Positions 1-64,000 are shown, counted from the first letter of the stretch. The stretch: DNA of 64,000 nucleotides from Gammaproteobacteria bacterium (GCA_025358295.1 JANYJY010000010.1:25913-89912), one strand, 5' to 3'. Made by a program: numbers and translations. The notes: generated by a model not told the origin, from the letters alone.

Positions 1-716
1 AGGAATTCTTTCAACGACCGCTCGTTTTGCATCACAGGCAAATCGAGATAGCCGGCATCGAAGGCGATGGCAGTGTTCGGCCTCTCGAAGCTCAGCTCGG
101 CGCTGTACATCAGCCGGTACTCCATGCTGTGCGCCGGTTCCGTGTAGGCGAATTCGGTGCGCAGAATGGGAATTCGCCGACCCACCAGCCAGCACGACAA
201 TCCATACAGCAATAGCAGCAATAGCTCGTGGGCGAATACTCGGTCCCTGTCTCCCGCCTTGCGGTCGTGCAATACGATTCTGGCCTCGGCACCGTTGCGC
301 TCGGCGCTGCCCGAAATGTCGTCCAGTATCAGGGCAAAAAAGCGCAGGCTCCGGTCGAGCGCCTGACCGAGGGATTTGCAACCGAGGACGGAGTGGCAAA
401 GCATCGCGAAACTGCCCGATTTCATGCGGCGGGAATCCTGACCGAAGAACTCATCGTCCAGGGCCAAGGCGATGGTGCGCCAGAGGGCGCCGTAGTGTTG
501 CGCCGAAACCCGGGCCTGCGGCACCTGCAGCAGGCTGGACGAGAGCCCCACGTTCGCCAGCAGTTCATCCGCGTTCAAATCGCGCGCCCTCACGCTCTGC
601 AACGCTGCGGCGACGAAGCAAATGGAGATGGTCCCCGGTTCGGCGGACCGTCCGGCCGAGCCGGCCGCCCCACGGCCCAGGGGCGCAGGATAGGTGTTGC
701 TGATTCGCTCCCGCAT
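1..716 (-). CDS. AraC/XylS-family transcriptional regulator, N-terminal effector-binding part (partial; C-terminal HTH lies beyond the window edge), MmsR-like position
   Basis: I translated the minus strand from the ATG at 716..714: MRERISNTYPAPLGR...NADELLANVGLSSSLLQVPQARVSAQHYGALWRTIALALDDEFFGQDSRRMKSGSFAMLCHSV.... The frame stays open to position 1, so it is absent from the ORF track. It lies divergent from mmsA, as mmsR does. The listed + ORF 228..761 is its antisense shadow. Confidence 0.6.
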   Translation of the reverse strand, partial: MRERISNTYPAPLGRGAAGSAGRSAEPGTISICFVAAALQSVRARDLNADELLANVGLSSSLLQVPQARVSAQHYGALWRTIALALDDEFFGQDSRRMKSGSFAMLCHSVLGCKSLGQALDRSLRFFALILDDISGSAERNGAEARIVLHDRKAGDRDRVFAHELLLLLLYGLSCWLVGRRIPILRTEFAYTEPAHSMEYRLMYSAELSFERPNTAIAFDAGYLDLPVMQNERSLKEF

Positions 717-851
717 TTTGAAAGTTTTGGCCACCGATGGGCTGGTTTTAGGCAGCTATAGTTTACGCCATGCGGCCAATAATAGAGGCTTCAGGCTAAA
801 CTATGCCGTCGCGACGCTGGTGCGCGCGCTAACGACCCAAGGGACACTCTC

Positions 852-2378
852 ATGACTATTCAACCTGCAACGCTGGCAAATTCCATACCCGCCGTCAAAA
901 TGCTGCTCGACGGTAAGTTCATCGATTCGCAAACCAGCGAGTGGCACGAGGTCGTCAACCCGGCGACGCAAGAAGTGCTGGCCCTTGTGCCCTTCGCCAC
1001 GGACGATGAAATCAACGCCGCAGTGGCTTCCGCCAAGCTGGCCTACAAATCCTGGAAGAACACACCGCTGGCGGCCCGTGCGCGCATCATGCTGAAGCTG
1101 CAGGCATTGGTGCGGGAACACATGAGCCGCATCGCGCACACCCTGAGTGCCGAACAGGGCAAAACGCTGGCGGACGCGGAAGGAGATGTGTTTCGCGGCC
1201 TCGAAGTGGTCGAACACGCTTGCTCGATCGGCAGCCTGCAGCTGGGTGAGTTTGCCGAGAACGTCGCGGGCGGCGTGGACACCTACACGTTGCGCCAGCC
1301 TATCGGCGTGTGCGCGGGCATCACCCCGTTCAATTTTCCCGCCATGATCCCGTTGTGGATGTTTCCAATGGCCATCGTCTGCGGCAACACCTTCGTGCTC
1401 AAGCCCTCCGAACAGGATCCTCTCACCCCCATGCTGCTGGCCGAACTCGCGCTGCAGGCCGGAGTGCCGCCCGGTGTGTTGAACATCATCCACGGCGGCA
1501 AACGCGCTGTCGATGCGATCTGCACGCACCCGGACATCGTCGCCGTTTCCTTCGTGGGCTCCACCGCGGTGGGCACGCACGTGCACACCCTCGCGTCGCA
1601 ATACGGCAAGCGGGTGCAATGCATGATGGGCGCCAAGAATCACGCGGTCGTGATGCCCGACGCCAACAAGGAGCAGTCCCTCAACGCGTTGGTGGGAGCC
1701 ACTTTCGGCGCCGCGGGACAGCGCTGCATGGCCACTTCCGTCACCGTGCTGGTGGGCGAAGCGCAGAAATGGATACCCGACATCGTGGCCAAGGCGAAGA
1801 CCCTCAAGGTTAACGCCGGCGTGGAAAAAGGTACGGATCTCGGACCCGTCATTTCCAAGAATGCGAAAATCCGCATCCTCGGACTGCTGGAAGACGGAAT
1901 CAAGGAAGGCGCCAAGCTCGAGCTCGACGGCCGCTCCATCAAGGTGCCGGGCTACGAGCGCGGCAACTTCATCGGCCCCACGATTTTCTCGGCGGTGAAG
2001 CCGGAGATGAAAATCTACACCACGGAGATCTTCGGGCCTGTGATGGTCATTGTCGGGGTCGGCACCTTGGACGATGCGATCACCCTGATCAACGACAACC
2101 CCTTCGGCAACGGCACCGGCATCTTCACCCAAAGCGGCGCCGCCGCCCGCAAGTTTCAAAATGAAATCGACGTGGGACAGGTGGGCATCAACGTGCCCAT
2201 CCCGGTTCCCGTCCCCGTATTCAGCTTTACCGGATCGCGCGGCTCCAAGCTCGGCGATCTTGGCCCTTACGGCAAGCAGGCGGTGCAGTTCTACACTCAG
2301 ACAAAGACCGTGACATCGCGTTGGTTCGATGACAGCAGCATTTCCACCGGAGTGAACACGACCATCAGCTTGAAATGA
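852..2378 (+). CDS. mmsA: Methylmalonate-semialdehyde dehydrogenase (CoA-acylating)
   Basis: 508 aa ALDH-fold protein. Motifs are [31 protein letters not shown] (the MMSDH variant of the ELGGKN box) and the catalytic GQRCMA. ATG start with an AAGGGA SD. Confidence 0.93.
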
Positions 2379-2423
2379 ACATCGGGCTCATCGCGTCGGC
2401 GCCTTCGGGCGCCGGGTGACCGC

Positions 2424-3506
2424 ATGGAAATTCTGAGTGAAATTCGCAACCGCATTGCCTTCATCACCCTAAATCGCCCGGCGGCGCTCAATGCTCTGTC
2501 ACTCGATATGATCAGGCAACTGCGCGCCATGCTGGGAAATCACGCCGCGGATCCCAAGGTGAATGCAGTCTTGATCCAAGGCGCGGGCGACAGGGCTTTT
2601 TGCGCCGGCGGCGACATTCGCGCGCTCTATCAAAGTTTCAAGAACTCGGGTTCCCTGTACCGCGAATTCTTCACCGCCGAATATCCGCTGGATTATCTGC
2701 TCAACTGCTACCCCAAGCCCTACCTCGCCGTGATGGACGGCATCACCATGGGCGGCGGAATGGGCATTGCGCAGGGCTCGACCCTGCGCATCGTCGGTGA
2801 GCGCACCCGCATTGCCATGCCCGAGGTGGCGATCGGATTTTTTCCGGACGTCGGCGCCAGCTATTTCCTGTCCCGCCTGCCCGGCGCGCTCGGCACCTAT
2901 CTCGCGCTGACCGGAGTGCAGATTCGCGGCGCCGATGCGCTGTACTGCCAATTGGCCGATGTGTACCTGCCGCCGGCCTCGGTGGCGGCACTCAGCGACG
3001 AACTGGCGGCGTTGCGCTGGAGCGAGGACCGGGCCGGAGATTTGCGCCGATTCGTTTACGCGCGGGCAGCGTTGGGCCTGCAGGCTCCCAGCTTGAGCGT
3101 GCTGCGTCCGGGCATCGATGCACATTTTTCAAAGCTCACGGTGAGCGCCATATTGGCATCTCTGGAAGCTGAAACCCGCGCGCCGTACGCTGACTGGGCA
3201 GAGCAGACCGTGAAGCTCATTCGCAGCCGCTCTCCCACCATGCTTGCAGTCACCTTGACCCAGCTGCAGCGTGGCAAGAATATGAGCCTCGCCGCCTGTT
3301 TGCGCATGGAACTCGCGATGGCGTATCAGTGTTTCGAGCATGGCGATTTTCTCGAGGGCGTACGCGCGCTGATTATCGATAAGGACAATATCCCGCGTTG
3401 GCAACCGAATCGGATTGAAGACGTGACGGACGCCGCAGTCGATGATTTTTTTTGCGGTCGATGGACATCGGCCACCCACCCATTAGCAAACCTAGAAAGC
3501 CTATGA
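2424..3506 (+). CDS. 3-hydroxyisobutyryl-CoA hydrolase (crotonase superfamily, ECH_2 type)
   Basis: 360 aa. Has ITLNRPAALNAL and AFCAGGDIRALY crotonase motifs plus the long C-terminal extension typical of HIBCH. Sits directly after mmsA. Confidence 0.85.
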   Translation: MEILSEIRNRIAFITLNRPAALNALSLDMIRQLRAMLGNHAADPKVNAVLIQGAGDRAFCAGGDIRALYQSFKNSGSLYREFFTAEYPLDYLLNCYPKPYLAVMDGITMGGGMGIAQGSTLRIVGERTRIAMPEVAIGFFPDVGASYFLSRLPGALGTYLALTGVQIRGADALYCQLADVYLPPASVAALSDELAALRWSEDRAGDLRRFVYARAALGLQAPSLSVLRPGIDAHFSKLTVSAILASLEAETRAPYADWAEQTVKLIRSRSPTMLAVTLTQLQRGKNMSLAACLRMELAMAYQCFEHGDFLEGVRALIIDKDNIPRWQPNRIEDVTDAAVDDFFCGRWTSATHPLANLESL

Positions 3507-3516
3507 GAACTCATTC

Positions 3517-4284
3517 ATGCAATTAAAAGAATCACATGCGGTCATCAGCGGCGGCGCGTCGGGGCTCGGCCTCGCCGTGGCGCATCGAATCGTGCAAGCA
3601 GGCGGCAAAGTCGCCTTGCTGGACGTCAACGAGGATCAGGGCAGGACGGCTGCCGCGAGCCTCGGCGAACGCGCCGCTTTCTTCGCAACCGACGTCACCG
3701 ACGAAGCGGCAGTCAATGCAGCCATCGAGCGTGCCCGGGAGCGGATGGGTTCCATTACCGCGGCCGTCAATTGCGCGGGCATCGGTGCGCCCGCCCGTTT
3801 CGTCGGCAAGCAAGGCGCGATGGCGGGAGCATTTTTTCGTAAAATGATCGAGATCAATCTGCTCGGAACATTGTTGGTGTCGAAAGCCGCCGCCGTGATC
3901 ATGCAGCAGAACACGCCGAACGCCGCTGGCGAGCGCGGAGTGATCGTCATGACGGCATCGGTCGCCGCCTTCGACGGTCAGATTGGACAAGTGGCCTATG
4001 CCGCTTCGAAGGGAGGCATCGTCGCCATGACTCTGCCCATGGCGCGCGAACTGGCATCCTCAGGTATTCGCGCCATGACGGTTGCCCCGGGTCTGTTCGC
4101 AACGCCCATGATGAAGGGACTGCCGCAGGAGGCTCAGGACTCTCTCGGCAAGCAAACACCGTTTCCGCCCCGGTTGGGCGAGCCCGATGAGTACGCCGCC
4201 ATGGTGGCTCACATCATTGAGAACATCATGCTCAATGGTGAAACCATTCGTCTCGACGGGGCGATCAGAATGCAGCCGCGTTAG
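3517..4284 (+). CDS. Short-chain dehydrogenase, type II 3-hydroxyacyl-CoA (3-hydroxy-2-methylbutyryl-CoA) dehydrogenase-like
   Basis: 255 aa. Has the ISGGASGLGLA dinucleotide motif, the YAASKGG catalytic YxxxK, and an HSD17B10-like C-terminus (LNGETIRLDGAIRM). Confidence 0.8.
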   Translation: MQLKESHAVISGGASGLGLAVAHRIVQAGGKVALLDVNEDQGRTAAASLGERAAFFATDVTDEAAVNAAIERARERMGSITAAVNCAGIGAPARFVGKQGAMAGAFFRKMIEINLLGTLLVSKAAAVIMQQNTPNAAGERGVIVMTASVAAFDGQIGQVAYAASKGGIVAMTLPMARELASSGIRAMTVAPGLFATPMMKGLPQEAQDSLGKQTPFPPRLGEPDEYAAMVAHIIENIMLNGETIRLDGAIRMQPR

Positions 4285-4469
4285 CGGCTCGCGGGCCGCG
4301 CCGGCAGCTCACTCAGTATCTCGCGCCGTCGCGCCTCGGTGGCCCGCGACCATTCGGAGATTTCTCCGAGGGTGCGGCGGCAGCCGACGCACAGACCTCC
4401 TGCATCGAGCCGGCAGACATCGATGCAGGGAGAGGGCGCGGGTTCGGCGGCTAACGGTGAAGTGACCAT
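4281..4469 (-). CDS. DUF1289-family small 4-Cys protein
   Basis: 62 aa from an internal ATG (4469..4467) of the listed 145 aa ORF: MVTSPLAAEPAPSPCIDVCRLDAGGLCVGCRRTLGEISEWSRATEARRREIL. This is the DUF1289 C-x3-C-x8-C-x2-C pattern. The upstream 83 aa of the listed ORF is Arg/Gly-rich junk that overlaps the previous gene. Confidence 0.6.
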   Translation of the reverse strand: MVTSPLAAEPAPSPCIDVCRLDAGGLCVGCRRTLGEISEWSRATEARRREILSELPARPASR

Positions 4470-5251
4470 TGCCGCAATATACGATGAATGGCGTCGAGAC
4501 CGTCGGTCAGCGCCGCCGGACCCGGCTGCAGGATGATGGGGGATTTGATCTCGTGCAATTCGCCGTCGCGAACCGCGGGTACGCCCTCCCAGCCGGCCCT
4601 GGCCACGACGCGCTCCGGACGAAAGCGCTTGCCGCACCAGGAACCGAGAATGACATCCGGCGAACGGCGCACCACCTCCGAGGCATCGGCCAGAATACGA
4701 TCCTTGCCGAGTGCGCAAAGCGCACGCTCGGGGAACACATCGTCGCCGCCCGCGATACCGATCAATTCGCTCACCCAGCGAATGCCTGTAATCAAAGGTT
4801 CATCCCATTCCTCAAAGTAGACGCGTGGCCGGCGCGGCATTTGCGCGGCCGACTGGCGCACCGTTTCGATATGCGCTGCCAATCCGAGCGCATAGCGTTC
4901 CGCCGGTTCGGCGGCGCCCACCAGCGCGCCGAGCCGGCGTATATAGCCGAGGATGCCGTCCACCGAGCGATGGTTGCTGATCCAGACTTCGATTCCGTGC
5001 TTGATCAATGCCTGTGCGATATCGGCTTGGATGTCGGAGAAGCCCACCACAAAGTCGGGACGCAACTCGAGAATGCGATCAACTTTGGCGCTGGTGAAGG
5101 CCGAAACACGGGGTTTTTCGCGGCGCGCGCGCGCCGGACGCACCGTGAAACCGGAGATGCCGACAATGCGCTCCTCCATCCCCAGTGCGTAGAGAACTTC
5201 AGTAGGCTCTTCGGTGAGACAGACGATGCGGTGCGGATATCGATCGTCCAT
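4451..5251 (-). CDS. Cobalamin-binding protein, BtuF/periplasmic-binding-protein type 8 fold, no signal peptide
   Basis: 266 aa. It begins directly at the conserved PBP core (RIVCLTEEPTEVLYALG...ILELRPDFVV). There is no N-terminal hydrophobic signal segment. Confidence 0.65.
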   Translation of the reverse strand: MDDRYPHRIVCLTEEPTEVLYALGMEERIVGISGFTVRPARARREKPRVSAFTSAKVDRILELRPDFVVGFSDIQADIAQALIKHGIEVWISNHRSVDGILGYIRRLGALVGAAEPAERYALGLAAHIETVRQSAAQMPRRPRVYFEEWDEPLITGIRWVSELIGIAGGDDVFPERALCALGKDRILADASEVVRRSPDVILGSWCGKRFRPERVVARAGWEGVPAVRDGELHEIKSPIILQPGPAALTDGLDAIHRILRQWSLHR

Positions 5252-5257
5252 GCCCGA

Positions 5258-7051
5258 TTAAAGCACACCCTCATCCAACGCGCCCACCGCGCCGTGCAGG
5301 ATGCTGTGCGCGAGACCGCCGGCCTGTGGCAACACGTGATCCGCGTAGAACCGTGCCGTCATGATCTTCGCCGCATAGAACGCGGCGTCGGCGGCGCTGC
5401 CGCCAGGAGCGGACATTCGCACCTGCGAAATCAATGCAGCCCGCAGCAGCTGCCAGCCGCCCGCCACGATGCCCAATAGCTTGAGCATGGGCACCGCGCC
5501 CACGGATACCGCGCGGACATCCTTGGCGTAGTTGTCGACCACATAGCGGATCGCGCGCTCCAACTCAACGATGGCGCCGGAAAATGCCGGCGCAAGCGGC
5601 GCCAAATTTCGCTCGGCCGCCAGCTCGTTCGCCAAGGCGCGCATTTGAGCGGTGACGGCTTGGGCCGCGCGGCCGCCGTCGCGCGCGAGCTTGCGGCCGA
5701 TCAAATCGTTGGCCTGTATGCCGGTGGTCCCTTCATAGATCGGCGTGATGCGCGCGTCGCGCAAATACTGCGCCACGCCGGTCTCCTCGATGAATCCGAC
5801 GCCACCGTGGACTTGAATCCCCAGTGAGGCGATCTCCACCGAATTCTCGGTACACCAGCCCTTGACCACGGGAATCATCAAATCGGCAATCGCCTGATGA
5901 CGTTCACGCTCCTCGGCGCGCGGATGCAGTCGCGCGGCATCCAACGACACGGCGGCCATGGCGGCCAGCGCGCGCATGGCTTCGGTCTGCGATTTCATGA
6001 GCAGCAGCATGCGCCGCACATCGGGATGACGGACGATGGGAACGCGGGCACCGCCGCGCACCCCGGCCTCGGTGCTCTGAATCCGCTCACGCGCATACGC
6101 GAGCGCCGCTTGGTAGGCGCGCTGCGACAAGCCGATGCCTTCGATTCCCACCGAATAGCGCGCCGCGTTCATCATGATGAACATGTATTCCAGGCCGCGA
6201 TTTTCCTCGCCGACGAGTTCGGCAACGGCGCCGCCGTTCTGGCCGTAGGCCAGCACACAGGTAGGGCTCGCCCGTATGCCGAGCTTGTGCTCGATCGACA
6301 GGCAGTGAACGTCGTTGCGCTTCCCCAAAGAGCCGTCGCCATTGACCAGAAATTTTGGCACCACGAAAAGCGATATGCCCTTGACGCCCTCCGGCGCGCC
6401 GGCAACGCGGCCCAGCACCAGGTGCACGATGTTGTCGGTCAGATCGTGTTCGCCATAGGTGATGAAAATCTTCTGGCCGGTGAGGAGATAGCGGCCGCCG
6501 CCCGTGGGCACCGCCCGGGTGCGCACCGCCGACAAGTCGGTACCCGCCTGGGGCTCGGTGAGATTCATCGTTCCGGCCCATTCGCCGCTCACCAGCTTGG
6601 CGAGATACTTGTCTTGCAAGGCCTTCGAGCCGCGCAGTTCAATGGCATCGACGGTCCCGCGTGACAGCATGGGACACAGCGCAAAGGCCACATTGGCGCC
6701 GTTCCACATCTCCTCGATCATGGCCGAAAGCACGCGCGGCAAATTCTGCCCGCCAAACTCCGACGGGCACGCCAGGGCGCCCCAGCCGTCGGCGACGAAG
6801 CGAGCATAGGCTTGCTTCCAGCCGTCGGCGGTGAGCACCTGTCCATCCCGCCAGCGGGCGCCTTGCAGATCGCCGCTGCGATTAAGCGGCGACAGCACCG
6901 CCCCGGCAAATTTCGCCGCCTCGTCCAATACCGAATCGGCCACGTCGTGGGATACGTCGCCGAATCCCGGCAGCTCGGCCAGCAAGCCGAAGTCCACCAT
7001 CTCGCGCAGCACGAACTTCATGTCCGCCAACGGTGCCTGATAATCTTGCAT
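5258..7051 (-). CDS. Long acyl-CoA dehydrogenase with extra C-terminal domain
   Basis: About 597 aa from the ATG at 7051 (MQDYQAPLADMKFVLREMVDF...). The ACAD N, middle and C domains are recognisable (e.g. IYEGTTGIQANDL), followed by an additional helical C-terminal domain. I chose this start because the longer listed ORF would overlap the end of icmF. Confidence 0.85.
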   Translation of the reverse strand: MQDYQAPLADMKFVLREMVDFGLLAELPGFGDVSHDVADSVLDEAAKFAGAVLSPLNRSGDLQGARWRDGQVLTADGWKQAYARFVADGWGALACPSEFGGQNLPRVLSAMIEEMWNGANVAFALCPMLSRGTVDAIELRGSKALQDKYLAKLVSGEWAGTMNLTEPQAGTDLSAVRTRAVPTGGGRYLLTGQKIFITYGEHDLTDNIVHLVLGRVAGAPEGVKGISLFVVPKFLVNGDGSLGKRNDVHCLSIEHKLGIRASPTCVLAYGQNGGAVAELVGEENRGLEYMFIMMNAARYSVGIEGIGLSQRAYQAALAYARERIQSTEAGVRGGARVPIVRHPDVRRMLLLMKSQTEAMRALAAMAAVSLDAARLHPRAEERERHQAIADLMIPVVKGWCTENSVEIASLGIQVHGGVGFIEETGVAQYLRDARITPIYEGTTGIQANDLIGRKLARDGGRAAQAVTAQMRALANELAAERNLAPLAPAFSGAIVELERAIRYVVDNYAKDVRAVSVGAVPMLKLLGIVAGGWQLLRAALISQVRMSAPGGSAADAAFYAAKIMTARFYADHVLPQAGGLAHSILHGAVGALDEGVL

Positions 7052-7056
7052 GGACC

Positions 7057-10000
7057 CTACATGTTGCGGCGGTAACGGCCGCCGACATCGTACAAAGTGT
7101 GAGTGATCTGACCGAGCGAACAACCCCGCACGGCCTCCATCAAGACCTCGAAAGTATTGCCGTTGTCGATGACGGTGCGCCGCAGCCTTTCAAGCAAAGT
7201 TTCCGACGCCTCGGCGTTGCGTTCGTGGAAGGACCGCAGACGCTTGAGCTGGGATTGCTTCTCCGCGTCCGTGGAGCGCGCCAATTCGATTGCCACGGGA
7301 GCAGCGTCGCTGTTTGGATTGCGGAAGGTGTTGACGCCGATGATGGGATAGGAGCCATCGTGCTTCTGGCGCTCGTAGAACAGCGATTCTTCTTGAATCT
7401 TGCCGCGCTGGTAGCCGGTTTCCATGGCACCTAGGACTCCGCCGCGTTCCGCGATGGCATCGAATTCCTTGAGCACGGCCTCCTCGACCAGATCCGTCAG
7501 TTCATCGATGATGAAGCTGCCCTGATTGGGGTTCTCATTCTTGGCCATGCCCCACTCGCGATTGATGATGAGCTGAATCGCCATGGCGCGGCGCACGCTC
7601 TCCTCGGTGGGCGTGGTCACCGCCTCATCGTAGGCGTTGGTGTGAAGGCTGTTGCAATTGTCATAAATGGCGCACAGCGCCTGCAGCGTGGTGCGTATGT
7701 CGTTGAACGCCATCTCCTGGGCGTGCAGCGAGCGGCCGGAAGTCTGCACGTGGTACTTGAGCTTCTGGCTGCGCTCATTCGCGCCATATCTATTCTTCAT
7801 GGCCACCGCCCAGATGCGCCGCGCCACCCGGCCGATGACCGAGTATTCGGGATCCATGCCGTTGGAGAAGAAAAACGACAGGTTCGGCGCAAAATCATCG
7901 ATGTGCATGCCGCGCGCGAGATACGACTCCACATAGGTGAAGCCGTTGGCGAGGGTAAATGCCAGCTGCGATATGGGGTTCGCGCCAGCCTCGGCTATGT
8001 GATATCCGGAGATCGAGACCGAGTAGAAATTCTGGACCTTGTGGTGGACGAAATATTCCTGCATGTCGCCCATCATCTTCAGGGCAAACTCAGTGGAAAA
8101 AATACAGGTGTTCTGTCCCTGATCTTCCTTCAGGATATCCGCCTGCACCGTGCCGCGCACGGTCGACAGCGTCCAAGCCTTGATCTTCTGCTGCTCGTCG
8201 GCGGTCGGCTCACGGCCGTTCTGCTGCTGGAACTTCTCCAGCTGCTGATCGACGGCGGTATTCATGAACATGGCCAGTATCATCGGCGCGGGCCCGTTGA
8301 TGGTCATCGATACTGAGGTGGTCGGCGCGCACAGGTCGAAGCCCGCATACAGCACCTTCATGTCATCCAGGGTCGCAATGGACACACCGGAATTGCCGAC
8401 CTTGCCGTAAATATCGGGGCGCAGGTCCGGATCCCAGCCGTACAGAGTCACCGAATCGAAGGCGGTGGACAGGCGGTGGGCCGGCATGCCCTCCGAGACC
8501 CGCTTGAACCGCTGATTGGTGCGGTACGCATCGCCCTCGCCTGCGAACATGCGCGTCGGATCCTCGCCCTCGCGCTTGAAGGCGAACACGCCGGCGGTAT
8601 AGGGATAGGAACCCGGCACGTTCTCCTTGAGCAGAAAGCGCAAGATCTCGCCATCGTCCTCGAAGCGCGGCAGCGATACCTTGCGGATCGAGGTGCCCGA
8701 CAGCGAGTCGTACGTGAGCTGGGTGCGGATCTCCTTGTCGCGAATCTTCACCACGTACTCGGGCTGCGCGTATAGCGCCAGAGTCGTCGGCCACTGCGCC
8801 AGAAGCTTGGCTGCCCCAGGATCGAGTTCGCCGCTCTTGGCGGCAATCATCTCATCGAAGCCCGCGATCGGCCGCCCCGCAGCCGCAAACAGGGTCTTGG
8901 ACGTACCCAACGACTGGCGCTCGCGCGCAATTCGCGACTGCGCCGCGATGAACCGATGGAAATCGCGCAGCGACGCCGATATCTCCGCCAGATAGCGGAC
9001 CCGCTCGGGTGGCACGATGGCACGGCCGCGCGAGGAGGACTTCACCGCCGCCTGCGGCAGCTTGCCTGGCCCCAGCTTCAGGCCCTTGTCCTGCAGGCGG
9101 GGCAACATGGCTTGATAGAGGGCGGTGACGCCGTCGTCGTTGAAGCGCGAGGCCATGGTGCCGTAAACCGGCATGGCGTCCGTGGGTTGCGCAAACCATT
9201 CGTGATTGCGCTGGTATTGCTTGCGCACGTCGCGCAGCGCGTCTTCGGACCCCTTGCGGTCGAATTTATTGATGGCGACGAAGTCGGCGAAATCGAGCAT
9301 GTCGATTTTTTCAAGCTGCGACGCGGCGCCGAATTCCGGCGTCATAACATACAGCGAGGTGTCGACCAGCGGCACGATGGCCGATTCGCCCTGCCCTATG
9401 CCGGAGGTCTCCACGACTATCAGGTCGAAGCCGCTGATCTTGCAGCAGGCCAGCACATCCGGCAGCGCCGCGGAGATTTCCGTGCCGGTATCGCGGGTCG
9501 CCAGCGAGCGCATGAATATCTTGTCCGACTCAATCGCATTCATCCGGATGCGGTCGCCCAGCAAAGCGCCTCCCGTGCGCTTGCGCGACGGGTCGATGGA
9601 AATCACAGCGACGCGGATGCTGTCGTTCTGGTCGAGACGCAGCCGCAGAATGAGCTCGTCGGTCAACGAGGATTTGCCGGCTCCGCCGGTACCCGTTATC
9701 CCCAGAATCGGCGTCTTAATGCCTGCCGCGGCCTGTAGCAGCGCCTGGCGCGTGCGCATGGTGTAGCTGCGATTTTCGATTGCAGTGATGACCCGCGCGA
9801 GTTGCCGCCGGTTGCCCGAACGCAGTGCCTCCAGCGCGTCGCCTTCCGCCGGCGCCAGTGCCGACAGGTCGTAGTCGCTGGTGCGGATGACATCGTCGAT
9901 CATGCCCTGCAGGCCCAGCTTTGCGCCGTCCTCGGGCGAATACAGGCGGGTCACCCCATAAGCCATCAGCTCGCGAATTTCGGCGGGCACGATCACGCCG

Positions 10001-10320
10001 CCGCCGCCGCCGAATACCTTGATGTTTTCCCCGCCGCTGCTGCGCAACAGATCCATCATGTACTTGAAAAATTCGACATGCCCGCCCTGATAGGACGTGA
10101 TCGCCACCCCCTGCACATCTTCCTGCAAGGCGGCGTTGACGATCTCCTGCACGGAGCGGTTGTGACCCAAATGGATGACTTCCGCTCCCGATGCCTGCAG
10201 CACCCGGCGCATGATATTGACCGACGCGTCATGACCGTCGAACAGGGAGGTCGCGGTCACGAACCGAACTTTATTCGCGGGCTGATAGACCGGCTTGGCG
10301 GCGATGGAAACGGCGCTCAT
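7057..10320 (-). CDS. icmF: Fused isobutyryl-CoA mutase (B12-binding domain + MeaB-like GTPase + mutase substrate domain)
   Basis: About 1087 aa from the ATG at 10320 ([14 protein letters not shown]...). Has an N-terminal B12 domain ([12 protein letters not shown]...GHN), a G3E GTPase P-loop ([10 protein letters not shown]) and a C-terminal methylmalonyl-CoA-mutase-like barrel. An alternative start at 10398 is possible. Confidence 0.92.
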
Positions 10321-10438
10321 AATTTTCTGCTCGCGTCCTTGGGGGCCCAGAATAACAGGCCTGAAGCCGTATTTTAGAGAACCAGGACACCGAAACAAAT
10401 GGCCAAATCCCGCGTCCGCGGTGAGCGAATTTGCAACA

Positions 10439-11251
10439 TCAGCCGGAGGGGCCGCCGCTCCAATTGGGGGGTCTCTTTTCGATGAACGCCGCGACGCCCT
10501 CTTGCGCTGACGCGTCGATCATATTGCAGGCCATGGCATTGCCCGCCAGCTGGTAAGCCGGCTCGATACCCAGTTCGATTTGGCGGTAGAAAAGGCTCTT
10601 GCCCGCCGCAATCGCAGCGCCCGGCTTCGCCGCGATCGCGGCCGCCACGGCATCGATTTCCGCATCGAGGCGCTCGGCCGGAACGCAGCGATTGATGAGC
10701 CCGCGCTGCGCGGCGGCCGCGGCATCGATGAATTCGCCCGTGACCAGCATCTCGAATGCTGCCTTGCGGCCCACATTGCGCGTCAGCGCCACCGACGGCG
10801 TGGCGCAAAATAAGCCCACATTGATGCCGGACACCGCGAAGCGCGCGGTATCGGCGGCGATCGCGATATCGCACATGCCCACGAGTTGGCAGCCGGCGGC
10901 GGTCGCCATGCCATGCACGCGCGCGATGACCGGTTGCGGCAACGACTGGATGCGCATCATCAAGCGGCTGCAGTCATCAAACAATCCTTGGTAATACTCC
11001 AAACGGGGATTGGCCTTCATCTGCTTCAAGTCATGGCCTGCACAAAACGCCTTGCCGGCGCCGCCGAGTACAACGACGCGCAGGCTGGGATCGGCCGCCA
11101 CCGTTGCAAGTGCATCCTGCAAGGCGGCCATCATCGCCTCGGACAAGGCGTTGAACTGCGCCGGACGATTCAGCGTGAGGTACGCGATACTGCCGCTGCG
11201 GCGCTGCAGAACCAGGGGATCGACTTCGGTCTTGGGGGCATCCGCGTTCAT
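10439..11251 (-). CDS. Enoyl-CoA hydratase/isomerase family protein
   Basis: About 270 aa from the ATG at 11251 (MNADAPK...), which follows an AAAGGAG SD. The listed start at 11287 is a TTG. Crotonase motifs: [12 protein letters not shown] and AFCAGHDLK. Confidence 0.85.
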
Positions 11252-11334
11252 TCTTGCAACTACACTCCTTTGCGTGAGTTTACGCAATTTATTCTCGAGA
11301 CATTACCTTATAAATATATCTTATAGGGTTGTTT

Positions 11335-11826
11335 TTATTCGTTTTTAGAATGCGCCAGCCCTTGCGGGCGCATGGCGACGAGATTGATGCTACGGCAGGT
11401 GAACACGATTTCGTCGCGCTGATTCAGCAAGCTGTAGCGAAGATCGACGATACCGCGGTTCGGATCTTTGCCGCTCACGCGCTTGGAGAGCGGTTCGGCG
11501 CGGGCACGCAGCGTATCGCCGGGCCTTACGGGGTTCGGCCAGCGCACATCCTCCCAGGCCACGCCGCAAATCCAATGAATGTCGCCGCTGATCTCATGAT
11601 CGAGGGTGCGCCAGAGGGCTGCGCTGTGAATGCCGGAAGCTATCACCTCGCCGAATATCGATTCTTTCGCAGCGACCGGATCGGCGTGAAAGTACTGTGG
11701 ATCATAGCGACGTGCGAATTCGAGCAACTCCTCGAGCTCGACCTTGCGGGCACTTGACTCACGCACATCGCCGATGACAAGGTCCTCGTAATAGCGACCG
11801 GCGGCAGCAGCAGCCGGCGCAGTCAT
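11335..11826 (-). CDS. MaoC-like (R)-specific enoyl-CoA hydratase / hot-dog fold dehydratase
   Basis: 163 aa. The hot-dog fold pattern is ...FARRYDPQYFHADPVAAKESIFGEVIASGIH.... Confidence 0.85.
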   Translation of the reverse strand: MTAPAAAAAGRYYEDLVIGDVRESSARKVELEELLEFARRYDPQYFHADPVAAKESIFGEVIASGIHSAALWRTLDHEISGDIHWICGVAWEDVRWPNPVRPGDTLRARAEPLSKRVSGKDPNRGIVDLRYSLLNQRDEIVFTCRSINLVAMRPQGLAHSKNE

Positions 11827-11840
11827 GGAGACTCCTGCCG

Positions 11841-12425
11841 ATGAACGCCAACCAATCGTCCCGTGAAAAGGCTCTTACCCTCGAACAGCGCATTGCACGC
11901 CTCGAGGCGCGCACGGAAATACGCGAACTGGTGGCGCGCTATTGTTTCACCGTGGATGAGCGCGACGTGGAAGGCATTGGCCAATGCTTTACCCGCAACG
12001 GATGCTTCCGATCGTTGGACGGGGTCATGAATGCCACCGGTCGCGACGTGGTGGTCGCGCAGTTTCATGGACGCTTTGCCGTGCTCGGTCCGAGCAATCA
12101 CTTCACTCACGATCACATCATCGAATTCGACGAGCGCGACACCGCGCGCGCCACCGGCCTGGTCAATTCCCATGCCGAGGTCGTCCGTAACGATGCGCCG
12201 ATGCTGGCTTCACTGCGCTACCACGACGAATATCGCTTCGAGGATGGCCGTTGGCGGTTCGAGGCACGCACACTCTCCTTCTTCTATTACCTACGGCCGG
12301 CCGACTATCCGCAGGCCATGGGCGACATACTGCGCAACCGCGCCTATGAGAAACCGCAATCCGCCGATTTCCCCGAATCAGTGCCGAGCTGGCATCGCTA
12401 CTATCAGGAACACCCGCGTCCCTAA
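11841..12425 (+). CDS. NTF2-like (SnoaL_4-type) protein of unknown function
   Basis: 194 aa. The pattern LEARTEIRELVARYCFTVDERDVEGIGQCFT...RYHDEYRFEDGRWRF is typical of SnoaL-like/NTF2 cone proteins. Confidence 0.65.
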   Translation: MNANQSSREKALTLEQRIARLEARTEIRELVARYCFTVDERDVEGIGQCFTRNGCFRSLDGVMNATGRDVVVAQFHGRFAVLGPSNHFTHDHIIEFDERDTARATGLVNSHAEVVRNDAPMLASLRYHDEYRFEDGRWRFEARTLSFFYYLRPADYPQAMGDILRNRAYEKPQSADFPESVPSWHRYYQEHPRP

Positions 12426-12433
12426 CGCCCCGT

Positions 12434-14386
12434 TTATTGCGCTCGATAGGCCAGCAGCACATTTCCCGGCATGTGGAAATAGATTCCATAGCCTGAGTTG
12501 ACGATGACGAAACCGTCGCGGACAGCTGCGCCGGGACCGCCGAAGGAGCCGCCGTGAGCGGTGGCGCCCGACGTCGTGCGAACCTCCTGCGTGGTGTCGA
12601 ATTCCTTCAGCACCGCGCCGGTCTTGCCGTCGTAGGCGCGGAAGCGTCCGTCCATATGCCCGGCGAACACCACGCCGGGAACTGCAGTGACCGCCGCGGA
12701 GATGCCCGAATCGCAGAACGGCCGTCCCGCGCACACATCCGTCGCCGGCGTGGTCCACAGCACCTTGCCGGTGGCGGCATCGACCGCCGTGATTCCCGGC
12801 TGCGGCGCTTCCTTGGATGTGCGCCCCGTGTGCTCGTCCTTCATGTCGGATATGCCTGCGTAAATACGCGTGCCTTCCACGGCGACGCCGAAATGAATCC
12901 CGCCCTGGATGCCGCCGCGGCCGACACGCGTTTTCCACAGCAGCTTGCCGTGATCGTCGGGATCGAGGCCGAATAGCCAGCCGTTTTTCTGTGCTGCGAT
13001 GAGAATGTCGTGACCCGATGGCAGGGGCACCAGCACCGTGCCCGCACCGAAATCAACGTCTGGACCGTTCTCGGCCGGACAATTCGGATGGTCTATCGCC
13101 ATCATGCAGCCGACATTCCAGGCATCCCCGGCGAGCGCCTGGTAGGACCACATCATGTGACCGTCGCGCAGGCGAAATGCCAGCACCGAATCGCTGGTAT
13201 CGCTCGCCGGCGAGGAATAATTCTCGCCCGTGCCCACATACACCACGCCGCGCTTCCAATCCACCATGGGACTGTTCCAGATCGGCGCACCCGAGGGCGC
13301 GAAGATCCGCTTGCCGCTGGCCAGGGTCTTTACCGCGACCGGTTCCTGAGGAATCGAATAGGCCTTCCAGCGCTGCACGCCGTCGCGCACATTGAGCGCG
13401 ACTACTGCGCCGCGGAACTTGCAGCATTCGTAATTGGCATCGGCTGCGGTGGTCACCTCCAAAGAGGAGATGGGCACATACAGGGTCTCGGCGCTGAACG
13501 TCGGCGTCGCAGTGATGGTGGCGTTGGGATGATCGTCCACCTTGGCGCTCCACGCGAGCTTGCCGGTGAGCGCGTCGATGGAATACACGCGTGCGATCAC
13601 GTCGCCGAAGAACAATCGCCGCACCGGCTTGCCGTCGGCGTCCTTTTGCTCGTACGGCACGACGCCGGTGCGTACTTCGGCGCCCGCCTTGAAGGTCCAG
13701 CGCACGCAGCCGCTGCTGCGGTCGAGGGCATAAACCGTGCCGTCATAGCTGCCGACGTACACCGCCCCATAGGCAATGCTGGGCTGCGAACGGGCGCGAA
13801 TACCGCCGGGAAACTCGAAGGCCCAGGCGAGTTGCAGGTTGCGGACACCGGCCGCCGGCAGGCCTGCCGCGCCCGAGTCGACGAAGCGCGAATTGTTGTA
13901 GCCCCAGCCGGCTCGCAAAGGCGCCTCGGCCGTATCGAATTGCGCAGCCGCAGCCAGGCACATTTTCGGATGAGCATAATTCCGCGCCGCCGTGAGCGGA
14001 CCGCCGGACAGATATTCGGCCACCTGCACTCGCTGCGGCTCGCTCAAGGCCTGCGCCTGGCCCGCCATGAGCCCATGGGTGAGCGCCTCGTGAATGGTGG
14101 GCCCCGACAACATCTGCAAGAACATTTTTTGCGGCGCCTTCGGCACCTGGCCTTCATGACATTGCGCGCAATGATTCTTGAACACGGCGGCGCCGGGCAA
14201 AGTTTCCGGATCCACCGCCAGCTTGCGGGTGTCGAGTTCCGACACACTCTTGAGCGCATGCGGCGTTTCCGTGGTCTCAGGAGCTGCGGGGGGCACCGCA
14301 GCCATGGCTGCGCCGGTGGCGACGATACTGCAGGCCGCAAAGCAGCTCAGCAGGAATCCATGGCGCCTACTTTGTATATGTCTCAT
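12434..14386 (-). CDS. Exported quinohemoprotein: N-terminal cytochrome c domain + PQQ beta-propeller dehydrogenase (polyvinyl-alcohol-dehydrogenase-like)
   Basis: 650 aa. Has a Sec-type signal (MRHIQSRRHGFLLSCFAACSIVATGAAMA), a CAQCHEG haem c site, and repeated W-containing propeller blades (e.g. GSYDGTVYALD, GKLAWS). The start ATG overlaps the E1-beta stop (ATGA). Confidence 0.85.
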   Translation of the reverse strand: MRHIQSRRHGFLLSCFAACSIVATGAAMAAVPPAAPETTETPHALKSVSELDTRKLAVDPETLPGAAVFKNHCAQCHEGQVPKAPQKMFLQMLSGPTIHEALTHGLMAGQAQALSEPQRVQVAEYLSGGPLTAARNYAHPKMCLAAAAQFDTAEAPLRAGWGYNNSRFVDSGAAGLPAAGVRNLQLAWAFEFPGGIRARSQPSIAYGAVYVGSYDGTVYALDRSSGCVRWTFKAGAEVRTGVVPYEQKDADGKPVRRLFFGDVIARVYSIDALTGKLAWSAKVDDHPNATITATPTFSAETLYVPISSLEVTTAADANYECCKFRGAVVALNVRDGVQRWKAYSIPQEPVAVKTLASGKRIFAPSGAPIWNSPMVDWKRGVVYVGTGENYSSPASDTSDSVLAFRLRDGHMMWSYQALAGDAWNVGCMMAIDHPNCPAENGPDVDFGAGTVLVPLPSGHDILIAAQKNGWLFGLDPDDHGKLLWKTRVGRGGIQGGIHFGVAVEGTRIYAGISDMKDEHTGRTSKEAPQPGITAVDAATGKVLWTTPATDVCAGRPFCDSGISAAVTAVPGVVFAGHMDGRFRAYDGKTGAVLKEFDTTQEVRTTSGATAHGGSFGGPGAAVRDGFVIVNSGYGIYFHMPGNVLLAYRAQ

Positions 14387-15405
14387 GCCCTGTCCTCGTC
14401 CTTTAGTGCTTGGCGGATGGCTGCTTCGATTCGCGGCGGCCCGGGTACGTACAGGCGCTCGAGCGCCGGCGCGAACGGAATCGGCGTATGCGGTGGCGTC
14501 ACTTGGATGATGGACCGCTTGAGCGAGCGAAAGGCTTTTTGCCCGACGATGGCAGCAATATCGCTGGCCATGCCGCAGCGCGGCGGCGATTCATCGACGA
14601 TGACCAGCCGGCCGGTTCCTTGCACGCTTTCAATGATGGTGTCCTCGTCCAACGGCGAGGTGGTGCGCGGATCGATGAGATCGCAGGTAATCCCCTCCTT
14701 GGCGAGTGCATCGATGGCGCGCTCCGCGAAGGGCACCATGCGTGCAATGGCGACCACGGTCACGTGCTCGCCTTCGCGCACCAGAGCCGCCTCACCGAAG
14801 GGCACGGTGTAGGCAGCCTCCGGCACCTCGCCCTTGCGTGGATACAGCGCCTTGTGCTCGAAGAAAATCACCGGATCATCGTCGCGGATGGCCTGGATTA
14901 ACAGACCTTTCGCGTCGTAGGCATTGGAAGGGACAACGACTTTCAATCCGGGCACGGCCGTCAGCAGCGAATAGATGGCCTGCGAATGCTGCGGCCCCAT
15001 GTTCATGCCCGCGCCCATCGCCATGCGGATGACGACCGGGCAGGTGCTCTTGCCGCCGAACATGTAGCGAAACTTGGCTATCTGGTTGTAGATCTGATCC
15101 ATGCACACGCCGACGAAGTCGGCGAACATGATTTCAGCGACCGGCCGCAGGCCGGCCAGCGCCGCGCCGGCAGCGGCGCCAACGATAGCCGATTCGGAAA
15201 TCGGCGTATCGATCACGCGGTCCTCGCCGAACTTGGGCAACAGCCCTTTGGTCACGCCGAAAATACCGCCCGAGGCTTCACGCTCGCCGGAGGTGCCGCC
15301 GGCGCCGCCGGAGACATCTTCGCCGAGCACGATGACGCGTTCATCGCGCGCCATCTCTTGGTGCAGTGCTTGGTTGAGCGCATCGCGCATAGTGATCTGC
15401 GGCAT
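14383..15405 (-). CDS. TPP-dependent dehydrogenase E1 component, beta subunit (AcoB-like)
   Basis: 340 aa. Motifs include VIVLGEDV, VIDTPISESAIVGAAAGAAL and a transketolase-like C-terminal domain. Confidence 0.9.
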   Translation of the reverse strand: MPQITMRDALNQALHQEMARDERVIVLGEDVSGGAGGTSGEREASGGIFGVTKGLLPKFGEDRVIDTPISESAIVGAAAGAALAGLRPVAEIMFADFVGVCMDQIYNQIAKFRYMFGGKSTCPVVIRMAMGAGMNMGPQHSQAIYSLLTAVPGLKVVVPSNAYDAKGLLIQAIRDDDPVIFFEHKALYPRKGEVPEAAYTVPFGEAALVREGEHVTVVAIARMVPFAERAIDALAKEGITCDLIDPRTTSPLDEDTIIESVQGTGRLVIVDESPPRCGMASDIAAIVGQKAFRSLKRSIIQVTPPHTPIPFAPALERLYVPGPPRIEAAIRQALKDEDRA

Positions 15406-15429
15406 GATGAAATGAGTGTCCCTGGGAAT

Positions 15430-16410
15430 TCAGTACTGGATGTAGACGTCTGAGTAGAGATCCGCTTCGACAGGAGGCAGTGCGGCCTTGGCCTCCCTGA
15501 CGGCGGCATCGATCTGCGCCACGGCCTCTTGATCGATGGCGTCGAGCTCCGCCTGCGGCACGGAGCGATCGGCCTCGGTGCGCGCCCGGAAGCGCTTCAG
15601 GCAGTCCATGGTTACGCGCAGCTTCGCCACCTCATCCTTGGCACGATAGTTTTGTGGGTCGCCTTCGAAGTGGCCGTAGTAGCGCGTGATCTTGGCTTCG
15701 ATGGTGCTCGGGCCCTCGCCGTTCTTGGCGCGCGCCACGGCGCGCCCCATGGCGTCGTACATGGCGTGAAAATCGGCGCCGTCGACACACTCGGCGGGCA
15801 TGCCGAAGGCGCGGGAGCGTCCGGCGAGATCGCGCGAGCCCACGGCGTAGGCAGCTCCGGTGTGTTCGCTGTAGCCGTTGTTCTCCAATATGAATATCGC
15901 CGGCACGCGCAGCACCACGGCCATGTTCATGGCCTCGAAGACCGTGCCCTGATTGGCGCTGCCGTCGCCGCCGAAGGCCACACTCACGAAGCGGTTGCCA
16001 CGCAGCTTGCAGGCGATCGCGGCGCCCACCGCGATGGGCGGACCGCCGCCGACGATGGCGTTGGCGCCCAACATTCCCTTGGTCATATCGGCGATATGCA
16101 TGGACCCACCCTTGCCATGGCACAGACCGTCCTTGCGTCCGTAAATTTCCTTCATCATCCCGCCCACATCGCAGCCCTTGGCAATACAGTGGCCGTGCCC
16201 GCGGTGCGTGCTGACGATGTAGTCGGAGTCGCTGAGCTGCTCGCACACACCCACCGCGACGGCCTCCTGCCCCGCATACAGATGCGTGAACCCCGGGATC
16301 TCACCGGTGGCAATCTCGACATGCAGTCGTTCTTCGAACTCGCGGATGAGCTTCATCTGCCGGTAGGCGCGCAGCAGCCGCTCCTTGCTTAAGTTCACAC
16401 TGAAGGTCAT
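15430..16410 (-). CDS. TPP-dependent dehydrogenase E1 component, alpha subunit (acetoin-dehydrogenase AcoA-like)
   Basis: 326 aa. Has STHRGHGHCIAKG and the GDGSANQG TPP motif, which I recognise as the AcoA-type signature rather than PDH or BCKDH E1-alpha. The start overlaps the Rieske gene stop (ATGA). Confidence 0.9.
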   Translation of the reverse strand: MTFSVNLSKERLLRAYRQMKLIREFEERLHVEIATGEIPGFTHLYAGQEAVAVGVCEQLSDSDYIVSTHRGHGHCIAKGCDVGGMMKEIYGRKDGLCHGKGGSMHIADMTKGMLGANAIVGGGPPIAVGAAIACKLRGNRFVSVAFGGDGSANQGTVFEAMNMAVVLRVPAIFILENNGYSEHTGAAYAVGSRDLAGRSRAFGMPAECVDGADFHAMYDAMGRAVARAKNGEGPSTIEAKITRYYGHFEGDPQNYRAKDEVAKLRVTMDCLKRFRARTEADRSVPQAELDAIDQEAVAQIDAAVREAKAALPPVEADLYSDVYIQY

Positions 16411-17798
16411 TTACCCTCTCCTAATGTCCATGTGCCGCGAGCGGTGCCCGGCGGAAACAAATAGTCGTCGATCACTTTGTGAAAGTGTCGGATGCGCAGT
16501 TCCTGGCGCCCCAGCCACAGGCCGCGGAAGCCGCGCGAATGCATCCCGGCCTGCACATTCGGCAGATTGGCGGCGTCCTGATCGAGCACCAAGCCGATGG
16601 ATTTGTCGCCGTGTTTCCACTCCTGGTGCTTGGCGCGCTGCGGCCATTCCTGCCCCGCCGGGATCAGCTCATAGGTCCAGATGTCGTAGTACATCTTGTT
16701 CGGATCCGTGGCATGCGGCCGCTGGCGAAACACCCAGAAGTCATCGGCATGCAGATTGAGCGAGAGATTGGGGAAAATCGTGTAGTGATAGTCATCCGTG
16801 AGCTGATCGTCGTTCAGCTCCGAATAATCCCTGCCCTGCCCGGCGCCCCGCGCCCGCTTCTGTTTCTGCACGTCGCGGCGAATATTGGCGATCGGCTCAT
16901 CGTAGTCGGCCGGATCCATGCCCGCGCCCTTCATGATGGACTTGATGGAATCGGGAATGGTGTTCGGCTTGCGCACACGCGGCGACAAGGTCGCGAAGGG
17001 AATGAGGTAGCGATTGTGGCGATCGTAGCAATCGATCTGAATGTCCAGGTCGTGCAGGTACCAGAGCAACTGCGGATGAATGCCCTGAACGTGATAGCTC
17101 TCGTTGAAGGCATCGACGGAGGCCTTCCAATTGCAATCCCACTCCACAGTAATGTCGCGCGTCTGCACCATGCGCTCGAAGTGATAGGGATCGAGATGCT
17201 GAGGGATGGGCCGCAGAAATTCCTCCAGCGGCTCGGCATCCGGATTCATGGAGAACCACACAAAGCTGCCCCACTCCGTGCACTTCACTTCGCTCATGCC
17301 GTAGGGCGGCGCGCCCTGCTCAAAGGTGTCGAGATCGGGAATGCGCCGGTACGAGCCGTCGAGGTTGTATTCCCAGTGATGGTAGAGACACTTGAAGGTT
17401 TGGCTGGCCCCCGCCGAGCCCCGGCCGCAGGGGCGCAAGCGATTGCCGCGGTGCTGACAGACATTGTAAAAGCCGCGCGCGCTGCCGTCGGCCTGCCTGA
17501 CGACGATGATGGACTCCGCGCCCACTTCGGTCACGATGTAGTCGCCGGGTTCCGGCATGTCGAGCGAGCGGCCCGCGACCAGCCACACCTTGGTCCACAT
17601 CCGTTCCCACTCTAGCCGCATGAATTCTGCGGAGGTATAGCGGCGCTGATCGATCACGCCTGCCTCGAGCACAGGGTCCGGAACTTTTTCGTGCGGCGTG
17701 CCGGGCAACACGCCGTTGCGGCCGTCCGCACCCGGCTTGACCCGCGGCACCTTGGTATAGGGCGGAGATTTCGAGCGGCTGTGCAAATCGTCGGACAT
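16407..17798 (-). CDS. Rieske [2Fe-2S] non-haem-iron oxygenase, alpha subunit (paralog 1)
   Basis: About 463 aa. Has Rieske CQHRGNRL...CLYHHW and the mononuclear-iron motif NESYHVQGIHP. The listed start at 17804 is a TTG; the ATG at 17798 lies 2 nt after the ThuA-like stop. Confidence 0.88.
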   Translation of the reverse strand: MSDDLHSRSKSPPYTKVPRVKPGADGRNGVLPGTPHEKVPDPVLEAGVIDQRRYTSAEFMRLEWERMWTKVWLVAGRSLDMPEPGDYIVTEVGAESIIVVRQADGSARGFYNVCQHRGNRLRPCGRGSAGASQTFKCLYHHWEYNLDGSYRRIPDLDTFEQGAPPYGMSEVKCTEWGSFVWFSMNPDAEPLEEFLRPIPQHLDPYHFERMVQTRDITVEWDCNWKASVDAFNESYHVQGIHPQLLWYLHDLDIQIDCYDRHNRYLIPFATLSPRVRKPNTIPDSIKSIMKGAGMDPADYDEPIANIRRDVQKQKRARGAGQGRDYSELNDDQLTDDYHYTIFPNLSLNLHADDFWVFRQRPHATDPNKMYYDIWTYELIPAGQEWPQRAKHQEWKHGDKSIGLVLDQDAANLPNVQAGMHSRGFRGLWLGRQELRIRHFHKVIDDYLFPPGTARGTWTLGEGK

Positions 17799-17800
17799 GA

Positions 17801-18598
17801 TCAATTCCTCGTGCCGCGCGGCATCGACGCCCAGCGTATCCCTCGCCGCAGCAGCTCATGATACACAGGCAATTTCCAGCTGCCGCGTTCCACCGTGGGG
17901 TATTCCGCCATCATCGGACGCATATCGTACTTGCCTCGACAATGCCCGAGCGTGCAATACAACACCTCGCCCCCGGCGTAGGGATGCAGATACATCACCA
18001 GCTGCCGGTCACCCGGCATCTCAGTGCCCTGGCTGCCGGTTTCCGACACGGGCCGCGGCCACAGCTGCGCCGTGAATCCCGGAGCCTCGCCCCGATAATT
18101 CGTATGCAGCAGAGCGTGCTGAGTCCCATGGTACTCGCACAGGTACAGCTCATCGTCCACCTCGAAGGGTTCGATGCCCGCAACCAGGGGATGCGATGAA
18201 TCGCTCACCTCAACCTTGTAAGGGGCGATCGGCGGATGCGCGACGAATTGGCTGCCCAGCATGGCCATGAAATCCGGCGCGGTTCGCGGCGCATCCCAGC
18301 CGCGGCCCTTGAGAAATCGCAGCACCGAATTCGTGCCGTGCAGCGCCAGCCAGCGTCGTCCGGTTGACAAAAAATCGCGTAATGCAGACTGTTCGGCGTG
18401 CGCCGGAATGACGTCGCAGGTGTAGGTGATGAGAAAATCGCTGGCAGCGATCGCCGCGACGTCGCGGTAATCCTCGGCCACGCGAACGCGGATGTGCTCG
18501 TGCTCGGCAAGCAGCTTCAGGATCTCCAGCCGTGCGTAATCCATGTCGTGGTATAGCCCGCCACAAACCAGGTAGCCGTTCACTGGAGCAGTTGCCAT
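17801..18598 (-). CDS. ThuA-domain (class I glutamine-amidotransferase-like fold) protein
   Basis: 265 aa. The layout is ...DFLITYTCD...WLALHG...FVAHPP...F.VDDELY, as in ThuA-like proteins. Family assignment is from memory of the domain pattern only. Confidence 0.6.
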   Translation of the reverse strand: MATAPVNGYLVCGGLYHDMDYARLEILKLLAEHEHIRVRVAEDYRDVAAIAASDFLITYTCDVIPAHAEQSALRDFLSTGRRWLALHGTNSVLRFLKGRGWDAPRTAPDFMAMLGSQFVAHPPIAPYKVEVSDSSHPLVAGIEPFEVDDELYLCEYHGTQHALLHTNYRGEAPGFTAQLWPRPVSETGSQGTEMPGDRQLVMYLHPYAGGEVLYCTLGHCRGKYDMRPMMAEYPTVERGSWKLPVYHELLRRGIRWASMPRGTRN

Positions 18599-18639
18599 GG
18601 CAGCCTGCTAGCGCGTTGGCATCGCCGCGGCGCGGGCGA

Positions 18640-19401
18640 TCATAACTGCACGCGTTTCGTGAAGCCGTTGTCGGCCACGATGTTCGCGCCGGTGACCAAG
18701 CTTGAGGCCGGGCTCGCAATGAAAACGATGATGCGCGCGATTTCTTCCACTGTGCCCATGCGCCCGCAGGGGATCTGTTTCATGATCGAGTCGAAGAACT
18801 TCGCCTGAGTGCCCTTGATCATCTCCCAGGCACCGCCTTCGAAGTAGATCGGTCCGGGCGACACGGTATTCACACGTACGGCTTTCTTGCCCACATATTG
18901 CGACAGCTGCTTGGAATAGGTAATCAATCCGGCCTTGATGGCGTTGTAGGCCATGGGCGCGGCAAAGGTTTCCACCGCATTGGTCGAGCCGATGATTACG
19001 ATGGAACCGGATCCGGATTTCTCCAGATGCGGCATGAGCGCCTCGCAGCCGCGCACGGTGTGCAGCATGTCGATTTCGAAATTCCGCACCCAATTCTTTT
19101 CACTGTCCATGCCGCCGCCGCCGCTGACACCGGGAATGAATATGTCGCAGCCGCCGAGCGCGGTTGCCGCCCGCTCCAACCACGCCTTGTACGCCTCACC
19201 GTCGCGCACGTTCACGGCCTCACCGAACACTTCCACGTCGGGGCGTTTTACGGCTTCAACCGCCTGGGCGACTTCCTCCGGGGTACGGGCGCAGAATGCG
19301 ACATTGACGCCCTCGGCCACCAGCAGTTCGACCACACCGCGTCCGATGCCCTTGGTCGCACCCGTGACTATTGCTCGCTTGCCCCGTAGCCCAAGATCCA
19401 T
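18640..19401 (-). CDS. Short-chain dehydrogenase/reductase
   Basis: 253 aa from the ATG at 19401 (MDLGLRGKRAIVTGATKGIGRG), with a GGAG SD upstream. Catalytic motif YNAIKAG. The listed start at 19452 is a TTG that would run into the palindrome at 19451. Confidence 0.85.
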   Translation of the reverse strand: MDLGLRGKRAIVTGATKGIGRGVVELLVAEGVNVAFCARTPEEVAQAVEAVKRPDVEVFGEAVNVRDGEAYKAWLERAATALGGCDIFIPGVSGGGGMDSEKNWVRNFEIDMLHTVRGCEALMPHLEKSGSGSIVIIGSTNAVETFAAPMAYNAIKAGLITYSKQLSQYVGKKAVRVNTVSPGPIYFEGGAWEMIKGTQAKFFDSIMKQIPCGRMGTVEEIARIIVFIASPASSLVTGANIVADNGFTKRVQL

Positions 19402-19450
19402 TGCATCGCTCCTCAAATGACGTAGTGTAGTCGTCGTCGCCCCGTAAAAC

Positions 19451-19468
19451 AAACAGTCAAGACTGTTT
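19451..19468. promoter_or_regulatory. Island palindrome site 1: AAACAGTCAAGACTGTTT (perfect 8+8 inverted repeat)
   Basis: Lies in the intergenic gap, about 50 nt upstream of the SDR ATG at 19401 that heads the SDR - ThuA - Rieske - E1ab - PQQ operon. An A-run precedes it and a T-run follows. Confidence 0.6.
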
Positions 19469-19474
19469 TTTATG

Positions 19475-20230
19475 TCACTGGGCTATCAGGCCATTGTCGA
19501 TGACGATTTCCGTCGCATTGACGAATCGCGACTCGTCCGACGCAAGATAAACCACCAAATTCGCGACGTCTTCGGGTTTGCCCAGTCCCACGGCAGTGTT
19601 GTACACCGACATGGACATGCCCAATTCAGCCGTGGCCTTCACCACCATGGGTGTCTCGATAGCGCCGGCGTGAATGGAATTGCAGCGCACATTGTAATTA
19701 TTCATCTGGCAGTGCACCGCAATAGCCTTGGTCATCGAGCGCACGGCGCCCTTGGCCGCCGAGTAGGCATAAAACACCGGATACCCCAGGTGGGTGGCCG
19801 TCGAGCACATATTGATGATGGAGCCGCCCCCGGACTCCTTCATCACTGGGATTCCATACTTGCAGGCGAGAAAAACGCTGTCCGTCATGACGCGCAGGTG
19901 CGCGTGAAATTGATCCAGGGTGGCGGACTCCGGCGTGCCGATCACCACCATGCCGGCGTTATTCACCAGCACATGCAGGCCGCCGAAACGGCGCCGGGTC
20001 TCTGCGAAAACCTCCTGCCAGCGGCTCTCGCTGGATACATCGTGCACGAGAAATAGGGTGCTGCCCGCCCTGGCGGCATTCAATTCCGCCTCCAAAGCAC
20101 GGCCTGCAGCCTCATTGATGTCCGTGATCACGACGCTGGCGCCTTCCCGAACTAATGCTGAGGCGTCCGCCTTGCCGAGACCGGAAGCCGCCCCGGTTAC
20201 CAATGCCACCTTGCCGCTGACTCGACCCAT
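19475..20230 (-). CDS. Short-chain dehydrogenase/reductase (hydroxysteroid-dehydrogenase-like classical SDR)
   Basis: 251 aa. Motifs: VALVTGAASGLGKA, NNAG, YSAAKGA. Confidence 0.88.
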   Translation of the reverse strand: MGRVSGKVALVTGAASGLGKADASALVREGASVVITDINEAAGRALEAELNAARAGSTLFLVHDVSSESRWQEVFAETRRRFGGLHVLVNNAGMVVIGTPESATLDQFHAHLRVMTDSVFLACKYGIPVMKESGGGSIINMCSTATHLGYPVFYAYSAAKGAVRSMTKAIAVHCQMNNYNVRCNSIHAGAIETPMVVKATAELGMSMSVYNTAVGLGKPEDVANLVVYLASDESRFVNATEIVIDNGLIAQ

Positions 20231-20294
20231 GATGTCCCCCTATCCTTAATGTATGCCAGTGGGCTGAAACCTATCAGTCAACCCATCCGGTTTC

Positions 20295-20310
20295 AATCAG
20301 ATCTGACTTT
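20295..20310. promoter_or_regulatory. Degenerate related palindrome AATCAGATCTGACTTT in the SDR/TetR divergent gap
   Basis: TCAGATCTGA is a perfect palindrome. It shares ATCAG-NN-CTGAC with site 4 (ATCAGTACTGAC). It is 65 nt from the SDR start and 75 nt from the TetR start. Confidence 0.4.
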
Positions 20311-20384
20311 TTCAAGCAGGCGATACAACTTTGGCTTATAAAGGATTTTTGAGAAGCCGCCTCATTCAAGGGAACGTATAACGC

Positions 20385-21035
20385 ATGGCAGCAAATGGAC
20401 CAGGATCGAGCAGCGGCGTAGGCGAGGCCTTGGCGCCCGTCGGTTGGCAGGCTCAAAAGAGCGCATCGACGCGCACCCAGATCATCGAAGCGGCCATCAA
20501 ATGCCTGGTCGAATTGGGGTATGCCCGCACCACTACCGCCGTGATCGCCGAAAAGGCCGGCTTATCGCGCGGTGCCATGCTGCACCATTTTCCGTCGAAA
20601 ATGGACATCGTCAGAGCGGCCGTCGACTACTTGCATGCAAAGCGGCTGCGCGCCATGCGCAAGTCCATGGCTAAGGAACCCATCGATGGCGATCACGTCA
20701 GGCTGGGCGTGCAAAGTTACTGGACTCATGTCAAACATCCCTGGTTCGTCGCCTTTTTCGAACTCGCGGTGGCGGCGCGCACGGACAAGGAACTCGCCGC
20801 CATTTTATTCCCCGCGCAGGAAGCCTTTGAAAAGGAGTTCTTGACCACCAGCCTCGAATTCTTTCCCGAATGGAAGCGCAAGGGCGAAAAATTCCTGCTG
20901 GGCTTCGACCTAAGCCGCTATGTGATGGAAGGCATGGCCATCAGCTTCTTGACGCACAAGGAGACCGAGCGCGATCAGCGCGTGCTGCGTTACCTGGAAG
21001 AGAAGCTCACGGAACTGGCCGGCGAGGATCGATAG
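20385..21035 (+). CDS. TetR/AcrR-family transcriptional regulator
   Basis: 216 aa. Has an N-terminal HTH (TRTQIIEAAIKCLVELGYARTTTAVIAEKAGLSRGAMLHHFPSK). It is the only regulator gene inside the central island. Confidence 0.88.
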   Translation: MAANGPGSSSGVGEALAPVGWQAQKSASTRTQIIEAAIKCLVELGYARTTTAVIAEKAGLSRGAMLHHFPSKMDIVRAAVDYLHAKRLRAMRKSMAKEPIDGDHVRLGVQSYWTHVKHPWFVAFFELAVAARTDKELAAILFPAQEAFEKEFLTTSLEFFPEWKRKGEKFLLGFDLSRYVMEGMAISFLTHKETERDQRVLRYLEEKLTELAGEDR

Positions 21036-21062
21036 GCGGCGGCCCGGCGCTTCCCGCGAAGT

Positions 21063-21356
21063 TCAGCTCTTCCAATCCAGCAATTGCAGATCCATGTCGC
21101 CTTCCACGCACGCCATGATGGGCGGCACGAGACGATCGTGAAATGGGCTGGCCTGGTGCGCCTGAAATGCCGCTTCGTCCTTGAATCGGGCGTACACCAC
21201 GTAGGTGCGTGCCTTGGTGCGGCTCTTGATCACATCATAGACCAGAGTGCCCGGTTCGTCGGCGTGAGTCAGTTCGGAAAGCTCCTTTTGCAGCCGTTCG
21301 AACTCAGTCTCCTTGCCTTGCTTGATAGCCAATGTGGCGATGAAAGTCGTCGACAT
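21063..21356 (-). CDS. Antibiotic-biosynthesis-monooxygenase (ABM, ferredoxin-like dimeric alpha-beta barrel) domain protein
   Basis: 97 aa from the ATG at 21356 with an AGGAG SD: MSTTFIATLAIKQGKETEFERLQKEL...YARFKDEAAFQAHQASPFH. The longer listed ORF (to 21425) would overlap the upstream ABM gene. Confidence 0.65.
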   Translation of the reverse strand: MSTTFIATLAIKQGKETEFERLQKELSELTHADEPGTLVYDVIKSRTKARTYVVYARFKDEAAFQAHQASPFHDRLVPPIMACVEGDMDLQLLDWKS

Positions 21357-21376
21357 GAATTGCAATCTCCTAAAGT

Positions 21377-21670
21377 TCACTCCAGCCCGTCGAAATACTC
21401 TCGCTCCCATGTCCCGTTCAGACATGCGGATATTTTCGGCGCGATCTCGGCAAGCGCCTTTGAATTCATGTGCCGATGCTCGGTGGCCTCGTCGGGAAAG
21501 CTCTCGAGCACGGCATAACGGTTCTCTTCGCGCAGCTTGAAGAACTCGTACGCCAGCACCTCAGGCTCGCTCGCCCTGACATGCTCCTGCATTTGGCGGC
21601 ACAGACGAATGAATTCCGGCCGCTTCTCCGGCTTGACGGTCATGCGGGCAATGAATGTGATTTTAGCCAT
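21377..21670 (-). CDS. ABM domain protein (tandem paralog)
   Basis: 97 aa: MAKITFIARMTVKPEKRPEFIRLCRQMQEHV...LESFPDEATEHRHMNSKALAE. Confidence 0.7.
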   Translation of the reverse strand: MAKITFIARMTVKPEKRPEFIRLCRQMQEHVRASEPEVLAYEFFKLREENRYAVLESFPDEATEHRHMNSKALAEIAPKISACLNGTWEREYFDGLE

Positions 21671-21712
21671 GACGGTTTATGCTCCTGTAACTCAAACCGA
21701 AGGATTGCATCG

Positions 21713-22054
21713 ATGTCGAATAAAATGTCCGTGGCCGTGCCCTTGAGCGAAGTCCCGGCGGGAACCATGCATGCCTGCAGCGTCGGCGGCCGGGAAATCG
21801 TCATCTGCCGCACCAAGGACGGCATCTACGCGCTCGACAACATCTGCACGCATGCCTATGCCCGGCTCAACGAAGGCCGCCTGCGCGGCACGCGGCTCAT
21901 CTGCCCCTTGCATGGCGCGTCGTTCGACATTCGCGACGGGCGCGCACTGGGCGCTCCCGCGACGCGCGCGCTCGCCACTCATGCCGTCACCGTGGTCGAT
22001 GATCGCGTGGAAGTGACTCTGACGTCCGCCGAGCCCGGCAAGCTCACGCTGTAG
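21713..22054 (+). CDS. Rieske-type [2Fe-2S] ferredoxin (oxygenase electron-transfer component)
   Basis: 113 aa from the internal ATG at 21713 of the listed ORF 21470..22054: MSNKMSVAVPLSEVPAG...CTHAYARL...CPLHGASFDIRDG (CxH...CxxH). Confidence 0.85.
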   Translation: MSNKMSVAVPLSEVPAGTMHACSVGGREIVICRTKDGIYALDNICTHAYARLNEGRLRGTRLICPLHGASFDIRDGRALGAPATRALATHAVTVVDDRVEVTLTSAEPGKLTL

Positions 22055-22068
22055 CGCGCCCCTCCCGC

Positions 22069-23238
22069 TCACTTGGAATCCCGTTGCGCGAAGCGGCGGC
22101 CCACCATGGCCGCAGCGATGTTGACCTTTTGAATATCGATGGCACCGCCGGCGATACCCCAACCCCAGGCATCGCGCAGGCGCCGCTCCATCGGATACTC
22201 GCGGGAATAGCCGTATCCGCCCATTAATTGCACCGCATGTCCGGTCACTTCTCGGGCAATCTCGTTCGCGAAGCATTTCGCCGTCGATGACTCGATGACG
22301 CTGGGCATTCCAGCCTGCGCGTTGCTGGCAGCTCGCCAGATCAACAAGCGCGCGGCGTCCACCTTGATTCGCATGTCGGCGAGGCGCAGTTGCACCGCTT
22401 GGAATTCCACGATGGGTTTGCCGAATTGCCGCCGCTCCTGTACGTAGGCGAGAACATCCTCGAGCGCGCCGCTCGCCTGCGCGAGCGCCATGGTGGCATT
22501 GCCGCAGCGCTCCAGATCGAAGGCCTCCATGAGGCGCTTGAAGCCGCCGGCGGGCACGATTACATTCGAGAGCGGCACCGTGCAATTCTCGAAGTACAAA
22601 TCCGAAGACGGTACGCCGCGAAAGCCCATCAACGACTCGGGTTTACCGAAACTCAACCCCGGCGCGTCCTTCTCGACGTATACGGCGCCGATGCCTTTGG
22701 CGCCGGGAGCATCAGACATACGGCAATACGCCACATAGCCGTCGGCATGACCGCCGCCCGAACACCAACGCTTGCTGCCGTTGATCACCACACTCTGGCC
22801 GCGAATTTCTGCGCGGGTGGTCAGATCCGTCAGCGCCGAGCCGGCGCCGGGCTCGGACATGGCAATGGCGACGACGATTTCGCCGCTGCAAACGCGCGGC
22901 ACGATGCGCGACTTGAGTTCGCCATTGGCGAATTGTTCTATCGCGCGCACCGGGCCCACGCAGGACTCGAACACCGGAAACGCAACGGCAGAGGAGATCT
23001 TGCCGAACTCCTCCAGCACGATGAGCGCCTCGAGATTGCCCTGCCCCAAACCGCCCAACGCCTCGGGGATGTTGATGCCGAGAAAGCCGTGGCTCGCGAA
23101 TTCCGCGATGAGTTCACGGGACGGCGGCTCACCGCTGGTCTCGATCTGCTGCGCAATCGCCGGCAATCGCTTCTGCGCATATTCGCGTGCAGCCCCCTGC
23201 AGCGCACGCTGCTCTTCGCTCAGAGTAAAATCCAACAC
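22069..23238 (-). CDS. Acyl-CoA dehydrogenase
   Basis: 389 aa with a classical ACAD layout (LDFTLSEEQRAL...; GYGYSREYPMERRLRDA). GTG start preceded by a GAGG SD. Confidence 0.9.
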   Translation of the reverse strand: MLDFTLSEEQRALQGAAREYAQKRLPAIAQQIETSGEPPSRELIAEFASHGFLGINIPEALGGLGQGNLEALIVLEEFGKISSAVAFPVFESCVGPVRAIEQFANGELKSRIVPRVCSGEIVVAIAMSEPGAGSALTDLTTRAEIRGQSVVINGSKRWCSGGGHADGYVAYCRMSDAPGAKGIGAVYVEKDAPGLSFGKPESLMGFRGVPSSDLYFENCTVPLSNVIVPAGGFKRLMEAFDLERCGNATMALAQASGALEDVLAYVQERRQFGKPIVEFQAVQLRLADMRIKVDAARLLIWRAASNAQAGMPSVIESSTAKCFANEIAREVTGHAVQLMGGYGYSREYPMERRLRDAWGWGIAGGAIDIQKVNIAAAMVGRRFAQRDSK

Positions 23239-23265
23239 ACACCTCGCACGTGTAATATTCCCATC

Positions 23266-24489
23266 ATGAACGAATCAAGCCGCCAAACGCCAAATATTTC
23301 CCGCCAAGTCCTCGCCGGCATCCGCGTGCTCGATTTCGGCCGCTACGTCGCGGGCCCCTATTGCGCCACCTTGCTCGGATACCTGGGCGCCGAAGTGATC
23401 CGCATCGAACGCCGCGAGGGCGGCGAGGACCGGTACATCGCGCCGGTGGCCGACAGCGGCGAAGGCGGCGTGTTCTTCCAAACCGGAGCCAACAAGAAAT
23501 CCATCACTCTCGATCCCGGCAAGCCGGCAGCGCGCGCGCTGATCGCGCGGCTGGTCGCCACGGCGGACGTGGTCGTCGCCAACCTGCCGCCGCTGCAGCT
23601 GCGCAACATGGGCATCGACTACGAGACCCTGCGCGCCATCCGGCCCGACATCATCTTGACCACGCAGACCGCCTTCGGCGACCGCGGACCTTACGCCAAT
23701 CGCGGCGGCTTCGACGGCGTCGGACAGGCCATGTCGGGCGCCATGTATATCTCCGGCGAACCCGGCGCGCCGGCCAAGGCCGCTGCGCCCTACGTAGATT
23801 TCGGCACCGCGGTGCTCTGCGCCCTGGGCACCGTCGCGGCGATTCTGCACCGCGAACGCAGCGGTGAGGGCCAGGAAGTCAAAGGCACCCTGCTCGGCAC
23901 TGCGCTCGCCACCTTCGGTTCGCATTTGGCGGAACAGGGAGCGACGGGGATCAATCGCGTCGGCAGCGGCAACCGCGTGCAGACTTCCGCGCCCTCCGCG
24001 GTTTTCCCCACCCGCGACGGCCATGTGCTGACTCACGTCGTCGGCAACGGCCTGTTTCGGCGCTGGGACAAGCTCATGGGCGATGAAGCCCGCTGGACCG
24101 GCGATCCGCAGTACCGGGATGACGACTCGCGCGGCGACCACAGCGACAATATCCTGCAAAGCATGTCCGCTTGGTGCGCGGCCCGAACCAGTGCCGAAGC
24201 GCTCGCAGCGCTCGACGCAGCGGGCCTGCCCGCCGGGCCCATCTATTCGCCGCAGCAGGCGCTCGATGACCCGCAGGTGGCGGCCATGAATTTCCTGCAT
24301 GCGATTGCCGATTTTCCCGGCCTGCGGCGCCCCGTTCCGATCTCGGGACTGCCCGTGGACTTGAGCGTGACTCCCGGAACCGCACCCGGCCGTCCGCCCT
24401 TGCTGGGAGAACATACCGATGCCGTGCTTGCCGAACTCGGCTACACCACCGCCGAAGTCGCCGCCCTCAAAGAGTCGGCAGTGATATGA
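23266..24489 (+). CDS. Family III CoA-transferase (CaiB/BaiF)
   Basis: 407 aa from the ATG at 23266, internal to the listed 699 aa ORF. The family N-terminus is LAGIRVLDFGRYVAGPYCATLLGYLGAEVIRIE. Confidence 0.88.
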   Translation: MNESSRQTPNISRQVLAGIRVLDFGRYVAGPYCATLLGYLGAEVIRIERREGGEDRYIAPVADSGEGGVFFQTGANKKSITLDPGKPAARALIARLVATADVVVANLPPLQLRNMGIDYETLRAIRPDIILTTQTAFGDRGPYANRGGFDGVGQAMSGAMYISGEPGAPAKAAAPYVDFGTAVLCALGTVAAILHRERSGEGQEVKGTLLGTALATFGSHLAEQGATGINRVGSGNRVQTSAPSAVFPTRDGHVLTHVVGNGLFRRWDKLMGDEARWTGDPQYRDDDSRGDHSDNILQSMSAWCAARTSAEALAALDAAGLPAGPIYSPQQALDDPQVAAMNFLHAIADFPGLRRPVPISGLPVDLSVTPGTAPGRPPLLGEHTDAVLAELGYTTAEVAALKESAVI

Positions 24490-24491
24490 CG

Positions 24492-24525
24492 GCATGGGTC
24501 GCGCCCATTGAGACGCGACCCATGC
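24492..24525. terminator. GC-rich hairpin between convergent genes (likely bidirectional terminator)
   Basis: GCATGGGTCGCG - 10 nt loop - CGCGACCCATGC, a perfect 12-bp stem. It lies between the CoA-transferase stop (24489) and the TonB-dependent receptor stop (24533). There is no long U-tract. Confidence 0.6.
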
Positions 24526-24532
24526 GGCCGGT

Positions 24533-27028
24533 TTACTTCTGACCGAACTTGAAACCAATTTCTCCACCGACGAACAGCGGCTCTCCGTAGAACGACCACA
24601 CCCACAGGGGATCGACGTTCTGCGCCGATTCCTTGTAGAGCTTGTTCGTGAGATTGCGGCCATACACGCGCGCGAACCACTTGTTGCCCTCGCCGTTGTA
24701 GGTGATCGAGGCGCCGAGCAGCGCCCGCGCGTCCGCGTAGGTCTGAGTGAAGGGCGCATTCGGCAACGCAATGGAATACGTATCTAGATTCCTCGACACG
24801 TAATTGTCGTTGAGGTCGATGACCACCGTGCCATTGGTCCAGGCGACTGGGATGGTGTAGTTCAAATCGATCGTCGCCGTCACGGTCGGGCAACGATTGA
24901 CGGGCAGGCCGGACAGATCGGTGCTGCCGCCGCTTGCATTCAGCGTCGAGAAGTTGCCGTACGAGCAGTGTTGGAAGCTCAGCGGTGTGCGCAGCATCAG
25001 GCCGTCCATCAGTCGCACCGTCAATTCGTTCTCGATGCCGTACGCAGTCATTTTGGCGGCATTCTTGAACAGCGTCTCCTCACCCTGCTGCCCGTTCGCA
25101 TTGGTGATGGGCGCGACGACCTGGCGGATCAGGTCCGTGTAGCGCACATAGAACAGTGCCTCGTTGAGGCGCACGCGGCGATCGAACAACTCGCTCTTAA
25201 CGCCCAGCTCGAAGGAATCCGCTTTTTCCGGATTGGTTGGCTGCTTCTCCGCAGGAGTAATGGGCGTGCCGCCCGTGCCCACTTGGTCGTTGTAACCGCC
25301 GCCCTTGAAGCCGTGCGAGAAGTTCACATAGCCGAACACTTCGGGGTCGAATTGATGCGAGAGGGTCACGCGATACGAGGGTTGAGTCCACGAATGGCTG
25401 TCGGTCACCACACCGAACGGATAGGCGCTGAAATTAGCACCGCTCATCAAGCCGTTCAGTTGCGCGTAGGTGAACGCCGGCACGACGGCGCCGGTGGGCG
25501 ACGGCAATTGCTGCACGAACACCTGTTGGCGGCCAATCCAGTTCTTGCTGTCCTGGGTGATGCGCGCGCCGACGGTCAGCGTGGTGGCGTCCGTGAACTT
25601 GTAATTGGTCTCGCCGTACAGCGCCTTGGATTTTTCGGTCTGCTCGTTGCACAGCACCTGCGGATTGTTGTTATAGCCGCCCGGCTGCAATCCCGGCGGC
25701 GTCGGCACGCCGAACAGATCATAAATGCCAAGAATCTGCGCCACGCAGAACTTGGTGTCATCGTGCTGGTAAAACGCACCCGCCACGTAGTTGAAAGCGC
25801 CGATCTGCTTCGATGCGAAGCGCAGTTCTTCCTGCCAGGTCTTGCGGCGATCGGAACGGTTGGCATCGAACACCGACAGCGGTCCCACCACGCCGGTGTA
25901 ATCGGACGGCAGGCTTGAATCCTGCGACCGATAGCCCTGCACCCAGGTGAAGGTGCCAGGTTCGATGGTGTAATCGATGTTCAGATGCTCGCCCTGGGCA
26001 TCGACGCGATGACCGTTTTGCGAGTCGATCAAGTAGCCCTGGCGATTATCGACACCGGCGTTGCCCAGGGGGTTGTTACCGGTGTAGCCCGGCAAGCCGA
26101 GCTGGCCGAAGACGAAATAAGGAACATTGGTTCCCGGACGCAGGTCCGCCGGCGTCGTATTGACCGCACCCGGAGTGCCGGAGCGGTCGGTCAGCATTTC
26201 GTAGGTAAAGAGGGCACGTAAATTGTCCGTCGGTTCCCACAGCAGCTTGGCGCGGCCGGTGAACACATCCGAGCCGCCGACGCGCGCACCGTCGCCGGTA
26301 TACGTCGTGCCGCCGATCACGTTGCTGGCGCCGTTGCGCATCCAACCGTCCTGCTTCTCCTCGCTTGCCACCACGCGCAGTGCCAGGTGATCGGCGATAA
26401 TGGGGATATTGATGGCGCCCTGGCCGTGCATCTCGTTGTAGCTTCCGCCGCCGGCCTGAGCCTCGACGGTCATCTCCGTGAGAGATGGCGCCTTGGTTTT
26501 GACGATGACAGCGCCGCCCGTGGTGTTCTTGCCGAACAAGGTGCCCTGAGGTCCTCGCAGCACCTCGACTTCCTGGACGTCGAAGGGATCGAGCAGCTGA
26601 GTCTGTGTGCTCGGCATGACGAAGTCATCGATGAGCACCGCCACCGGCGCTTCGTTGTAAACGATGATGTCGGTGTTGCCGACGCCACGCATGGCGAACG
26701 ACGCGGCATTAAAGCCATTGACCTTGTTCGCCGAGAAATTCGGCACCAGCATCGCGAGGTCGGCGAGCGTGCGCGGCGTGAGCGCGGCCATGGTCTGCGA
26801 ATCGATGGCAGTGACCGCGATGGGGGTCGACTGCAGATTCGATTCGCGACGGGTTGCCGTGACGACGATTTCATCCAGGCCACCGACGGCGGGCTCGGCT
26901 GCAGCGGCGGTCGCGATCTCCGCGTGGGCAGTGGTTGACAGCAGCGCTGCTGCCACAGCAAGCGAGACGCTACGGTGATGCTGAAGTGTCGCGCGGCCGG
27001 CACGCCCGATGCGCTTGTTGATTGTCAT
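24533..27028 (-). CDS. TonB-dependent outer-membrane receptor (paralog 1)
   Basis: 831 aa. Has a signal peptide (...LLSTTAHA), a TonB-box/plug region (LDEIVVTATRRESNLQSTPIAVTAID) and a long beta-barrel. Confidence 0.9.
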   Translation of the reverse strand: MTINKRIGRAGRATLQHHRSVSLAVAAALLSTTAHAEIATAAAAEPAVGGLDEIVVTATRRESNLQSTPIAVTAIDSQTMAALTPRTLADLAMLVPNFSANKVNGFNAASFAMRGVGNTDIIVYNEAPVAVLIDDFVMPSTQTQLLDPFDVQEVEVLRGPQGTLFGKNTTGGAVIVKTKAPSLTEMTVEAQAGGGSYNEMHGQGAINIPIIADHLALRVVASEEKQDGWMRNGASNVIGGTTYTGDGARVGGSDVFTGRAKLLWEPTDNLRALFTYEMLTDRSGTPGAVNTTPADLRPGTNVPYFVFGQLGLPGYTGNNPLGNAGVDNRQGYLIDSQNGHRVDAQGEHLNIDYTIEPGTFTWVQGYRSQDSSLPSDYTGVVGPLSVFDANRSDRRKTWQEELRFASKQIGAFNYVAGAFYQHDDTKFCVAQILGIYDLFGVPTPPGLQPGGYNNNPQVLCNEQTEKSKALYGETNYKFTDATTLTVGARITQDSKNWIGRQQVFVQQLPSPTGAVVPAFTYAQLNGLMSGANFSAYPFGVVTDSHSWTQPSYRVTLSHQFDPEVFGYVNFSHGFKGGGYNDQVGTGGTPITPAEKQPTNPEKADSFELGVKSELFDRRVRLNEALFYVRYTDLIRQVVAPITNANGQQGEETLFKNAAKMTAYGIENELTVRLMDGLMLRTPLSFQHCSYGNFSTLNASGGSTDLSGLPVNRCPTVTATIDLNYTIPVAWTNGTVVIDLNDNYVSRNLDTYSIALPNAPFTQTYADARALLGASITYNGEGNKWFARVYGRNLTNKLYKESAQNVDPLWVWSFYGEPLFVGGEIGFKFGQK

Positions 27029-27112
27029 GAATAGCTCCCCTCTAAAAAGATCGATTTAGGCTTTGCGCCTTTTCGGAATATCGCAACACAAGCTACGCGG
27101 GACTCTCAAAAA

Positions 27113-27134
27113 AAACAAGCCTGACGGTTTGTTT
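27113..27134. promoter_or_regulatory. Island palindrome variant (22-nt class): AAACAAGCCTGACGGTTTGTTT
   Basis: Lies about 85 nt upstream of the TonB-dependent receptor start at 27028. It has AAACAAG/TTTGTTT arms, contains CTGAC and is preceded by an A8 run. It is a weaker match than the others. Confidence 0.35.
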
Positions 27135-27223
27135 GATAGGAAAAATACTTTGGCGATACAGCAGGCTAGACGCGCCGGAGGCAGCCAATGCCCTGGAAAT
27201 TGCTGCCGCCACGCGGAGTTACG

Positions 27224-28150
27224 TCATTTGTTGTATTCGTGCACGACCCGATAGCCGATACGCGGAAAATGCACCAGGACCGAGCCCACTAGCGGGTCGG
27301 ACCGGCGCACCGCGACTTCATACAGTGACAGCGTCGCCAATTCCCCGACCACCGGGTCCTTACCGTAGTCATTCGGGACTACTGCGACACGAACGCCGAC
27401 GGTCAATCCCAGCGCATCCGCGGCATCCACTCCCAGCCCCGGGGGCGCACCAGAGGCACGCGCTGCAGCGAGCGCGTCCTCGGCGCTCATCTCGGTGCGC
27501 TTGCCGTGGCCCACGCCGCGCATCCTGGCCTCCCACGCTTGCATGCGCTCGAAGGAGGCAAATATTTGGCCGGCGATAGGAACATTGCCGCGCGCCATCC
27601 ACACGGGAAAATAGGCGTGGATATCGGCAAGGCCGGGGATATCTCCCTGCATGAAAGCTCGGCCATCCGCGAGCTGCTGCTCTACCAGGTCGGCCTGCGC
27701 ACGGAACTGAGTGGTCAAATGCGGAATTTCTCGCTCGAGGTTATCGAAATCCATGAAATTGAAAAAGGCCTTGCGGTCGTTGATCACCGCCTCCGGCAGC
27801 CCGCGCTTGTTCAGCCCCATGGACAAACCCGCGCCGGGCTCAAAAAAGCTCCCATCGCTCCATGCGGCAAGCGCCATCGTCAGCCCTCTCTGGCCGAACG
27901 GAAACAGGGTTGGATGCGGGAATCGCGCCTCGAGCTCGGCCGCGATCAGGCGAGTGTCGCAATAAATATCCGCTCCAATCTGCAATACCGGCGTCTTTCG
28001 ATAGCCTCCGGTCAGCGCGGTCAGGAACGGCTTGGGCATGACCATGGGAATTTCGACGGAGCGCCAGGCCAGCCCCTTCAGTCCCAGCATCAGCCGCACC
28101 TTCTCGGCGAACGGCGACAGATCGAAATGGTGCAGAATCAGCTCGGTCAC
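27224..28150 (-). CDS. GST-fold protein with about 70 aa C-terminal extension (paralog 1)
   Basis: 308 aa. GTG start with an AAGGAG SD 7 nt upstream. N-terminal thioredoxin-like GST domain (ILHHFDLSPFAEKVRLMLGLKGL...YRKTPVLQIG). C-terminal beta-rich tail: ...VGVRVAVVPNDYGKDPVVGEL...VHFPRIGYRV. Confidence 0.7.
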   Translation of the reverse strand: MTELILHHFDLSPFAEKVRLMLGLKGLAWRSVEIPMVMPKPFLTALTGGYRKTPVLQIGADIYCDTRLIAAELEARFPHPTLFPFGQRGLTMALAAWSDGSFFEPGAGLSMGLNKRGLPEAVINDRKAFFNFMDFDNLEREIPHLTTQFRAQADLVEQQLADGRAFMQGDIPGLADIHAYFPVWMARGNVPIAGQIFASFERMQAWEARMRGVGHGKRTEMSAEDALAAARASGAPPGLGVDAADALGLTVGVRVAVVPNDYGKDPVVGELATLSLYEVAVRRSDPLVGSVLVHFPRIGYRVVHEYNK

Positions 28151-28194
28151 GCATGTACTCCTTGGTCAATAGCCTATACCCCAGGGCAATAAAA

Positions 28195-28212
28195 AAACAG
28201 TCAGGTCTGTTT
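28195..28212. promoter_or_regulatory. Island palindrome site 2: AAACAGTCAGGTCTGTTT
   Basis: Lies in the divergent gap between GST-like 27224..28150 (45 nt away) and Rieske oxygenase 28277 (65 nt away). It is flanked by A7 and a T-rich run. Confidence 0.55.
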
Positions 28213-28276
28213 CTTTTTTGTTGCCGGGTATAATCTTAAGGATACGGAAAGGTCGGCAGAAAGAGGCATCTGGGTC

Positions 28277-29488
28277 ATGGACAGCGCAACAGTGCAACGG
28301 TTTCTCGACGGCATGAAGTACGAGGCGGAGCGGACCGGCCCGCCCCCGGGTTTCCCTGCGTTTCCCGATATTCCGGCGGGGCGCTACACCGACCCCGCCT
28401 TTCTCAAACTCGAGTCCGAACAGCTGTGGCATAAGAGCTGGCTCTACGCCTGCCACGTTGACGAGCTTCCGCAACCCGGCAGCTACCTGCTGTGGAAGAA
28501 AACCGGAACCCCCATTCTCATCCTGCGCGGCAAGGATGAGGTCATCCGTGCGTTCTATAACACCTGCCGGCATCGCGGCGGTCCGCTGGTCAAGACCGAG
28601 TGCGGCAAGGTCGACGGACTGGTCTGCGGTTACCATGGCTGGACCTATTCGCTCGACGGCAAGCTCATCAATCTGCGCGACAAGCGTGACTTCCCCTGTC
28701 TCGACATGTCGACCCGCTCGCTCATCGACGTGCGTTGCGAGCGCTTCTACAACTGGGTGTTCATCAACGAGAATCCGCACGCCGAACCGCTGCTGCAGCA
28801 CACCCATCCGTTCTTCGACTATTTCAAGCAATTCGAGCCCGACTGCTGGCGGTTCGTCGCGAAGACGGCTCACGATGTGAAGTGCAACGTCAAGGTGCTG
28901 CTCGATGCCTTCCTTGAGGTCTATCATTTGAAATCCATTCACCAGGGCACGGTGGACCGCTTTCTGGATCACCGCGGCACGACCATTGCCCTGTACCGCA
29001 ACGGGCACTCCATCATGGTCACGCCGAACCGGCGTCCGGATTGGAAGGATCCCGGCACGCGCGGTCTGCGCCATATCGAGTCGGCCACCGTCATCTCCTC
29101 GAAGAACAATCCATCATTCAATTTCTATCCCAATCTGGTTGCGCCGGTGGACCCCAGTGGAGTTCCCTTTCTTTTGTTTTGGCCGACGTCCGATACGACC
29201 ATGCGAATCGAATGCCACTGGTTTGCGCCGGATTGGGGCGGCGGACCGCTGCCCGAGCTGTGGAAAATTCGCATGACGAATTTCGAGCGCATTCTCGAGG
29301 AGGATTTGCAATTCGCTCCGCAAATCCAGGAATCGCTGATGTCGCCGGGATTTCGCGGCATTCCGCTCAATTATCAGGAGCGCCGAATTTATCATTGGCA
29401 CGAAGAGCTGGACCGGCGCATCGGCAGCGAGCGCGTGCCCGTGCAATTGCGCATCGAGCCCCTTCTCGAACCCTATTATGAAAACTGA
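28277..29488 (+). CDS. Rieske non-haem-iron oxygenase, alpha subunit (paralog 2)
   Basis: 403 aa. Has CRHRGGPL...CGYHGW and the iron motif LEVYHLKSIH. Confidence 0.88.
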   Translation: MDSATVQRFLDGMKYEAERTGPPPGFPAFPDIPAGRYTDPAFLKLESEQLWHKSWLYACHVDELPQPGSYLLWKKTGTPILILRGKDEVIRAFYNTCRHRGGPLVKTECGKVDGLVCGYHGWTYSLDGKLINLRDKRDFPCLDMSTRSLIDVRCERFYNWVFINENPHAEPLLQHTHPFFDYFKQFEPDCWRFVAKTAHDVKCNVKVLLDAFLEVYHLKSIHQGTVDRFLDHRGTTIALYRNGHSIMVTPNRRPDWKDPGTRGLRHIESATVISSKNNPSFNFYPNLVAPVDPSGVPFLLFWPTSDTTMRIECHWFAPDWGGGPLPELWKIRMTNFERILEEDLQFAPQIQESLMSPGFRGIPLNYQERRIYHWHEELDRRIGSERVPVQLRIEPLLEPYYEN

Positions 29489-29500
29489 GTGCGGTATGCG

Positions 29501-30934
29501 ATGAGCAAGCCCGCCGCCATTTTGCGGATGGGCGTGCACGTCCCGAAGCTGCGCCTGGCGCGATCGGCCATTGCCGCCGCCATGGCATGGGCCAGCCCCC
29601 CCGGACGCAGCGGCGCCCGCGGCGCTCGCGCGCTGTGCAATTGGGACGAAGACGCACTGACCATGGCGGTCGAAGCCGCGCGCAGCGCTCACGATCCCGA
29701 CGGCGCACCTCAGTCCGTCCTGTTCTGTTCGACCACCGCGCCCTTCGCCGATCGCGATGACGCCGTCATGCTGGCCTCTGCCCTCGACTTGTCGGATTCG
29801 ATCGACAGCTTGAACCTCGGCGCCTCGCTGCGCGCCGGCACCAGCGGCTTGATCAGCGCCGCGCGGCGCGGCGACGCCCGCACGCTGCTGGTCGCGAGCG
29901 ACGCTCGCCTGACGCGCGCCGGCAGCCCACAGGAAATGACCTATGGCGATGCCGCGGCGGCGTTGCTGCTCGGGCCGACCAATCCGGCGGCCCTCGCCAG
30001 CGTGCTCGCAACGCGGACTCTGGGCAGCGATTTCGTGGACCATTATCGGATGAGCGGCGCGAGCTTCGATTACGGCCTAGAGGAACGCTGGATACGCGAA
30101 GAGTCGCTGCTGCAGTTGATTCCTCGGGCCGTGTCGGAGCTGTTGGCGGCGGCGGGTTTGAACGCCGGGGCCATTGGACATTTCGTCATGCCTGGGAGCG
30201 CAGTTACCGCCAAGCGTGTTGCCGAAGCGTGTGGTCTACAAGCCGCGCAGCGCGACGCGCGGGCGCTGACCGAATGCGGCGACGCCGGCACGGCGATGCC
30301 GCTGCTGATGCTCGCCGGCGCGCTCGAGACGGCCGCGCCCGGCGACCTCATCATTCTGATCGGCATCGGCCAGGGCGTGGACGCGGTGCTGCTGCGCGCC
30401 GAAGCAGGACTGCGCCTTGCAGGGAAGGTCTTTGCCGGTGCACTTGCCGCCCAGCAGGAGGAACCCAGCTACGTGCGCTACCTGTCGCATCGCGCCCTAA
30501 TCGATGTCGATTTCGGCATGCGCGCCGAACGGGACCAGCGTACTGCGCATACGGTGGCCTACCGCAAACGCGACGCCCTCAATGCCTTCAAGGGTGGCCG
30601 CTGCGAGCATTGCGGCACCGTGCAATTTCCGCGCTCGCGGGTCTGCGTCAACCCGCAGTGCCGGCAGACGGACACTCAGGTTGCGCACCGGCTCGCGGAC
30701 TCGCGTGGCAGAGTCAAATCCTTCACCGAGGATTGGCAGGCCTATGCGGCGCGCCCGCCTTATATATACGGCAATGTCGAATTCGCCGAAGGCGGAAATC
30801 TGCTCATGGAGTTCACCGACGTCGAAGCCGGCGCGCTGAAGGTCGATGATGCGGTGCGTTTCGTGTACCGCATCAAGGATGAAGATCGCGCGCGGCGCTT
30901 TCGCCGCTACTTCTGGAAAGCAACCACGGTTTGA
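29501..30934 (+). CDS. HMG-CoA-synthase-like (thiolase-superfamily) domain fused to a DUF35 zinc-ribbon/OB-fold domain
   Basis: About 477 aa (a GTG at 29489 is an alternative start). N-terminal motifs: NWDEDALTMAVEAARSA, ...LGASLRAGTSGL..., YGDAAAALLLG. C-terminal motifs: CEHCGTVQFPRSRVCVNPQC followed by an OB-like segment. Confidence 0.7.
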   Translation: MSKPAAILRMGVHVPKLRLARSAIAAAMAWASPPGRSGARGARALCNWDEDALTMAVEAARSAHDPDGAPQSVLFCSTTAPFADRDDAVMLASALDLSDSIDSLNLGASLRAGTSGLISAARRGDARTLLVASDARLTRAGSPQEMTYGDAAAALLLGPTNPAALASVLATRTLGSDFVDHYRMSGASFDYGLEERWIREESLLQLIPRAVSELLAAAGLNAGAIGHFVMPGSAVTAKRVAEACGLQAAQRDARALTECGDAGTAMPLLMLAGALETAAPGDLIILIGIGQGVDAVLLRAEAGLRLAGKVFAGALAAQQEEPSYVRYLSHRALIDVDFGMRAERDQRTAHTVAYRKRDALNAFKGGRCEHCGTVQFPRSRVCVNPQCRQTDTQVAHRLADSRGRVKSFTEDWQAYAARPPYIYGNVEFAEGGNLLMEFTDVEAGALKVDDAVRFVYRIKDEDRARRFRRYFWKATTV

Positions 30935-30944
30935 AGGCGGCTCA

Positions 30945-32168
30945 ATGGCAAGCGGAATCAAGGATAAAGTAGTCATCGTCGGCATGGGCTGCTCCAGTTT
31001 CGGCGAGCGCTGGTCCTGCGGGCCCGATGACTTGATGGTCGAAGCCTTCGACGAAGCGCTCGCCGATGCGGGCATCGTGCGCGACCGTATCGACGCGGCG
31101 TGGCTCGGCGTGTTCTTCGACGAGCAAAATACCGGCAAGTCCTCGCTGCCCCTGTCCATGGCGCTGCGGCTGCCGAATGTGCCGACGACGCGGGTCGAGA
31201 ATCTATGCGCCACCGGCACCGAGTCGCTGCGCGGCGCCGTGTATGCAGTGGCGTCCGGAGCCTGCGACATCGCTCTCGCCATGGGGGTGGAGAAACTCAA
31301 GGACACGGGATTTTCCGGTCTGCCAGAGCGCACCAAGGGAACCTTCGAGGATCTGTATCTGCCGACCAGCACGGCGCCCGGGGCTTTCGCCCAGCTTGCC
31401 AGTGCCTACGCGGCGAAGCACGGCTATTCCATGACCGAGCTGAAGCGCGCCATGGCGCATATCTCCTGCAAGAGCCACGAGAACGCCACGCGCAATCCCA
31501 AGGCGCATTTGCGCCATCGCATCACCCCCCAGCAAGTCCTCGATGCGCCGGCCATCTCCTATCCGCTCGGCGTCCTGGATTGCTGCGGCGTGAGCGACGG
31601 TGCAGCCTGCGCCATCGTGACCACGCCCGAGATCGCGCGCGAGCTGGGCAAGCGCGACCTCGTGTCGGTGAAGGCATTGCAGCTGGCACCCAGCAACGGG
31701 GTCGAGATGGGTCATCAATCCTGGGACGGCAGCCATACGCTGACCACGCCGATCGCCGCGCGCCGCGCCTACGCGGAGGCCGGCATCGCAAATCCCCGCG
31801 AGGAAATAGATCTCATCGAAGTGCATGATTGCTTCTCGATCACCGAACTAGTGCTGATGGAGGATTTGGGATTCTCCGATGTCGGTCGCGCTCCTCACGA
31901 CGTGCTCGACGGACGCTATGACTCCGGCGGCGCCATACCCTGCCAGATCGACGGTGGCTTGAAGTGCTTCGGGCATCCCATCGGCGCCACCGGACTGCGC
32001 ATGGCGTATGAGATTTATCTGCAGCTGCTCGGACGCGCCGGCGAACGTCAATTGCGTGGGCGTTCCGGACACGGGCCCGCCATCGGACTCACGCACAATC
32101 TCGGCGGAATTCCCAACCGCAACATCGCCAGCGTCTCGATTTTGGGCCTACTCTCCGCTTCACACTGA
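30945..32168 (+). CDS. SCP-x/lipid-transfer-type thiolase
   Basis: 407 aa from the ATG at 30945 (MASGIKDKVVIVGMGCSSFGERW), with an SD upstream. Motifs: NLCATGTESL (nucleophile Cys), EVHDCFS, and GHPIGATG near the C-terminus. Confidence 0.85.
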   Translation: MASGIKDKVVIVGMGCSSFGERWSCGPDDLMVEAFDEALADAGIVRDRIDAAWLGVFFDEQNTGKSSLPLSMALRLPNVPTTRVENLCATGTESLRGAVYAVASGACDIALAMGVEKLKDTGFSGLPERTKGTFEDLYLPTSTAPGAFAQLASAYAAKHGYSMTELKRAMAHISCKSHENATRNPKAHLRHRITPQQVLDAPAISYPLGVLDCCGVSDGAACAIVTTPEIARELGKRDLVSVKALQLAPSNGVEMGHQSWDGSHTLTTPIAARRAYAEAGIANPREEIDLIEVHDCFSITELVLMEDLGFSDVGRAPHDVLDGRYDSGGAIPCQIDGGLKCFGHPIGATGLRMAYEIYLQLLGRAGERQLRGRSGHGPAIGLTHNLGGIPNRNIASVSILGLLSASH

Positions 32169-32179
32169 AGGACACCGTC

Positions 32180-32770
32180 ATGACTGACACCCTGTTCACC
32201 CGCACCGACCGCAATGACATGGCGCCGCAATGGCGCGACGCGTGCGACATGCTCAACAAGCTGACCGGCGATGCCACCTTCGTCGAGGTGTTCGCCCAGG
32301 CTCCCGAGCTGCTCGACTTCGTCATGCAGCAGTTCTATATGAAGGTGTTCTTCGGCGGCACGGTGCCGCAGCGCTACAAGCAGCTGGCGCGCCTGAAACT
32401 ATCGTTGATCCACGGCTGCCGGACCTGCAATAAACAGAATGTGCCCGGCGCAATTGAGGCAGGCTTCACTCAGACACAAATCGATGCGCTCATCGACGGC
32501 AACGTTGCTGCGTTCACTCCCGCCGAGCGCGCCGTGATCGAATATGCCGAGCAAGTCGCGTTGTCCAACATGGATGGTCAAATGACGCCAGACCTGTTCG
32601 CCAGGCTGCGGGCGCAATTTACCGAGGCGCAGATTCTCGAGCTGGGCACGGCCATGGCAGTAGTGTCGGGCATGGCCAAGTTGTCGTTCGTACTCGATCT
32701 GGTCGAGCGTGAGAGCTACTGCCCGTTCACACCAGCCACCGCGGACTCAAGGTCAGTGGCGGCAGGTTAG
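32180..32770 (+). CDS. Carboxymuconolactone-decarboxylase (AhpD-like) family protein
   Basis: 196 aa. Has the CMD-family helix with LIHGCRTC. Confidence 0.7.
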   Translation: MTDTLFTRTDRNDMAPQWRDACDMLNKLTGDATFVEVFAQAPELLDFVMQQFYMKVFFGGTVPQRYKQLARLKLSLIHGCRTCNKQNVPGAIEAGFTQTQIDALIDGNVAAFTPAERAVIEYAEQVALSNMDGQMTPDLFARLRAQFTEAQILELGTAMAVVSGMAKLSFVLDLVERESYCPFTPATADSRSVAAG

Positions 32771-32792
32771 TCGCGCGGCAGCAGGTTGAGGC

Positions 32793-33677
32793 TCAGCGGC
32801 CGCGAACCCGGAAGTAGTCGGGAATGCCGCCGGGCCAGTCCTCGCCCCAATTCTGGCGTCCGCCGTCAACGGCCAACACTTCGCCGGTGATGAATTTACC
32901 GGTGGGCGCCGCGAGATAAATCACGGCTTGCGCGATGTCCATGACATCGCCCAGTCGCTTCATGGGATTCGAGAGCGTGAACGCCTCCGCGGCCTCGCGC
33001 GGATAGACATTGAGCCCGTCGGTGGCGATGGACCCGGGCGCCACGCAATTGATGCGGATGTCGAGCGGCGCCCATTCCACGGAGAGGGTCTTGCTCAAGT
33101 AGATGACGCCGGCGCGGGCCGCCGCCGTATGGGCGACCTGCGGGTTGCCGCGCGAAACCACGGCGACAATGTTCACAATCGAGCCGGCGTGGCCCTGGTC
33201 ACGCCAGTGTTGTGCCGCAGCTTGCATCATGTACCAGGTGCCGTTCAGATTCGTGTCGATGACGGCATTCCAGCCCTTGACGCTGAAGTCGATGGCCGCT
33301 TGCGGATATTGACCGCCCGCGCTGTTGACCAGCACATCCAGCCGCCCGAACTTCTCCCAAGTTTCCTTGAACAGAGCCTGCACCTGCTCGGGATCGCGTA
33401 TGGTCATGGACTTGGTCATGACCGGCTTGCCGATGCGTTTTTCAATGCCCGCAGCGGTCTCTTCGAGCTTGTCGGCACGGCGGCCGCAGATCACGACCTG
33501 CGCGCCGAGGCGGGCTAATACGTAGGCGATGGCGCGTCCGATCCCGCTGCCGCCACCGGAAACCAGGCATACCTGGCCGGCGAGTACATCGTCGCGAAAC
33601 GAAAGCGGCCATTCGGCGAGTTCATCGTCGGTCATTCCCCACTGTTTGGGGGGATCTAAAGGCAGGCGTAGGCTCAT
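32793..33677 (-). CDS. Short-chain dehydrogenase/reductase (enoyl/dienoyl-CoA-reductase-like)
   Basis: 294 aa. Motifs: CLVSGGGSGIGRA and NSAG. I did not locate a canonical YxxxK. Confidence 0.85.
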   Translation of the reverse strand: MSLRLPLDPPKQWGMTDDELAEWPLSFRDDVLAGQVCLVSGGGSGIGRAIAYVLARLGAQVVICGRRADKLEETAAGIEKRIGKPVMTKSMTIRDPEQVQALFKETWEKFGRLDVLVNSAGGQYPQAAIDFSVKGWNAVIDTNLNGTWYMMQAAAQHWRDQGHAGSIVNIVAVVSRGNPQVAHTAAARAGVIYLSKTLSVEWAPLDIRINCVAPGSIATDGLNVYPREAAEAFTLSNPMKRLGDVMDIAQAVIYLAAPTGKFITGEVLAVDGGRQNWGEDWPGGIPDYFRVRGR

Positions 33678-33742
33678 TTTCTTAAGTTTGGCGCGAAGGC
33701 GCGTTTATATATTTCGAGTATAGGCAGCGCGCCATAAAAAAG

Positions 33743-33760
33743 AAACAGTACTGACTGTTT
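33743..33760. promoter_or_regulatory. Island palindrome site 3: AAACAGTACTGACTGTTT
   Basis: Lies in the divergent gap between the SDR (start 33677) and the acyl-CoA synthetase (start 33816). It shares the identical 20-mer CAGTACTGACTGTTTTTTTA with site 4. Confidence 0.6.
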
Positions 33761-33815
33761 TTTTAATGACCGCTCCATGCTACTGTCCAACTTCATATCG
33801 GGGGCGGGCTCGGCA

Positions 33816-35495
33816 ATGGCTGAATTTAACAAAATCGGCGGCGAAGATTTGTCGCGGCTGCGTATTTCGGTGACGACCATAGGGGACCTGCTCCTCAGCG
33901 CCGCCGATCGTTACCCCGACACTCTCGCGCTCGTATTTCCAGACTCACAATACACGTATCAGGAACTGGCCACGCGTGCTTTGCGTCGTGCCCGCAGCCT
34001 ACAGGCGCTCGGCGTGAAGCCGCGCGACCACGTCGGCATTTTGATGCCCACCTGCCCTGCATTCGTCGAAATATTTTTTGCCGCCGCGCTGTGCGGCGCC
34101 GTAGTCGTGCCGATCAATGCGCGCTACCGCGCGCAAGAACTCGCCTATGTGATCGAGAACGGCGACATCGTCACACTGATCACCACCGATGCCATCGCCG
34201 ATCAGGTCAATTTCGTCGAGCGACTGGCCGGCGCCGTGCCCACCCTCAAGTCCCAAGCCGACCCACGGCGGCTGCAGGTGCCGGGCATGCCGGCTTTGCG
34301 CAACATTGTGTTACTGGGTGAGACGACATCGCCGGGCTTCATATCGCAGGGCGAATTCGATGCTCTCGAGGAAACCTCGCCCGAGGAGAAGGTGCATCTT
34401 GCCCGCCTCGGGGTGCGCGTTCGCGACGTGGGACTCATGTTGTATACCTCGGGCACGACCGCAAATCCCAAGGGCTGCCGCATCACCCACGAAGCGCAGG
34501 TGCGCAATTCCATCGCGCTCGGCCGGCATCGTTATCGTCTCACCCACGAGGACCGGTTTTGGTCGCCGCTGCCGATGTTCCACATCGCCTCGGTGTTGCC
34601 GATGCTCGCCATCTTCGATGTCGGCGGCACGTATCTGACCATGAGCTACTTCGACGCCGGCGTCGCCCTGGACATGCTGCAGCGTTACGAAGTCACGGCG
34701 ACCTATCCGTGCTTCGTCACCATCATGCAGGGCCTGATCTATCATCCGAATTTTGCCAGCGCCGATCTTTCGCGCATCAAACTCATGAACTCGAATTTTG
34801 CCGTGCAGCCTCCGGATGTGGCGCAGTCCATCATGCGCGCCATGCCTCAGGCCCTGCAGGTCGGCAGCTTCGGCATGACCGAGACGGCAGGCACGGTATG
34901 CACCGGTTCGCCGGACGAGGCTGAATCCCTGCGCATCACGCGGCTGGGCAAGCCCCTGCCCGGCCTCGAGGTGCGCATCGTCGACGGCGAGAGCGGCGCC
35001 GATGTGGCCACCGGCGGGCACGGCGAAGTGCTGGTTCGCGGCTACAGTGTGCTCGAGGGCTATCACAAGGACGCGGAGAAAACCGCCGAGGCCATCGACT
35101 CGGACGGCTGGTTTCACACGGGCGACATCGGCTCCTTGGACGAACAGGGCACCATCATGTTCCACGGCCGCTACAAGGACATGCTGAAGGTCGGCGGTGA
35201 GAACGTAGCGGCGGCGGAAATAGAAGCGTTGCTCGGCCGTCATCCGGCGGTGAAGCTGGCGCAAGTCGTCGGCATTCCCGACGCGAAATATGTCGAGGTG
35301 CCGGCCGCCTTCGTCGAACTCAAGCCGGGCAGCACTGTCACCGAAGCCGAACTGGTAAGCTTCTGCAAGGCTGAGGTGGCTGCATTCAAGGTGCCGCGCG
35401 TTGTGCGCTTCGTCAGCGATTGGCCGATGTCCTCGACCAAGATTCAAAAATTCCGGCTGCGCGAAGCCTTGGTAGCCGACCTAGGGTTGACGTAA
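33816..35495 (+). CDS. Acyl-CoA synthetase / AMP-dependent ligase
   Basis: About 559 aa. Motifs: LYTSGTTANPKG, FHTGD, and KFRL near the C-terminus. I prefer the ATG at 33816 over 33777 because 33777 lies only 17 nt from the palindrome at 33743..33760. Confidence 0.88.
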   Translation: MAEFNKIGGEDLSRLRISVTTIGDLLLSAADRYPDTLALVFPDSQYTYQELATRALRRARSLQALGVKPRDHVGILMPTCPAFVEIFFAAALCGAVVVPINARYRAQELAYVIENGDIVTLITTDAIADQVNFVERLAGAVPTLKSQADPRRLQVPGMPALRNIVLLGETTSPGFISQGEFDALEETSPEEKVHLARLGVRVRDVGLMLYTSGTTANPKGCRITHEAQVRNSIALGRHRYRLTHEDRFWSPLPMFHIASVLPMLAIFDVGGTYLTMSYFDAGVALDMLQRYEVTATYPCFVTIMQGLIYHPNFASADLSRIKLMNSNFAVQPPDVAQSIMRAMPQALQVGSFGMTETAGTVCTGSPDEAESLRITRLGKPLPGLEVRIVDGESGADVATGGHGEVLVRGYSVLEGYHKDAEKTAEAIDSDGWFHTGDIGSLDEQGTIMFHGRYKDMLKVGGENVAAAEIEALLGRHPAVKLAQVVGIPDAKYVEVPAAFVELKPGSTVTEAELVSFCKAEVAAFKVPRVVRFVSDWPMSSTKIQKFRLREALVADLGLT

Positions 35496-35501
35496 GACAC
35501 C

Positions 35502-36029
35502 ATGTCCGCTCTGCCGCACTTTGGGCCCATCGTTCAGAACGCCTTCGTGGTACGCGACCTGGAGCCGGCAGTGGCCTACTGGTCCGGCAAGCTCGGCGTC
35601 GGCCCGTTCTACATGCTCGAGCATATTTCATTCGGCAAAGTGTATTTTCGCGGCGCGCCGTTGTCTCTCGACATGTCGGTCGCCATCGCGCAGTGGGGCG
35701 ATATGCAAATCGAGCTGATCGTGCAACACGATGCAGTCCCTTCCATTTACTCCGAATTCCTGGCCCGCCACGGCGAAGGCCTGCAACATCTCGGCGTCAT
35801 GACCGCTTCCCTGGATGAACACCTCGAGCGCTTGCGGCCGCTGGGCATCGAGCCGGTGCAATGGGGCGAAACGGCGGGAGGCATGCGCTTTGCCTACATC
35901 AATACCGACCAGCAGGCCGGGGGCATGATCGAATTGATAGAAACCGGACCCGCGGTCGAGGCCTTTTTCTCGAAGGTGCGCGGCGCCGCGGCAAACTGGG
36001 ACGGCAGCCGGCCGCTGCGGCGTCTCTAG
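35502..36029 (+). CDS. VOC (glyoxalase/bleomycin-resistance/dioxygenase) family protein
   Basis: 175 aa. Shows the paired beta-alpha-beta-beta-beta pattern, with ...GLQHLGV... and ...MIELIE.... Confidence 0.7.
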   Translation: MSALPHFGPIVQNAFVVRDLEPAVAYWSGKLGVGPFYMLEHISFGKVYFRGAPLSLDMSVAIAQWGDMQIELIVQHDAVPSIYSEFLARHGEGLQHLGVMTASLDEHLERLRPLGIEPVQWGETAGGMRFAYINTDQQAGGMIELIETGPAVEAFFSKVRGAAANWDGSRPLRRL

Positions 36030-36041
36030 CACGCTGCCAAC

Positions 36042-36569
36042 GTGCCGTTTTCAAAACTCAATCCGGTCCAGATCGCCTATCACGTTGCGGACCCGGAGCG
36101 GGCGGCGCATGACTACGCGCGCAGTTACGGCTGGGGACCCTTCTTTTTGTTCGAACACATCGCACTGAGCCAGTGCCTGTATCGCGGCTCGCCCGCGATC
36201 TTCGATCACAGTTCCGCTTACGGCCAGGCGGGTGAACTCATGATCGAACTCATTACCCAACACGATGACCGGCCCTCGGTGTTGCGCGATCTGTTTGCGC
36301 GCGACGCCGTGGGCGTACATCACGTGGCGCACTTCGTGCCCAATCTGCCGGAGACTCTGGAACAGGCGCGCGTCGCCGGCCGTGATATTGCGCTCGATGC
36401 CTGTACGGCCACCGGCACGCACTTCGCCATGCTCGATACCTCACACGAGCTCGGTCACATGACCGAGCTGTACGAAGGCAGCGGCGATCTGCTCAGGTTT
36501 TATCGCTATGTACGGCGTGCCGCCGAAGGCTGGAGCGGCGCCGAGCCTCTGCGGCGTCTCAATGTCTGA
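36042..36569 (+). CDS. VOC family protein (tandem paralog)
   Basis: 175 aa, GTG start. Motifs: IAYHVAD, VHHVAHF, MTELYE. Has the same C-terminal ...W.G..PLRRL ending as the preceding gene. Confidence 0.7.
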   Translation: MPFSKLNPVQIAYHVADPERAAHDYARSYGWGPFFLFEHIALSQCLYRGSPAIFDHSSAYGQAGELMIELITQHDDRPSVLRDLFARDAVGVHHVAHFVPNLPETLEQARVAGRDIALDACTATGTHFAMLDTSHELGHMTELYEGSGDLLRFYRYVRRAAEGWSGAEPLRRLNV

Positions 36570-36605
36570 CACGGCAATTCAAATTCAAACGGCATAGGAA
36601 ACATC

Positions 36606-37409
36606 ATGGGACGCATTGACGGCAAGGTGGCGGTGATTTTGGGCGCGGCCGGCAAGGACAACATGGGGCAGGTCATCGCCCGCCGCTTCGCTGCCGAGGG
36701 CGCCCGTGTCATCGTGGCCGGACGCTCGGAAGCGCAGCTGCGTGCGCTCGCGGCGGAACTCGGCGGAGATCAGCGCGTCTGCGACATTACCCGCAGCGCC
36801 GATGTGGCTGCGCTGGCGCATTTTGCCGTGGAGCGCTTTGGCGGCCTCGATATTGCGGTCAATTGCACCGGCTGGGCGCCGATGACCAAGCTTCTCGACG
36901 TCAAAGAGGAAGAATTGGACAAGCTTTGCGCGCTGCAATTCAAGGGAGTTTATTTCTTCCTGCAAAGCATGGTGGCGCAGATGGCCGCGCACGGCGGCGG
37001 TTCCATCGTGCAAATGTCTTCGGCCTCAGCCTACGCCCTGCTCTACAACCACGCGGCCTACATTGCGACCAAATCAGCCGGCGATGCCTTGGTGCGCTGC
37101 TTCGCGAACGAGTTCGGCGCCAAGGGCGTGCGTGTCAATGCCATTGCACCGGGTTTGACCGGCAGTCCCATGACCTCTCACGAAATGAGCCTGCCGGGAC
37201 TTCAAGAAGCATTCATCAAAGAATATCCGCTCGGCAGGATCGGCACGGCGGAGGATATTGCGAACGCCGCTTTGTGGCTCGCCGGCAACGAAAGCTTCCT
37301 CACCGGCCAGGTTTTGCAGATCAACGGCGGCCTGACCTTGCGGCGCAATCCGACTCCCCGCGAAATCAGCGCCAGCATGAAGGCAGCCGCACCGAAGACC
37401 GGGCCATGA
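36606..37409 (+). CDS. Short-chain dehydrogenase/reductase
   Basis: 267 aa. Motifs: VAVILGAAGKDNMG and YIATKSA. Confidence 0.8.
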   Translation: MGRIDGKVAVILGAAGKDNMGQVIARRFAAEGARVIVAGRSEAQLRALAAELGGDQRVCDITRSADVAALAHFAVERFGGLDIAVNCTGWAPMTKLLDVKEEELDKLCALQFKGVYFFLQSMVAQMAAHGGGSIVQMSSASAYALLYNHAAYIATKSAGDALVRCFANEFGAKGVRVNAIAPGLTGSPMTSHEMSLPGLQEAFIKEYPLGRIGTAEDIANAALWLAGNESFLTGQVLQINGGLTLRRNPTPREISASMKAAAPKTGP

Positions 37410-38116
37410 TCGAACTCTATTTCTATCCTTCGCCTAACGGCTTGAAAATCGCCATCATGCTCGAAGAATGCGCGCTGCCCTACCAGGTGCGGTTCGTCGA
37501 CATTACGCGGGGCGCGCAATTCGATCCGAAGTTCTTGGAATTCAGCCCCAACAACAAGATTCCTGCGCTCATCGAGACCGATGCGGACGGCGGCCCCATA
37601 CGGCTGTTCGAATCCGGCGCCATCTTGGTCTATCTCGCTGAGCGCACGGGTCGCTTCCTGCCGACCGACCCGCACAGCCGCTACCAGTGCCTGGCATGGC
37701 TTTTCTGGCAGGTGGGCGGCCTCGGCCCCATGGCGGGACAAGCACATCACTTTCGTGCATTCGCCTCTGAAAATGTGCCCTACGGAATCCGCCGCTACAC
37801 CGACGAGGTGAACCGGCTGTACGGAGTGATGGACCGCAGGCTCGCAGATCGCGAATGGCTCGCCGGGGACTATTCCATTGCCGACATGGCGTGTTATCCC
37901 TGGATCGTACCGCACGAACGCCAGGGTCAAAGGCTCGAGGACTTTACGCATCTAAAGCGCTGGTTCGACGCCATGAGCGCCCGGCCCGGGGTGCAGCGCG
38001 GGCTGGCGCGCGGCAACGAGCGAGCGGCGGATGAAATCGGCCATACCTTTCTTTATGGACAATCGGCTGCAACAGTCAAAGACGAGGAAGCGCGCCGCGC
38101 GCAATCACCCAAATGA
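37406..38116 (+). CDS. Nu-class (YfcG/YghU-like) glutathione S-transferase
   Basis: 236 aa from the ATG at 37406, internal to listed ORF 36863..38116: MIELYFYPSPNGLKIAIMLEE...FSPNNKIPALI. This closely follows the YfcG N-terminus as I remember it. The start overlaps the SDR stop (ATGA). Confidence 0.85.
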   Translation: MIELYFYPSPNGLKIAIMLEECALPYQVRFVDITRGAQFDPKFLEFSPNNKIPALIETDADGGPIRLFESGAILVYLAERTGRFLPTDPHSRYQCLAWLFWQVGGLGPMAGQAHHFRAFASENVPYGIRRYTDEVNRLYGVMDRRLADREWLAGDYSIADMACYPWIVPHERQGQRLEDFTHLKRWFDAMSARPGVQRGLARGNERAADEIGHTFLYGQSAATVKDEEARRAQSPK

Positions 38117-39030
38117 ACGGCCCCATATTGCACGCTTACGACGCATCACCCTTCACCCAGCGCGCCCTGCGGCTGCTCGGAATCAAGAACGTGGACTGGC
38201 GCTGGGTCGAGACACCCATGATGCCCCCCAAGGATGATCTGCTGCTGCTGACCGGCGGTTATCGCGGCACGCCGGTACTGCAGTTCGGCAGCGACGTTTA
38301 CGTGGACTCGCAACTGATCGCGATGGAACTGGAACGCCGCTATCCGCTGCCGGCGCTATTTCCATCGGGCAGAACCGGACTCGACCTGGCGCTGGTCAAA
38401 TGGAGCGATGCTTTTTTCCGCAGCGCGCTCCACATCGTGCTCGCGCTACAAGCGGCCTCCTGGCCCGAGGCGTTTCGCCAGGATCGCGAACAAGTGTTCG
38501 CGGATATCGATTTCTCCAAAGCCGGGCATGCACTCGAGGATTCGCGCGCGCAATTTCGGGCACATGCGTACCTGCTCGAACAGCAGCTCGCGGACGGCGG
38601 CGCCTTTCTCGGCGGCGACTCGCCTGGATTGACCGATTCGCAGGTCTACCCCGTCGTATGGCTGATGCGCGCGGCTCTGCCGGAGGTCACCGGTCAATTG
38701 CTCATAGATCTCCCGCGGCTGGCTGCGTGGGAAGGCCGGGTCGCGGAACTCGGCGAAGGACGGCGAACGCGGATCGATGCCGGCGCCGCGCTCGAGGAGG
38801 CGCTTCGATCCGAACCCGTGCCGTACCTGGACATTGATCCCTACGACGCGCAAGCATTGACGCCGGGCATGCGAGTCCGCGTGTCGGCCGACGACACCCG
38901 CCGCGGCGAGGTCGAGGGCGAGGTCACCGTAGCATTGCCGAACAGAATTTCGGTCCGCCGTTCGCATCCGCGCATCGGCACCGTCGTGGTCCATTTCCCG
39001 CGCCTGGGCTATCGGGTCGCCCGCCTCTAA
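38113..39030 (+). CDS. GST-fold protein with C-terminal extension (paralog 2)
   Basis: 305 aa: ILHAYDASPFTQRALRLLGIKNV...YRGTPVLQFG. The tail is ...MRVRVSADDTRRGEVEGEV...VHFPRLGYRV, the same architecture as 27224..28150. The start overlaps the previous stop (ATGA). Confidence 0.7.
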   Translation: MNGPILHAYDASPFTQRALRLLGIKNVDWRWVETPMMPPKDDLLLLTGGYRGTPVLQFGSDVYVDSQLIAMELERRYPLPALFPSGRTGLDLALVKWSDAFFRSALHIVLALQAASWPEAFRQDREQVFADIDFSKAGHALEDSRAQFRAHAYLLEQQLADGGAFLGGDSPGLTDSQVYPVVWLMRAALPEVTGQLLIDLPRLAAWEGRVAELGEGRRTRIDAGAALEEALRSEPVPYLDIDPYDAQALTPGMRVRVSADDTRRGEVEGEVTVALPNRISVRRSHPRIGTVVVHFPRLGYRVARL

Positions 39031-39125
39031 ACGTTTCCGCGGAAACGTCTGTGGATAAGTCTTCGAACCGCACCGCAGCATCAAAGACTTGTACTTTATT
39101 CTGCGATCATCCTATTATACAAAAC

Positions 39126-39143
39126 AATCAGTACTGACTGTTT
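39126..39143. promoter_or_regulatory. Island palindrome site 4: AATCAGTACTGACTGTTT
   Basis: Lies 26 nt upstream of the E1-alpha ATG at 39169, after the GST-like gene ends at 39030. Confidence 0.55.
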
Positions 39144-39168
39144 TTTTATTTTGCTGCAGGGGGGAGAA

Positions 39169-40143
39169 ATGGCCGATCAATCCTACGATCCGATCATGCT
39201 GCTGGACGCCTATCGGCGCATGCGCGCCATCCGGGACTTTGAGGAACGCATGCGGCGTGAAGTCCAAGCCGGCACGGTGCCGGGATTTGTGCACTTGTAT
39301 TGCGGTCAAGAAGCTGTCGCCGTCGGCACCTGTATGCACCTGCTCGATACTGATTATATCGGCAGCACCCACCGCGGCCACGGACACTGCATCGCCAAGG
39401 GTTGCGACATCGGCGACATGCTGCTCGAGATCTATTGTAAGCAGGGCGGCCTGTGCAACGGCAAGGGTGGCTCGATGCACATTGCCGATTTGCGCAAGGG
39501 GATGCTCGGCGCCAATGCCATCGTGGGCGCGGCGCCGCCGATTGCCGTCGGCGCGGCATTGAGCCAGTCCACGCTGCAAACCGGTGGGGTTACCGTCACT
39601 TTCATCGGTGACGGGGCGTCCAATCAAGGCACGGTTGCCGAATCCTTGAACATGGCATCCATCCTGAAACTGCCGCTGATATTTCTTTATGAGAACAACG
39701 GCTATGCCGAGTTCACCGGCATCTCATACCACTTGGGCGGCAATATCGCGCGCCGCGCCGCGGGCTTCGGCATGCCGGGCGAGACCGTGGACGGAGTCGA
39801 CTTTTTCGCCGTCTATGACGCCGTCGGCCGCGCGGTGGAACGGGCGCGCAAAGGCGAAGGCCCGAGCGCCGTCGAGGCCGTCGCGATGCGCTGGTATGGT
39901 CATTTCGAAGGCGACATGCAGCTGTACCGGGATCCCCAAGAAGTGGATCGCCTGCGCGCGACTGCCGATCCTCTCGTCAAATTCGAGGACCGCGCAATCC
40001 GCGATTTCGGAATCTCCAAAGATGAATTGGTGGAAATCGATGAGGAAATCGCGGAACTGATCGAGGACCGCGTTGTGGCGGCGAAAGCAGCGCCCAAGCC
40101 GCCGCGCGAAGCGCTATACACAGACGTCTACGGGAGTTACTGA
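39169..40143 (+). CDS. TPP-dependent E1 alpha subunit, AcoA-like (second copy)
   Basis: 324 aa from the ATG at 39169 with a GGGGAG SD (the listed start 39151 is a TTG). Motifs: STHRGHGHCIAKG and GDGASNQG. Confidence 0.9.
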   Translation: MADQSYDPIMLLDAYRRMRAIRDFEERMRREVQAGTVPGFVHLYCGQEAVAVGTCMHLLDTDYIGSTHRGHGHCIAKGCDIGDMLLEIYCKQGGLCNGKGGSMHIADLRKGMLGANAIVGAAPPIAVGAALSQSTLQTGGVTVTFIGDGASNQGTVAESLNMASILKLPLIFLYENNGYAEFTGISYHLGGNIARRAAGFGMPGETVDGVDFFAVYDAVGRAVERARKGEGPSAVEAVAMRWYGHFEGDMQLYRDPQEVDRLRATADPLVKFEDRAIRDFGISKDELVEIDEEIAELIEDRVVAAKAAPKPPREALYTDVYGSY

Positions 40144-40144
40144 T

Positions 40145-41173
40145 ATGCCGATCAAGTCGTTTCGCGACGCCATCAATGAGACCCTCAAGCAGGAGATGCG
40201 TCGCGATTCGCGCGTCATCGTCATGGGCGAGGATGTGGTCGGCGGCATGGGCGGCAGCTCCGGCGTGGCCGAAGCCGCCGGCGGCACCTTCGGCGTCACT
40301 GCGGGACTCGCGGCCGAGTTCGGACGGCGGCGCGTCATCGATACGCCGATTACCGAATCGGCCATCATCGGCGCGGCGGGCGGCGCCGCACTCACCGGTC
40401 TGCGGCCGGTGGCGGAACTCATGTTCATCGACTTCATCGGCGTCTGCCTCGACCAGATCCTGAATCAGCAGGCCAAATTTCGCTACATGTTCGGCGGTAA
40501 ATGCAGCGTCCCCGTCACCATTCGCACCTTGATGGGTGCCGGACTCGGCGCCGGGCCGCAGCATTCGCAGAGCTTGCACGCCATTCTCACGTCCATTCCC
40601 GGCATCAAGGTGGTCTTGCCGTCGAATGCCGCGGATGCCAAGGGCTTGCTGGCGACGGCGATTCGCGACGATGATCCGGTCATTTTTTGTGAGCATAAAT
40701 TCCTCTACGGCGAAAGCTGCGAAGTACCGGACGGCGAATATCTGATTCCCTTCGGTAAAGCCAACGTGACGCGCCGCGGCAGCCACGTGACCGTCGTGGC
40801 CTTCTCACGCATGGTATTGCTCGCCAACAAGGTCGCCGACAAGTTGGCGAAGGAAGGGATTTCCGTGGAAGTGATCGATCCGCGCACCACCTCGCCGCTC
40901 GACCGCGACAGCATCCTGGAGTCGATCGAGAAAACCGGCCGTCTCGTGGTTGTCGATGAGGGAGGCCCGCTATGCGGCATGGCGAGTGAAATCGCGAGCC
41001 TGGCGGCGTGCCATGCATTGTCGGCATTGAAGGCGCCTGTGCAAAAAGTGACGCCGCCGCACACCCCGGTGCCGGCGACGCCGCATTTGGAACAGGATTG
41101 GGTGCCCTCGCCGGAGAAGATCGAACTTGCGATCCGCACCACCTTGGACCAGAAGCTGGCGCGTACCGGATGA
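40145..41173 (+). CDS. TPP-dependent E1 beta subunit, AcoB-like (second copy)
   Basis: 342 aa from the ATG at 40145 (MPIKSFRDAINETLKQEM...VIVMGEDV...VIDTPITESAIIGAAGGAAL). Confidence 0.9.
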   Translation: MPIKSFRDAINETLKQEMRRDSRVIVMGEDVVGGMGGSSGVAEAAGGTFGVTAGLAAEFGRRRVIDTPITESAIIGAAGGAALTGLRPVAELMFIDFIGVCLDQILNQQAKFRYMFGGKCSVPVTIRTLMGAGLGAGPQHSQSLHAILTSIPGIKVVLPSNAADAKGLLATAIRDDDPVIFCEHKFLYGESCEVPDGEYLIPFGKANVTRRGSHVTVVAFSRMVLLANKVADKLAKEGISVEVIDPRTTSPLDRDSILESIEKTGRLVVVDEGGPLCGMASEIASLAACHALSALKAPVQKVTPPHTPVPATPHLEQDWVPSPEKIELAIRTTLDQKLARTG

Positions 41174-41472
41174 GTCAGACCACCGGTTACGGCTGCTACA
41201 TGCGCGTGCGCACCAAGCCGCACAAGCGCGACGAATTCGTGCGGCTGATTTTGGAGCTGCGCCGGCAGGCGCTTGCCAACGAACCTGCAACGCTGTTCTT
41301 CGAATTCTTTCAGGCGGCGGACAGCAATGAATTCGTATTCCTCGAGGGCTTCGTCGATGAGTCCGCACAGCAACGGCATCAACAAGCTCCTTACCATTTG
41401 GCGATGTCGGAGGCAGGATGGGCATGCTTGGACGGACAGCCGACCATCGAATTCATGAAGCCGGCGCGCTAG
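41170..41472 (+). CDS. ABM-domain protein
   Basis: 100 aa from the internal ATG at 41170: MSQTTGYGCYMRVRTKPHKRDEFVRLILELRRQAL...FLEGFVDESAQQRHQQAPYH. The start overlaps the E1-beta stop (ATGA). Confidence 0.6.
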   Translation: MSQTTGYGCYMRVRTKPHKRDEFVRLILELRRQALANEPATLFFEFFQAADSNEFVFLEGFVDESAQQRHQQAPYHLAMSEAGWACLDGQPTIEFMKPAR

Positions 41473-43457
41473 CCGCCGCGCTGATTGGGCTGATCTTCGC
41501 GTCGGCTTGCTGGGCTGAGGCCCCCGGCGTGGTGACGTCCAGCGTGGTGACGCCCAGCGTGACCGCGGGTTGGAGCTATTACGGCGGCACCAGCGACGGC
41601 ACGCGTTATTCGACGGCGCATCAAATCAATCGCGATAATGTCGCCGACCTGCGCTTGGCCTGGAGCTATTCCACCGGAGAGATGCAGCGGCGCGGCGCGG
41701 ATTTGATCGCTAACAGCTCCACCGAGACCACCCCTATCCTGGTCGACGGCAATCTCGTGTTCTGCACGCCCTTCAATCGCCTGGTGGCGCTCGATCCGGG
41801 CACCGGCCGCGAGCGCTGGAGCCTGGATCCGAAAATCGACCTGAGCCACCCGATTCCCTATCAATACAATTGCCGCGGCGTGTCCTTCTGGCGCGACAGC
41901 CAGAGCATGGGGCCGCAGCTGTGCGCCACGCGCATATTCATGGCCACCAACGACTCGCGCATCATCGCCGTGGACGCGGCCACCGGCAGGCGCTGCCCCA
42001 ACTTCGGCGTCAACGGGGAAGTCACCCTCGTCCGCGATGCGCCGCCGAAATTTCCCGGGGAAGTCTCCATTTGTTCAGCGCCCGTGGTCGCGCGTGATGT
42101 GGTGGCCGTCGGCTCTTTCATCATGGACAACCTGCGCACCGATGCGCCCTCCGGGACGGTGTTCGGCGTGGATGTGCGATCCGGGGCGCTGCGCTGGAAA
42201 TTCGAGCCGGTGCCCCGCGATCCGGCGGATCCCGCCATGTCGACTTGGCTCGAGGGTAGCGCGACGCGAACCGGCGCCGCCAATGTGTGGTCGACCATGG
42301 TCGCAGACGAAGTGCGCGGCATCATCTATGCGCCGGTGGGTTCCGCCTCGCCGGATTTCTACGGCGGTGCGCGCAAAGGCAATAATTCATATTCCAGCTC
42401 GCTTGTAGCGCTCGATGCGACCACGGGCCGGCCCATATGGAATTTCCAGAGCGTGCATCACGATGTGTGGGATTACGATGTGTCGGCTCCCCCGCTGCTC
42501 GCGACTCTGCGCAAGGACGGCGCCAACATTCCGGTCGTCGTGCAGAACACCAAACAGGGCTTCGTGTGGGTGCTCAATCGCGAAGACGGCAAGCCGGTAT
42601 TCGGAGCGGTCGAGAAGCCCGTGCCGCAGAACGGACTGCCCGGCGAATGGCTCTCGCCCACCCAGCCTTTTCCGATCAAGCCCGCCCCGCTGGTGCCGCT
42701 CACATTGACGCCCGACGATGCCTGGGGATTCACGTTTTGGGACAAGCGCGCCTGCCGCAAGAAAATCGAATCACTGCGATCGCAAGGCATTTTCACACCG
42801 GCGTCGACCGCACCGGGCACGCTGTTGGTGCCGGGTTCGGCGGGCGGCGCAAACTGGGGTGGAGCGGCCTACGACGCCGAACATCAACTGATGATCGTCA
42901 ATGTCAACCGCGCGGCACAGGTCGTGATCATGATTCCGCGCAAGCAGATTCCGAGCCTCACCGGCATCAGCCTCGCCAACGGCACGGATGTCTCGGCGGC
43001 GACCGGCACGCCCTATGGCGTGCACCGCGAATGGCTGCTGTCGCCATGGGGCGCGCCCTGCAGTCCGCCCCCCTGGGGCGAGCTCGTCGCCCTCGATCTG
43101 TCGGACGGCAGCGTGCGCTGGCGAGTGCCTCTAGGGTCGATCGAGAAGCATCTGCCTTTCCACTTCGAGTGGAATCTGGGCACACCGAATCTGGGCGGCC
43201 CCATCGTCACGTCCGGCGGATTGGTGTTCATCGCCGCCACGATGGACGGATTTCTGCGAGCCTTCGATCTGCAATCGGGAAAAATGCTGTGGCGGGTCGA
43301 GCTGCCGGCCGGCGGCCAGGCGACGCCCATGACCTATGAAATCGGCGGGCGGCAGTATCTGGTCATGGTGACCGGACATCACATGTGGTTTGGCTCTCCG
43401 GCGGGCGACGCAGTGGTCGCCTACGCCCTCCCCGACTCCCGCGCCGCGGCGCACTAG
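41418..43457 (+). CDS. Exported PQQ-dependent dehydrogenase, glucose/quinate/shikimate-dehydrogenase family (no N-terminal membrane domain)
   Basis: 679 aa. Has a signal-like N-terminus (...ALAAALIGLIFASACWA). Motifs: WSYYGGTSDGTRYS..QINRDNV..L.LAWSY and ...TPILVDGNLVFCT...ALDPGTGRERW. No alternative in-frame start exists downstream of the ABM stop, so the overlap of about 50 nt appears real. Confidence 0.85.
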   Translation: MGMLGRTADHRIHEAGALAAALIGLIFASACWAEAPGVVTSSVVTPSVTAGWSYYGGTSDGTRYSTAHQINRDNVADLRLAWSYSTGEMQRRGADLIANSSTETTPILVDGNLVFCTPFNRLVALDPGTGRERWSLDPKIDLSHPIPYQYNCRGVSFWRDSQSMGPQLCATRIFMATNDSRIIAVDAATGRRCPNFGVNGEVTLVRDAPPKFPGEVSICSAPVVARDVVAVGSFIMDNLRTDAPSGTVFGVDVRSGALRWKFEPVPRDPADPAMSTWLEGSATRTGAANVWSTMVADEVRGIIYAPVGSASPDFYGGARKGNNSYSSSLVALDATTGRPIWNFQSVHHDVWDYDVSAPPLLATLRKDGANIPVVVQNTKQGFVWVLNREDGKPVFGAVEKPVPQNGLPGEWLSPTQPFPIKPAPLVPLTLTPDDAWGFTFWDKRACRKKIESLRSQGIFTPASTAPGTLLVPGSAGGANWGGAAYDAEHQLMIVNVNRAAQVVIMIPRKQIPSLTGISLANGTDVSAATGTPYGVHREWLLSPWGAPCSPPPWGELVALDLSDGSVRWRVPLGSIEKHLPFHFEWNLGTPNLGGPIVTSGGLVFIAATMDGFLRAFDLQSGKMLWRVELPAGGQATPMTYEIGGRQYLVMVTGHHMWFGSPAGDAVVAYALPDSRAAAH

Positions 43458-44725
43458 ATCGGTTCGAGGGTCACCCACAATTCGCGCAAATTGCGGCCGA
43501 AGAAGCTCGGTTGGTAGTCAGGCTCGGCATGACCGACCAACAGCGAAAAACCCCGGTAGCGATCCAGCAGCGCGCTGAAGGCGCTGCTCAGCTCCTGACG
43601 CGCCAACTGCGCGCCGATGCAGTGATGCCGGCCGATGCCAAGCGCCAAGTGCTTACCCGGCTGCTTGCGATCAAGATCGATGCGATCCGCATCCGGGAAC
43701 TGCGCCTCGTCGCGATTGGCCGAGCCGAATCGCAGCGACAACAAGTCCCCGGCGGCCAGTTCCACGCCGCCGAGTAGCGTCGGTTTCACGACCCGCCGAA
43801 ACATGCCCTGCGCGGGCGACTCCAGTCGCAGGATCTCCTCCACCAGATTGGCAGTCAGGTTGCGATCGGCCCGCAGCTCCGCCAGGGCCTTTGGGTCGCG
43901 GATCAGCAGCAGCAGCCCGGACGTGATGGCAGCGGTGGTCGTCTCATTGCCGGACGCGAGCAAGTCGATGGTGATGATGGTGAGCTGTTCTTGGAGATTG
44001 AAATTCGTCTCCGGGCGGGCCGAGGCTTGTACCAATTCAGACAACAAATCCGCACGCGGCGCGCGGCGCCGCTGTTCCAGCTCGGCGGCGAAGTAATGCT
44101 GCATCTCCACGACCAGCCGCGCGCACTCCAGTTCGCGCTCCGCGGATACCATCATGCTGAAAGGCTCGACAATGGCATCGGACCAGGCTTTGAAGCGGTT
44201 CAGATCGTCGTGCGGAATGCCGATCAGGTCGGCGATGACGATCATCGGCAGCGGATGCGCGAACTCGTGCACGAACTCAATACCGGTGCGTCCGGCGAGA
44301 CCGTCCAGCAGTGCGACGGCCGTGCGATCGATCAGAGGCTTGATCCCACGCACACGCTGCACGGTGAACAAAGGCTCCAGGAACTTGCGCACGCGCGTGT
44401 GCACCGGCGGATCGGAAGTCGAACACGATGCCAGCGGCAGCCAACCCTGCTTCTGGTAGACATCGATGATTTCCTGCGGCACGCCGTCGGGCTTGATCGC
44501 CATGGGGCTGACGCCGCTCTCGTACAAGTCCGGATGACGCATGATCTCGCGGCAAAGCTCGAAACTCGTCACGAGATAGAACCCGTTCTGCGGCATGCGG
44601 TACACGGGCGCCTGAGCGCGCGCAGCCTTGTAGAAATCATAGGGACATTGCTGCACCTGCGGTTCCATAAGGTTCCAGGAATCGAGGGCAACGGGCACGT
44701 TTTGATTATCCATTTCTGACTTCAT
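43454..44725 (-). CDS. Cytochrome P450
   Basis: 423 aa. Has I-helix LLASGNETTT, an ExxR (EEILRLES) and the haem-thiolate loop LGIGRHHCIG. The start overlaps the upstream quinohemoprotein stop (ATGA). Confidence 0.9.
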   Translation of the reverse strand: MKSEMDNQNVPVALDSWNLMEPQVQQCPYDFYKAARAQAPVYRMPQNGFYLVTSFELCREIMRHPDLYESGVSPMAIKPDGVPQEIIDVYQKQGWLPLASCSTSDPPVHTRVRKFLEPLFTVQRVRGIKPLIDRTAVALLDGLAGRTGIEFVHEFAHPLPMIVIADLIGIPHDDLNRFKAWSDAIVEPFSMMVSAERELECARLVVEMQHYFAAELEQRRRAPRADLLSELVQASARPETNFNLQEQLTIITIDLLASGNETTTAAITSGLLLLIRDPKALAELRADRNLTANLVEEILRLESPAQGMFRRVVKPTLLGGVELAAGDLLSLRFGSANRDEAQFPDADRIDLDRKQPGKHLALGIGRHHCIGAQLARQELSSAFSALLDRYRGFSLLVGHAEPDYQPSFFGRNLRELWVTLEPI

Positions 44726-46581
44726 CTACCGTCGACGGAAAAGACCAACAACACATTGCCGCCCATCCGGCCGCCGAATAGGTAACCGGAATTCACCACC
44801 ACACGGCCGTTCGCAACGACCGCGCCGGCACTCTCTATCGAGCCGCCGTGCGCCTTACCGCCGCCCACCGTATCGAATTGACCATGGGTATCGAAGGACC
44901 AAAGCAGCTGACCGTCGCGTTCACGGTAGGCGCGCAGCCAGCCGTCGAAGGACGGCTGAAACACAGCGCCCGGAATCGACGTCGCCGGCGGCGAATAACC
45001 GCGATCGCAAGCCGGCTTGTCCGCTGCCGCGCAGACATCGGGCGCGGCCGCGAACCACTTGATCGCGCCGCTCTCGGGACTAAGTGCAAACAGCCCGGGT
45101 TTCGCTTCGCCCTTCTCGGTGCCGAGAAATATCGTATCGGCATTCGGCGCGTACAAAACCGATGCTGAGGCGGCCATGCCCCAATGCACTCCTCCGGCAA
45201 ATCCTCCCCGTCCATACTTGACGTGCCAGACCAGCGTGCCGTCGTCCGGGTTCAACGCGAAAACATCGGCAGATTTCTCTCCCACGAGCAGCACATCTTT
45301 GCCGCTCTTGAGTTTATGCAGGATGGGCGGCGCGCCGATATCGAGATCCGGGCCGTTCTCCAGAGGACAGTTCGGTCCGCCGCCGATGAAACACGCCATG
45401 TTCCAGGCATCGTGCTGAATCGACTGATGCCACCACAACATGCGACCCGTATCCAAATCGTAGGCGATGACTGCATCGCTTTGCGGTACCGCGGGTGAGG
45501 TGTAGGACTCGCCGGTGCCCACGTACAGGCGCCGACGCTTTACATCGATGGTAGGAGAATTCCAAACCGGCGCACCGGCCGGAGCGTGACGCAATGTCCC
45601 CGCCGATGTGCGCTCACCGGTCGCTTGCGGCTCACCCGGAATCGAATAGCTTCGCCACACGACATGTCCGTCAGTGGCGTCCAGTGCCGCCACACCGCCG
45701 CGGAAGGTGCAGCATTCGTAACTGGGATCCGCCGCCGCCGACCATTCATTCGACGACAGGGGAACGTAGAGACGGCCGGCGTAGTAGCGCGGCGAACCCG
45801 TGATGGTCAGCCGCGGATGCGCATCCACTCGGGTCGTCCATAACAGCTTGCCGCTCAAGGCATCGAGCGCATACGCATTGCCGCTGAAATCGCCGAACCA
45901 CAATCGGGGCCGTGCCTTGACATCACCCTTGCGCCAGGGCTCGAGGATCGGGCTGACGCGAACCTCCGCCGCGGCCTGAAAACTCCAGCGAACGCAACCG
46001 GTGTCGTAGTCCAGCGCATACACCGTGCCGTCCTGACTGCCGACGAAAATTGCACCCGCACCGATGGTGGGCTGCGAGCGGGCGCGCGAGGCGCCCGGAA
46101 AGGCAAAAGCCCATTTAAATTTCAAGCGCGGCACGTCGCGGGCGTCGAGACCTGCCGCAGCCGCATCGATGTGGCGGGAATTCTCGAGGGTCATGCCCCA
46201 ACCCGCCAGTGGTGGGGGGCTGCGCAAATCGAATTGCTGGCGATCCGCCGGACACTCAGGTCCCGCCACCTGCCCCGAGACGGGCAGAGCGGCGCCACCC
46301 AGGAATTCCGCCACCGACTGCCGCTCGCCGGGGGTCAGGTGGGAGCCCTGCTCCTGCATCGCCCCGGACTCCAGGGCCGACATGATCGCCCGCGGACCGA
46401 GCATTTGGAATTCAACCGAATGAGGCGCCCGCGGTACCCCGCCTTCATGACAGGTGGCGCAAATCGAGCCGTAGATTTCCGCGGGTGGCCGCTCAGCGGC
46501 TGCGGAAACCCCTGAATTTAAAGCCAAAATCGCCAGGATCACCGATCCCGACAGCCGTGCCAGCAAGCATTTATTTTGCAA
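44722..46581 (-). CDS. Exported quinohemoprotein: cytochrome c + PQQ propeller (PVADH-like, paralog 2)
   Basis: 619 aa. TTG start with a GGGGAG SD 8 nt upstream. Has a signal peptide (...ILALNSGVSAAAE), a CATCHEG haem c site and propeller repeats (GSQDGTVYALD, GKLLWT). Confidence 0.85.
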   Translation of the reverse strand: MQNKCLLARLSGSVILAILALNSGVSAAAERPPAEIYGSICATCHEGGVPRAPHSVEFQMLGPRAIMSALESGAMQEQGSHLTPGERQSVAEFLGGAALPVSGQVAGPECPADRQQFDLRSPPPLAGWGMTLENSRHIDAAAAGLDARDVPRLKFKWAFAFPGASRARSQPTIGAGAIFVGSQDGTVYALDYDTGCVRWSFQAAAEVRVSPILEPWRKGDVKARPRLWFGDFSGNAYALDALSGKLLWTTRVDAHPRLTITGSPRYYAGRLYVPLSSNEWSAAADPSYECCTFRGGVAALDATDGHVVWRSYSIPGEPQATGERTSAGTLRHAPAGAPVWNSPTIDVKRRRLYVGTGESYTSPAVPQSDAVIAYDLDTGRMLWWHQSIQHDAWNMACFIGGGPNCPLENGPDLDIGAPPILHKLKSGKDVLLVGEKSADVFALNPDDGTLVWHVKYGRGGFAGGVHWGMAASASVLYAPNADTIFLGTEKGEAKPGLFALSPESGAIKWFAAAPDVCAAADKPACDRGYSPPATSIPGAVFQPSFDGWLRAYRERDGQLLWSFDTHGQFDTVGGGKAHGGSIESAGAVVANGRVVVNSGYLFGGRMGGNVLLVFSVDGR

Positions 46582-46620
46582 GATATTGCTCCCCCGGGTA
46601 ATGCCCGGATAATAACAAAC

Positions 46621-46638
46621 AAACAGTCATGATTGTTT
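46621..46638. promoter_or_regulatory. Island palindrome site 5: AAACAGTCATGATTGTTT
   Basis: Lies in the divergent gap between the quinohemoprotein/P450 operon (start 46581) and the TonB-dependent receptor (start 46747). Confidence 0.55.
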
Positions 46639-46746
46639 TTTTCTCGATGTTGAGTTAAGTTCGCCGAAATAATGAAGGTTCCGCCGGGAACGATTTTTGC
46701 CGATGGCTTTACACAAGGCGGTTCGTCCGCCGCAAGGGGAGTTGAT

Positions 46747-49302
46747 ATGCGACGTTTTAAATTAAATGGGGTCGGCGGTACGCTGGCCACCCTTACTTTG
46801 GCCCTCGGGCCGATGGCCGGCGCCTATGCGGCCGAGGAAGGCGCCACCGCCACCAATTCGGGTTCTCTCGAGGAAATCGTGGTGACCGGCACCAAGCGCG
46901 ATGTGACCGCACAGAGCGTCCCGATCTCGATGACGGCCATCGGCGCCGCGGAACTCGCGAGCGTACATGTCAATGACATCAAGGCGCTGGCGACTCTGGC
47001 GCCCGGCCTGGTGCTGTCGAATCCCGCGGGCTTTAACGCCGCAGGCGGCGGCATGCGCGGTACCGGCACCAACATCATTCTGGTCACCCAGGACGCACCC
47101 GTCAGCTTCCTGGTGGATGATTTCGTTCTGTCGCAGGTCACCTCGCAATTCGTCACCCTGTTCGACACGCAACAGGTCGAGGTTTACCGCGGACCGCAGG
47201 GCACCCTGTTCGGTGCCAACGCGACCGGCGGTGTGATCTCCATCATTTCGAAGAAGCCGGAACTCAACAAGTACTACGCAGAGAGCGAGGCGACCTACGG
47301 TCATTACGGCAATGGCGCGGGCATTGCGAGTGTCAAACAGGCCTTCAATCTTCCGCTGAGCGACACCCTGGCCTTCAGGCTGGCGGCAATCTACGACTAC
47401 GACGCCGGCTACTACACCAACAACAAGAATAGTGCGACCTTCCCGGGCAACGTGCCGCTATGGAGCGCTTTTGGCATTCCCCAGGGAACTCCCCTGCCGC
47501 CCGGAGTGAATCCACTGACCACCGGCAACGGTGAGCGCCTCGGCGGTCGCGACGTACTGGCGGCCAAAGCCAAATTGTTGTGGCAGCCTAACGACTATTA
47601 CTCGGCATTGCTGACCGGCGAAGTGGTGCACGACCGCTCCGGATCACCGCCGGGCGTCAACGAGAGTTCCCCGACCGACCTGATTCCCGCATTGGGCTTT
47701 CCCGGCATCGGTCAAACGCATCAGGGCAATGTTTTCTCGACGTTGATCACCAACAATGCCGATATTCAGGAACCGCAGGGACACCGCGTGGATAACAACG
47801 GCATTTACCTGACGCAAACCCTGACTCAGTCGTACGGTGAATTCAAGTCGATCACCGGGTACCGTAACGAGCGTGCACGCTTGCCGAGCACCTACACCGG
47901 CGAATCGTTTCTGACTTTGTTCGATTCCATGCGCAACTCCAACCGCTACACGTTTCAGCAGGAAGTCCGCTTCGCATCCAACTTCAAGGGACCTTTCAAC
48001 TTTGTCGCCGGCGCGAATTATTTCCACGATTCCTTCGATTTTCTTGCTTACTACTCGGTGGGTTTGACCGCACTGATTCCGGTCATCAATCCGACGACGG
48101 GCACGTTCTTGACGCCCGCAGGCCAGGTCAGCCTGAACACCGAGGCGCTGCACGACTATCAGTTCCAAGGCACCACGCAGCAACGTCACCAGGAGGCTCT
48201 GTTCTGGGACGGAAACTATGACATCACGGATAAACTCCAGTTCACGGCCGGCGTGCGCTTCAGCGAGGACCATAAGAAATTCCTGCGCTATGTCAACGGT
48301 GGCGGCCCCTGCACCTCTCTGACGGCGCCGGACGATATCGAAGCCGGCGGCGGATCGTGCCTCGACTCGCATTCCAATTTCATCAGCCGCGCGGGAATTC
48401 AGCCCGGCGCGTTTAACGGCGGCGTGTTCAGCCCGCTGCCGCTATCGGCCTTCGGTACCGTCGTCAACGACAGTAGCAGCTGGAATAAGACCACGTTCCG
48501 CACGGTGCTTGATTACAAGCCCGAGCCGGGTCAATTGGTGTATTTGAGCTACGCCACGGGCTTCTTGTCCGGAGGGTTCTCTGAGACCTGCGCGACGGTC
48601 GCGCGCTGCAAGTATGATCCGGAGACCAATAACAATTTGGAATTGGGTTATAAGTCGGATCTCATCGACAACACCCTGCGCCTGAATGCGGCCCTGTACT
48701 TGACCAAGTACAACAATCTGCAGCAGGCGGTGGTGGCAGCCTACACGGCTTCCGACGGCACGGGCCAACAGGAGACGGTGACGGTCAACACGGGAACCTC
48801 GCGTGCGACCGGCTTGGATCTGGAGATGAACTGGATCGCAATGCACGGGTTGCGCATCGACGCTTCGCTCAACTACCTGCATCATATTTACACTTCCGGC
48901 TCCATTCCGGATCTCGTGAAGATTCCGGCAGGCCCCTCGACTCCCTTGAGCCAGTACCAGGTGACGTTCTCGCCGACCTGGAAGGGCAATTTGAGCGCCA
49001 ACTACGATATCCCCTTCGCGCCTCTAAATCGCTGGACGCTGCACGCGGACGGCAACTACCAGGGCACCGCACAGACTGATGTGTACAACACCGTCAACAC
49101 GCAGATGCAGAGCCGCTTGCTGTTGAATGCCTCGGCGACGTATCACGATGCCGCCGGCAAATGGACGTTCACCCCGTGGGTGTCGAACATCGCGGATAAG
49201 GTCTATCGGGTCGCGGCACTCCCGGTCGCGGGTTTGTGGGACTTCACCAACTATGGGGCGCCGCGCTCATTCGGCGTTACCGCGAATCTGCGCTTCGAAT
49301 AG
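46747..49302 (+). CDS. TonB-dependent outer-membrane receptor (paralog 2)
   Basis: About 851 aa from the ATG at 46747 (AAGGGGAG SD): MRRFKLNGVGGTLATLTLALGPMAGAYAAEE.., with the plug region LEEIVVTGTKRDVTAQSVPISMTAI. Confidence 0.9.
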   Translation: MRRFKLNGVGGTLATLTLALGPMAGAYAAEEGATATNSGSLEEIVVTGTKRDVTAQSVPISMTAIGAAELASVHVNDIKALATLAPGLVLSNPAGFNAAGGGMRGTGTNIILVTQDAPVSFLVDDFVLSQVTSQFVTLFDTQQVEVYRGPQGTLFGANATGGVISIISKKPELNKYYAESEATYGHYGNGAGIASVKQAFNLPLSDTLAFRLAAIYDYDAGYYTNNKNSATFPGNVPLWSAFGIPQGTPLPPGVNPLTTGNGERLGGRDVLAAKAKLLWQPNDYYSALLTGEVVHDRSGSPPGVNESSPTDLIPALGFPGIGQTHQGNVFSTLITNNADIQEPQGHRVDNNGIYLTQTLTQSYGEFKSITGYRNERARLPSTYTGESFLTLFDSMRNSNRYTFQQEVRFASNFKGPFNFVAGANYFHDSFDFLAYYSVGLTALIPVINPTTGTFLTPAGQVSLNTEALHDYQFQGTTQQRHQEALFWDGNYDITDKLQFTAGVRFSEDHKKFLRYVNGGGPCTSLTAPDDIEAGGGSCLDSHSNFISRAGIQPGAFNGGVFSPLPLSAFGTVVNDSSSWNKTTFRTVLDYKPEPGQLVYLSYATGFLSGGFSETCATVARCKYDPETNNNLELGYKSDLIDNTLRLNAALYLTKYNNLQQAVVAAYTASDGTGQQETVTVNTGTSRATGLDLEMNWIAMHGLRIDASLNYLHHIYTSGSIPDLVKIPAGPSTPLSQYQVTFSPTWKGNLSANYDIPFAPLNRWTLHADGNYQGTAQTDVYNTVNTQMQSRLLLNASATYHDAAGKWTFTPWVSNIADKVYRVAALPVAGLWDFTNYGAPRSFGVTANLRFE

Positions 49303-49327
49303 CGCAAATCACGGTTGATTCGGCAAA

Positions 49328-49354
49328 GCGTGCGGCGCGCAATGCGCCGCACGC
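49328..49354. terminator. GC-rich hairpin after TonB-dependent receptor 2
   Basis: GCGTGCGGCGC - GCAAT - GCGCCGCACGC, a perfect 11-bp stem. It lies in the convergent gap between 49302 and 49389. Confidence 0.55.
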
Positions 49355-49359
49355 AGAAC

Positions 49360-49383
49360 CACCGGCCCCGCTTGGGGCCGGTG
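49360..49383. terminator. Second GC-rich hairpin in the same convergent gap (serves the E2 gene on the minus strand)
   Basis: CACCGGCCCC - GCTT - GGGGCCGGTG, a perfect 10-bp stem with a tetraloop. It lies 6 nt from the E2 stop codon. Confidence 0.55.
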
Positions 49384-49388
49384 TCCAT

Positions 49389-50618
49389 TTACAAGCTGGT
49401 CGGTTGTTCCAACAAGGCCCTCAATGCCCCGAGGAATTGCGCTCCGACGGCGCCATCCACCACCCGATGATCCGCTGACAGCGTCAGAGTCGCGGTTTTC
49501 GCAATCAGTTGGCGGCCGTTCCTGACGATGACCCGATCGGCCGCCGCGCCCACCGCGAGAATCGCCACCTGCGGCGGATTGATGATGGCATCGAAACGAT
49601 CGATGCCAAACATGCCGAGATTGGAAATCGTGAATGACCCCCCGGATATCTCCTCGCGGGTCAGGCGGTTCGTGCGCGCGCGCTCGGCGAAATCGCGAAC
49701 CTCGGTGCCGATCTGTGCCGGCGTCTTTAGCTCCGCACCGCGCACCACGGGCGTGATCAAGCCGTTCTCGGTGGCGATGGCAATGCTGATGTCGGCGTGC
49801 GCCGACTTGAGAATTTCATCGCCGACCAATTGCGCGTTCACCGCCTTGTGCGCCATCAAGGTGATGGCCGTGGCGCGCACCAGCAAGTCGTTGACGGAAA
49901 CCTCCCCGCCCGAGGCATTCAGCGCGGCGCGCTGCTCGAGCAGAGCAGTAAAATCGACGTCGACCTCGAGGCGGTAGTGCGGGATCTCCTGAGTCGATGC
50001 CAGCAGCCGCTTGGCGATAGTCGCGCGCATCGATGACATCTTTTCCCGCACCGGCGCGGCCGACGGAGCCGCTACCGCCGCATTGCCCGCTTGCGGGGTC
50101 GCCCCGGACCCCGACTTGGCGGCATAGGCTTCCACATCCTCTTTGGACACACGCCCATTGCGTCCCGTGCCCTGCACCTTGCTGATGTCGATACCCAGCC
50201 GCTCCGCCACGCGACGCGCGATGGGGCTGATGCGCCCCTCCTCGGTCGGCGCCGCGGCGGGCGCCGGAGTCTGCGCCACGCCGGCTGCAGCAGGCGATGA
50301 GTCCGGTTCGAAGCTGGTATTGGGCGGCTTGAACTCGCGCACAAAGGCATTGATTTGCTCATCCGATACCGAAGGCTCGGCGAATACGGCGATAAGAGCA
50401 CCGACATTTTCGACGGCGCCCGCTTCCGCGAGAATTTGCCGAAGCACGCCGCTGACCGGCGCTTCAACGGAATTCACAATTTTTTCGGTCTCAACGTCCA
50501 GCAAGGTGTCGCCTTTTTGCACCGTTTGGCCCGGCGCGGCGTGCCATTGCGTGATGGTGCCCTGTTGCATCTCGATGCCCCACTTCGGCATCGTGATTGG
50601 AAAAATCTGCTGGCTCAT
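49389..50618 (-). CDS. Dihydrolipoamide acyltransferase (E2) with one lipoyl domain
   Basis: 409 aa. Has a lipoyl-lysine box (LLDVETEKIVNSVEAP), a peripheral-subunit-binding domain (ISPIARRVAERLGIDISKVQGTGRNGRVSKEDV) and the catalytic DHRVVDG. Confidence 0.9.
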   Translation of the reverse strand: MSQQIFPITMPKWGIEMQQGTITQWHAAPGQTVQKGDTLLDVETEKIVNSVEAPVSGVLRQILAEAGAVENVGALIAVFAEPSVSDEQINAFVREFKPPNTSFEPDSSPAAAGVAQTPAPAAAPTEEGRISPIARRVAERLGIDISKVQGTGRNGRVSKEDVEAYAAKSGSGATPQAGNAAVAAPSAAPVREKMSSMRATIAKRLLASTQEIPHYRLEVDVDFTALLEQRAALNASGGEVSVNDLLVRATAITLMAHKAVNAQLVGDEILKSAHADISIAIATENGLITPVVRGAELKTPAQIGTEVRDFAERARTNRLTREEISGGSFTISNLGMFGIDRFDAIINPPQVAILAVGAAADRVIVRNGRQLIAKTATLTLSADHRVVDGAVGAQFLGALRALLEQPTSL

Positions 50619-50710
50619 AATCGCTCCGGGTTGCTTGGCGAAGGGCGGGATGACGTGCGTCCCCGCGGCGCCGTGGCGCCTACCCCTATTAAATCACTGT
50701 TGAGCCGAAA

Positions 50711-50732
50711 AAACAGTCAGCTCTGATTGTTT
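50711..50732. promoter_or_regulatory. Island palindrome site 6 (22-nt class): AAACAGTCAGCTCTGATTGTTT
   Basis: Lies in the divergent gap between E2 (start 50618) and Rieske oxygenase 3 (start 50782). It has 10-nt arms with one mismatch and is flanked by A- and T-runs. Confidence 0.6.
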
Positions 50733-50781
50733 TTTATCCTGCGAGTGCTACCATAGCTTTTGGCTGCAGCGGAGGGACGAC

Positions 50782-52143
50782 ATGTCGGTCAATTACAAAG
50801 TTGAGTGGCCCATGAATCTACATGCGCCCGCCGGTTCGCTCGAAGCGAAACAGGCGGCCGTAGACAATGGACTCGACGTCCCCGATCCGTCGCGCTACTC
50901 ATCCGCCGACTACATGAAAACGGAATGGGAGCAGCTTTGGCCGCGCGTCTGGCTGCTGGCCGGCGTCACTCCCGACCTGCCGGAGAGCGGCGATTACCAT
51001 GTGTTCGAGATCGGCCACGAAGAGATTCTGCTGGTGCGCCAGGACGACGCCTCGATCAAGGCGTTTTACAATGTCTGCCCGCATCGCGGCAATCGAATCT
51101 CCCTGAACGATCGAGGCAGCGTCGGTAAATTCACCTGTGCATTCCATGGCTGGCAATTCGCCTGCGACGGCACGCTCCTCAAGATCACGGATGAGGATAC
51201 CTTCGACCCACGCCTGATTGCGCACCGGCCCTCTTTGAGCGAAGTGCGGTGCGATATCATCGGCGGTCTCATATTCGTCAACATGGACGGTAAGGCGCCG
51301 CCGTTGCGGGAGTGGATCGGCTTGCCGCCGGGCTACATCGAGAACTACGAAATCGACAAGATGAACGTGGTGCGCCATGTACGCAGCGAATGGCGCGCGA
51401 ATTGGAAGACGGGCATCGATGCGTTCTACGAAACCTATCATCTGCCCTTCATCCACCCGCAAACTCAGGGCGTGATGGAAGATTTCAGTCAGTACGATCT
51501 TTACCCCAATGGCTTCAGCCGCATGATCGTGCCCATCGGCGTCAAGTCGCACCGTGTGGGCGATCAGATCAGCGTCGATCCTTACCAGCAATTCATGATG
51601 CAGGAAGCGGGCATCGACCCCACGAAATTCAGCGGCACCGCACGGGAAGTTCGCGTCGCCATCCAGCAGGCCAAGCGCTCCCGCGGCAAGCGTTTCGGGC
51701 TCGAGTACTACGACAAACTCACCGATGCACAGCTGACGGATAGCTGGGCAACTGGATATTTTCCGAATGTGCAGATCGGCATGCATCCGGAAGGCGTGTT
51801 CATCATGCGCTTTCTGCCGCACGCCACCGATCCGGAGCGTTTCTACTACGACAACATGACGATGTTCCGTTATGTCGAGGATCCCGGCTACACGGTGCCC
51901 GGCTGGATGGGCCTGCCCGCGGGCATGGACGTCACCGGCGCGACGCGCCCGGAGATCGAGCGCGTGCCTGTGGATGTGCGCCCGAATCTGGGCGAAGTTC
52001 TCGATCAAGATGTGGAACTGGTGGCCGCGGTGCAACGCGGCTCGAAGTCACGCGGCTTCCGCGGGCCGTTGTGGTCCGATCAGGAACAACGGGTACGACA
52101 CTTCCACCGCGAGCTAGACCGCTACATCAATCGCGAGAAGTAG
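50782..52143 (+). CDS. Rieske non-haem-iron oxygenase, alpha subunit (paralog 3)
   Basis: 453 aa. Has CPHRGNRI...CAFHGW and the iron motif YETYHLPFIHP. GGAGGG SD. Confidence 0.88.
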   Translation: MSVNYKVEWPMNLHAPAGSLEAKQAAVDNGLDVPDPSRYSSADYMKTEWEQLWPRVWLLAGVTPDLPESGDYHVFEIGHEEILLVRQDDASIKAFYNVCPHRGNRISLNDRGSVGKFTCAFHGWQFACDGTLLKITDEDTFDPRLIAHRPSLSEVRCDIIGGLIFVNMDGKAPPLREWIGLPPGYIENYEIDKMNVVRHVRSEWRANWKTGIDAFYETYHLPFIHPQTQGVMEDFSQYDLYPNGFSRMIVPIGVKSHRVGDQISVDPYQQFMMQEAGIDPTKFSGTAREVRVAIQQAKRSRGKRFGLEYYDKLTDAQLTDSWATGYFPNVQIGMHPEGVFIMRFLPHATDPERFYYDNMTMFRYVEDPGYTVPGWMGLPAGMDVTGATRPEIERVPVDVRPNLGEVLDQDVELVAAVQRGSKSRGFRGPLWSDQEQRVRHFHRELDRYINREK

Positions 52144-52146
52144 GCC

Positions 52147-52938
52147 TCAGTCGCGAAACACCGGCGCGCGCTTCTCCAGAAACGCGGCAATGCCTTCGCG
52201 GCCTTCGTTCGTCGTGCCTCGCGCAGAGATCGAGCGGCTTTCGCGCGCCATTTGCGCCTCGAAGCCCGGTTCCGCCTCGCCCAACAGCCGCTTGAGCGCA
52301 CCGAATGCTCTGGTTGGACCCTTGGCCAGGCGCGTGGCCAGGGCCGTGGCAGCCTCCATGAGACTGCCGTCGTCGACAACCTGATTTACCAGCCCCCAAT
52401 CCAGCGCCTGCTGCGCATCCAGGACGCGATTCGTGAGCAACAATTCCATGGCGCGCTTGTAGCCCACCGCCCGCGGCAGCAGGAAGGTGCAACCGGCGTC
52501 GGGCGTGAGGCCGACGCCGGTATACGCAGGCGCGAATTTGGCGCTGCGTGCCGCCACCGCGAGGTCTGCGGCCAACACTAACCCCAGGCCCGCACCCGCG
52601 GCGGTGCCGTTAACGGCGGCGATCACCGTCGCATCCAATCGTACCAGCAGCGTCATGCCGGCATGAAGATTCGTGGTGAGTTCGCTCAAGTAGGCGCCGA
52701 CATCGGCGCCGGAGCCCACCATGCCCTTCAAGTCGCCGCCGAAGCAGAAGTTCTTGCCCTCTCCGGTGAGCACCACGGCGCGCACGTCGGACGCTGCCTC
52801 GATGGCGAATACCGCGGCGAGGAACTCCCGGCCGAACTGTAAGTTCATGGTGTTCGCGGCGTCGGGACGCGACATGGTGAGAAACGCCACTTGATCGCGA
52901 ATGTCGAGATTCACGGTGGGTGCAGAGATATTGCTCAT
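52147..52938 (-). CDS. Enoyl-CoA hydratase/isomerase family protein
   Basis: 263 aa. Motifs: LTMSRPDAANTMN and NFCFGGDLK. Confidence 0.85.
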   Translation of the reverse strand: MSNISAPTVNLDIRDQVAFLTMSRPDAANTMNLQFGREFLAAVFAIEAASDVRAVVLTGEGKNFCFGGDLKGMVGSGADVGAYLSELTTNLHAGMTLLVRLDATVIAAVNGTAAGAGLGLVLAADLAVAARSAKFAPAYTGVGLTPDAGCTFLLPRAVGYKRAMELLLTNRVLDAQQALDWGLVNQVVDDGSLMEAATALATRLAKGPTRAFGALKRLLGEAEPGFEAQMARESRSISARGTTNEGREGIAAFLEKRAPVFRD

Positions 52939-52964
52939 GTAAATCCTGAAGGTGAAAAAATAAC

Positions 52965-53882
52965 TTAAATCGCGACCGCGTCGGGCGACGTTTTAGGAAA
53001 TGCGCCGGCGCGGCTCAGCATCCCCGGAACATCCCGCCCCATCGCGCCGGCGAGCCAGCGAGCACTGGCAATGAGACGCTCCAAATCCAATCCCGTTCGG
53101 TAACCCGATCGTTGCAGCATGTACGCCACATCCTCGGTGGGAACATTGCCGGTGGCGCGCGGCGCAAACGGACAGCCTCCGATTCCTCCCAAGGAAGCAT
53201 CCACGATGCGCGCGCCGGCCTGAACCGCCGCCCACACATTGGCCAGCCCCGTGTTACGAGTGTTGTGGAAGTGAACGCGCACCGGCAATGGCTTGATCGC
53301 AACGGCCACCCTCTGCACCAGCGCCGCCACTTCCGCCGGACTCGCCACGCCGATGGTATCCGCAATGGCAACCTCCACTGGGCCCGCTGCGGCTGCGCTC
53401 CGTGCCATCTCCACCACACGAGAAGGATCGACTTCGCCGTCGAAGGGACAACCGAAGGCAGTGGAAATGGTGATCTGCGCGCGGCGTCCCTGGGTCCTCG
53501 CCAGTCGCACGACCTCGCAGCACATGGCGAGCGAGGCGTCCGAACTCATGCCCTGATTGCGCGAGGAAAAGCCGTCTGTGGCGGCGCACACAGCGCCGAC
53601 TTCGTCCATGCCCGCCTCGATGGCGCGCAGCGCACCGCGTTTGTTCAGCACCAAACCGATGTAAATGACTCCCTCGCGCCGCGGCAATCCCGCCGCCACC
53701 GCATCGGCATCGGCCATCTGCGGTACCAGCTTGGGATTCACGAAGCTGGTCGCCTCGAGTCGCCGAACGCCGGCATCGAGCGCACGACCGATCAGCTCCA
53801 ACTTTTGCGAGGTGGTGAAGAGCACGGATTCGTTTTGCAGCCCATCACGTGCGCCGACTTCGAGCATCTCTATATCCGGCAT
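52965..53882 (-). CDS. Hydroxymethylglutaryl-CoA lyase-like (HMGL/DRE-TIM) enzyme
   Basis: 305 aa. Motifs: EVGARDGLQNE, a later HFHNTRNTG, and GGCPFAP. Confidence 0.85.
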   Translation of the reverse strand: MPDIEMLEVGARDGLQNESVLFTTSQKLELIGRALDAGVRRLEATSFVNPKLVPQMADADAVAAGLPRREGVIYIGLVLNKRGALRAIEAGMDEVGAVCAATDGFSSRNQGMSSDASLAMCCEVVRLARTQGRRAQITISTAFGCPFDGEVDPSRVVEMARSAAAAGPVEVAIADTIGVASPAEVAALVQRVAVAIKPLPVRVHFHNTRNTGLANVWAAVQAGARIVDASLGGIGGCPFAPRATGNVPTEDVAYMLQRSGYRTGLDLERLIASARWLAGAMGRDVPGMLSRAGAFPKTSPDAVAI

Positions 53883-53929
53883 ATTAAACTCTTATATTTC
53901 AATAGATAAAGCATACAATACAATTTCAC

Positions 53930-56900
53930 TTATATGTTCCGGGCCGCGCCAAAACCGCCGCCGCCCGGCGTGCACACGACAAAGACATCGCCGGGCTGCA
54001 TGGCCACCTCGGCAAGGTGCCCGAGCCGCTCCAGCCGCCCGTCCCGCCTCTCGACCCAATTCTCGCCCACTGCGCCGGATCCTCCGCCCTCCAGACCGAA
54101 TGCCCCATGGACCCGGCCATTGCTAAGGATGGAGGCGGTCATGGCCTGCAAGAATCGGATGCGCCGAATTCCGCCCTCTCCTCCCGGCATCAATCCGGGT
54201 CCACCCGAGCCCCGCCGAATCTCATAGGACTCCAGTCGCACGGGGAAGCGAAATTCCAGAACCTCCGGGTCGGTCAGGCGTGAATTCGTCATATGTGTTT
54301 GGACCACGTCGGTACCGACAAATTCAGGCCCCGCGCCCGAACCGCCGGCGATGGTCTCGTAGTACTGATACTGCGCATTGCCAAAGGTGAAGTTATTCAT
54401 GGTGCATTGACTCGCGGCCATGACACCGAGGGCCCCGAACAGAGCATTGGTCACGCAGGTCGATGTCTCGACATTGCCGGCGACCACCGCGGCCGGAAAT
54501 TGCGGATTGAGCATGCAGCCATCGGGCAGGATTATCTGCAAGGGCTTCAGGCACCCGGCATTCAGTGGAATGTCGTCATTCACCAAGGTGCGGAACACAT
54601 ATAGAACGGCCGCCGTGGTAACCGCCCGTGGCGCATTGAAATTATTATCGAGCTGCGCACTGGTGCCGCCGAAATCGATGCAGGCGGTGCGTCTGAGCGT
54701 ATCGACCCGCACGCCGACCTGGATGCGGGCCCCATTGTCCAATGGCAGAGTGAACTCCCCATCCCTGAGTGCTGTGATCACGCGACGCACCGATTCCTCG
54801 GCGTTGTCCTGCACATGCCGCATATAGGCAGTGACGGTGCCGCGGCCATAGTGAGCCACCGTGGACTTAAGCTCTTCGACGCCCTTCTCGTTCGCCGCAA
54901 TTTGCGCGCGCAGGTCAGCCAAATTCTGAGCGGGGTTGCGCGACGGGTGGACGCCAGTCGACAGCAGCTCGCGCAAGGCGCTTTCGCGCAGCGCACCTCG
55001 CTCGACGAGCTTGAAATTATCGATCAACACGCCTTCGTCCCCGATAGTGGTGGAAAACGGCGGCATCGAACCCGGCGTCGTGCCACCGATGTCGGCATGA
55101 TGTCCGCGCGAGGCCACGAAGAAACTCGGCGTGGCGTCGCTCGCATCGAGATACACCGGCGTCACCACGGTCACATCCGGCAGGTGAGTCCCGCCGTGAT
55201 AGGGGTCGTTCAATACATAGACGTCCCCGGCCTGCATGTGCGGATTGCGCGCGATCACCGCACGAATCGACTCGCTCATCGACCCCAAGTGAACCGGCAT
55301 ATGCGGCGCGTTGGCGATCAAGGCACCCTCGGCATCGAACACGGCGCAACTGAAATCCAGACGTTCCTTGATATTGACCGAATAGGCCGTGTTCTGCAGG
55401 CGCAGCCCCATCTGTTCGGCGATGTTCATGAACACATTGTTGAACAACTCCAGCATCACGGGATCGACCTGCGTACCGGCCGCGTGCAGCGTCGCTCGCG
55501 GACGCACGCGCTGCAATTCGAGGCATCCTGCGGCGGTCATCGACGCGCGCCAGCCGGGTTCGACCACCGTGGTCGCATTGCGTTCGGCAAGGATGGCCGG
55601 CCCATCGATGAGCGCACCGGCATGCAGTGCCTCGACTCGAAACAGGCCTGCCGCACGCCTGCCCGACGGCGCTTCATCGGCGAAGCAATACATGTTCAAT
55701 ACGGTGTCGGGCTTAGCTTCAAGATCGGCAGCCGGCAGGCTCGTCGCGCCGAGTGCTGCTGCAGACCCGGCAACGCGGGCCAACGCGGCGCCCGCGGCAA
55801 TGCACTCCACCGACACTGATTCGATCACCAAGGACTGATCGGGCATCAGGAAGGCAAAGCGGCGCCGATAACTGCTTTCAAAATTTCCGCGGATCGCGGC
55901 CAGGGCCTCGGCCGGCTCACCGTCCAGGGGCAGATCGACGTCTAGGGCTGTGTCCGTGCCTTGGTAACGGAGGTGGGCACGCGCAATGACTTGCGGATTT
56001 GCATGCGCCACGCCCTGCGCCTCGAGTTCCGCTTCCGCCTGGGCACTCAGCTCGGCGATTCGCAGCCGCGCCTCCTGCAGCCCCGGCACGTTCAGATCAC
56101 GCTCCACAGCCGTCTGCCGCATGACGATTTGATCGGCAAGCCCCATGCCGTAGGCGGACAGGACGCCAGCCAAGGGATGAATGAATACACAGCTCATGCC
56201 GAGCGCGTCCGCGACCTGGCAGGCATGCTGGCCGCCCGCACCGCCGAAACATTGCAACGTGTAGCCGCTCACATCGTAGCCGCGCATCACTGAAATGCGC
56301 TTCACCGCGTTGGCCATGCTGCCCACCGCAATCTGCAGCGCACCCGCGGCGACATCATCGGGATCGACGGCACGTCCCGCGGCCGCAGTCATGCGCGCCG
56401 CCAGTGCGTCGAAGGACTGCCTCGCAGCCTTTGCATCCAGGCATTCATCGGCCTCAGGGCCGAAGACTCGCGGAAAATAATCCGGCTGAATGCGGCCCAG
56501 CAAGACGTTCGCATCCGTGACGGTCGGCGGCCCGCCGCGTCGATAGCTGGCGGGTCCCGGATTCGCGCCGGCGGACTCCGGCCCCACCCGCAGGCGCGCA
56601 CCGTCGAAACGGATGACGGAGCCGCCGCCGGCCGCGATACTGTGAATGTTCATCATGGGCGCACGCACTCGCACACCCCCCACCGCTGTATCGAAGGCAC
56701 GCTCGTACTCGCCCGCAAAATGACTGACGTCGGTGGAAGTTCCTCCCATGTCGAAGCCGATCACACTGGCATGTCCGGCCGCCTGCGCGGTGCGCGCCAT
56801 CCCGACGATGCCGCCGGCGGGACCGGACAGAATCGCGTCCTTTCCCTGGAAACGATCTGCCCGAGTCAAGCCGCCCGAACTCTGCATAAACAGCAGGGGC

Positions 56901-57598
56901 ACCCCCGGCATCAGCGCCGCCACGCGATCGACATAGCGCCTCAAGATGGGCGACAGATAGGCGTCCACCACCGAGGTATCGCCGCGCGGCACCAGCTTCA
57001 TGAGGGGGCTGACACGATGCGACACGGAGATCTGAGAAAAGCCGATTTCTCGCGCCAAACGTTCGGCAGCGAGTTCGTGCTTAACATAGCGGTAACCATG
57101 CAGAAACACGATGGCGCAGGCACGCAAGCCGGCGCCGAATGCCGCATGCATATCGCGCCGCAGAGCGTACTCGTCGAGCGGCTCGATAATTTCGCCGCCG
57201 GCGCTCACCCGCTCAGCCGCCTCGACCACCCGGTCGTACAACAATTCAGGCAGTACGATATGACGGGCGAACAGCTGCGGCCTCGCCTGAGTGGCGATCC
57301 GCAGCGCATCGCGGAATCCGCGGGTGATGACCAGCAAAGTGCGCTCGCCTTTGCGTTCCAGCAGCGCGTTGGTGGCCACCGTGGTTCCCATTTTCACGCA
57401 GGCTACGCGATTGGCCGTTATCGGCTCCCCAGGCGCCAGTCCCAGAAGCCGGCGGATGCCTTCAACCGCGGCATCGGGATATTGCGACGGATTCTCCGAC
57501 AACAGCTTGCGAGTGTGCACCAAGCCGTCCGGCGCGTGGCCCACGATATCGGTGAACGTCCCGCCCCGATCGACCCAGAATTGCCAGCGTTCGCTCAT
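53930..57598 (-). CDS. Fused hydantoinase A/B - 5-oxoprolinase-like ATP-dependent enzyme
   Basis: About 1222 aa from the ATG at 57598 ([20 protein letters not shown], the OPLAH-type N-terminus). HyuA-like and HyuB-like halves are in one ORF. The start overlaps the MFS stop (ATGA). The listed 53 aa N-terminal extension is Arg/Gly-rich and overlaps the MFS gene. Confidence 0.88.
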
Positions 57599-58854
57599 AC
57601 CTGGATGGGTGCGCCGGGCTCCATGCGCACACCCGCTTCGGCGTCGAGCACGCGGCCGCGTGTTTCCGGAAGCGCCCACGCCGCGGCCACAACCAGTGCA
57701 TAGGCGCCGGCCGTCATCGCGCCGATCGACTGAGCGAGCGACACATGGGTGCTCCAAGCGCCGATCAAAGCGGGACAGGCGGCACCGATGGCACGGCCCA
57801 CGCTATAGCAGAATCCCTGGCCGGAGCCGCGCACATTGCTCGGAAAAAGCTCAGAGAAGCAAGCACCCATGCAGGCAAAGATCCCTAACACGAAGAATCC
57901 CAGCGGGAAACCGATCAACAGCATCCCGCCGCTCACCGGCATGCGCAGATAGATCAAAATCAACACGGCCGCACAGCAGGCAAATAAAATGAAGCTGCGC
58001 CGCCGCCCCATGCCATCCGACACCCAGGCGCTCACCCAATATCCCGCCATCGAACCTGCGATGACCATCATCAGATAGCCCGTTCTGTCCGTCGTCGAGA
58101 GGTGCCGCTCGGTCTCGAGAAAAGTCGGCAGCCAGGTGGTGACGGAATAGTAGGCGCCGAGCATGCCGGTGGCGAGCAGAGTCGCCAGAATCGTGGTCGG
58201 CAGCAACGCCGGTCGAAAGATGTCCAGGAAATCGGTCGTCTGAGAGCGCCGCGCGCACATGGCCGAATACACCGCGGGTTCGCGCACATTGCGGCGGATG
58301 TAGATGATCAGCAATGCCGGGAGGATGCCGATCCAAAACAAAACCTTCCACGCCAGTTCCGCGGGCAGCAGCGCGCTGGCCGCCCAGAATGCCAAGGCCG
58401 CCGCCGCCCACCCGACAGACCAGCTGCTTTGGACCAAACCGGATGCCTTGCCGCGATGCCTTGCTTCAATCGTCTCCGCCACTAGCACCGACCCCACGGC
58501 CCATTCGCCGCCGAAACCGAATCCTTGCATGGCGCGGGTAAACAGTAGTTGACCGTAGGAATGCGTGAACCCGCTCAAAAACGTAAACGCGGCAAACCAA
58601 ATCACCGTCACTTGGAGAATCCGTACTCGGCCGAAGCGATCCGCCATGACCCCGGCAGCCCACCCGCCGGCGGAGGAGGTGATCAAGGCGGCGCTGGCAA
58701 TATAGCCGGCCTCCGCCTTACTCATGCCCCAGAGAGTGATCAGGGTCGGAATAATGAAGGTGTAAATGAGAAAGTCGAAGCCATCCAATCCATAACCGGC
58801 AAAGGCGGCCAGCATGGCGCGACGTTCATTTGTATTCGTTTGCTTCAGCCACAT
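57595..58854 (-). CDS. MFS transporter
   Basis: 419 aa with about 12 hydrophobic segments and the loop motif DRFGRVRIL. Confidence 0.85.
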
Positions 58855-58872
58855 GACGAATCTCCCCGCAGG

Positions 58873-59646
58873 TCAGCTTCGAGTACGTATGCGCAAACTG
58901 TCCCAACTGGCATCGGCGATCCAGCCGCCGTCGACCGGCAGACTGACACCGTTGATGAATCCGCTTTGATCTGCATCCAAAAGAAAAGCAATTGTCTCTG
59001 CTACATCCTGCGGGCGCGCGAAACGCGCCATCGGAACGCGATTGACGATATCCGCATCCGAATAGGCGCCACTGCCCTGATCCGCCACGTCCATCTCTGT
59101 CTTGATCCATCCCGGACACACCGCGTTGACGCGCACCCCGCGCCCGCCCCACTCTGCGGCCAGAGTTTTGGTAAGGCCGATAAGTCCGTGCTTGGACGAA
59201 TTGTAAGCGCTGCGATGACTGACGGCGGCAAGTCCGGCAACCGAGGCGACGTTTACGATGCTGCCCTGCCTGCGCGCCAGCATTTGTGCGCCGAGATAGC
59301 GGCACAACAGGAATGGCCCGAACAGATTGATGTTCATCACACGCTGCCATTGAGCGGCGGTGGTCTCCTCGGCCGGCGCGATCAGGCTGATCCCGGCATT
59401 GTTTACCAAGCCGTCGGCCCCGCCTCGCTTACGGCTTATCCATTCCGCCAGTTGTTGAACGAACGGTTCCGAGGACACATCGCCCGACATCCCATCGACT
59501 TGCGCTCCTGTGGCGCGCAACCGATCGACCTGCTCTTCGAGCGGCTTGAGGTCGATCATCGTCACGCAATAACCGCGCTGCGCTAACAGTGTCGCTGTCG
59601 TGAGCCCGACGCCCTGCGCCGCACCGGTAACTACAATGGACTTCAT
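58873..59646 (-). CDS. Short-chain dehydrogenase/reductase
   Basis: 257 aa. Motifs: IVVTGAAQGVGLT, NNAG, YNSSKHG. The start overlaps the upstream MFS stop (ATGA). Confidence 0.88.
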   Translation of the reverse strand: MKSIVVTGAAQGVGLTTATLLAQRGYCVTMIDLKPLEEQVDRLRATGAQVDGMSGDVSSEPFVQQLAEWISRKRGGADGLVNNAGISLIAPAEETTAAQWQRVMNINLFGPFLLCRYLGAQMLARRQGSIVNVASVAGLAAVSHRSAYNSSKHGLIGLTKTLAAEWGGRGVRVNAVCPGWIKTEMDVADQGSGAYSDADIVNRVPMARFARPQDVAETIAFLLDADQSGFINGVSLPVDGGWIADASWDSLRIRTRS

Positions 59647-60938
59647 TCACTCTCCGTTGTTTCATCCACAGAAATTCCCAGCCAGGCTACGGCACTGGCA
59701 AACGCGAAACCGGCACCCAGCACGAATGCGGTCCGCCATAAATGCTCGCCGGATAAATAGCCGATGATGGGAATGCCGATAATGCCGCCCAAATTCCCGC
59801 CGGTGTTCATCGCCCCGCTCACGGCCATGGTTTCCCCCCGCCCCACGGTCATGGCCGCGCCCCAATAGGCGCCCTCGTTGAGTTCAACCGCAGCAAAGCA
59901 GCAGGCAAGCCCCGCCACCGCCCAATAGGGATTAGCCGCGTTGACCGACACCAGCAACAAAGCGCCGGCAATGGGCATCGCAATCAGCGGCACGAGTCGA
60001 TAGCCCCATCGGTTGCCGAGACGCAGGCACAACGCGCTGGTGAGCACACCGCCGATGCCCGCGCCGAGCGCCGCAGCCAATGGCGGTGTGCTGGCCAGCC
60101 AGCCGCTTTCGAGTATGGAAAACTTGCGTTCCTGCACCAGGTAGAGGAATACCCAATTGGAAAGCAAGTAGAAAGAATAATTCAGACAGAGGTAGGAAAT
60201 GCCGAGCAACAGTACATTGCGGTTGGCCAATATCTTCAGAACCTGCTTGGCGCTCACCGTCGCATCGACGGGCGCGATGCTCTCATTGCCGATCTCCGCG
60301 AGTTCCCCGGCGGACACCGACGGATGTTCGCGCGGCGAATTGCGGCCGTACCAGGCCCAGATCGAAATCAACACGACGGCGGGCAGGCTCGACCATAGCA
60401 ATGCCTGCTGCCAGCCGACGGCGGCCATGAGATGAGTGATGAGCGGCGGCGTGAACGCGGCGCCCAGGCTCAAGCCCATGGTTTGCAAGCCCTGCACGAA
60501 GGCCCAACGACGCGGCGGAAACCAGACCTCGAAGACGCCCGCCGAGACCGGGAAAGTAGCGGCCTGCGCGCTCCCGAGCAGCAACTGCAGTATCAGCAAG
60601 ACCGCGAACAGACTCACGCCGCTCAACCAGTAGGGCGCCAGCGGTGTGGCAATGGTGGCCAGAAATGCGGCGCTCCCGATAATGACGAAGGTGCGACGCG
60701 CTCCCACACGTTGCCCGAAGATGCCGCCGGGGAGTTGCAACAGTCCGTAGCCCAGCACGAAGGCCCATTCGATCAGGCTGATTTGAAAATTGCTCAAGCC
60801 CAATTCCGGCATCATATGCGCGGCCGTGACTGTGATGCTCTTCTGCTGCAGATAGGCCACGAAACCAAAGCCGAACAACATGGAAAAGATGCGCCAGCGA
60901 ATGCGCAGCGCCTGAGGGCGTGCCGCGGAGTTCATCAT
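59643..60938 (-). CDS. MFS transporter
   Basis: About 431 aa from the ATG at 60938 (MMNSAARPQALRIRWRIFSMLFGFGFVAYLQ); the listed start 60974 is a TTG. Multiple TM segments and the loop GQRVGARRT. Confidence 0.8.
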   Translation of the reverse strand: MMNSAARPQALRIRWRIFSMLFGFGFVAYLQQKSITVTAAHMMPELGLSNFQISLIEWAFVLGYGLLQLPGGIFGQRVGARRTFVIIGSAAFLATIATPLAPYWLSGVSLFAVLLILQLLLGSAQAATFPVSAGVFEVWFPPRRWAFVQGLQTMGLSLGAAFTPPLITHLMAAVGWQQALLWSSLPAVVLISIWAWYGRNSPREHPSVSAGELAEIGNESIAPVDATVSAKQVLKILANRNVLLLGISYLCLNYSFYLLSNWVFLYLVQERKFSILESGWLASTPPLAAALGAGIGGVLTSALCLRLGNRWGYRLVPLIAMPIAGALLLVSVNAANPYWAVAGLACCFAAVELNEGAYWGAAMTVGRGETMAVSGAMNTGGNLGGIIGIPIIGYLSGEHLWRTAFVLGAGFAFASAVAWLGISVDETTESE

Positions 60939-61159
60939 GACGGCTGAGCAGGCGTTTGCTGCATGTCGAGACAAATCTGCACTGCATAACCCAGCGATAC
61001 CGCCGACTTATCGGCACTGCGCATATCGTCCCTCGGGAAAGCGCTCACGACATACCCCATCGAGACCGCCAGCACAGCGACGGTCGCGAGGATGCCGAGG
61101 GATCTTCCGCGATTTGCGGGCGGTAACGGATCGGGAAGTAAGGAGAGCGACGAGTCCAT
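60935..61159 (-). CDS. Possible small single-pass membrane protein (hypothetical)
   Basis: 74 aa from the ATG at 61159: MDSSLSLLPDPLPPANRGRSLGILATVAVLAVSMGYVVSAFPRDD.... Its TGA overlaps the ATG at 60938 of the MFS gene (ATGA). There is no obvious SD and no recognisable family, so support is weak. Confidence 0.25.
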   Translation of the reverse strand: MDSSLSLLPDPLPPANRGRSLGILATVAVLAVSMGYVVSAFPRDDMRSADKSAVSLGYAVQICLDMQQTPAQPS

Positions 61160-61195
61160 GCGATATATTCGCATATTGCCAGGAGCCGACACGCA

Positions 61196-62521
61196 ATGAA
61201 AAGCCGCCCAAGCGGGTTTGGAATCGAGCAATTGCCGCGAATCGTCCGCGGTGAAGGCAGTTATTTGATCGATGCGGCGGGAAAGCGCTACCTGGACGGT
61301 TCGGGGGGCCCGGCGGTGTTCTGCCTGGGCCATGCTCACCCGGAGGTCAACGCCGCCATCACGCGCCAATTGCAAGACGTCGCCTATGCCTACCGATATC
61401 TGTTCACCAGCTCAGCACTCGAGGAACTGACGGCAACTGTGCTGCGGCTATGCGGCGCCGAATTTCAGGATCTGGTGTTCACGGGCAGCGGCTCGGAGGC
61501 CGTCGAGGCGGCAATGAAGATCGCGCTTCAGTATTTCGCGGCGCGCGGCTTGATGAACAAACGGCATTTCATCGCGCGGCGGCGGTCATGGCACGGCAAT
61601 ACCCTGGGGGCTCTGTCGATATCGGACTTCGCCCAGCGGCGTCGGGCCTTTGAGGGAAGTCTGCTCGACGTCACCTTTGTCTCCGCGGCGAATGCATACC
61701 GGATGCCCGACGGCGTGCGCCGCGAAGATCTCGTCGGGCACCTGGCCGCGGAGCTGGAACACGCCATCGTATCCGTCGGTCCGGAACGCGTGGCGGCCTT
61801 TGTGTTCGAGCCCATCGTGGGGGCGGCGGGCGGCGTCGTGCCCGCACCGGAGGGCTACGCCGTGGCCATCCAAGCCGTGTGCCGCAAATACGACGTTTTG
61901 ATGATCGCCGATGAGGTCATGTGCGGTGCCGGGCGCGCCGGCACCTGGCGCGCGTTGGAGTTTGACGGCATCGTCCCGGATATCATGTGTATTGCCAAGG
62001 GGCTCGCCGGCGGCTACATCCCGCTGGGCGCCGCGGTGGTCACGCGTGCAATCGCCACGCTCATTCACAGCGAGCACGGCGCCTATATGACCGGACACAC
62101 CTTCACCGGTCACACCGCGGCCTGCGCCGCCGGCGTCGCGGTGCAGGACATCCTGCAGCGCGATGGCCTGGTCGACAGGGTCAGGCGCGACGGCGCCGCC
62201 TTGCAGGAATCCCTGCGTGAGGCGCTGGCAAAATTCGACGAGGTCGGCGATGTGCGCGGCCGTGGATTTTTCATCGGTATCGAGCTGGTTAGCGACCGCA
62301 GTACCAAGGCGCCGTTTCCCGCCAAGCGGGCGCTGAGTTTCGATATCGGCGCGCGCGCTTTTGCGGATGGCCTCATATGCTATCCCTGTTCCGGCCATGT
62401 CGACGGCTCGGCAGGCGACACTATCATCATCGCCCCGCCGTACAATGCAGCCGACGCGGAACTGGAGCAGATCATCGCCAAGCTGGTGTCGGCGATCGGC
62501 TCCGCGCTAAGCGGTTCTTGA
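61196..62521 (+). CDS. Class III (omega-) aminotransferase, PLP-dependent
   Basis: 441 aa. Motifs: ...GSYLIDAAGKRYLDGSGGPAVFCLGHAHPEV..., FTGSGSEAVE, ADEVMCG.GR.G, and the Schiff-base region CIAKGLAGGYIPLGA. AGGAG SD. Confidence 0.88.
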   Translation: MKSRPSGFGIEQLPRIVRGEGSYLIDAAGKRYLDGSGGPAVFCLGHAHPEVNAAITRQLQDVAYAYRYLFTSSALEELTATVLRLCGAEFQDLVFTGSGSEAVEAAMKIALQYFAARGLMNKRHFIARRRSWHGNTLGALSISDFAQRRRAFEGSLLDVTFVSAANAYRMPDGVRREDLVGHLAAELEHAIVSVGPERVAAFVFEPIVGAAGGVVPAPEGYAVAIQAVCRKYDVLMIADEVMCGAGRAGTWRALEFDGIVPDIMCIAKGLAGGYIPLGAAVVTRAIATLIHSEHGAYMTGHTFTGHTAACAAGVAVQDILQRDGLVDRVRRDGAALQESLREALAKFDEVGDVRGRGFFIGIELVSDRSTKAPFPAKRALSFDIGARAFADGLICYPCSGHVDGSAGDTIIIAPPYNAADAELEQIIAKLVSAIGSALSGS

Positions 62522-62968
62522 CGGCTCCGTTGCAGATGCATCGACTGCCACGAAAACGCAGCAGTTCGCGCGCTCGGCCAGCGAGGCGCGATGCGGATTG
62601 CCCCACCAAAATCCTCCCGAGGGCTGGGGGTAGTGGCCGAGCACGATGAGATCCACCGCCAATCGTCTTGAGAACGCAATGATCTGTTCGATGATGTTGC
62701 CGCTGGCCAGATAGCCTTCTGCCGACACACCGCGCGCCTTCAGCCACTCCACCGATTCATCCAGCAATTTGCGATAGCCGCCGGCCTCGTCGACCAGGCA
62801 GGCGTGCCCTGCCGCGCCCGCAACCACTGCCGCGCCCACCATACCGCTGGGAATGATCGACAACACATAAACTTGCGCGTTGACCAATATGGCGAGCTCG
62901 GCGCCCCGCTTCAGCGCCCGGCGACCTACTTCGGTGCCGTCATAACAAAGCAGTACTCGCTTGAACAT
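62507..62968 (-). CDS. Universal stress protein (UspA family)
   Basis: 153 aa from the internal ATG at 62968: MFKRVLLCYDGTEVGRRALKRGAELA...DLIVLGH.... The listed longer ORF would overlap the NRDE gene. Confidence 0.75.
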   Translation of the reverse strand: MFKRVLLCYDGTEVGRRALKRGAELAILVNAQVYVLSIIPSGMVGAAVVAGAAGHACLVDEAGGYRKLLDESVEWLKARGVSAEGYLASGNIIEQIIAFSRRLAVDLIVLGHYPQPSGGFWWGNPHRASLAERANCCVFVAVDASATEPSRTA

Positions 62969-62972
62969 AACG

Positions 62973-63734
62973 TCACCCCAGTTCGAACTGCAAGCTGACC
63001 CTGCCAATGTCCGCCCCGACGGAGTTCCAACTCCACTCGTCAAAGTATGCTCGGCCTTGATGCTCAATGCGAATAATTGTTGAGCAGCGTGTCCCGAAAT
63101 CTGGGGCCCGTATAAATGCGCTCGATAGCAGACGTTCCCATTCCAGGCTGACCCCGGTTTGCGGCAATTGCGCGTCGGGGGCCGGCCGCTCATCCCGTAA
63201 TAGCTCGAGCAAGGGGGTCGCGTCGGTCAAATTCTCGAGCGCCGCCTCTACCCGGCTTTTCGCGTACCGGACCTTGGGCCAGGGCGTGTCCAACAAGTGA
63301 TTCGATAGACCATAGACGCCGGGACCGAGTTGCCTGCCGAGGCCGGTCACGCTTTCATAGATCCCGAGCCGCTCACCATCGGAGAAAATCAAGTTGAAGC
63401 CGTTGTAACCTGCGCCTACCTCACGCAGGTACGCCAGGCATTCGTCAACCAGCGCGCCCGACTCGAGCATGGTGGTCACGAGCGCGCCGCGGCTGGGTGC
63501 GTTCAGGCGCTGACGATTGGGATCGCGGTAATTCGTAAGCGCGGCCCATCGGCCGGACCGCGAGATGCCGAGCCAGGTGCCGCCGGCTTGAAGATCGCGT
63601 CCCGCGAGGATAGCCGGCTGCTGCGGCCACCACTCGGCGGCAGCCGTGGGGCGGGCATGAAACTCATCGCGATTCGCCGCCACCACGCAAGCGTACCGAG
63701 GATGCAGGCGCCACGCGACCAGAATCAGACACAT
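62973..63734 (-). CDS. NRDE-family (DUF833 / TANGO2-like) protein
   Basis: 253 aa. Starts MCLILVAW and carries the eponymous AANRDEF motif. Confidence 0.75.
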   Translation of the reverse strand: MCLILVAWRLHPRYACVVAANRDEFHARPTAAAEWWPQQPAILAGRDLQAGGTWLGISRSGRWAALTNYRDPNRQRLNAPSRGALVTTMLESGALVDECLAYLREVGAGYNGFNLIFSDGERLGIYESVTGLGRQLGPGVYGLSNHLLDTPWPKVRYAKSRVEAALENLTDATPLLELLRDERPAPDAQLPQTGVSLEWERLLSSAFIRAPDFGTRCSTIIRIEHQGRAYFDEWSWNSVGADIGRVSLQFELG

Positions 63735-63765
63735 CGAATTCTCTCCCCGTTGCGCCCGGCACCGG

Positions 63766-64000
63766 TCAAGCCGGCTCGAGGGCTTGGTCCAATACCTCTA
63801 TCCAATGCCTCACCGGTACGACCGTTCCGGACTGCAAGTGTTGGATGCAACCCATATTGGCCGAGACAATACACTGTGGGTCGAGCATCGCGAGCGCGGC
63901 CAGCTTGCGATCGCGCAATTGCCGGGAAATATCCGGCTGCAATATCGAGTAAGTGCCCGCGGAACCACAGCAGAGATGACTCTCGACGGGCGCAATCGCA
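63766..64000 (-). CDS. glcF: Glycolate oxidase iron-sulfur subunit, C-terminal fragment (5' end outside window)
   Basis: My own minus-strand translation gives ...AIAPVESHLCCGSAGTYSILQPDISRQLRDRKLAALAMLDPQCIVSANMGCIQHLQSGTVVPVRHWIEVLDQALEPA*. The CCGSAGTY and ANxGC motifs belong to the GlcF CCG domain. The listed ORF 63810..63995 is a wrong-frame shadow. Confidence 0.75.
   Translation of the reverse strand, partial: AIAPVESHLCCGSAGTYSILQPDISRQLRDRKLAALAMLDPQCIVSANMGCIQHLQSGTVVPVRHWIEVLDQALEPA

Follow-up and report, generated by a model that had tools for sequence, protein, structure and literature searches.

The window, which is the whole stretch of 64,000 nucleotides that was analysed, probably belongs to a sediment bacterium of the Steroidobacteraceae. 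Operon B consists of genes for the α- and β-subunits of a thiamine diphosphate (TPP)-dependent E1, an ABM-fold protein and an exported PQQ enzyme of the glucose dehydrogenase family (PQQ_B). These genes and their neighbours are as follows.

39169 to 40143, plus strand: E1-alpha B (AcoA-like), 324 aa, Pfam E1_dh 1.5e-76, TPP motif GDG-N26-NN
40145 to 41173, plus strand: E1-beta B (AcoB-like), 342 aa, Transket_pyr and Transketolase_C domains
41170 to 41472, plus strand: ABM-fold protein, 100 aa, cytoplasmic, PF03992 3e-12, conserved partner upstream of PQQ_B
41418 to 43457, plus strand: PQQ_B, 679 aa from ATG 41418 or 677 aa from ATG 41424, PF01011 8.5e-223
43454 to 44725, minus strand: cytochrome P450, 423 aa, second gene of the convergent PQQ_C-P450 operon
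44722 to 46581, minus strand: PQQ_C, exported quinohaemoprotein converging on operon B, TTG start with signal peptide
46672 to 49302, plus strand: TonB-dependent receptor, conserved divergent neighbour of PQQ_C
49389 to 50618, minus strand: E2 lipoyl acyltransferase, lipoyl domain with ETEK, E3-binding domain, catalytic DHRVVDG

The open reading frame coordinates and Pfam matches agree with the initial annotation on the E1 pair and on the ATGA overlap (41170–41173) that joins the end of E1-beta B with the start of the ABM gene. The ABM protein is a ferredoxin-like domain of about 100 residues (46.9 bits for PF03992, cut-off 23.1), and its PDB relatives are weak and of unknown function. The ABM gene had been described as inserted in the operon, but ABM-PQQ_B is itself a conserved gene pair, in which ABM is the fixed partner of the glucose dehydrogenase-type enzyme. 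The stop codons of PQQ_B and the P450 share CTAG (43454–43457), and the P450 adjoins PQQ_C in 15 of 20 B-type loci. The E2 is the only one in the window, and it probably serves both E1s; PQQ biosynthesis genes, an E3 and an inner-membrane importer could not be assigned within the window. The TonB-dependent receptor was also compared with PqqU and was rejected as its orthologue. The third PQQ enzyme (PQQ_C), the E2 and a common operator motif are features absent from the initial annotation.

The start of PQQ_B lies inside the ABM gene. When scanning its frame for ATG, GTG and TTG, only ATG 41418 and ATG 41424 are found ahead of the hydrophobic segment, and the next candidate, GTG 41529, is past the AEA cleavage-like site. 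With the ABM stop at 41470–41472, PQQ_B therefore overlaps ABM by 49–55 nt, as had been proposed. A Shine–Dalgarno-like GGAGG (41409–41413) precedes the two ATGs by 4 and 10 nt. The junction is unchanged in the independent Logan assemblies of four sediment-metagenome runs, which span 41000–41800, and this rules out an assembly artefact. In relatives, PQQ_B starts at an NTGA overlap or 7–23 nt past the ABM stop; in the window the ancestral NTGA start codon reads CTA, and the two upstream ATGs stem from rare A-ending synonymous codons of ABM (GGA is 11.8% of the Gly codons and GCA 10.5% of the Ala codons). The overlap is thus a local start-codon migration of PQQ_B. It is improbable that the start has instead been lost, either in a decaying gene or in one that uses a non-canonical codon past the ABM stop (CTG 41481 or ATT 41484), such that no real 50-nt overlap exists. 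The 679-codon frame is intact, with a coding-type GC3 of 0.79, and a signal peptide beginning at 41481 would have no charged n-region; the spacing of GGAGG, the origin of both ATGs in rare ABM codons and the identical sequence in four assemblies also argue against such a loss, which would fit the CTA at the ancestral position, the CTG, ATT and ATC codons at 41481–41493 and the absence of PQQ_B from the closest relatives (L002 and L003), an absence which implies that the gene is dispensable.

Operon A, which is encoded on the other strand, has its own E1 pair and PQQ enzyme, and is flanked by a regulator gene.

12434 to 14386, minus strand: PQQ_A, 650 aa, exported, cytochrome c (CAQCH) and PQQ propeller, polyvinyl alcohol dehydrogenase (PVADH) type
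14383 to 15405, minus strand: E1-beta A, 340 aa, 3' end joined to PQQ_A by an ATGA overlap
15430 to 16410, minus strand: E1-alpha A, 326 aa
16407 to 17804, minus strand: Rieske oxygenase alpha, upstream gene of operon A
17801 to 18598, minus strand: ThuA-like protein, upstream gene of operon A
18640 to 19452, minus strand: SDR, upstream gene of operon A
20385 to 21035, plus strand: TetR-family regulator, conserved beside A-type operons

The upstream gene order SDR, ThuA-like, Rieske oxygenase alpha (16407–19452) is kept in more than 20 loci. When the two operons are aligned, the E1-alpha subunits are 58% identical (estimated by eye as roughly 60 percent in the initial annotation), the E1-beta subunits 63%, and the downstream enzymes PQQ_A and PQQ_B 22%. 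PQQ_A and PQQ_C are 47% identical. The earlier contrast between two different PQQ families is not upheld, since operon B is also tied to the PVADH-like family of operon A via PQQ_C.

PQQ_B matches TIGR03074 (glucose/quinate/shikimate family) at profile positions 152–783 only, with 658 bits (below the cut-off of 832.65), which indicates that the membrane domain is absent. This is also seen in the alignment with E. coli Gcd, which begins past the transmembrane region of Gcd, and an N-terminal five-helix membrane domain is not found in PQQ_B. With the Gcd periplasmic domain the enzyme shares 39% identity, and D466, K493, D354, N355, W404, D730 and H775 of Gcd are kept, while H262 is replaced by Tyr. 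The first five of these we take, from mutagenesis of E. coli Gcd, to be the catalytic Asp, the Lys and the Ca/PQQ ligands. Compared with membrane-bound Gcd, PQQ_B thus keeps the propeller, the catalytic Asp/Lys and the Ca/PQQ ligand positions, but it has a cleavable-type signal peptide instead of the five-helix, ubiquinone-reducing membrane domain.

PQQ_A and PQQ_C both show the signal peptide, N-terminal heme c (CxxCH, in PQQ_C as CATCH) and PQQ β-propeller, at about 620–670 aa, of the PVADH (cytochrome) family (EC 1.1.2.6/K05889), in agreement with the JGI names of their homologues. This family oxidises secondary alcohols. Over the full length, both are 37–38% identical to the PVADH of the pva operon of Sphingopyxis sp. 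113P3, and the architecture of PvaA (Sphingopyxis sp. 113P3, Pseudomonas sp. VM15C), with its cytochrome c, CxxCH motif and vicinal Cys-Cys, is preserved. In contrast to the PVA system, an oxidised-PVA hydrolase (OPH-like) gene is found beside neither PQQ_A nor PQQ_C, be it in the window or in related loci, and the partner is a TPP E1/E2, so that C–C cleavage would depend on thiamine and not on hydrolysis. It is improbable that these two enzymes have a synthetic polymer as their natural substrate.

Both E1-alphas have the TPP motif, and the α- and β-subunits have the domains of an acetoin dehydrogenase E1. E1-alpha B is about 60–62% identical to classical acoA loci. Against the E1-alphas of the acoABC-type loci found in Pseudomonas, Klebsiella and Serratia, identities are 57–64%, and the E1-alphas of solved pyruvate dehydrogenase (PDH) and BCKDH structures score far lower. 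The best NCBIfam matches are PDH models: E1-alpha stays under the cut-off, E1-beta clears a single one, the PDH E1-beta subfamily model NF006667 (330 bits, cut-off 321), and neither subunit reaches an NCBIfam equivalog cut-off. In the trees, both copies fall outside the classical aco clade. The lipoyl E2 (AcoC) partner is encoded at 49389–50618 behind the common operator, and in relatives it is part of the operon; this E2 has the lipoyl Lys, the E3-binding domain and the DHRxxDG motif of 2-oxoacid dehydrogenase E2s.

When compared with the acetoin dehydrogenase system AcoA/AcoB/AcoC(/AcoL) and 2,3-butanediol dehydrogenase of Pseudomonas, Klebsiella and Bacillus, the E1 heteromer (with its TPP motif and about 60% identity), the lipoyl E2 and a co-encoded alcohol dehydrogenase that would make the acyloin substrate are in common. 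The differences are that this alcohol dehydrogenase is one or two exported PQQ enzymes and not a cytoplasmic NAD-dependent SDR/MDR, that two paralogous E1 pairs occur with one E2, that further genes join the set (P450, ABM or SnoaL, TonB receptor, Rieske oxygenase and GST genes), and that a palindromic operator and a TetR candidate replace AcoR/sigma-54 regulation.

The operator-like palindrome, AACARWCAG-N4-GAYTGTT, occurs at six intergenic sites of the window, where none is expected by chance. The predicted sites (listed without strand) lie ahead of both E1 operons and in four further promoter regions.

19448 to 19467: head of operon A, position kept in L059, L066, L074 and L080
28196 to 28215: between a GST gene (27224–28150, minus strand) and a Rieske oxygenase gene (28277–29488, plus strand)
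33740 to 33759: ahead of the operon AMP-ligase/VOC/VOC/SDR/GST/GST (33777–39030), which finishes just short of operon B
39121 to 39144: upstream of operon B, 24-nt palindrome, AAAACAATCAGT/ACTGACTGTTTT, position conserved in related loci
46618 to 46637: between PQQ_C and the TonB-dependent receptor
50712 to 50731: divergent promoter region of the E2 and a Rieske oxygenase

About 1.0 Mb of related loci contain 87 matches, many of them overlapping, at some 55–60 distinct places, as against one match in 1.1 Mb of control loci. The TetR-family regulator at 20385–21035 is a candidate binder of the predicted operator, and a degenerate site (20292–20311) lies upstream of its own gene.

The association of E1 with PQQ genes is also found across genomes, which strongly supports a functional link over a chance neighbourhood, and in this the proposal of the initial annotation is borne out. 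Each of the 35 related E1 loci whose flanks are long enough (Steroidobacteraceae, Halieaceae, Woeseiaceae and some Alphaproteobacteria) has PQQ genes, whereas none of the 18 loci of classical aco or other E1 type does, in counts that ignore phylogenetic non-independence. The PVADH-like type occurs in 34 of the 35 loci of the PQQ-linked E1 clades, and the universal PQQ partner is this cytochrome-c/PQQ enzyme. In most lineages the E1-E2 operon includes its gene, which follows either E1-beta, with E2 next, or E2 itself; in the Halieaceae loci it is located between the acoB-like and acoC-like genes, whereas classical aco operons have an SDR past acoC. The cultured Seongchinamella unica has one co-directional operon with the order TBDR, M24, E1a, E1b, cytc-PQQ, E2, P450, SnoaL, PQQ_B. 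PQQ_B, ABM and the P450 are each absent from some close relatives (L002, L003, L019) and are therefore accessory, not obligatory. None of 77 distant PQQ_B homologues has an E1 neighbour, which makes the link a property of particular clades and not a general one.

In neighbour-joining trees, calculated without support values, the E1 and cytochrome-c/PQQ clades co-vary, E1-A with PQQ_A and E1-B with PQQ_C. Because of this the two operons look like paralogues, arisen by duplication of one ancestral E1-E2-PQQ module, which is at odds with the independent recurrence of the pairing that had been suggested. The direct junction of E1-beta and PQQ_A is also not a shared design: in more than 20 orthologous A loci, one of them with about 90% identity, an E2 gene separates E1-beta from PQQ, and operon A of the window has lost its own E2 by a lineage-specific deletion. 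Operon B is then a copy of a conserved catabolic module, with operon A as its paralogue; the module ties an Aco-type E1 (TPP, α2β2) and a lipoyl E2 to exported PQQ secondary-alcohol dehydrogenases.

The linkage in dozens of environmental bacteria, together with one common operator motif, points to a real breakdown pathway, and a single pathway or regulon very likely unites these genes. With somewhat less confidence, the linkage favours a mechanistic coupling in which the product of PQQ oxidation is handed to E1/E2. A hydrophobic or alicyclic substrate with secondary hydroxyls would enter via the TonB-dependent receptor, and would be oxidised in the periplasm to a ketone or acyloin by PQQ_C, with its own cytochrome c, and soluble PQQ_B, the electrons passing to the respiratory chain. 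The product would then reach the cytoplasm, where the P450 or a Rieske oxygenase may, if needed, hydroxylate beside the carbonyl. E1 would cleave the resulting α-hydroxyketone or α-diketone, E2 would move the acyl half to CoA, and the other half would be released as an aldehyde, assuming a housekeeping E3. Cleavage of the α-hydroxyketone side chain of a large hydrophobic molecule by a TPP enzyme is known from the steroid-17,20-desmolase DesAB of Clostridium scindens, which differs from the PDH-type E1s of the window in that it is a split transketolase and, to our knowledge, has neither an E2 nor a PQQ partner. The proposed logic is that of 2,3-butanediol to acetoin to acetyl-CoA, with periplasmic quinoproteins replacing the NAD-dependent butanediol dehydrogenase. 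P. putida KT2440 likewise uses PedE/PedH, periplasmic PQQ enzymes, in its (2S,3S)-2,3-butanediol route, where they make acetoin, an acyloin then cleaved by AcoABC (PMC8427195). Its genes for the two steps are not linked, though, and PedE/PedH are of the methanol/ethanol family, whereas those of the window are of the GDH and PVADH types and are physically and regulatorily tied to E1/E2.

A common pathway with no direct hand-over is an unlikely alternative, albeit the strongest one. E1/E2 would then be a 2-oxoacid (or other keto-compound) dehydrogenase several steps downstream, working for instance on a product from a side chain or from ring fission, and the PQQ enzymes would attack another functional group as the substrate enters the periplasm. 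Genes for such a route abound in the island (CoA ligase, thiolase/DUF35, acyl-CoA dehydrogenases, enoyl-CoA hydratases, HMG-lyase-like, IcmF-like mutase), the NCBIfam matches of E1 point to PDH, and PVADH-like genes also occur without E1, as in the Rieske/TBDR/GST contexts of the Halieaceae. Against this alternative stand the roughly 60% identity to bona fide acoA/acoB loci and the position of the PQQ gene within the E1-E2 operon in most lineages, a position that fits a tight functional pairing. It is considerably less probable that the E1 pairs are redundant acetoin/2,3-butanediol dehydrogenases and the PQQ enzymes stereoisomer-specific butanediol dehydrogenases like PedE/PedH: the P. putida precedent (PMC8427195) and the identity to classical AcoA/AcoB agree with this, but a C4 diol needs none of the TonB receptors, P450, Rieske oxygenases, GSTs and CoA-ligase operons that surround the modules and share the operator, and the two E1 clades are kept as distinct paralogues with distinct gene partners in many genomes. 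That the adjacency is a meaningless coincidence in an island crowded with unrelated-looking catabolic genes is hardly credible, given the synteny, the single operon of S. unica, the common operator and the absence of E1 beside the distant PQQ_B homologues.

In the literature searched, no function has been described for this cluster, although it is conserved in dozens of genomes. It is possible, and is suggested here tentatively, that it represents an undescribed route, widespread among Gammaproteobacteria of sediments and the sea (Steroidobacteraceae, Halieaceae, Woeseiaceae), in which two kinds of periplasmic quinoprotein would oxidise large hydrophobic or alicyclic secondary alcohols or diols, and a specialised Aco-type E1/E2 would cut the α-ketol so formed in an oxygenase-sparing, thiamine-dependent C–C or ring cleavage, with paralogous modules for different substrates in one TetR-type regulon. 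The hypothesis is directly testable, since one carrier, Seongchinamella unica GH4-78, is in culture and an operator has been predicted. The carrier families abound in soils and in the sediments of lakes and the sea. If the coupling is true, the acetoin/butanediol paradigm would extend to a periplasm-to-cytoplasm pathway for larger natural compounds, and a function would be provided for the soluble branch of the glucose dehydrogenase family and for many environmental genes annotated as 'polyvinyl alcohol dehydrogenase', an annotation often over-read as a marker of plastic degradation.

Operon B, in a window of ~62% G+C throughout, has the gene order and coordinates of the initial annotation, which as a whole was correct, and its genes are confirmed by Pfam and NCBIfam models:

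39169-40143, plus strand, E1-alpha B (E1_dh)
40145-41173, plus strand, E1-beta B (Transket_pyr and Transketolase_C), one base past E1-alpha B
41170-41472, plus strand, ABM (ABM), starting in an ATGA overlap with E1-beta B, stop TAG 41470-41472
41418-43457, plus strand, PQQ_B (PQQ propeller), 679 codons, ATG 41418 and second ATG 41424

The start of PQQ_B is indeed located 49-55 nt inside ABM, barring a non-canonical codon, because the next canonical in-frame start, GTG 41529, is found past the hydrophobic segment of the N-terminus (MGMLGRTADHRIHEAGALAAALIGLIFASACWAEA, with a hydrophobic core and an AxA-type end). Logan assemblies from four runs on sediment metagenomes show the same ABM/PQQ_B junction. 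When compared with about 20 relatives, in which PQQ_B starts either at an NTGA that overlaps the stop of ABM or 7-23 nt past it, the window has CTA (…GCGCTAG…) at the corresponding position, and the ancestral start has therefore been lost. Both upstream ATGs fall within the ABM codons GGA-TGG-GCA-TGC (xxC-TGG-GCC-TGx in relatives), of which GGA (11.8% of Gly codons) and GCA (10.5% of Ala codons) are rare in this window, and GGAGG precedes these ATGs at 41409-41413. From this comparison, the overlap looks like start-codon migration, with about 17 residues gained in the n-region of the signal peptide. Gene decay or non-canonical initiation of PQQ_B in the window is rather unlikely. An assembly error, at this overlap or at the E1-beta A/PQQ_A junction, is ruled out by four concordant, independent Logan assemblies, and a programmed -1 frameshift generating an ABM-PQQ fusion is ruled out by logic, as the signal peptide would end up internal.

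The match of the PQQ_B propeller to the membrane-bound glucose/quinate/shikimate model begins only at profile position 152, and PQQ_B is therefore without the membrane domain. It shares 39% identity with the periplasmic portion of Escherichia coli Gcd and retains the residues aligned with Gcd D466, K493, D354, N355, W404, D730 and H775, H262 being replaced by Tyr; the roles of these residues are presumably those known from Gcd mutagenesis. PQQ_A and PQQ_C show 37-38% full-length identity to the pva-operon PQQ/cytochrome protein encoded on a plasmid of Sphingopyxis sp. 113P3, with CxxCH and a vicinal Cys-Cys in common, and their homologues are named polyvinyl alcohol dehydrogenase by JGI. The TPP motif is intact in E1-alpha A and B, which share 57-64% identity with acoA from classical aco loci. 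A curated NCBIfam cut-off is passed by the E1-beta subunit only (PDH E1-beta subfamily model), and the equivalog cut-off is reached by no protein.

Operon B is followed by these genes:

43454-44725, minus strand, P450, second gene after PQQ_C
44722-46581, minus strand, PQQ_C, in an operon convergent with operon B
46672-49302, TonB-dependent receptor, beyond PQQ_C
49389-50618, E2 lipoyl acyltransferase, with lipoyl-lysine motif and DHRVVDG

The palindromic CTAG at 43454-43457 provides the TAG stop of both PQQ_B (plus strand) and P450 (minus strand), such that the two operons converge without intergenic space or terminator, a tight layout also seen in related loci. The public gene call of PQQ_C (545 aa; 5282-6919 of locus L001) begins too far downstream, dropping the signal peptide and the cytochrome c domain; both are obtained with a TTG start at 46581 (5' end 46479-46581, minus strand), and homologues have a length of 610-630 aa and contain PF13442.

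Otherwise the window consists of a catabolic island with three alpha-only Rieske oxygenases, GSTs, SDRs, a CoA ligase, thiolase/DUF35, acyl-CoA dehydrogenases, hydratases, an IcmF-like mutase and a fused oxoprolinase-like protein. The latter two are at the island flanks, both on the minus strand: a fused B12-binding/MeaB/mutase protein of 1113 aa (7057-10398) and a fused hydantoinase A/B protein of 1275 aa (53930-57757). The GSTs at 27224-28150 and 38113-39030 are paralogues of about 305 aa that have SPF instead of CPF as their N-terminal motif, share a conserved extension of about 90 aa at the C-terminus, and match no NCBIfam family. Comparison with solved structures and NCBIfam gives no substrate clue for the P450 (CYP267/CYP150/CYP125-like) or the Rieske oxygenases (CntA/GbcA-like), nor does comparison with solved structures for ABM, the relatives of which are ABM proteins of unknown function. 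The TonB receptors are rejected as orthologues of the PQQ importers PqqU/YncD, the similarity being that of a generic plug domain (26-32% over ~160-195 aa).

Operon A is organized as follows:

18640-19452, minus strand, SDR
17801-18598, minus strand, ThuA-like
16407-17804, minus strand, Rieske oxygenase alpha
15430-16410, minus strand, E1-alpha A
14383-15405, minus strand, E1-beta A
12434-14386, minus strand, PQQ_A, exported cytochrome-c and PQQ-propeller protein, last gene

The E1-alpha copies are 58% identical, in agreement with the rough 60 percent estimated by eye, and the E1-beta copies 63%. A scan with PQQ_A finds the order E1-alpha, E1-beta, E2, PQQ_A in all of more than 20 A-type loci, including L166 (84-94% protein identity to the window), which keeps E2 between E1-beta and PQQ_A (L166 6699-8028). 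In the window this E2 is cleanly gone, the final E1-beta codons differ and PQQ_A starts in an ATGA overlap (14383-14386). As E2 is present in the relatives and the junction is bridged by a Logan contig in four runs, the direct E1-beta/PQQ adjacency is a recent deletion. Only the E2 at 49389-50618 is left in the window, and it is likely, judged from gene content, that it is shared by both E1 pairs. Inside E1-beta A (14432-14760), Logan unitigs break up and the local word depth doubles, which suggests either words in common with the paralogous E1-beta B or a strain variant present alongside.

The cross-genome co-occurrence of the E1 and PQQ genes was assessed by an E1-alpha B scan with one genome per species, which gave 80 loci, on which the window proteins were placed by tblastn.

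PQQ genes at E1 loci by clade of the neighbour-joining E1-alpha tree (loci having 5 kb or more of downstream sequence; descriptive counts, uncorrected for shared ancestry)
Operon B-like clade (mostly Steroidobacteraceae MAGs, 70-88% identity): 20/20; cytochrome-c type 19, PQQ_B 18, ABM 17, P450 15
Halieaceae/Luminiphilus sister clade: 8/8; order E1-alpha, E1-beta, cytochrome-c/PQQ, E2, with a PQQ_B-like gene nearby
Hellea-type clade: 3/3
A-type clade: 4/4
Classical acoABC (Pseudomonas, Klebsiella, Serratia, Brenneria) and other E1 loci: 0/18

A functional link rather than chance adjacency, as initially proposed, is thus well supported, a PQQ gene being present in all 35 loci of the related E1 clades versus none of the 18 classical and other loci. 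In the reverse control, no E1 is found within 8 kb of any of 77 PQQ_B homologues among the matches listed, which are mostly 45-52% identical and serve as a negative control rather than an orthologue census; the link thus belongs to particular clades. Among the Halieaceae loci, the position of the PQQ gene is between acoB-like and acoC-like genes, whereas in classical aco operons an SDR follows acoC. Cultured Seongchinamella unica GH4-78 has one tightly packed operon of TonB receptor, M24 peptidase, E1-alpha, E1-beta, cytochrome-c/PQQ, E2, P450, SnoaL and PQQ_B. In the lake MAG contig CAIKZZ010000006.1 (loci L003 and L074) the A-type and B-type modules adjoin, in the order SDR-ThuA-Rieske oxygenase-E1-alpha A-E1-beta A-E2, TonB receptor, PQQ_C-P450, ABM-E1-beta B-E1-alpha B, with E2 and the TonB receptor converging as they do in the window.

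The protein tree of the cytochrome-c/PQQ enzymes has three groups: PQQ_C with B-type E1, PQQ_A with A-type E1, and a Halieaceae group without E1. E1 and PQQ co-vary, as a duplication of an ancestral E1-E2-cytochrome-c/PQQ unit would predict. The pairing had been described as an independent recurrence; with this co-variation, and with the junction of operon A generated by E2 deletion, that description is not supported. The two PQQ enzymes do belong to different families when PQQ_A is compared with PQQ_B (22% identity), but operon B converges on PQQ_C, which is 47% identical to PQQ_A and has the same architecture. Nor is ABM an insertion, since ABM-PQQ_B travels as a pair, even apart from E1 (loci L042/L083); in S. 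unica a SnoaL-fold gene takes the place of ABM. Some close relatives (L002, L003, L019) lack one or another of PQQ_B, ABM and P450, and the cytochrome-c/PQQ gene is kept. The third group (L180-L244; for example Haliea alexandrii, Kineobactrum sediminis, S. unica L224) is a PVADH-like clade with a strongly conserved block of AMP-ligase, thiolase, Rieske oxygenase (RHO3-like), TonB receptor, GST (GST_0-like) and PQQ genes, families also present in the regulon of the window.

A perfect 24-nt palindrome is found at 39121-39144, 25 nt upstream of E1-alpha B. The motif derived from it, AACARWCAG-N4-GAYTGTT, has six sites in the window, all intergenic, and none in 100 shuffles:

19448-19467, ahead of operon A
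28196-28215, between GST and Rieske oxygenase
33740-33759, ahead of the CoA-ligase/VOC/SDR/GST operon
39121-39144 (motif from 39123), ahead of operon B
46618-46637, between PQQ_C and TonB receptor
50712-50731, between E2 and another Rieske oxygenase

With at most two mismatches, ~1.0 Mb of E1-related loci has 87 matches, many overlapping, at ~55-60 distinct places, versus one match in 1.1 Mb of control loci, and the motif occupies corresponding promoter positions in the A-type and B-type clusters of relatives. It is absent from the S. unica locus, and the regulon evidence is therefore limited to Steroidobacteraceae-type loci. A candidate binder, we infer, is the TetR-family protein encoded at 20385-21035, whose gene is a conserved neighbour of A-type operons and is preceded by a degenerate site. 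A sigma-70 promoter/terminator scan of 36400-47000 gave sites no more numerous than in shuffles. The GST2/E1-alpha spacer has a perfect 18-nt palindrome, ACGTTTCCGCGGAAACGT, immediately after the GST2 stop (39031-39048) and an inverted repeat with a 10-nt stem and a 14-nt loop (39057-39090); both are without another copy in the window and without a T tract, and they could form an element that resembles a terminator or binds protein.

A common operator, together with linkage across genomes, connects two exported quinoproteins that seem intact, a cytoplasmic TPP E1 plus lipoyl E2, a receptor of the outer membrane, and oxygenases. In the most likely mechanism, the quinoproteins would oxidize secondary hydroxyl groups in the periplasm, the ketone or ketol would then enter the cell, perhaps once the P450 or a Rieske enzyme has alpha-hydroxylated it, and E1/E2 would split the alpha-hydroxyketone or diketone into acyl-CoA and aldehyde. 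In Pseudomonas putida KT2440, acetoin for AcoABC is made by PedE/PedH (PMC8427195), a precedent in which the genes are, however, unlinked; together with the Halieaceae PQQ gene position, it argues in favour of this mechanism. In the full-text literature searched for the aco/PQQ/PVADH/TonB combination, Steroidobacteraceae and Halieaceae, the cluster is not described, this precedent being the only one, and a lignin-dimer review makes no mention of TPP or PQQ enzymes. Because a TonB receptor, P450, Rieske oxygenases and GSTs are present, the substrate would be larger than a C4 diol; speculatively, candidates are long-chain secondary alcohols/methyl ketones and alicyclic or terpenoid/steroid alcohols. 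The system, with its putative E1/PQQ hand-over, is a variant of the acetoin/butanediol paradigm and not a new kind of system.
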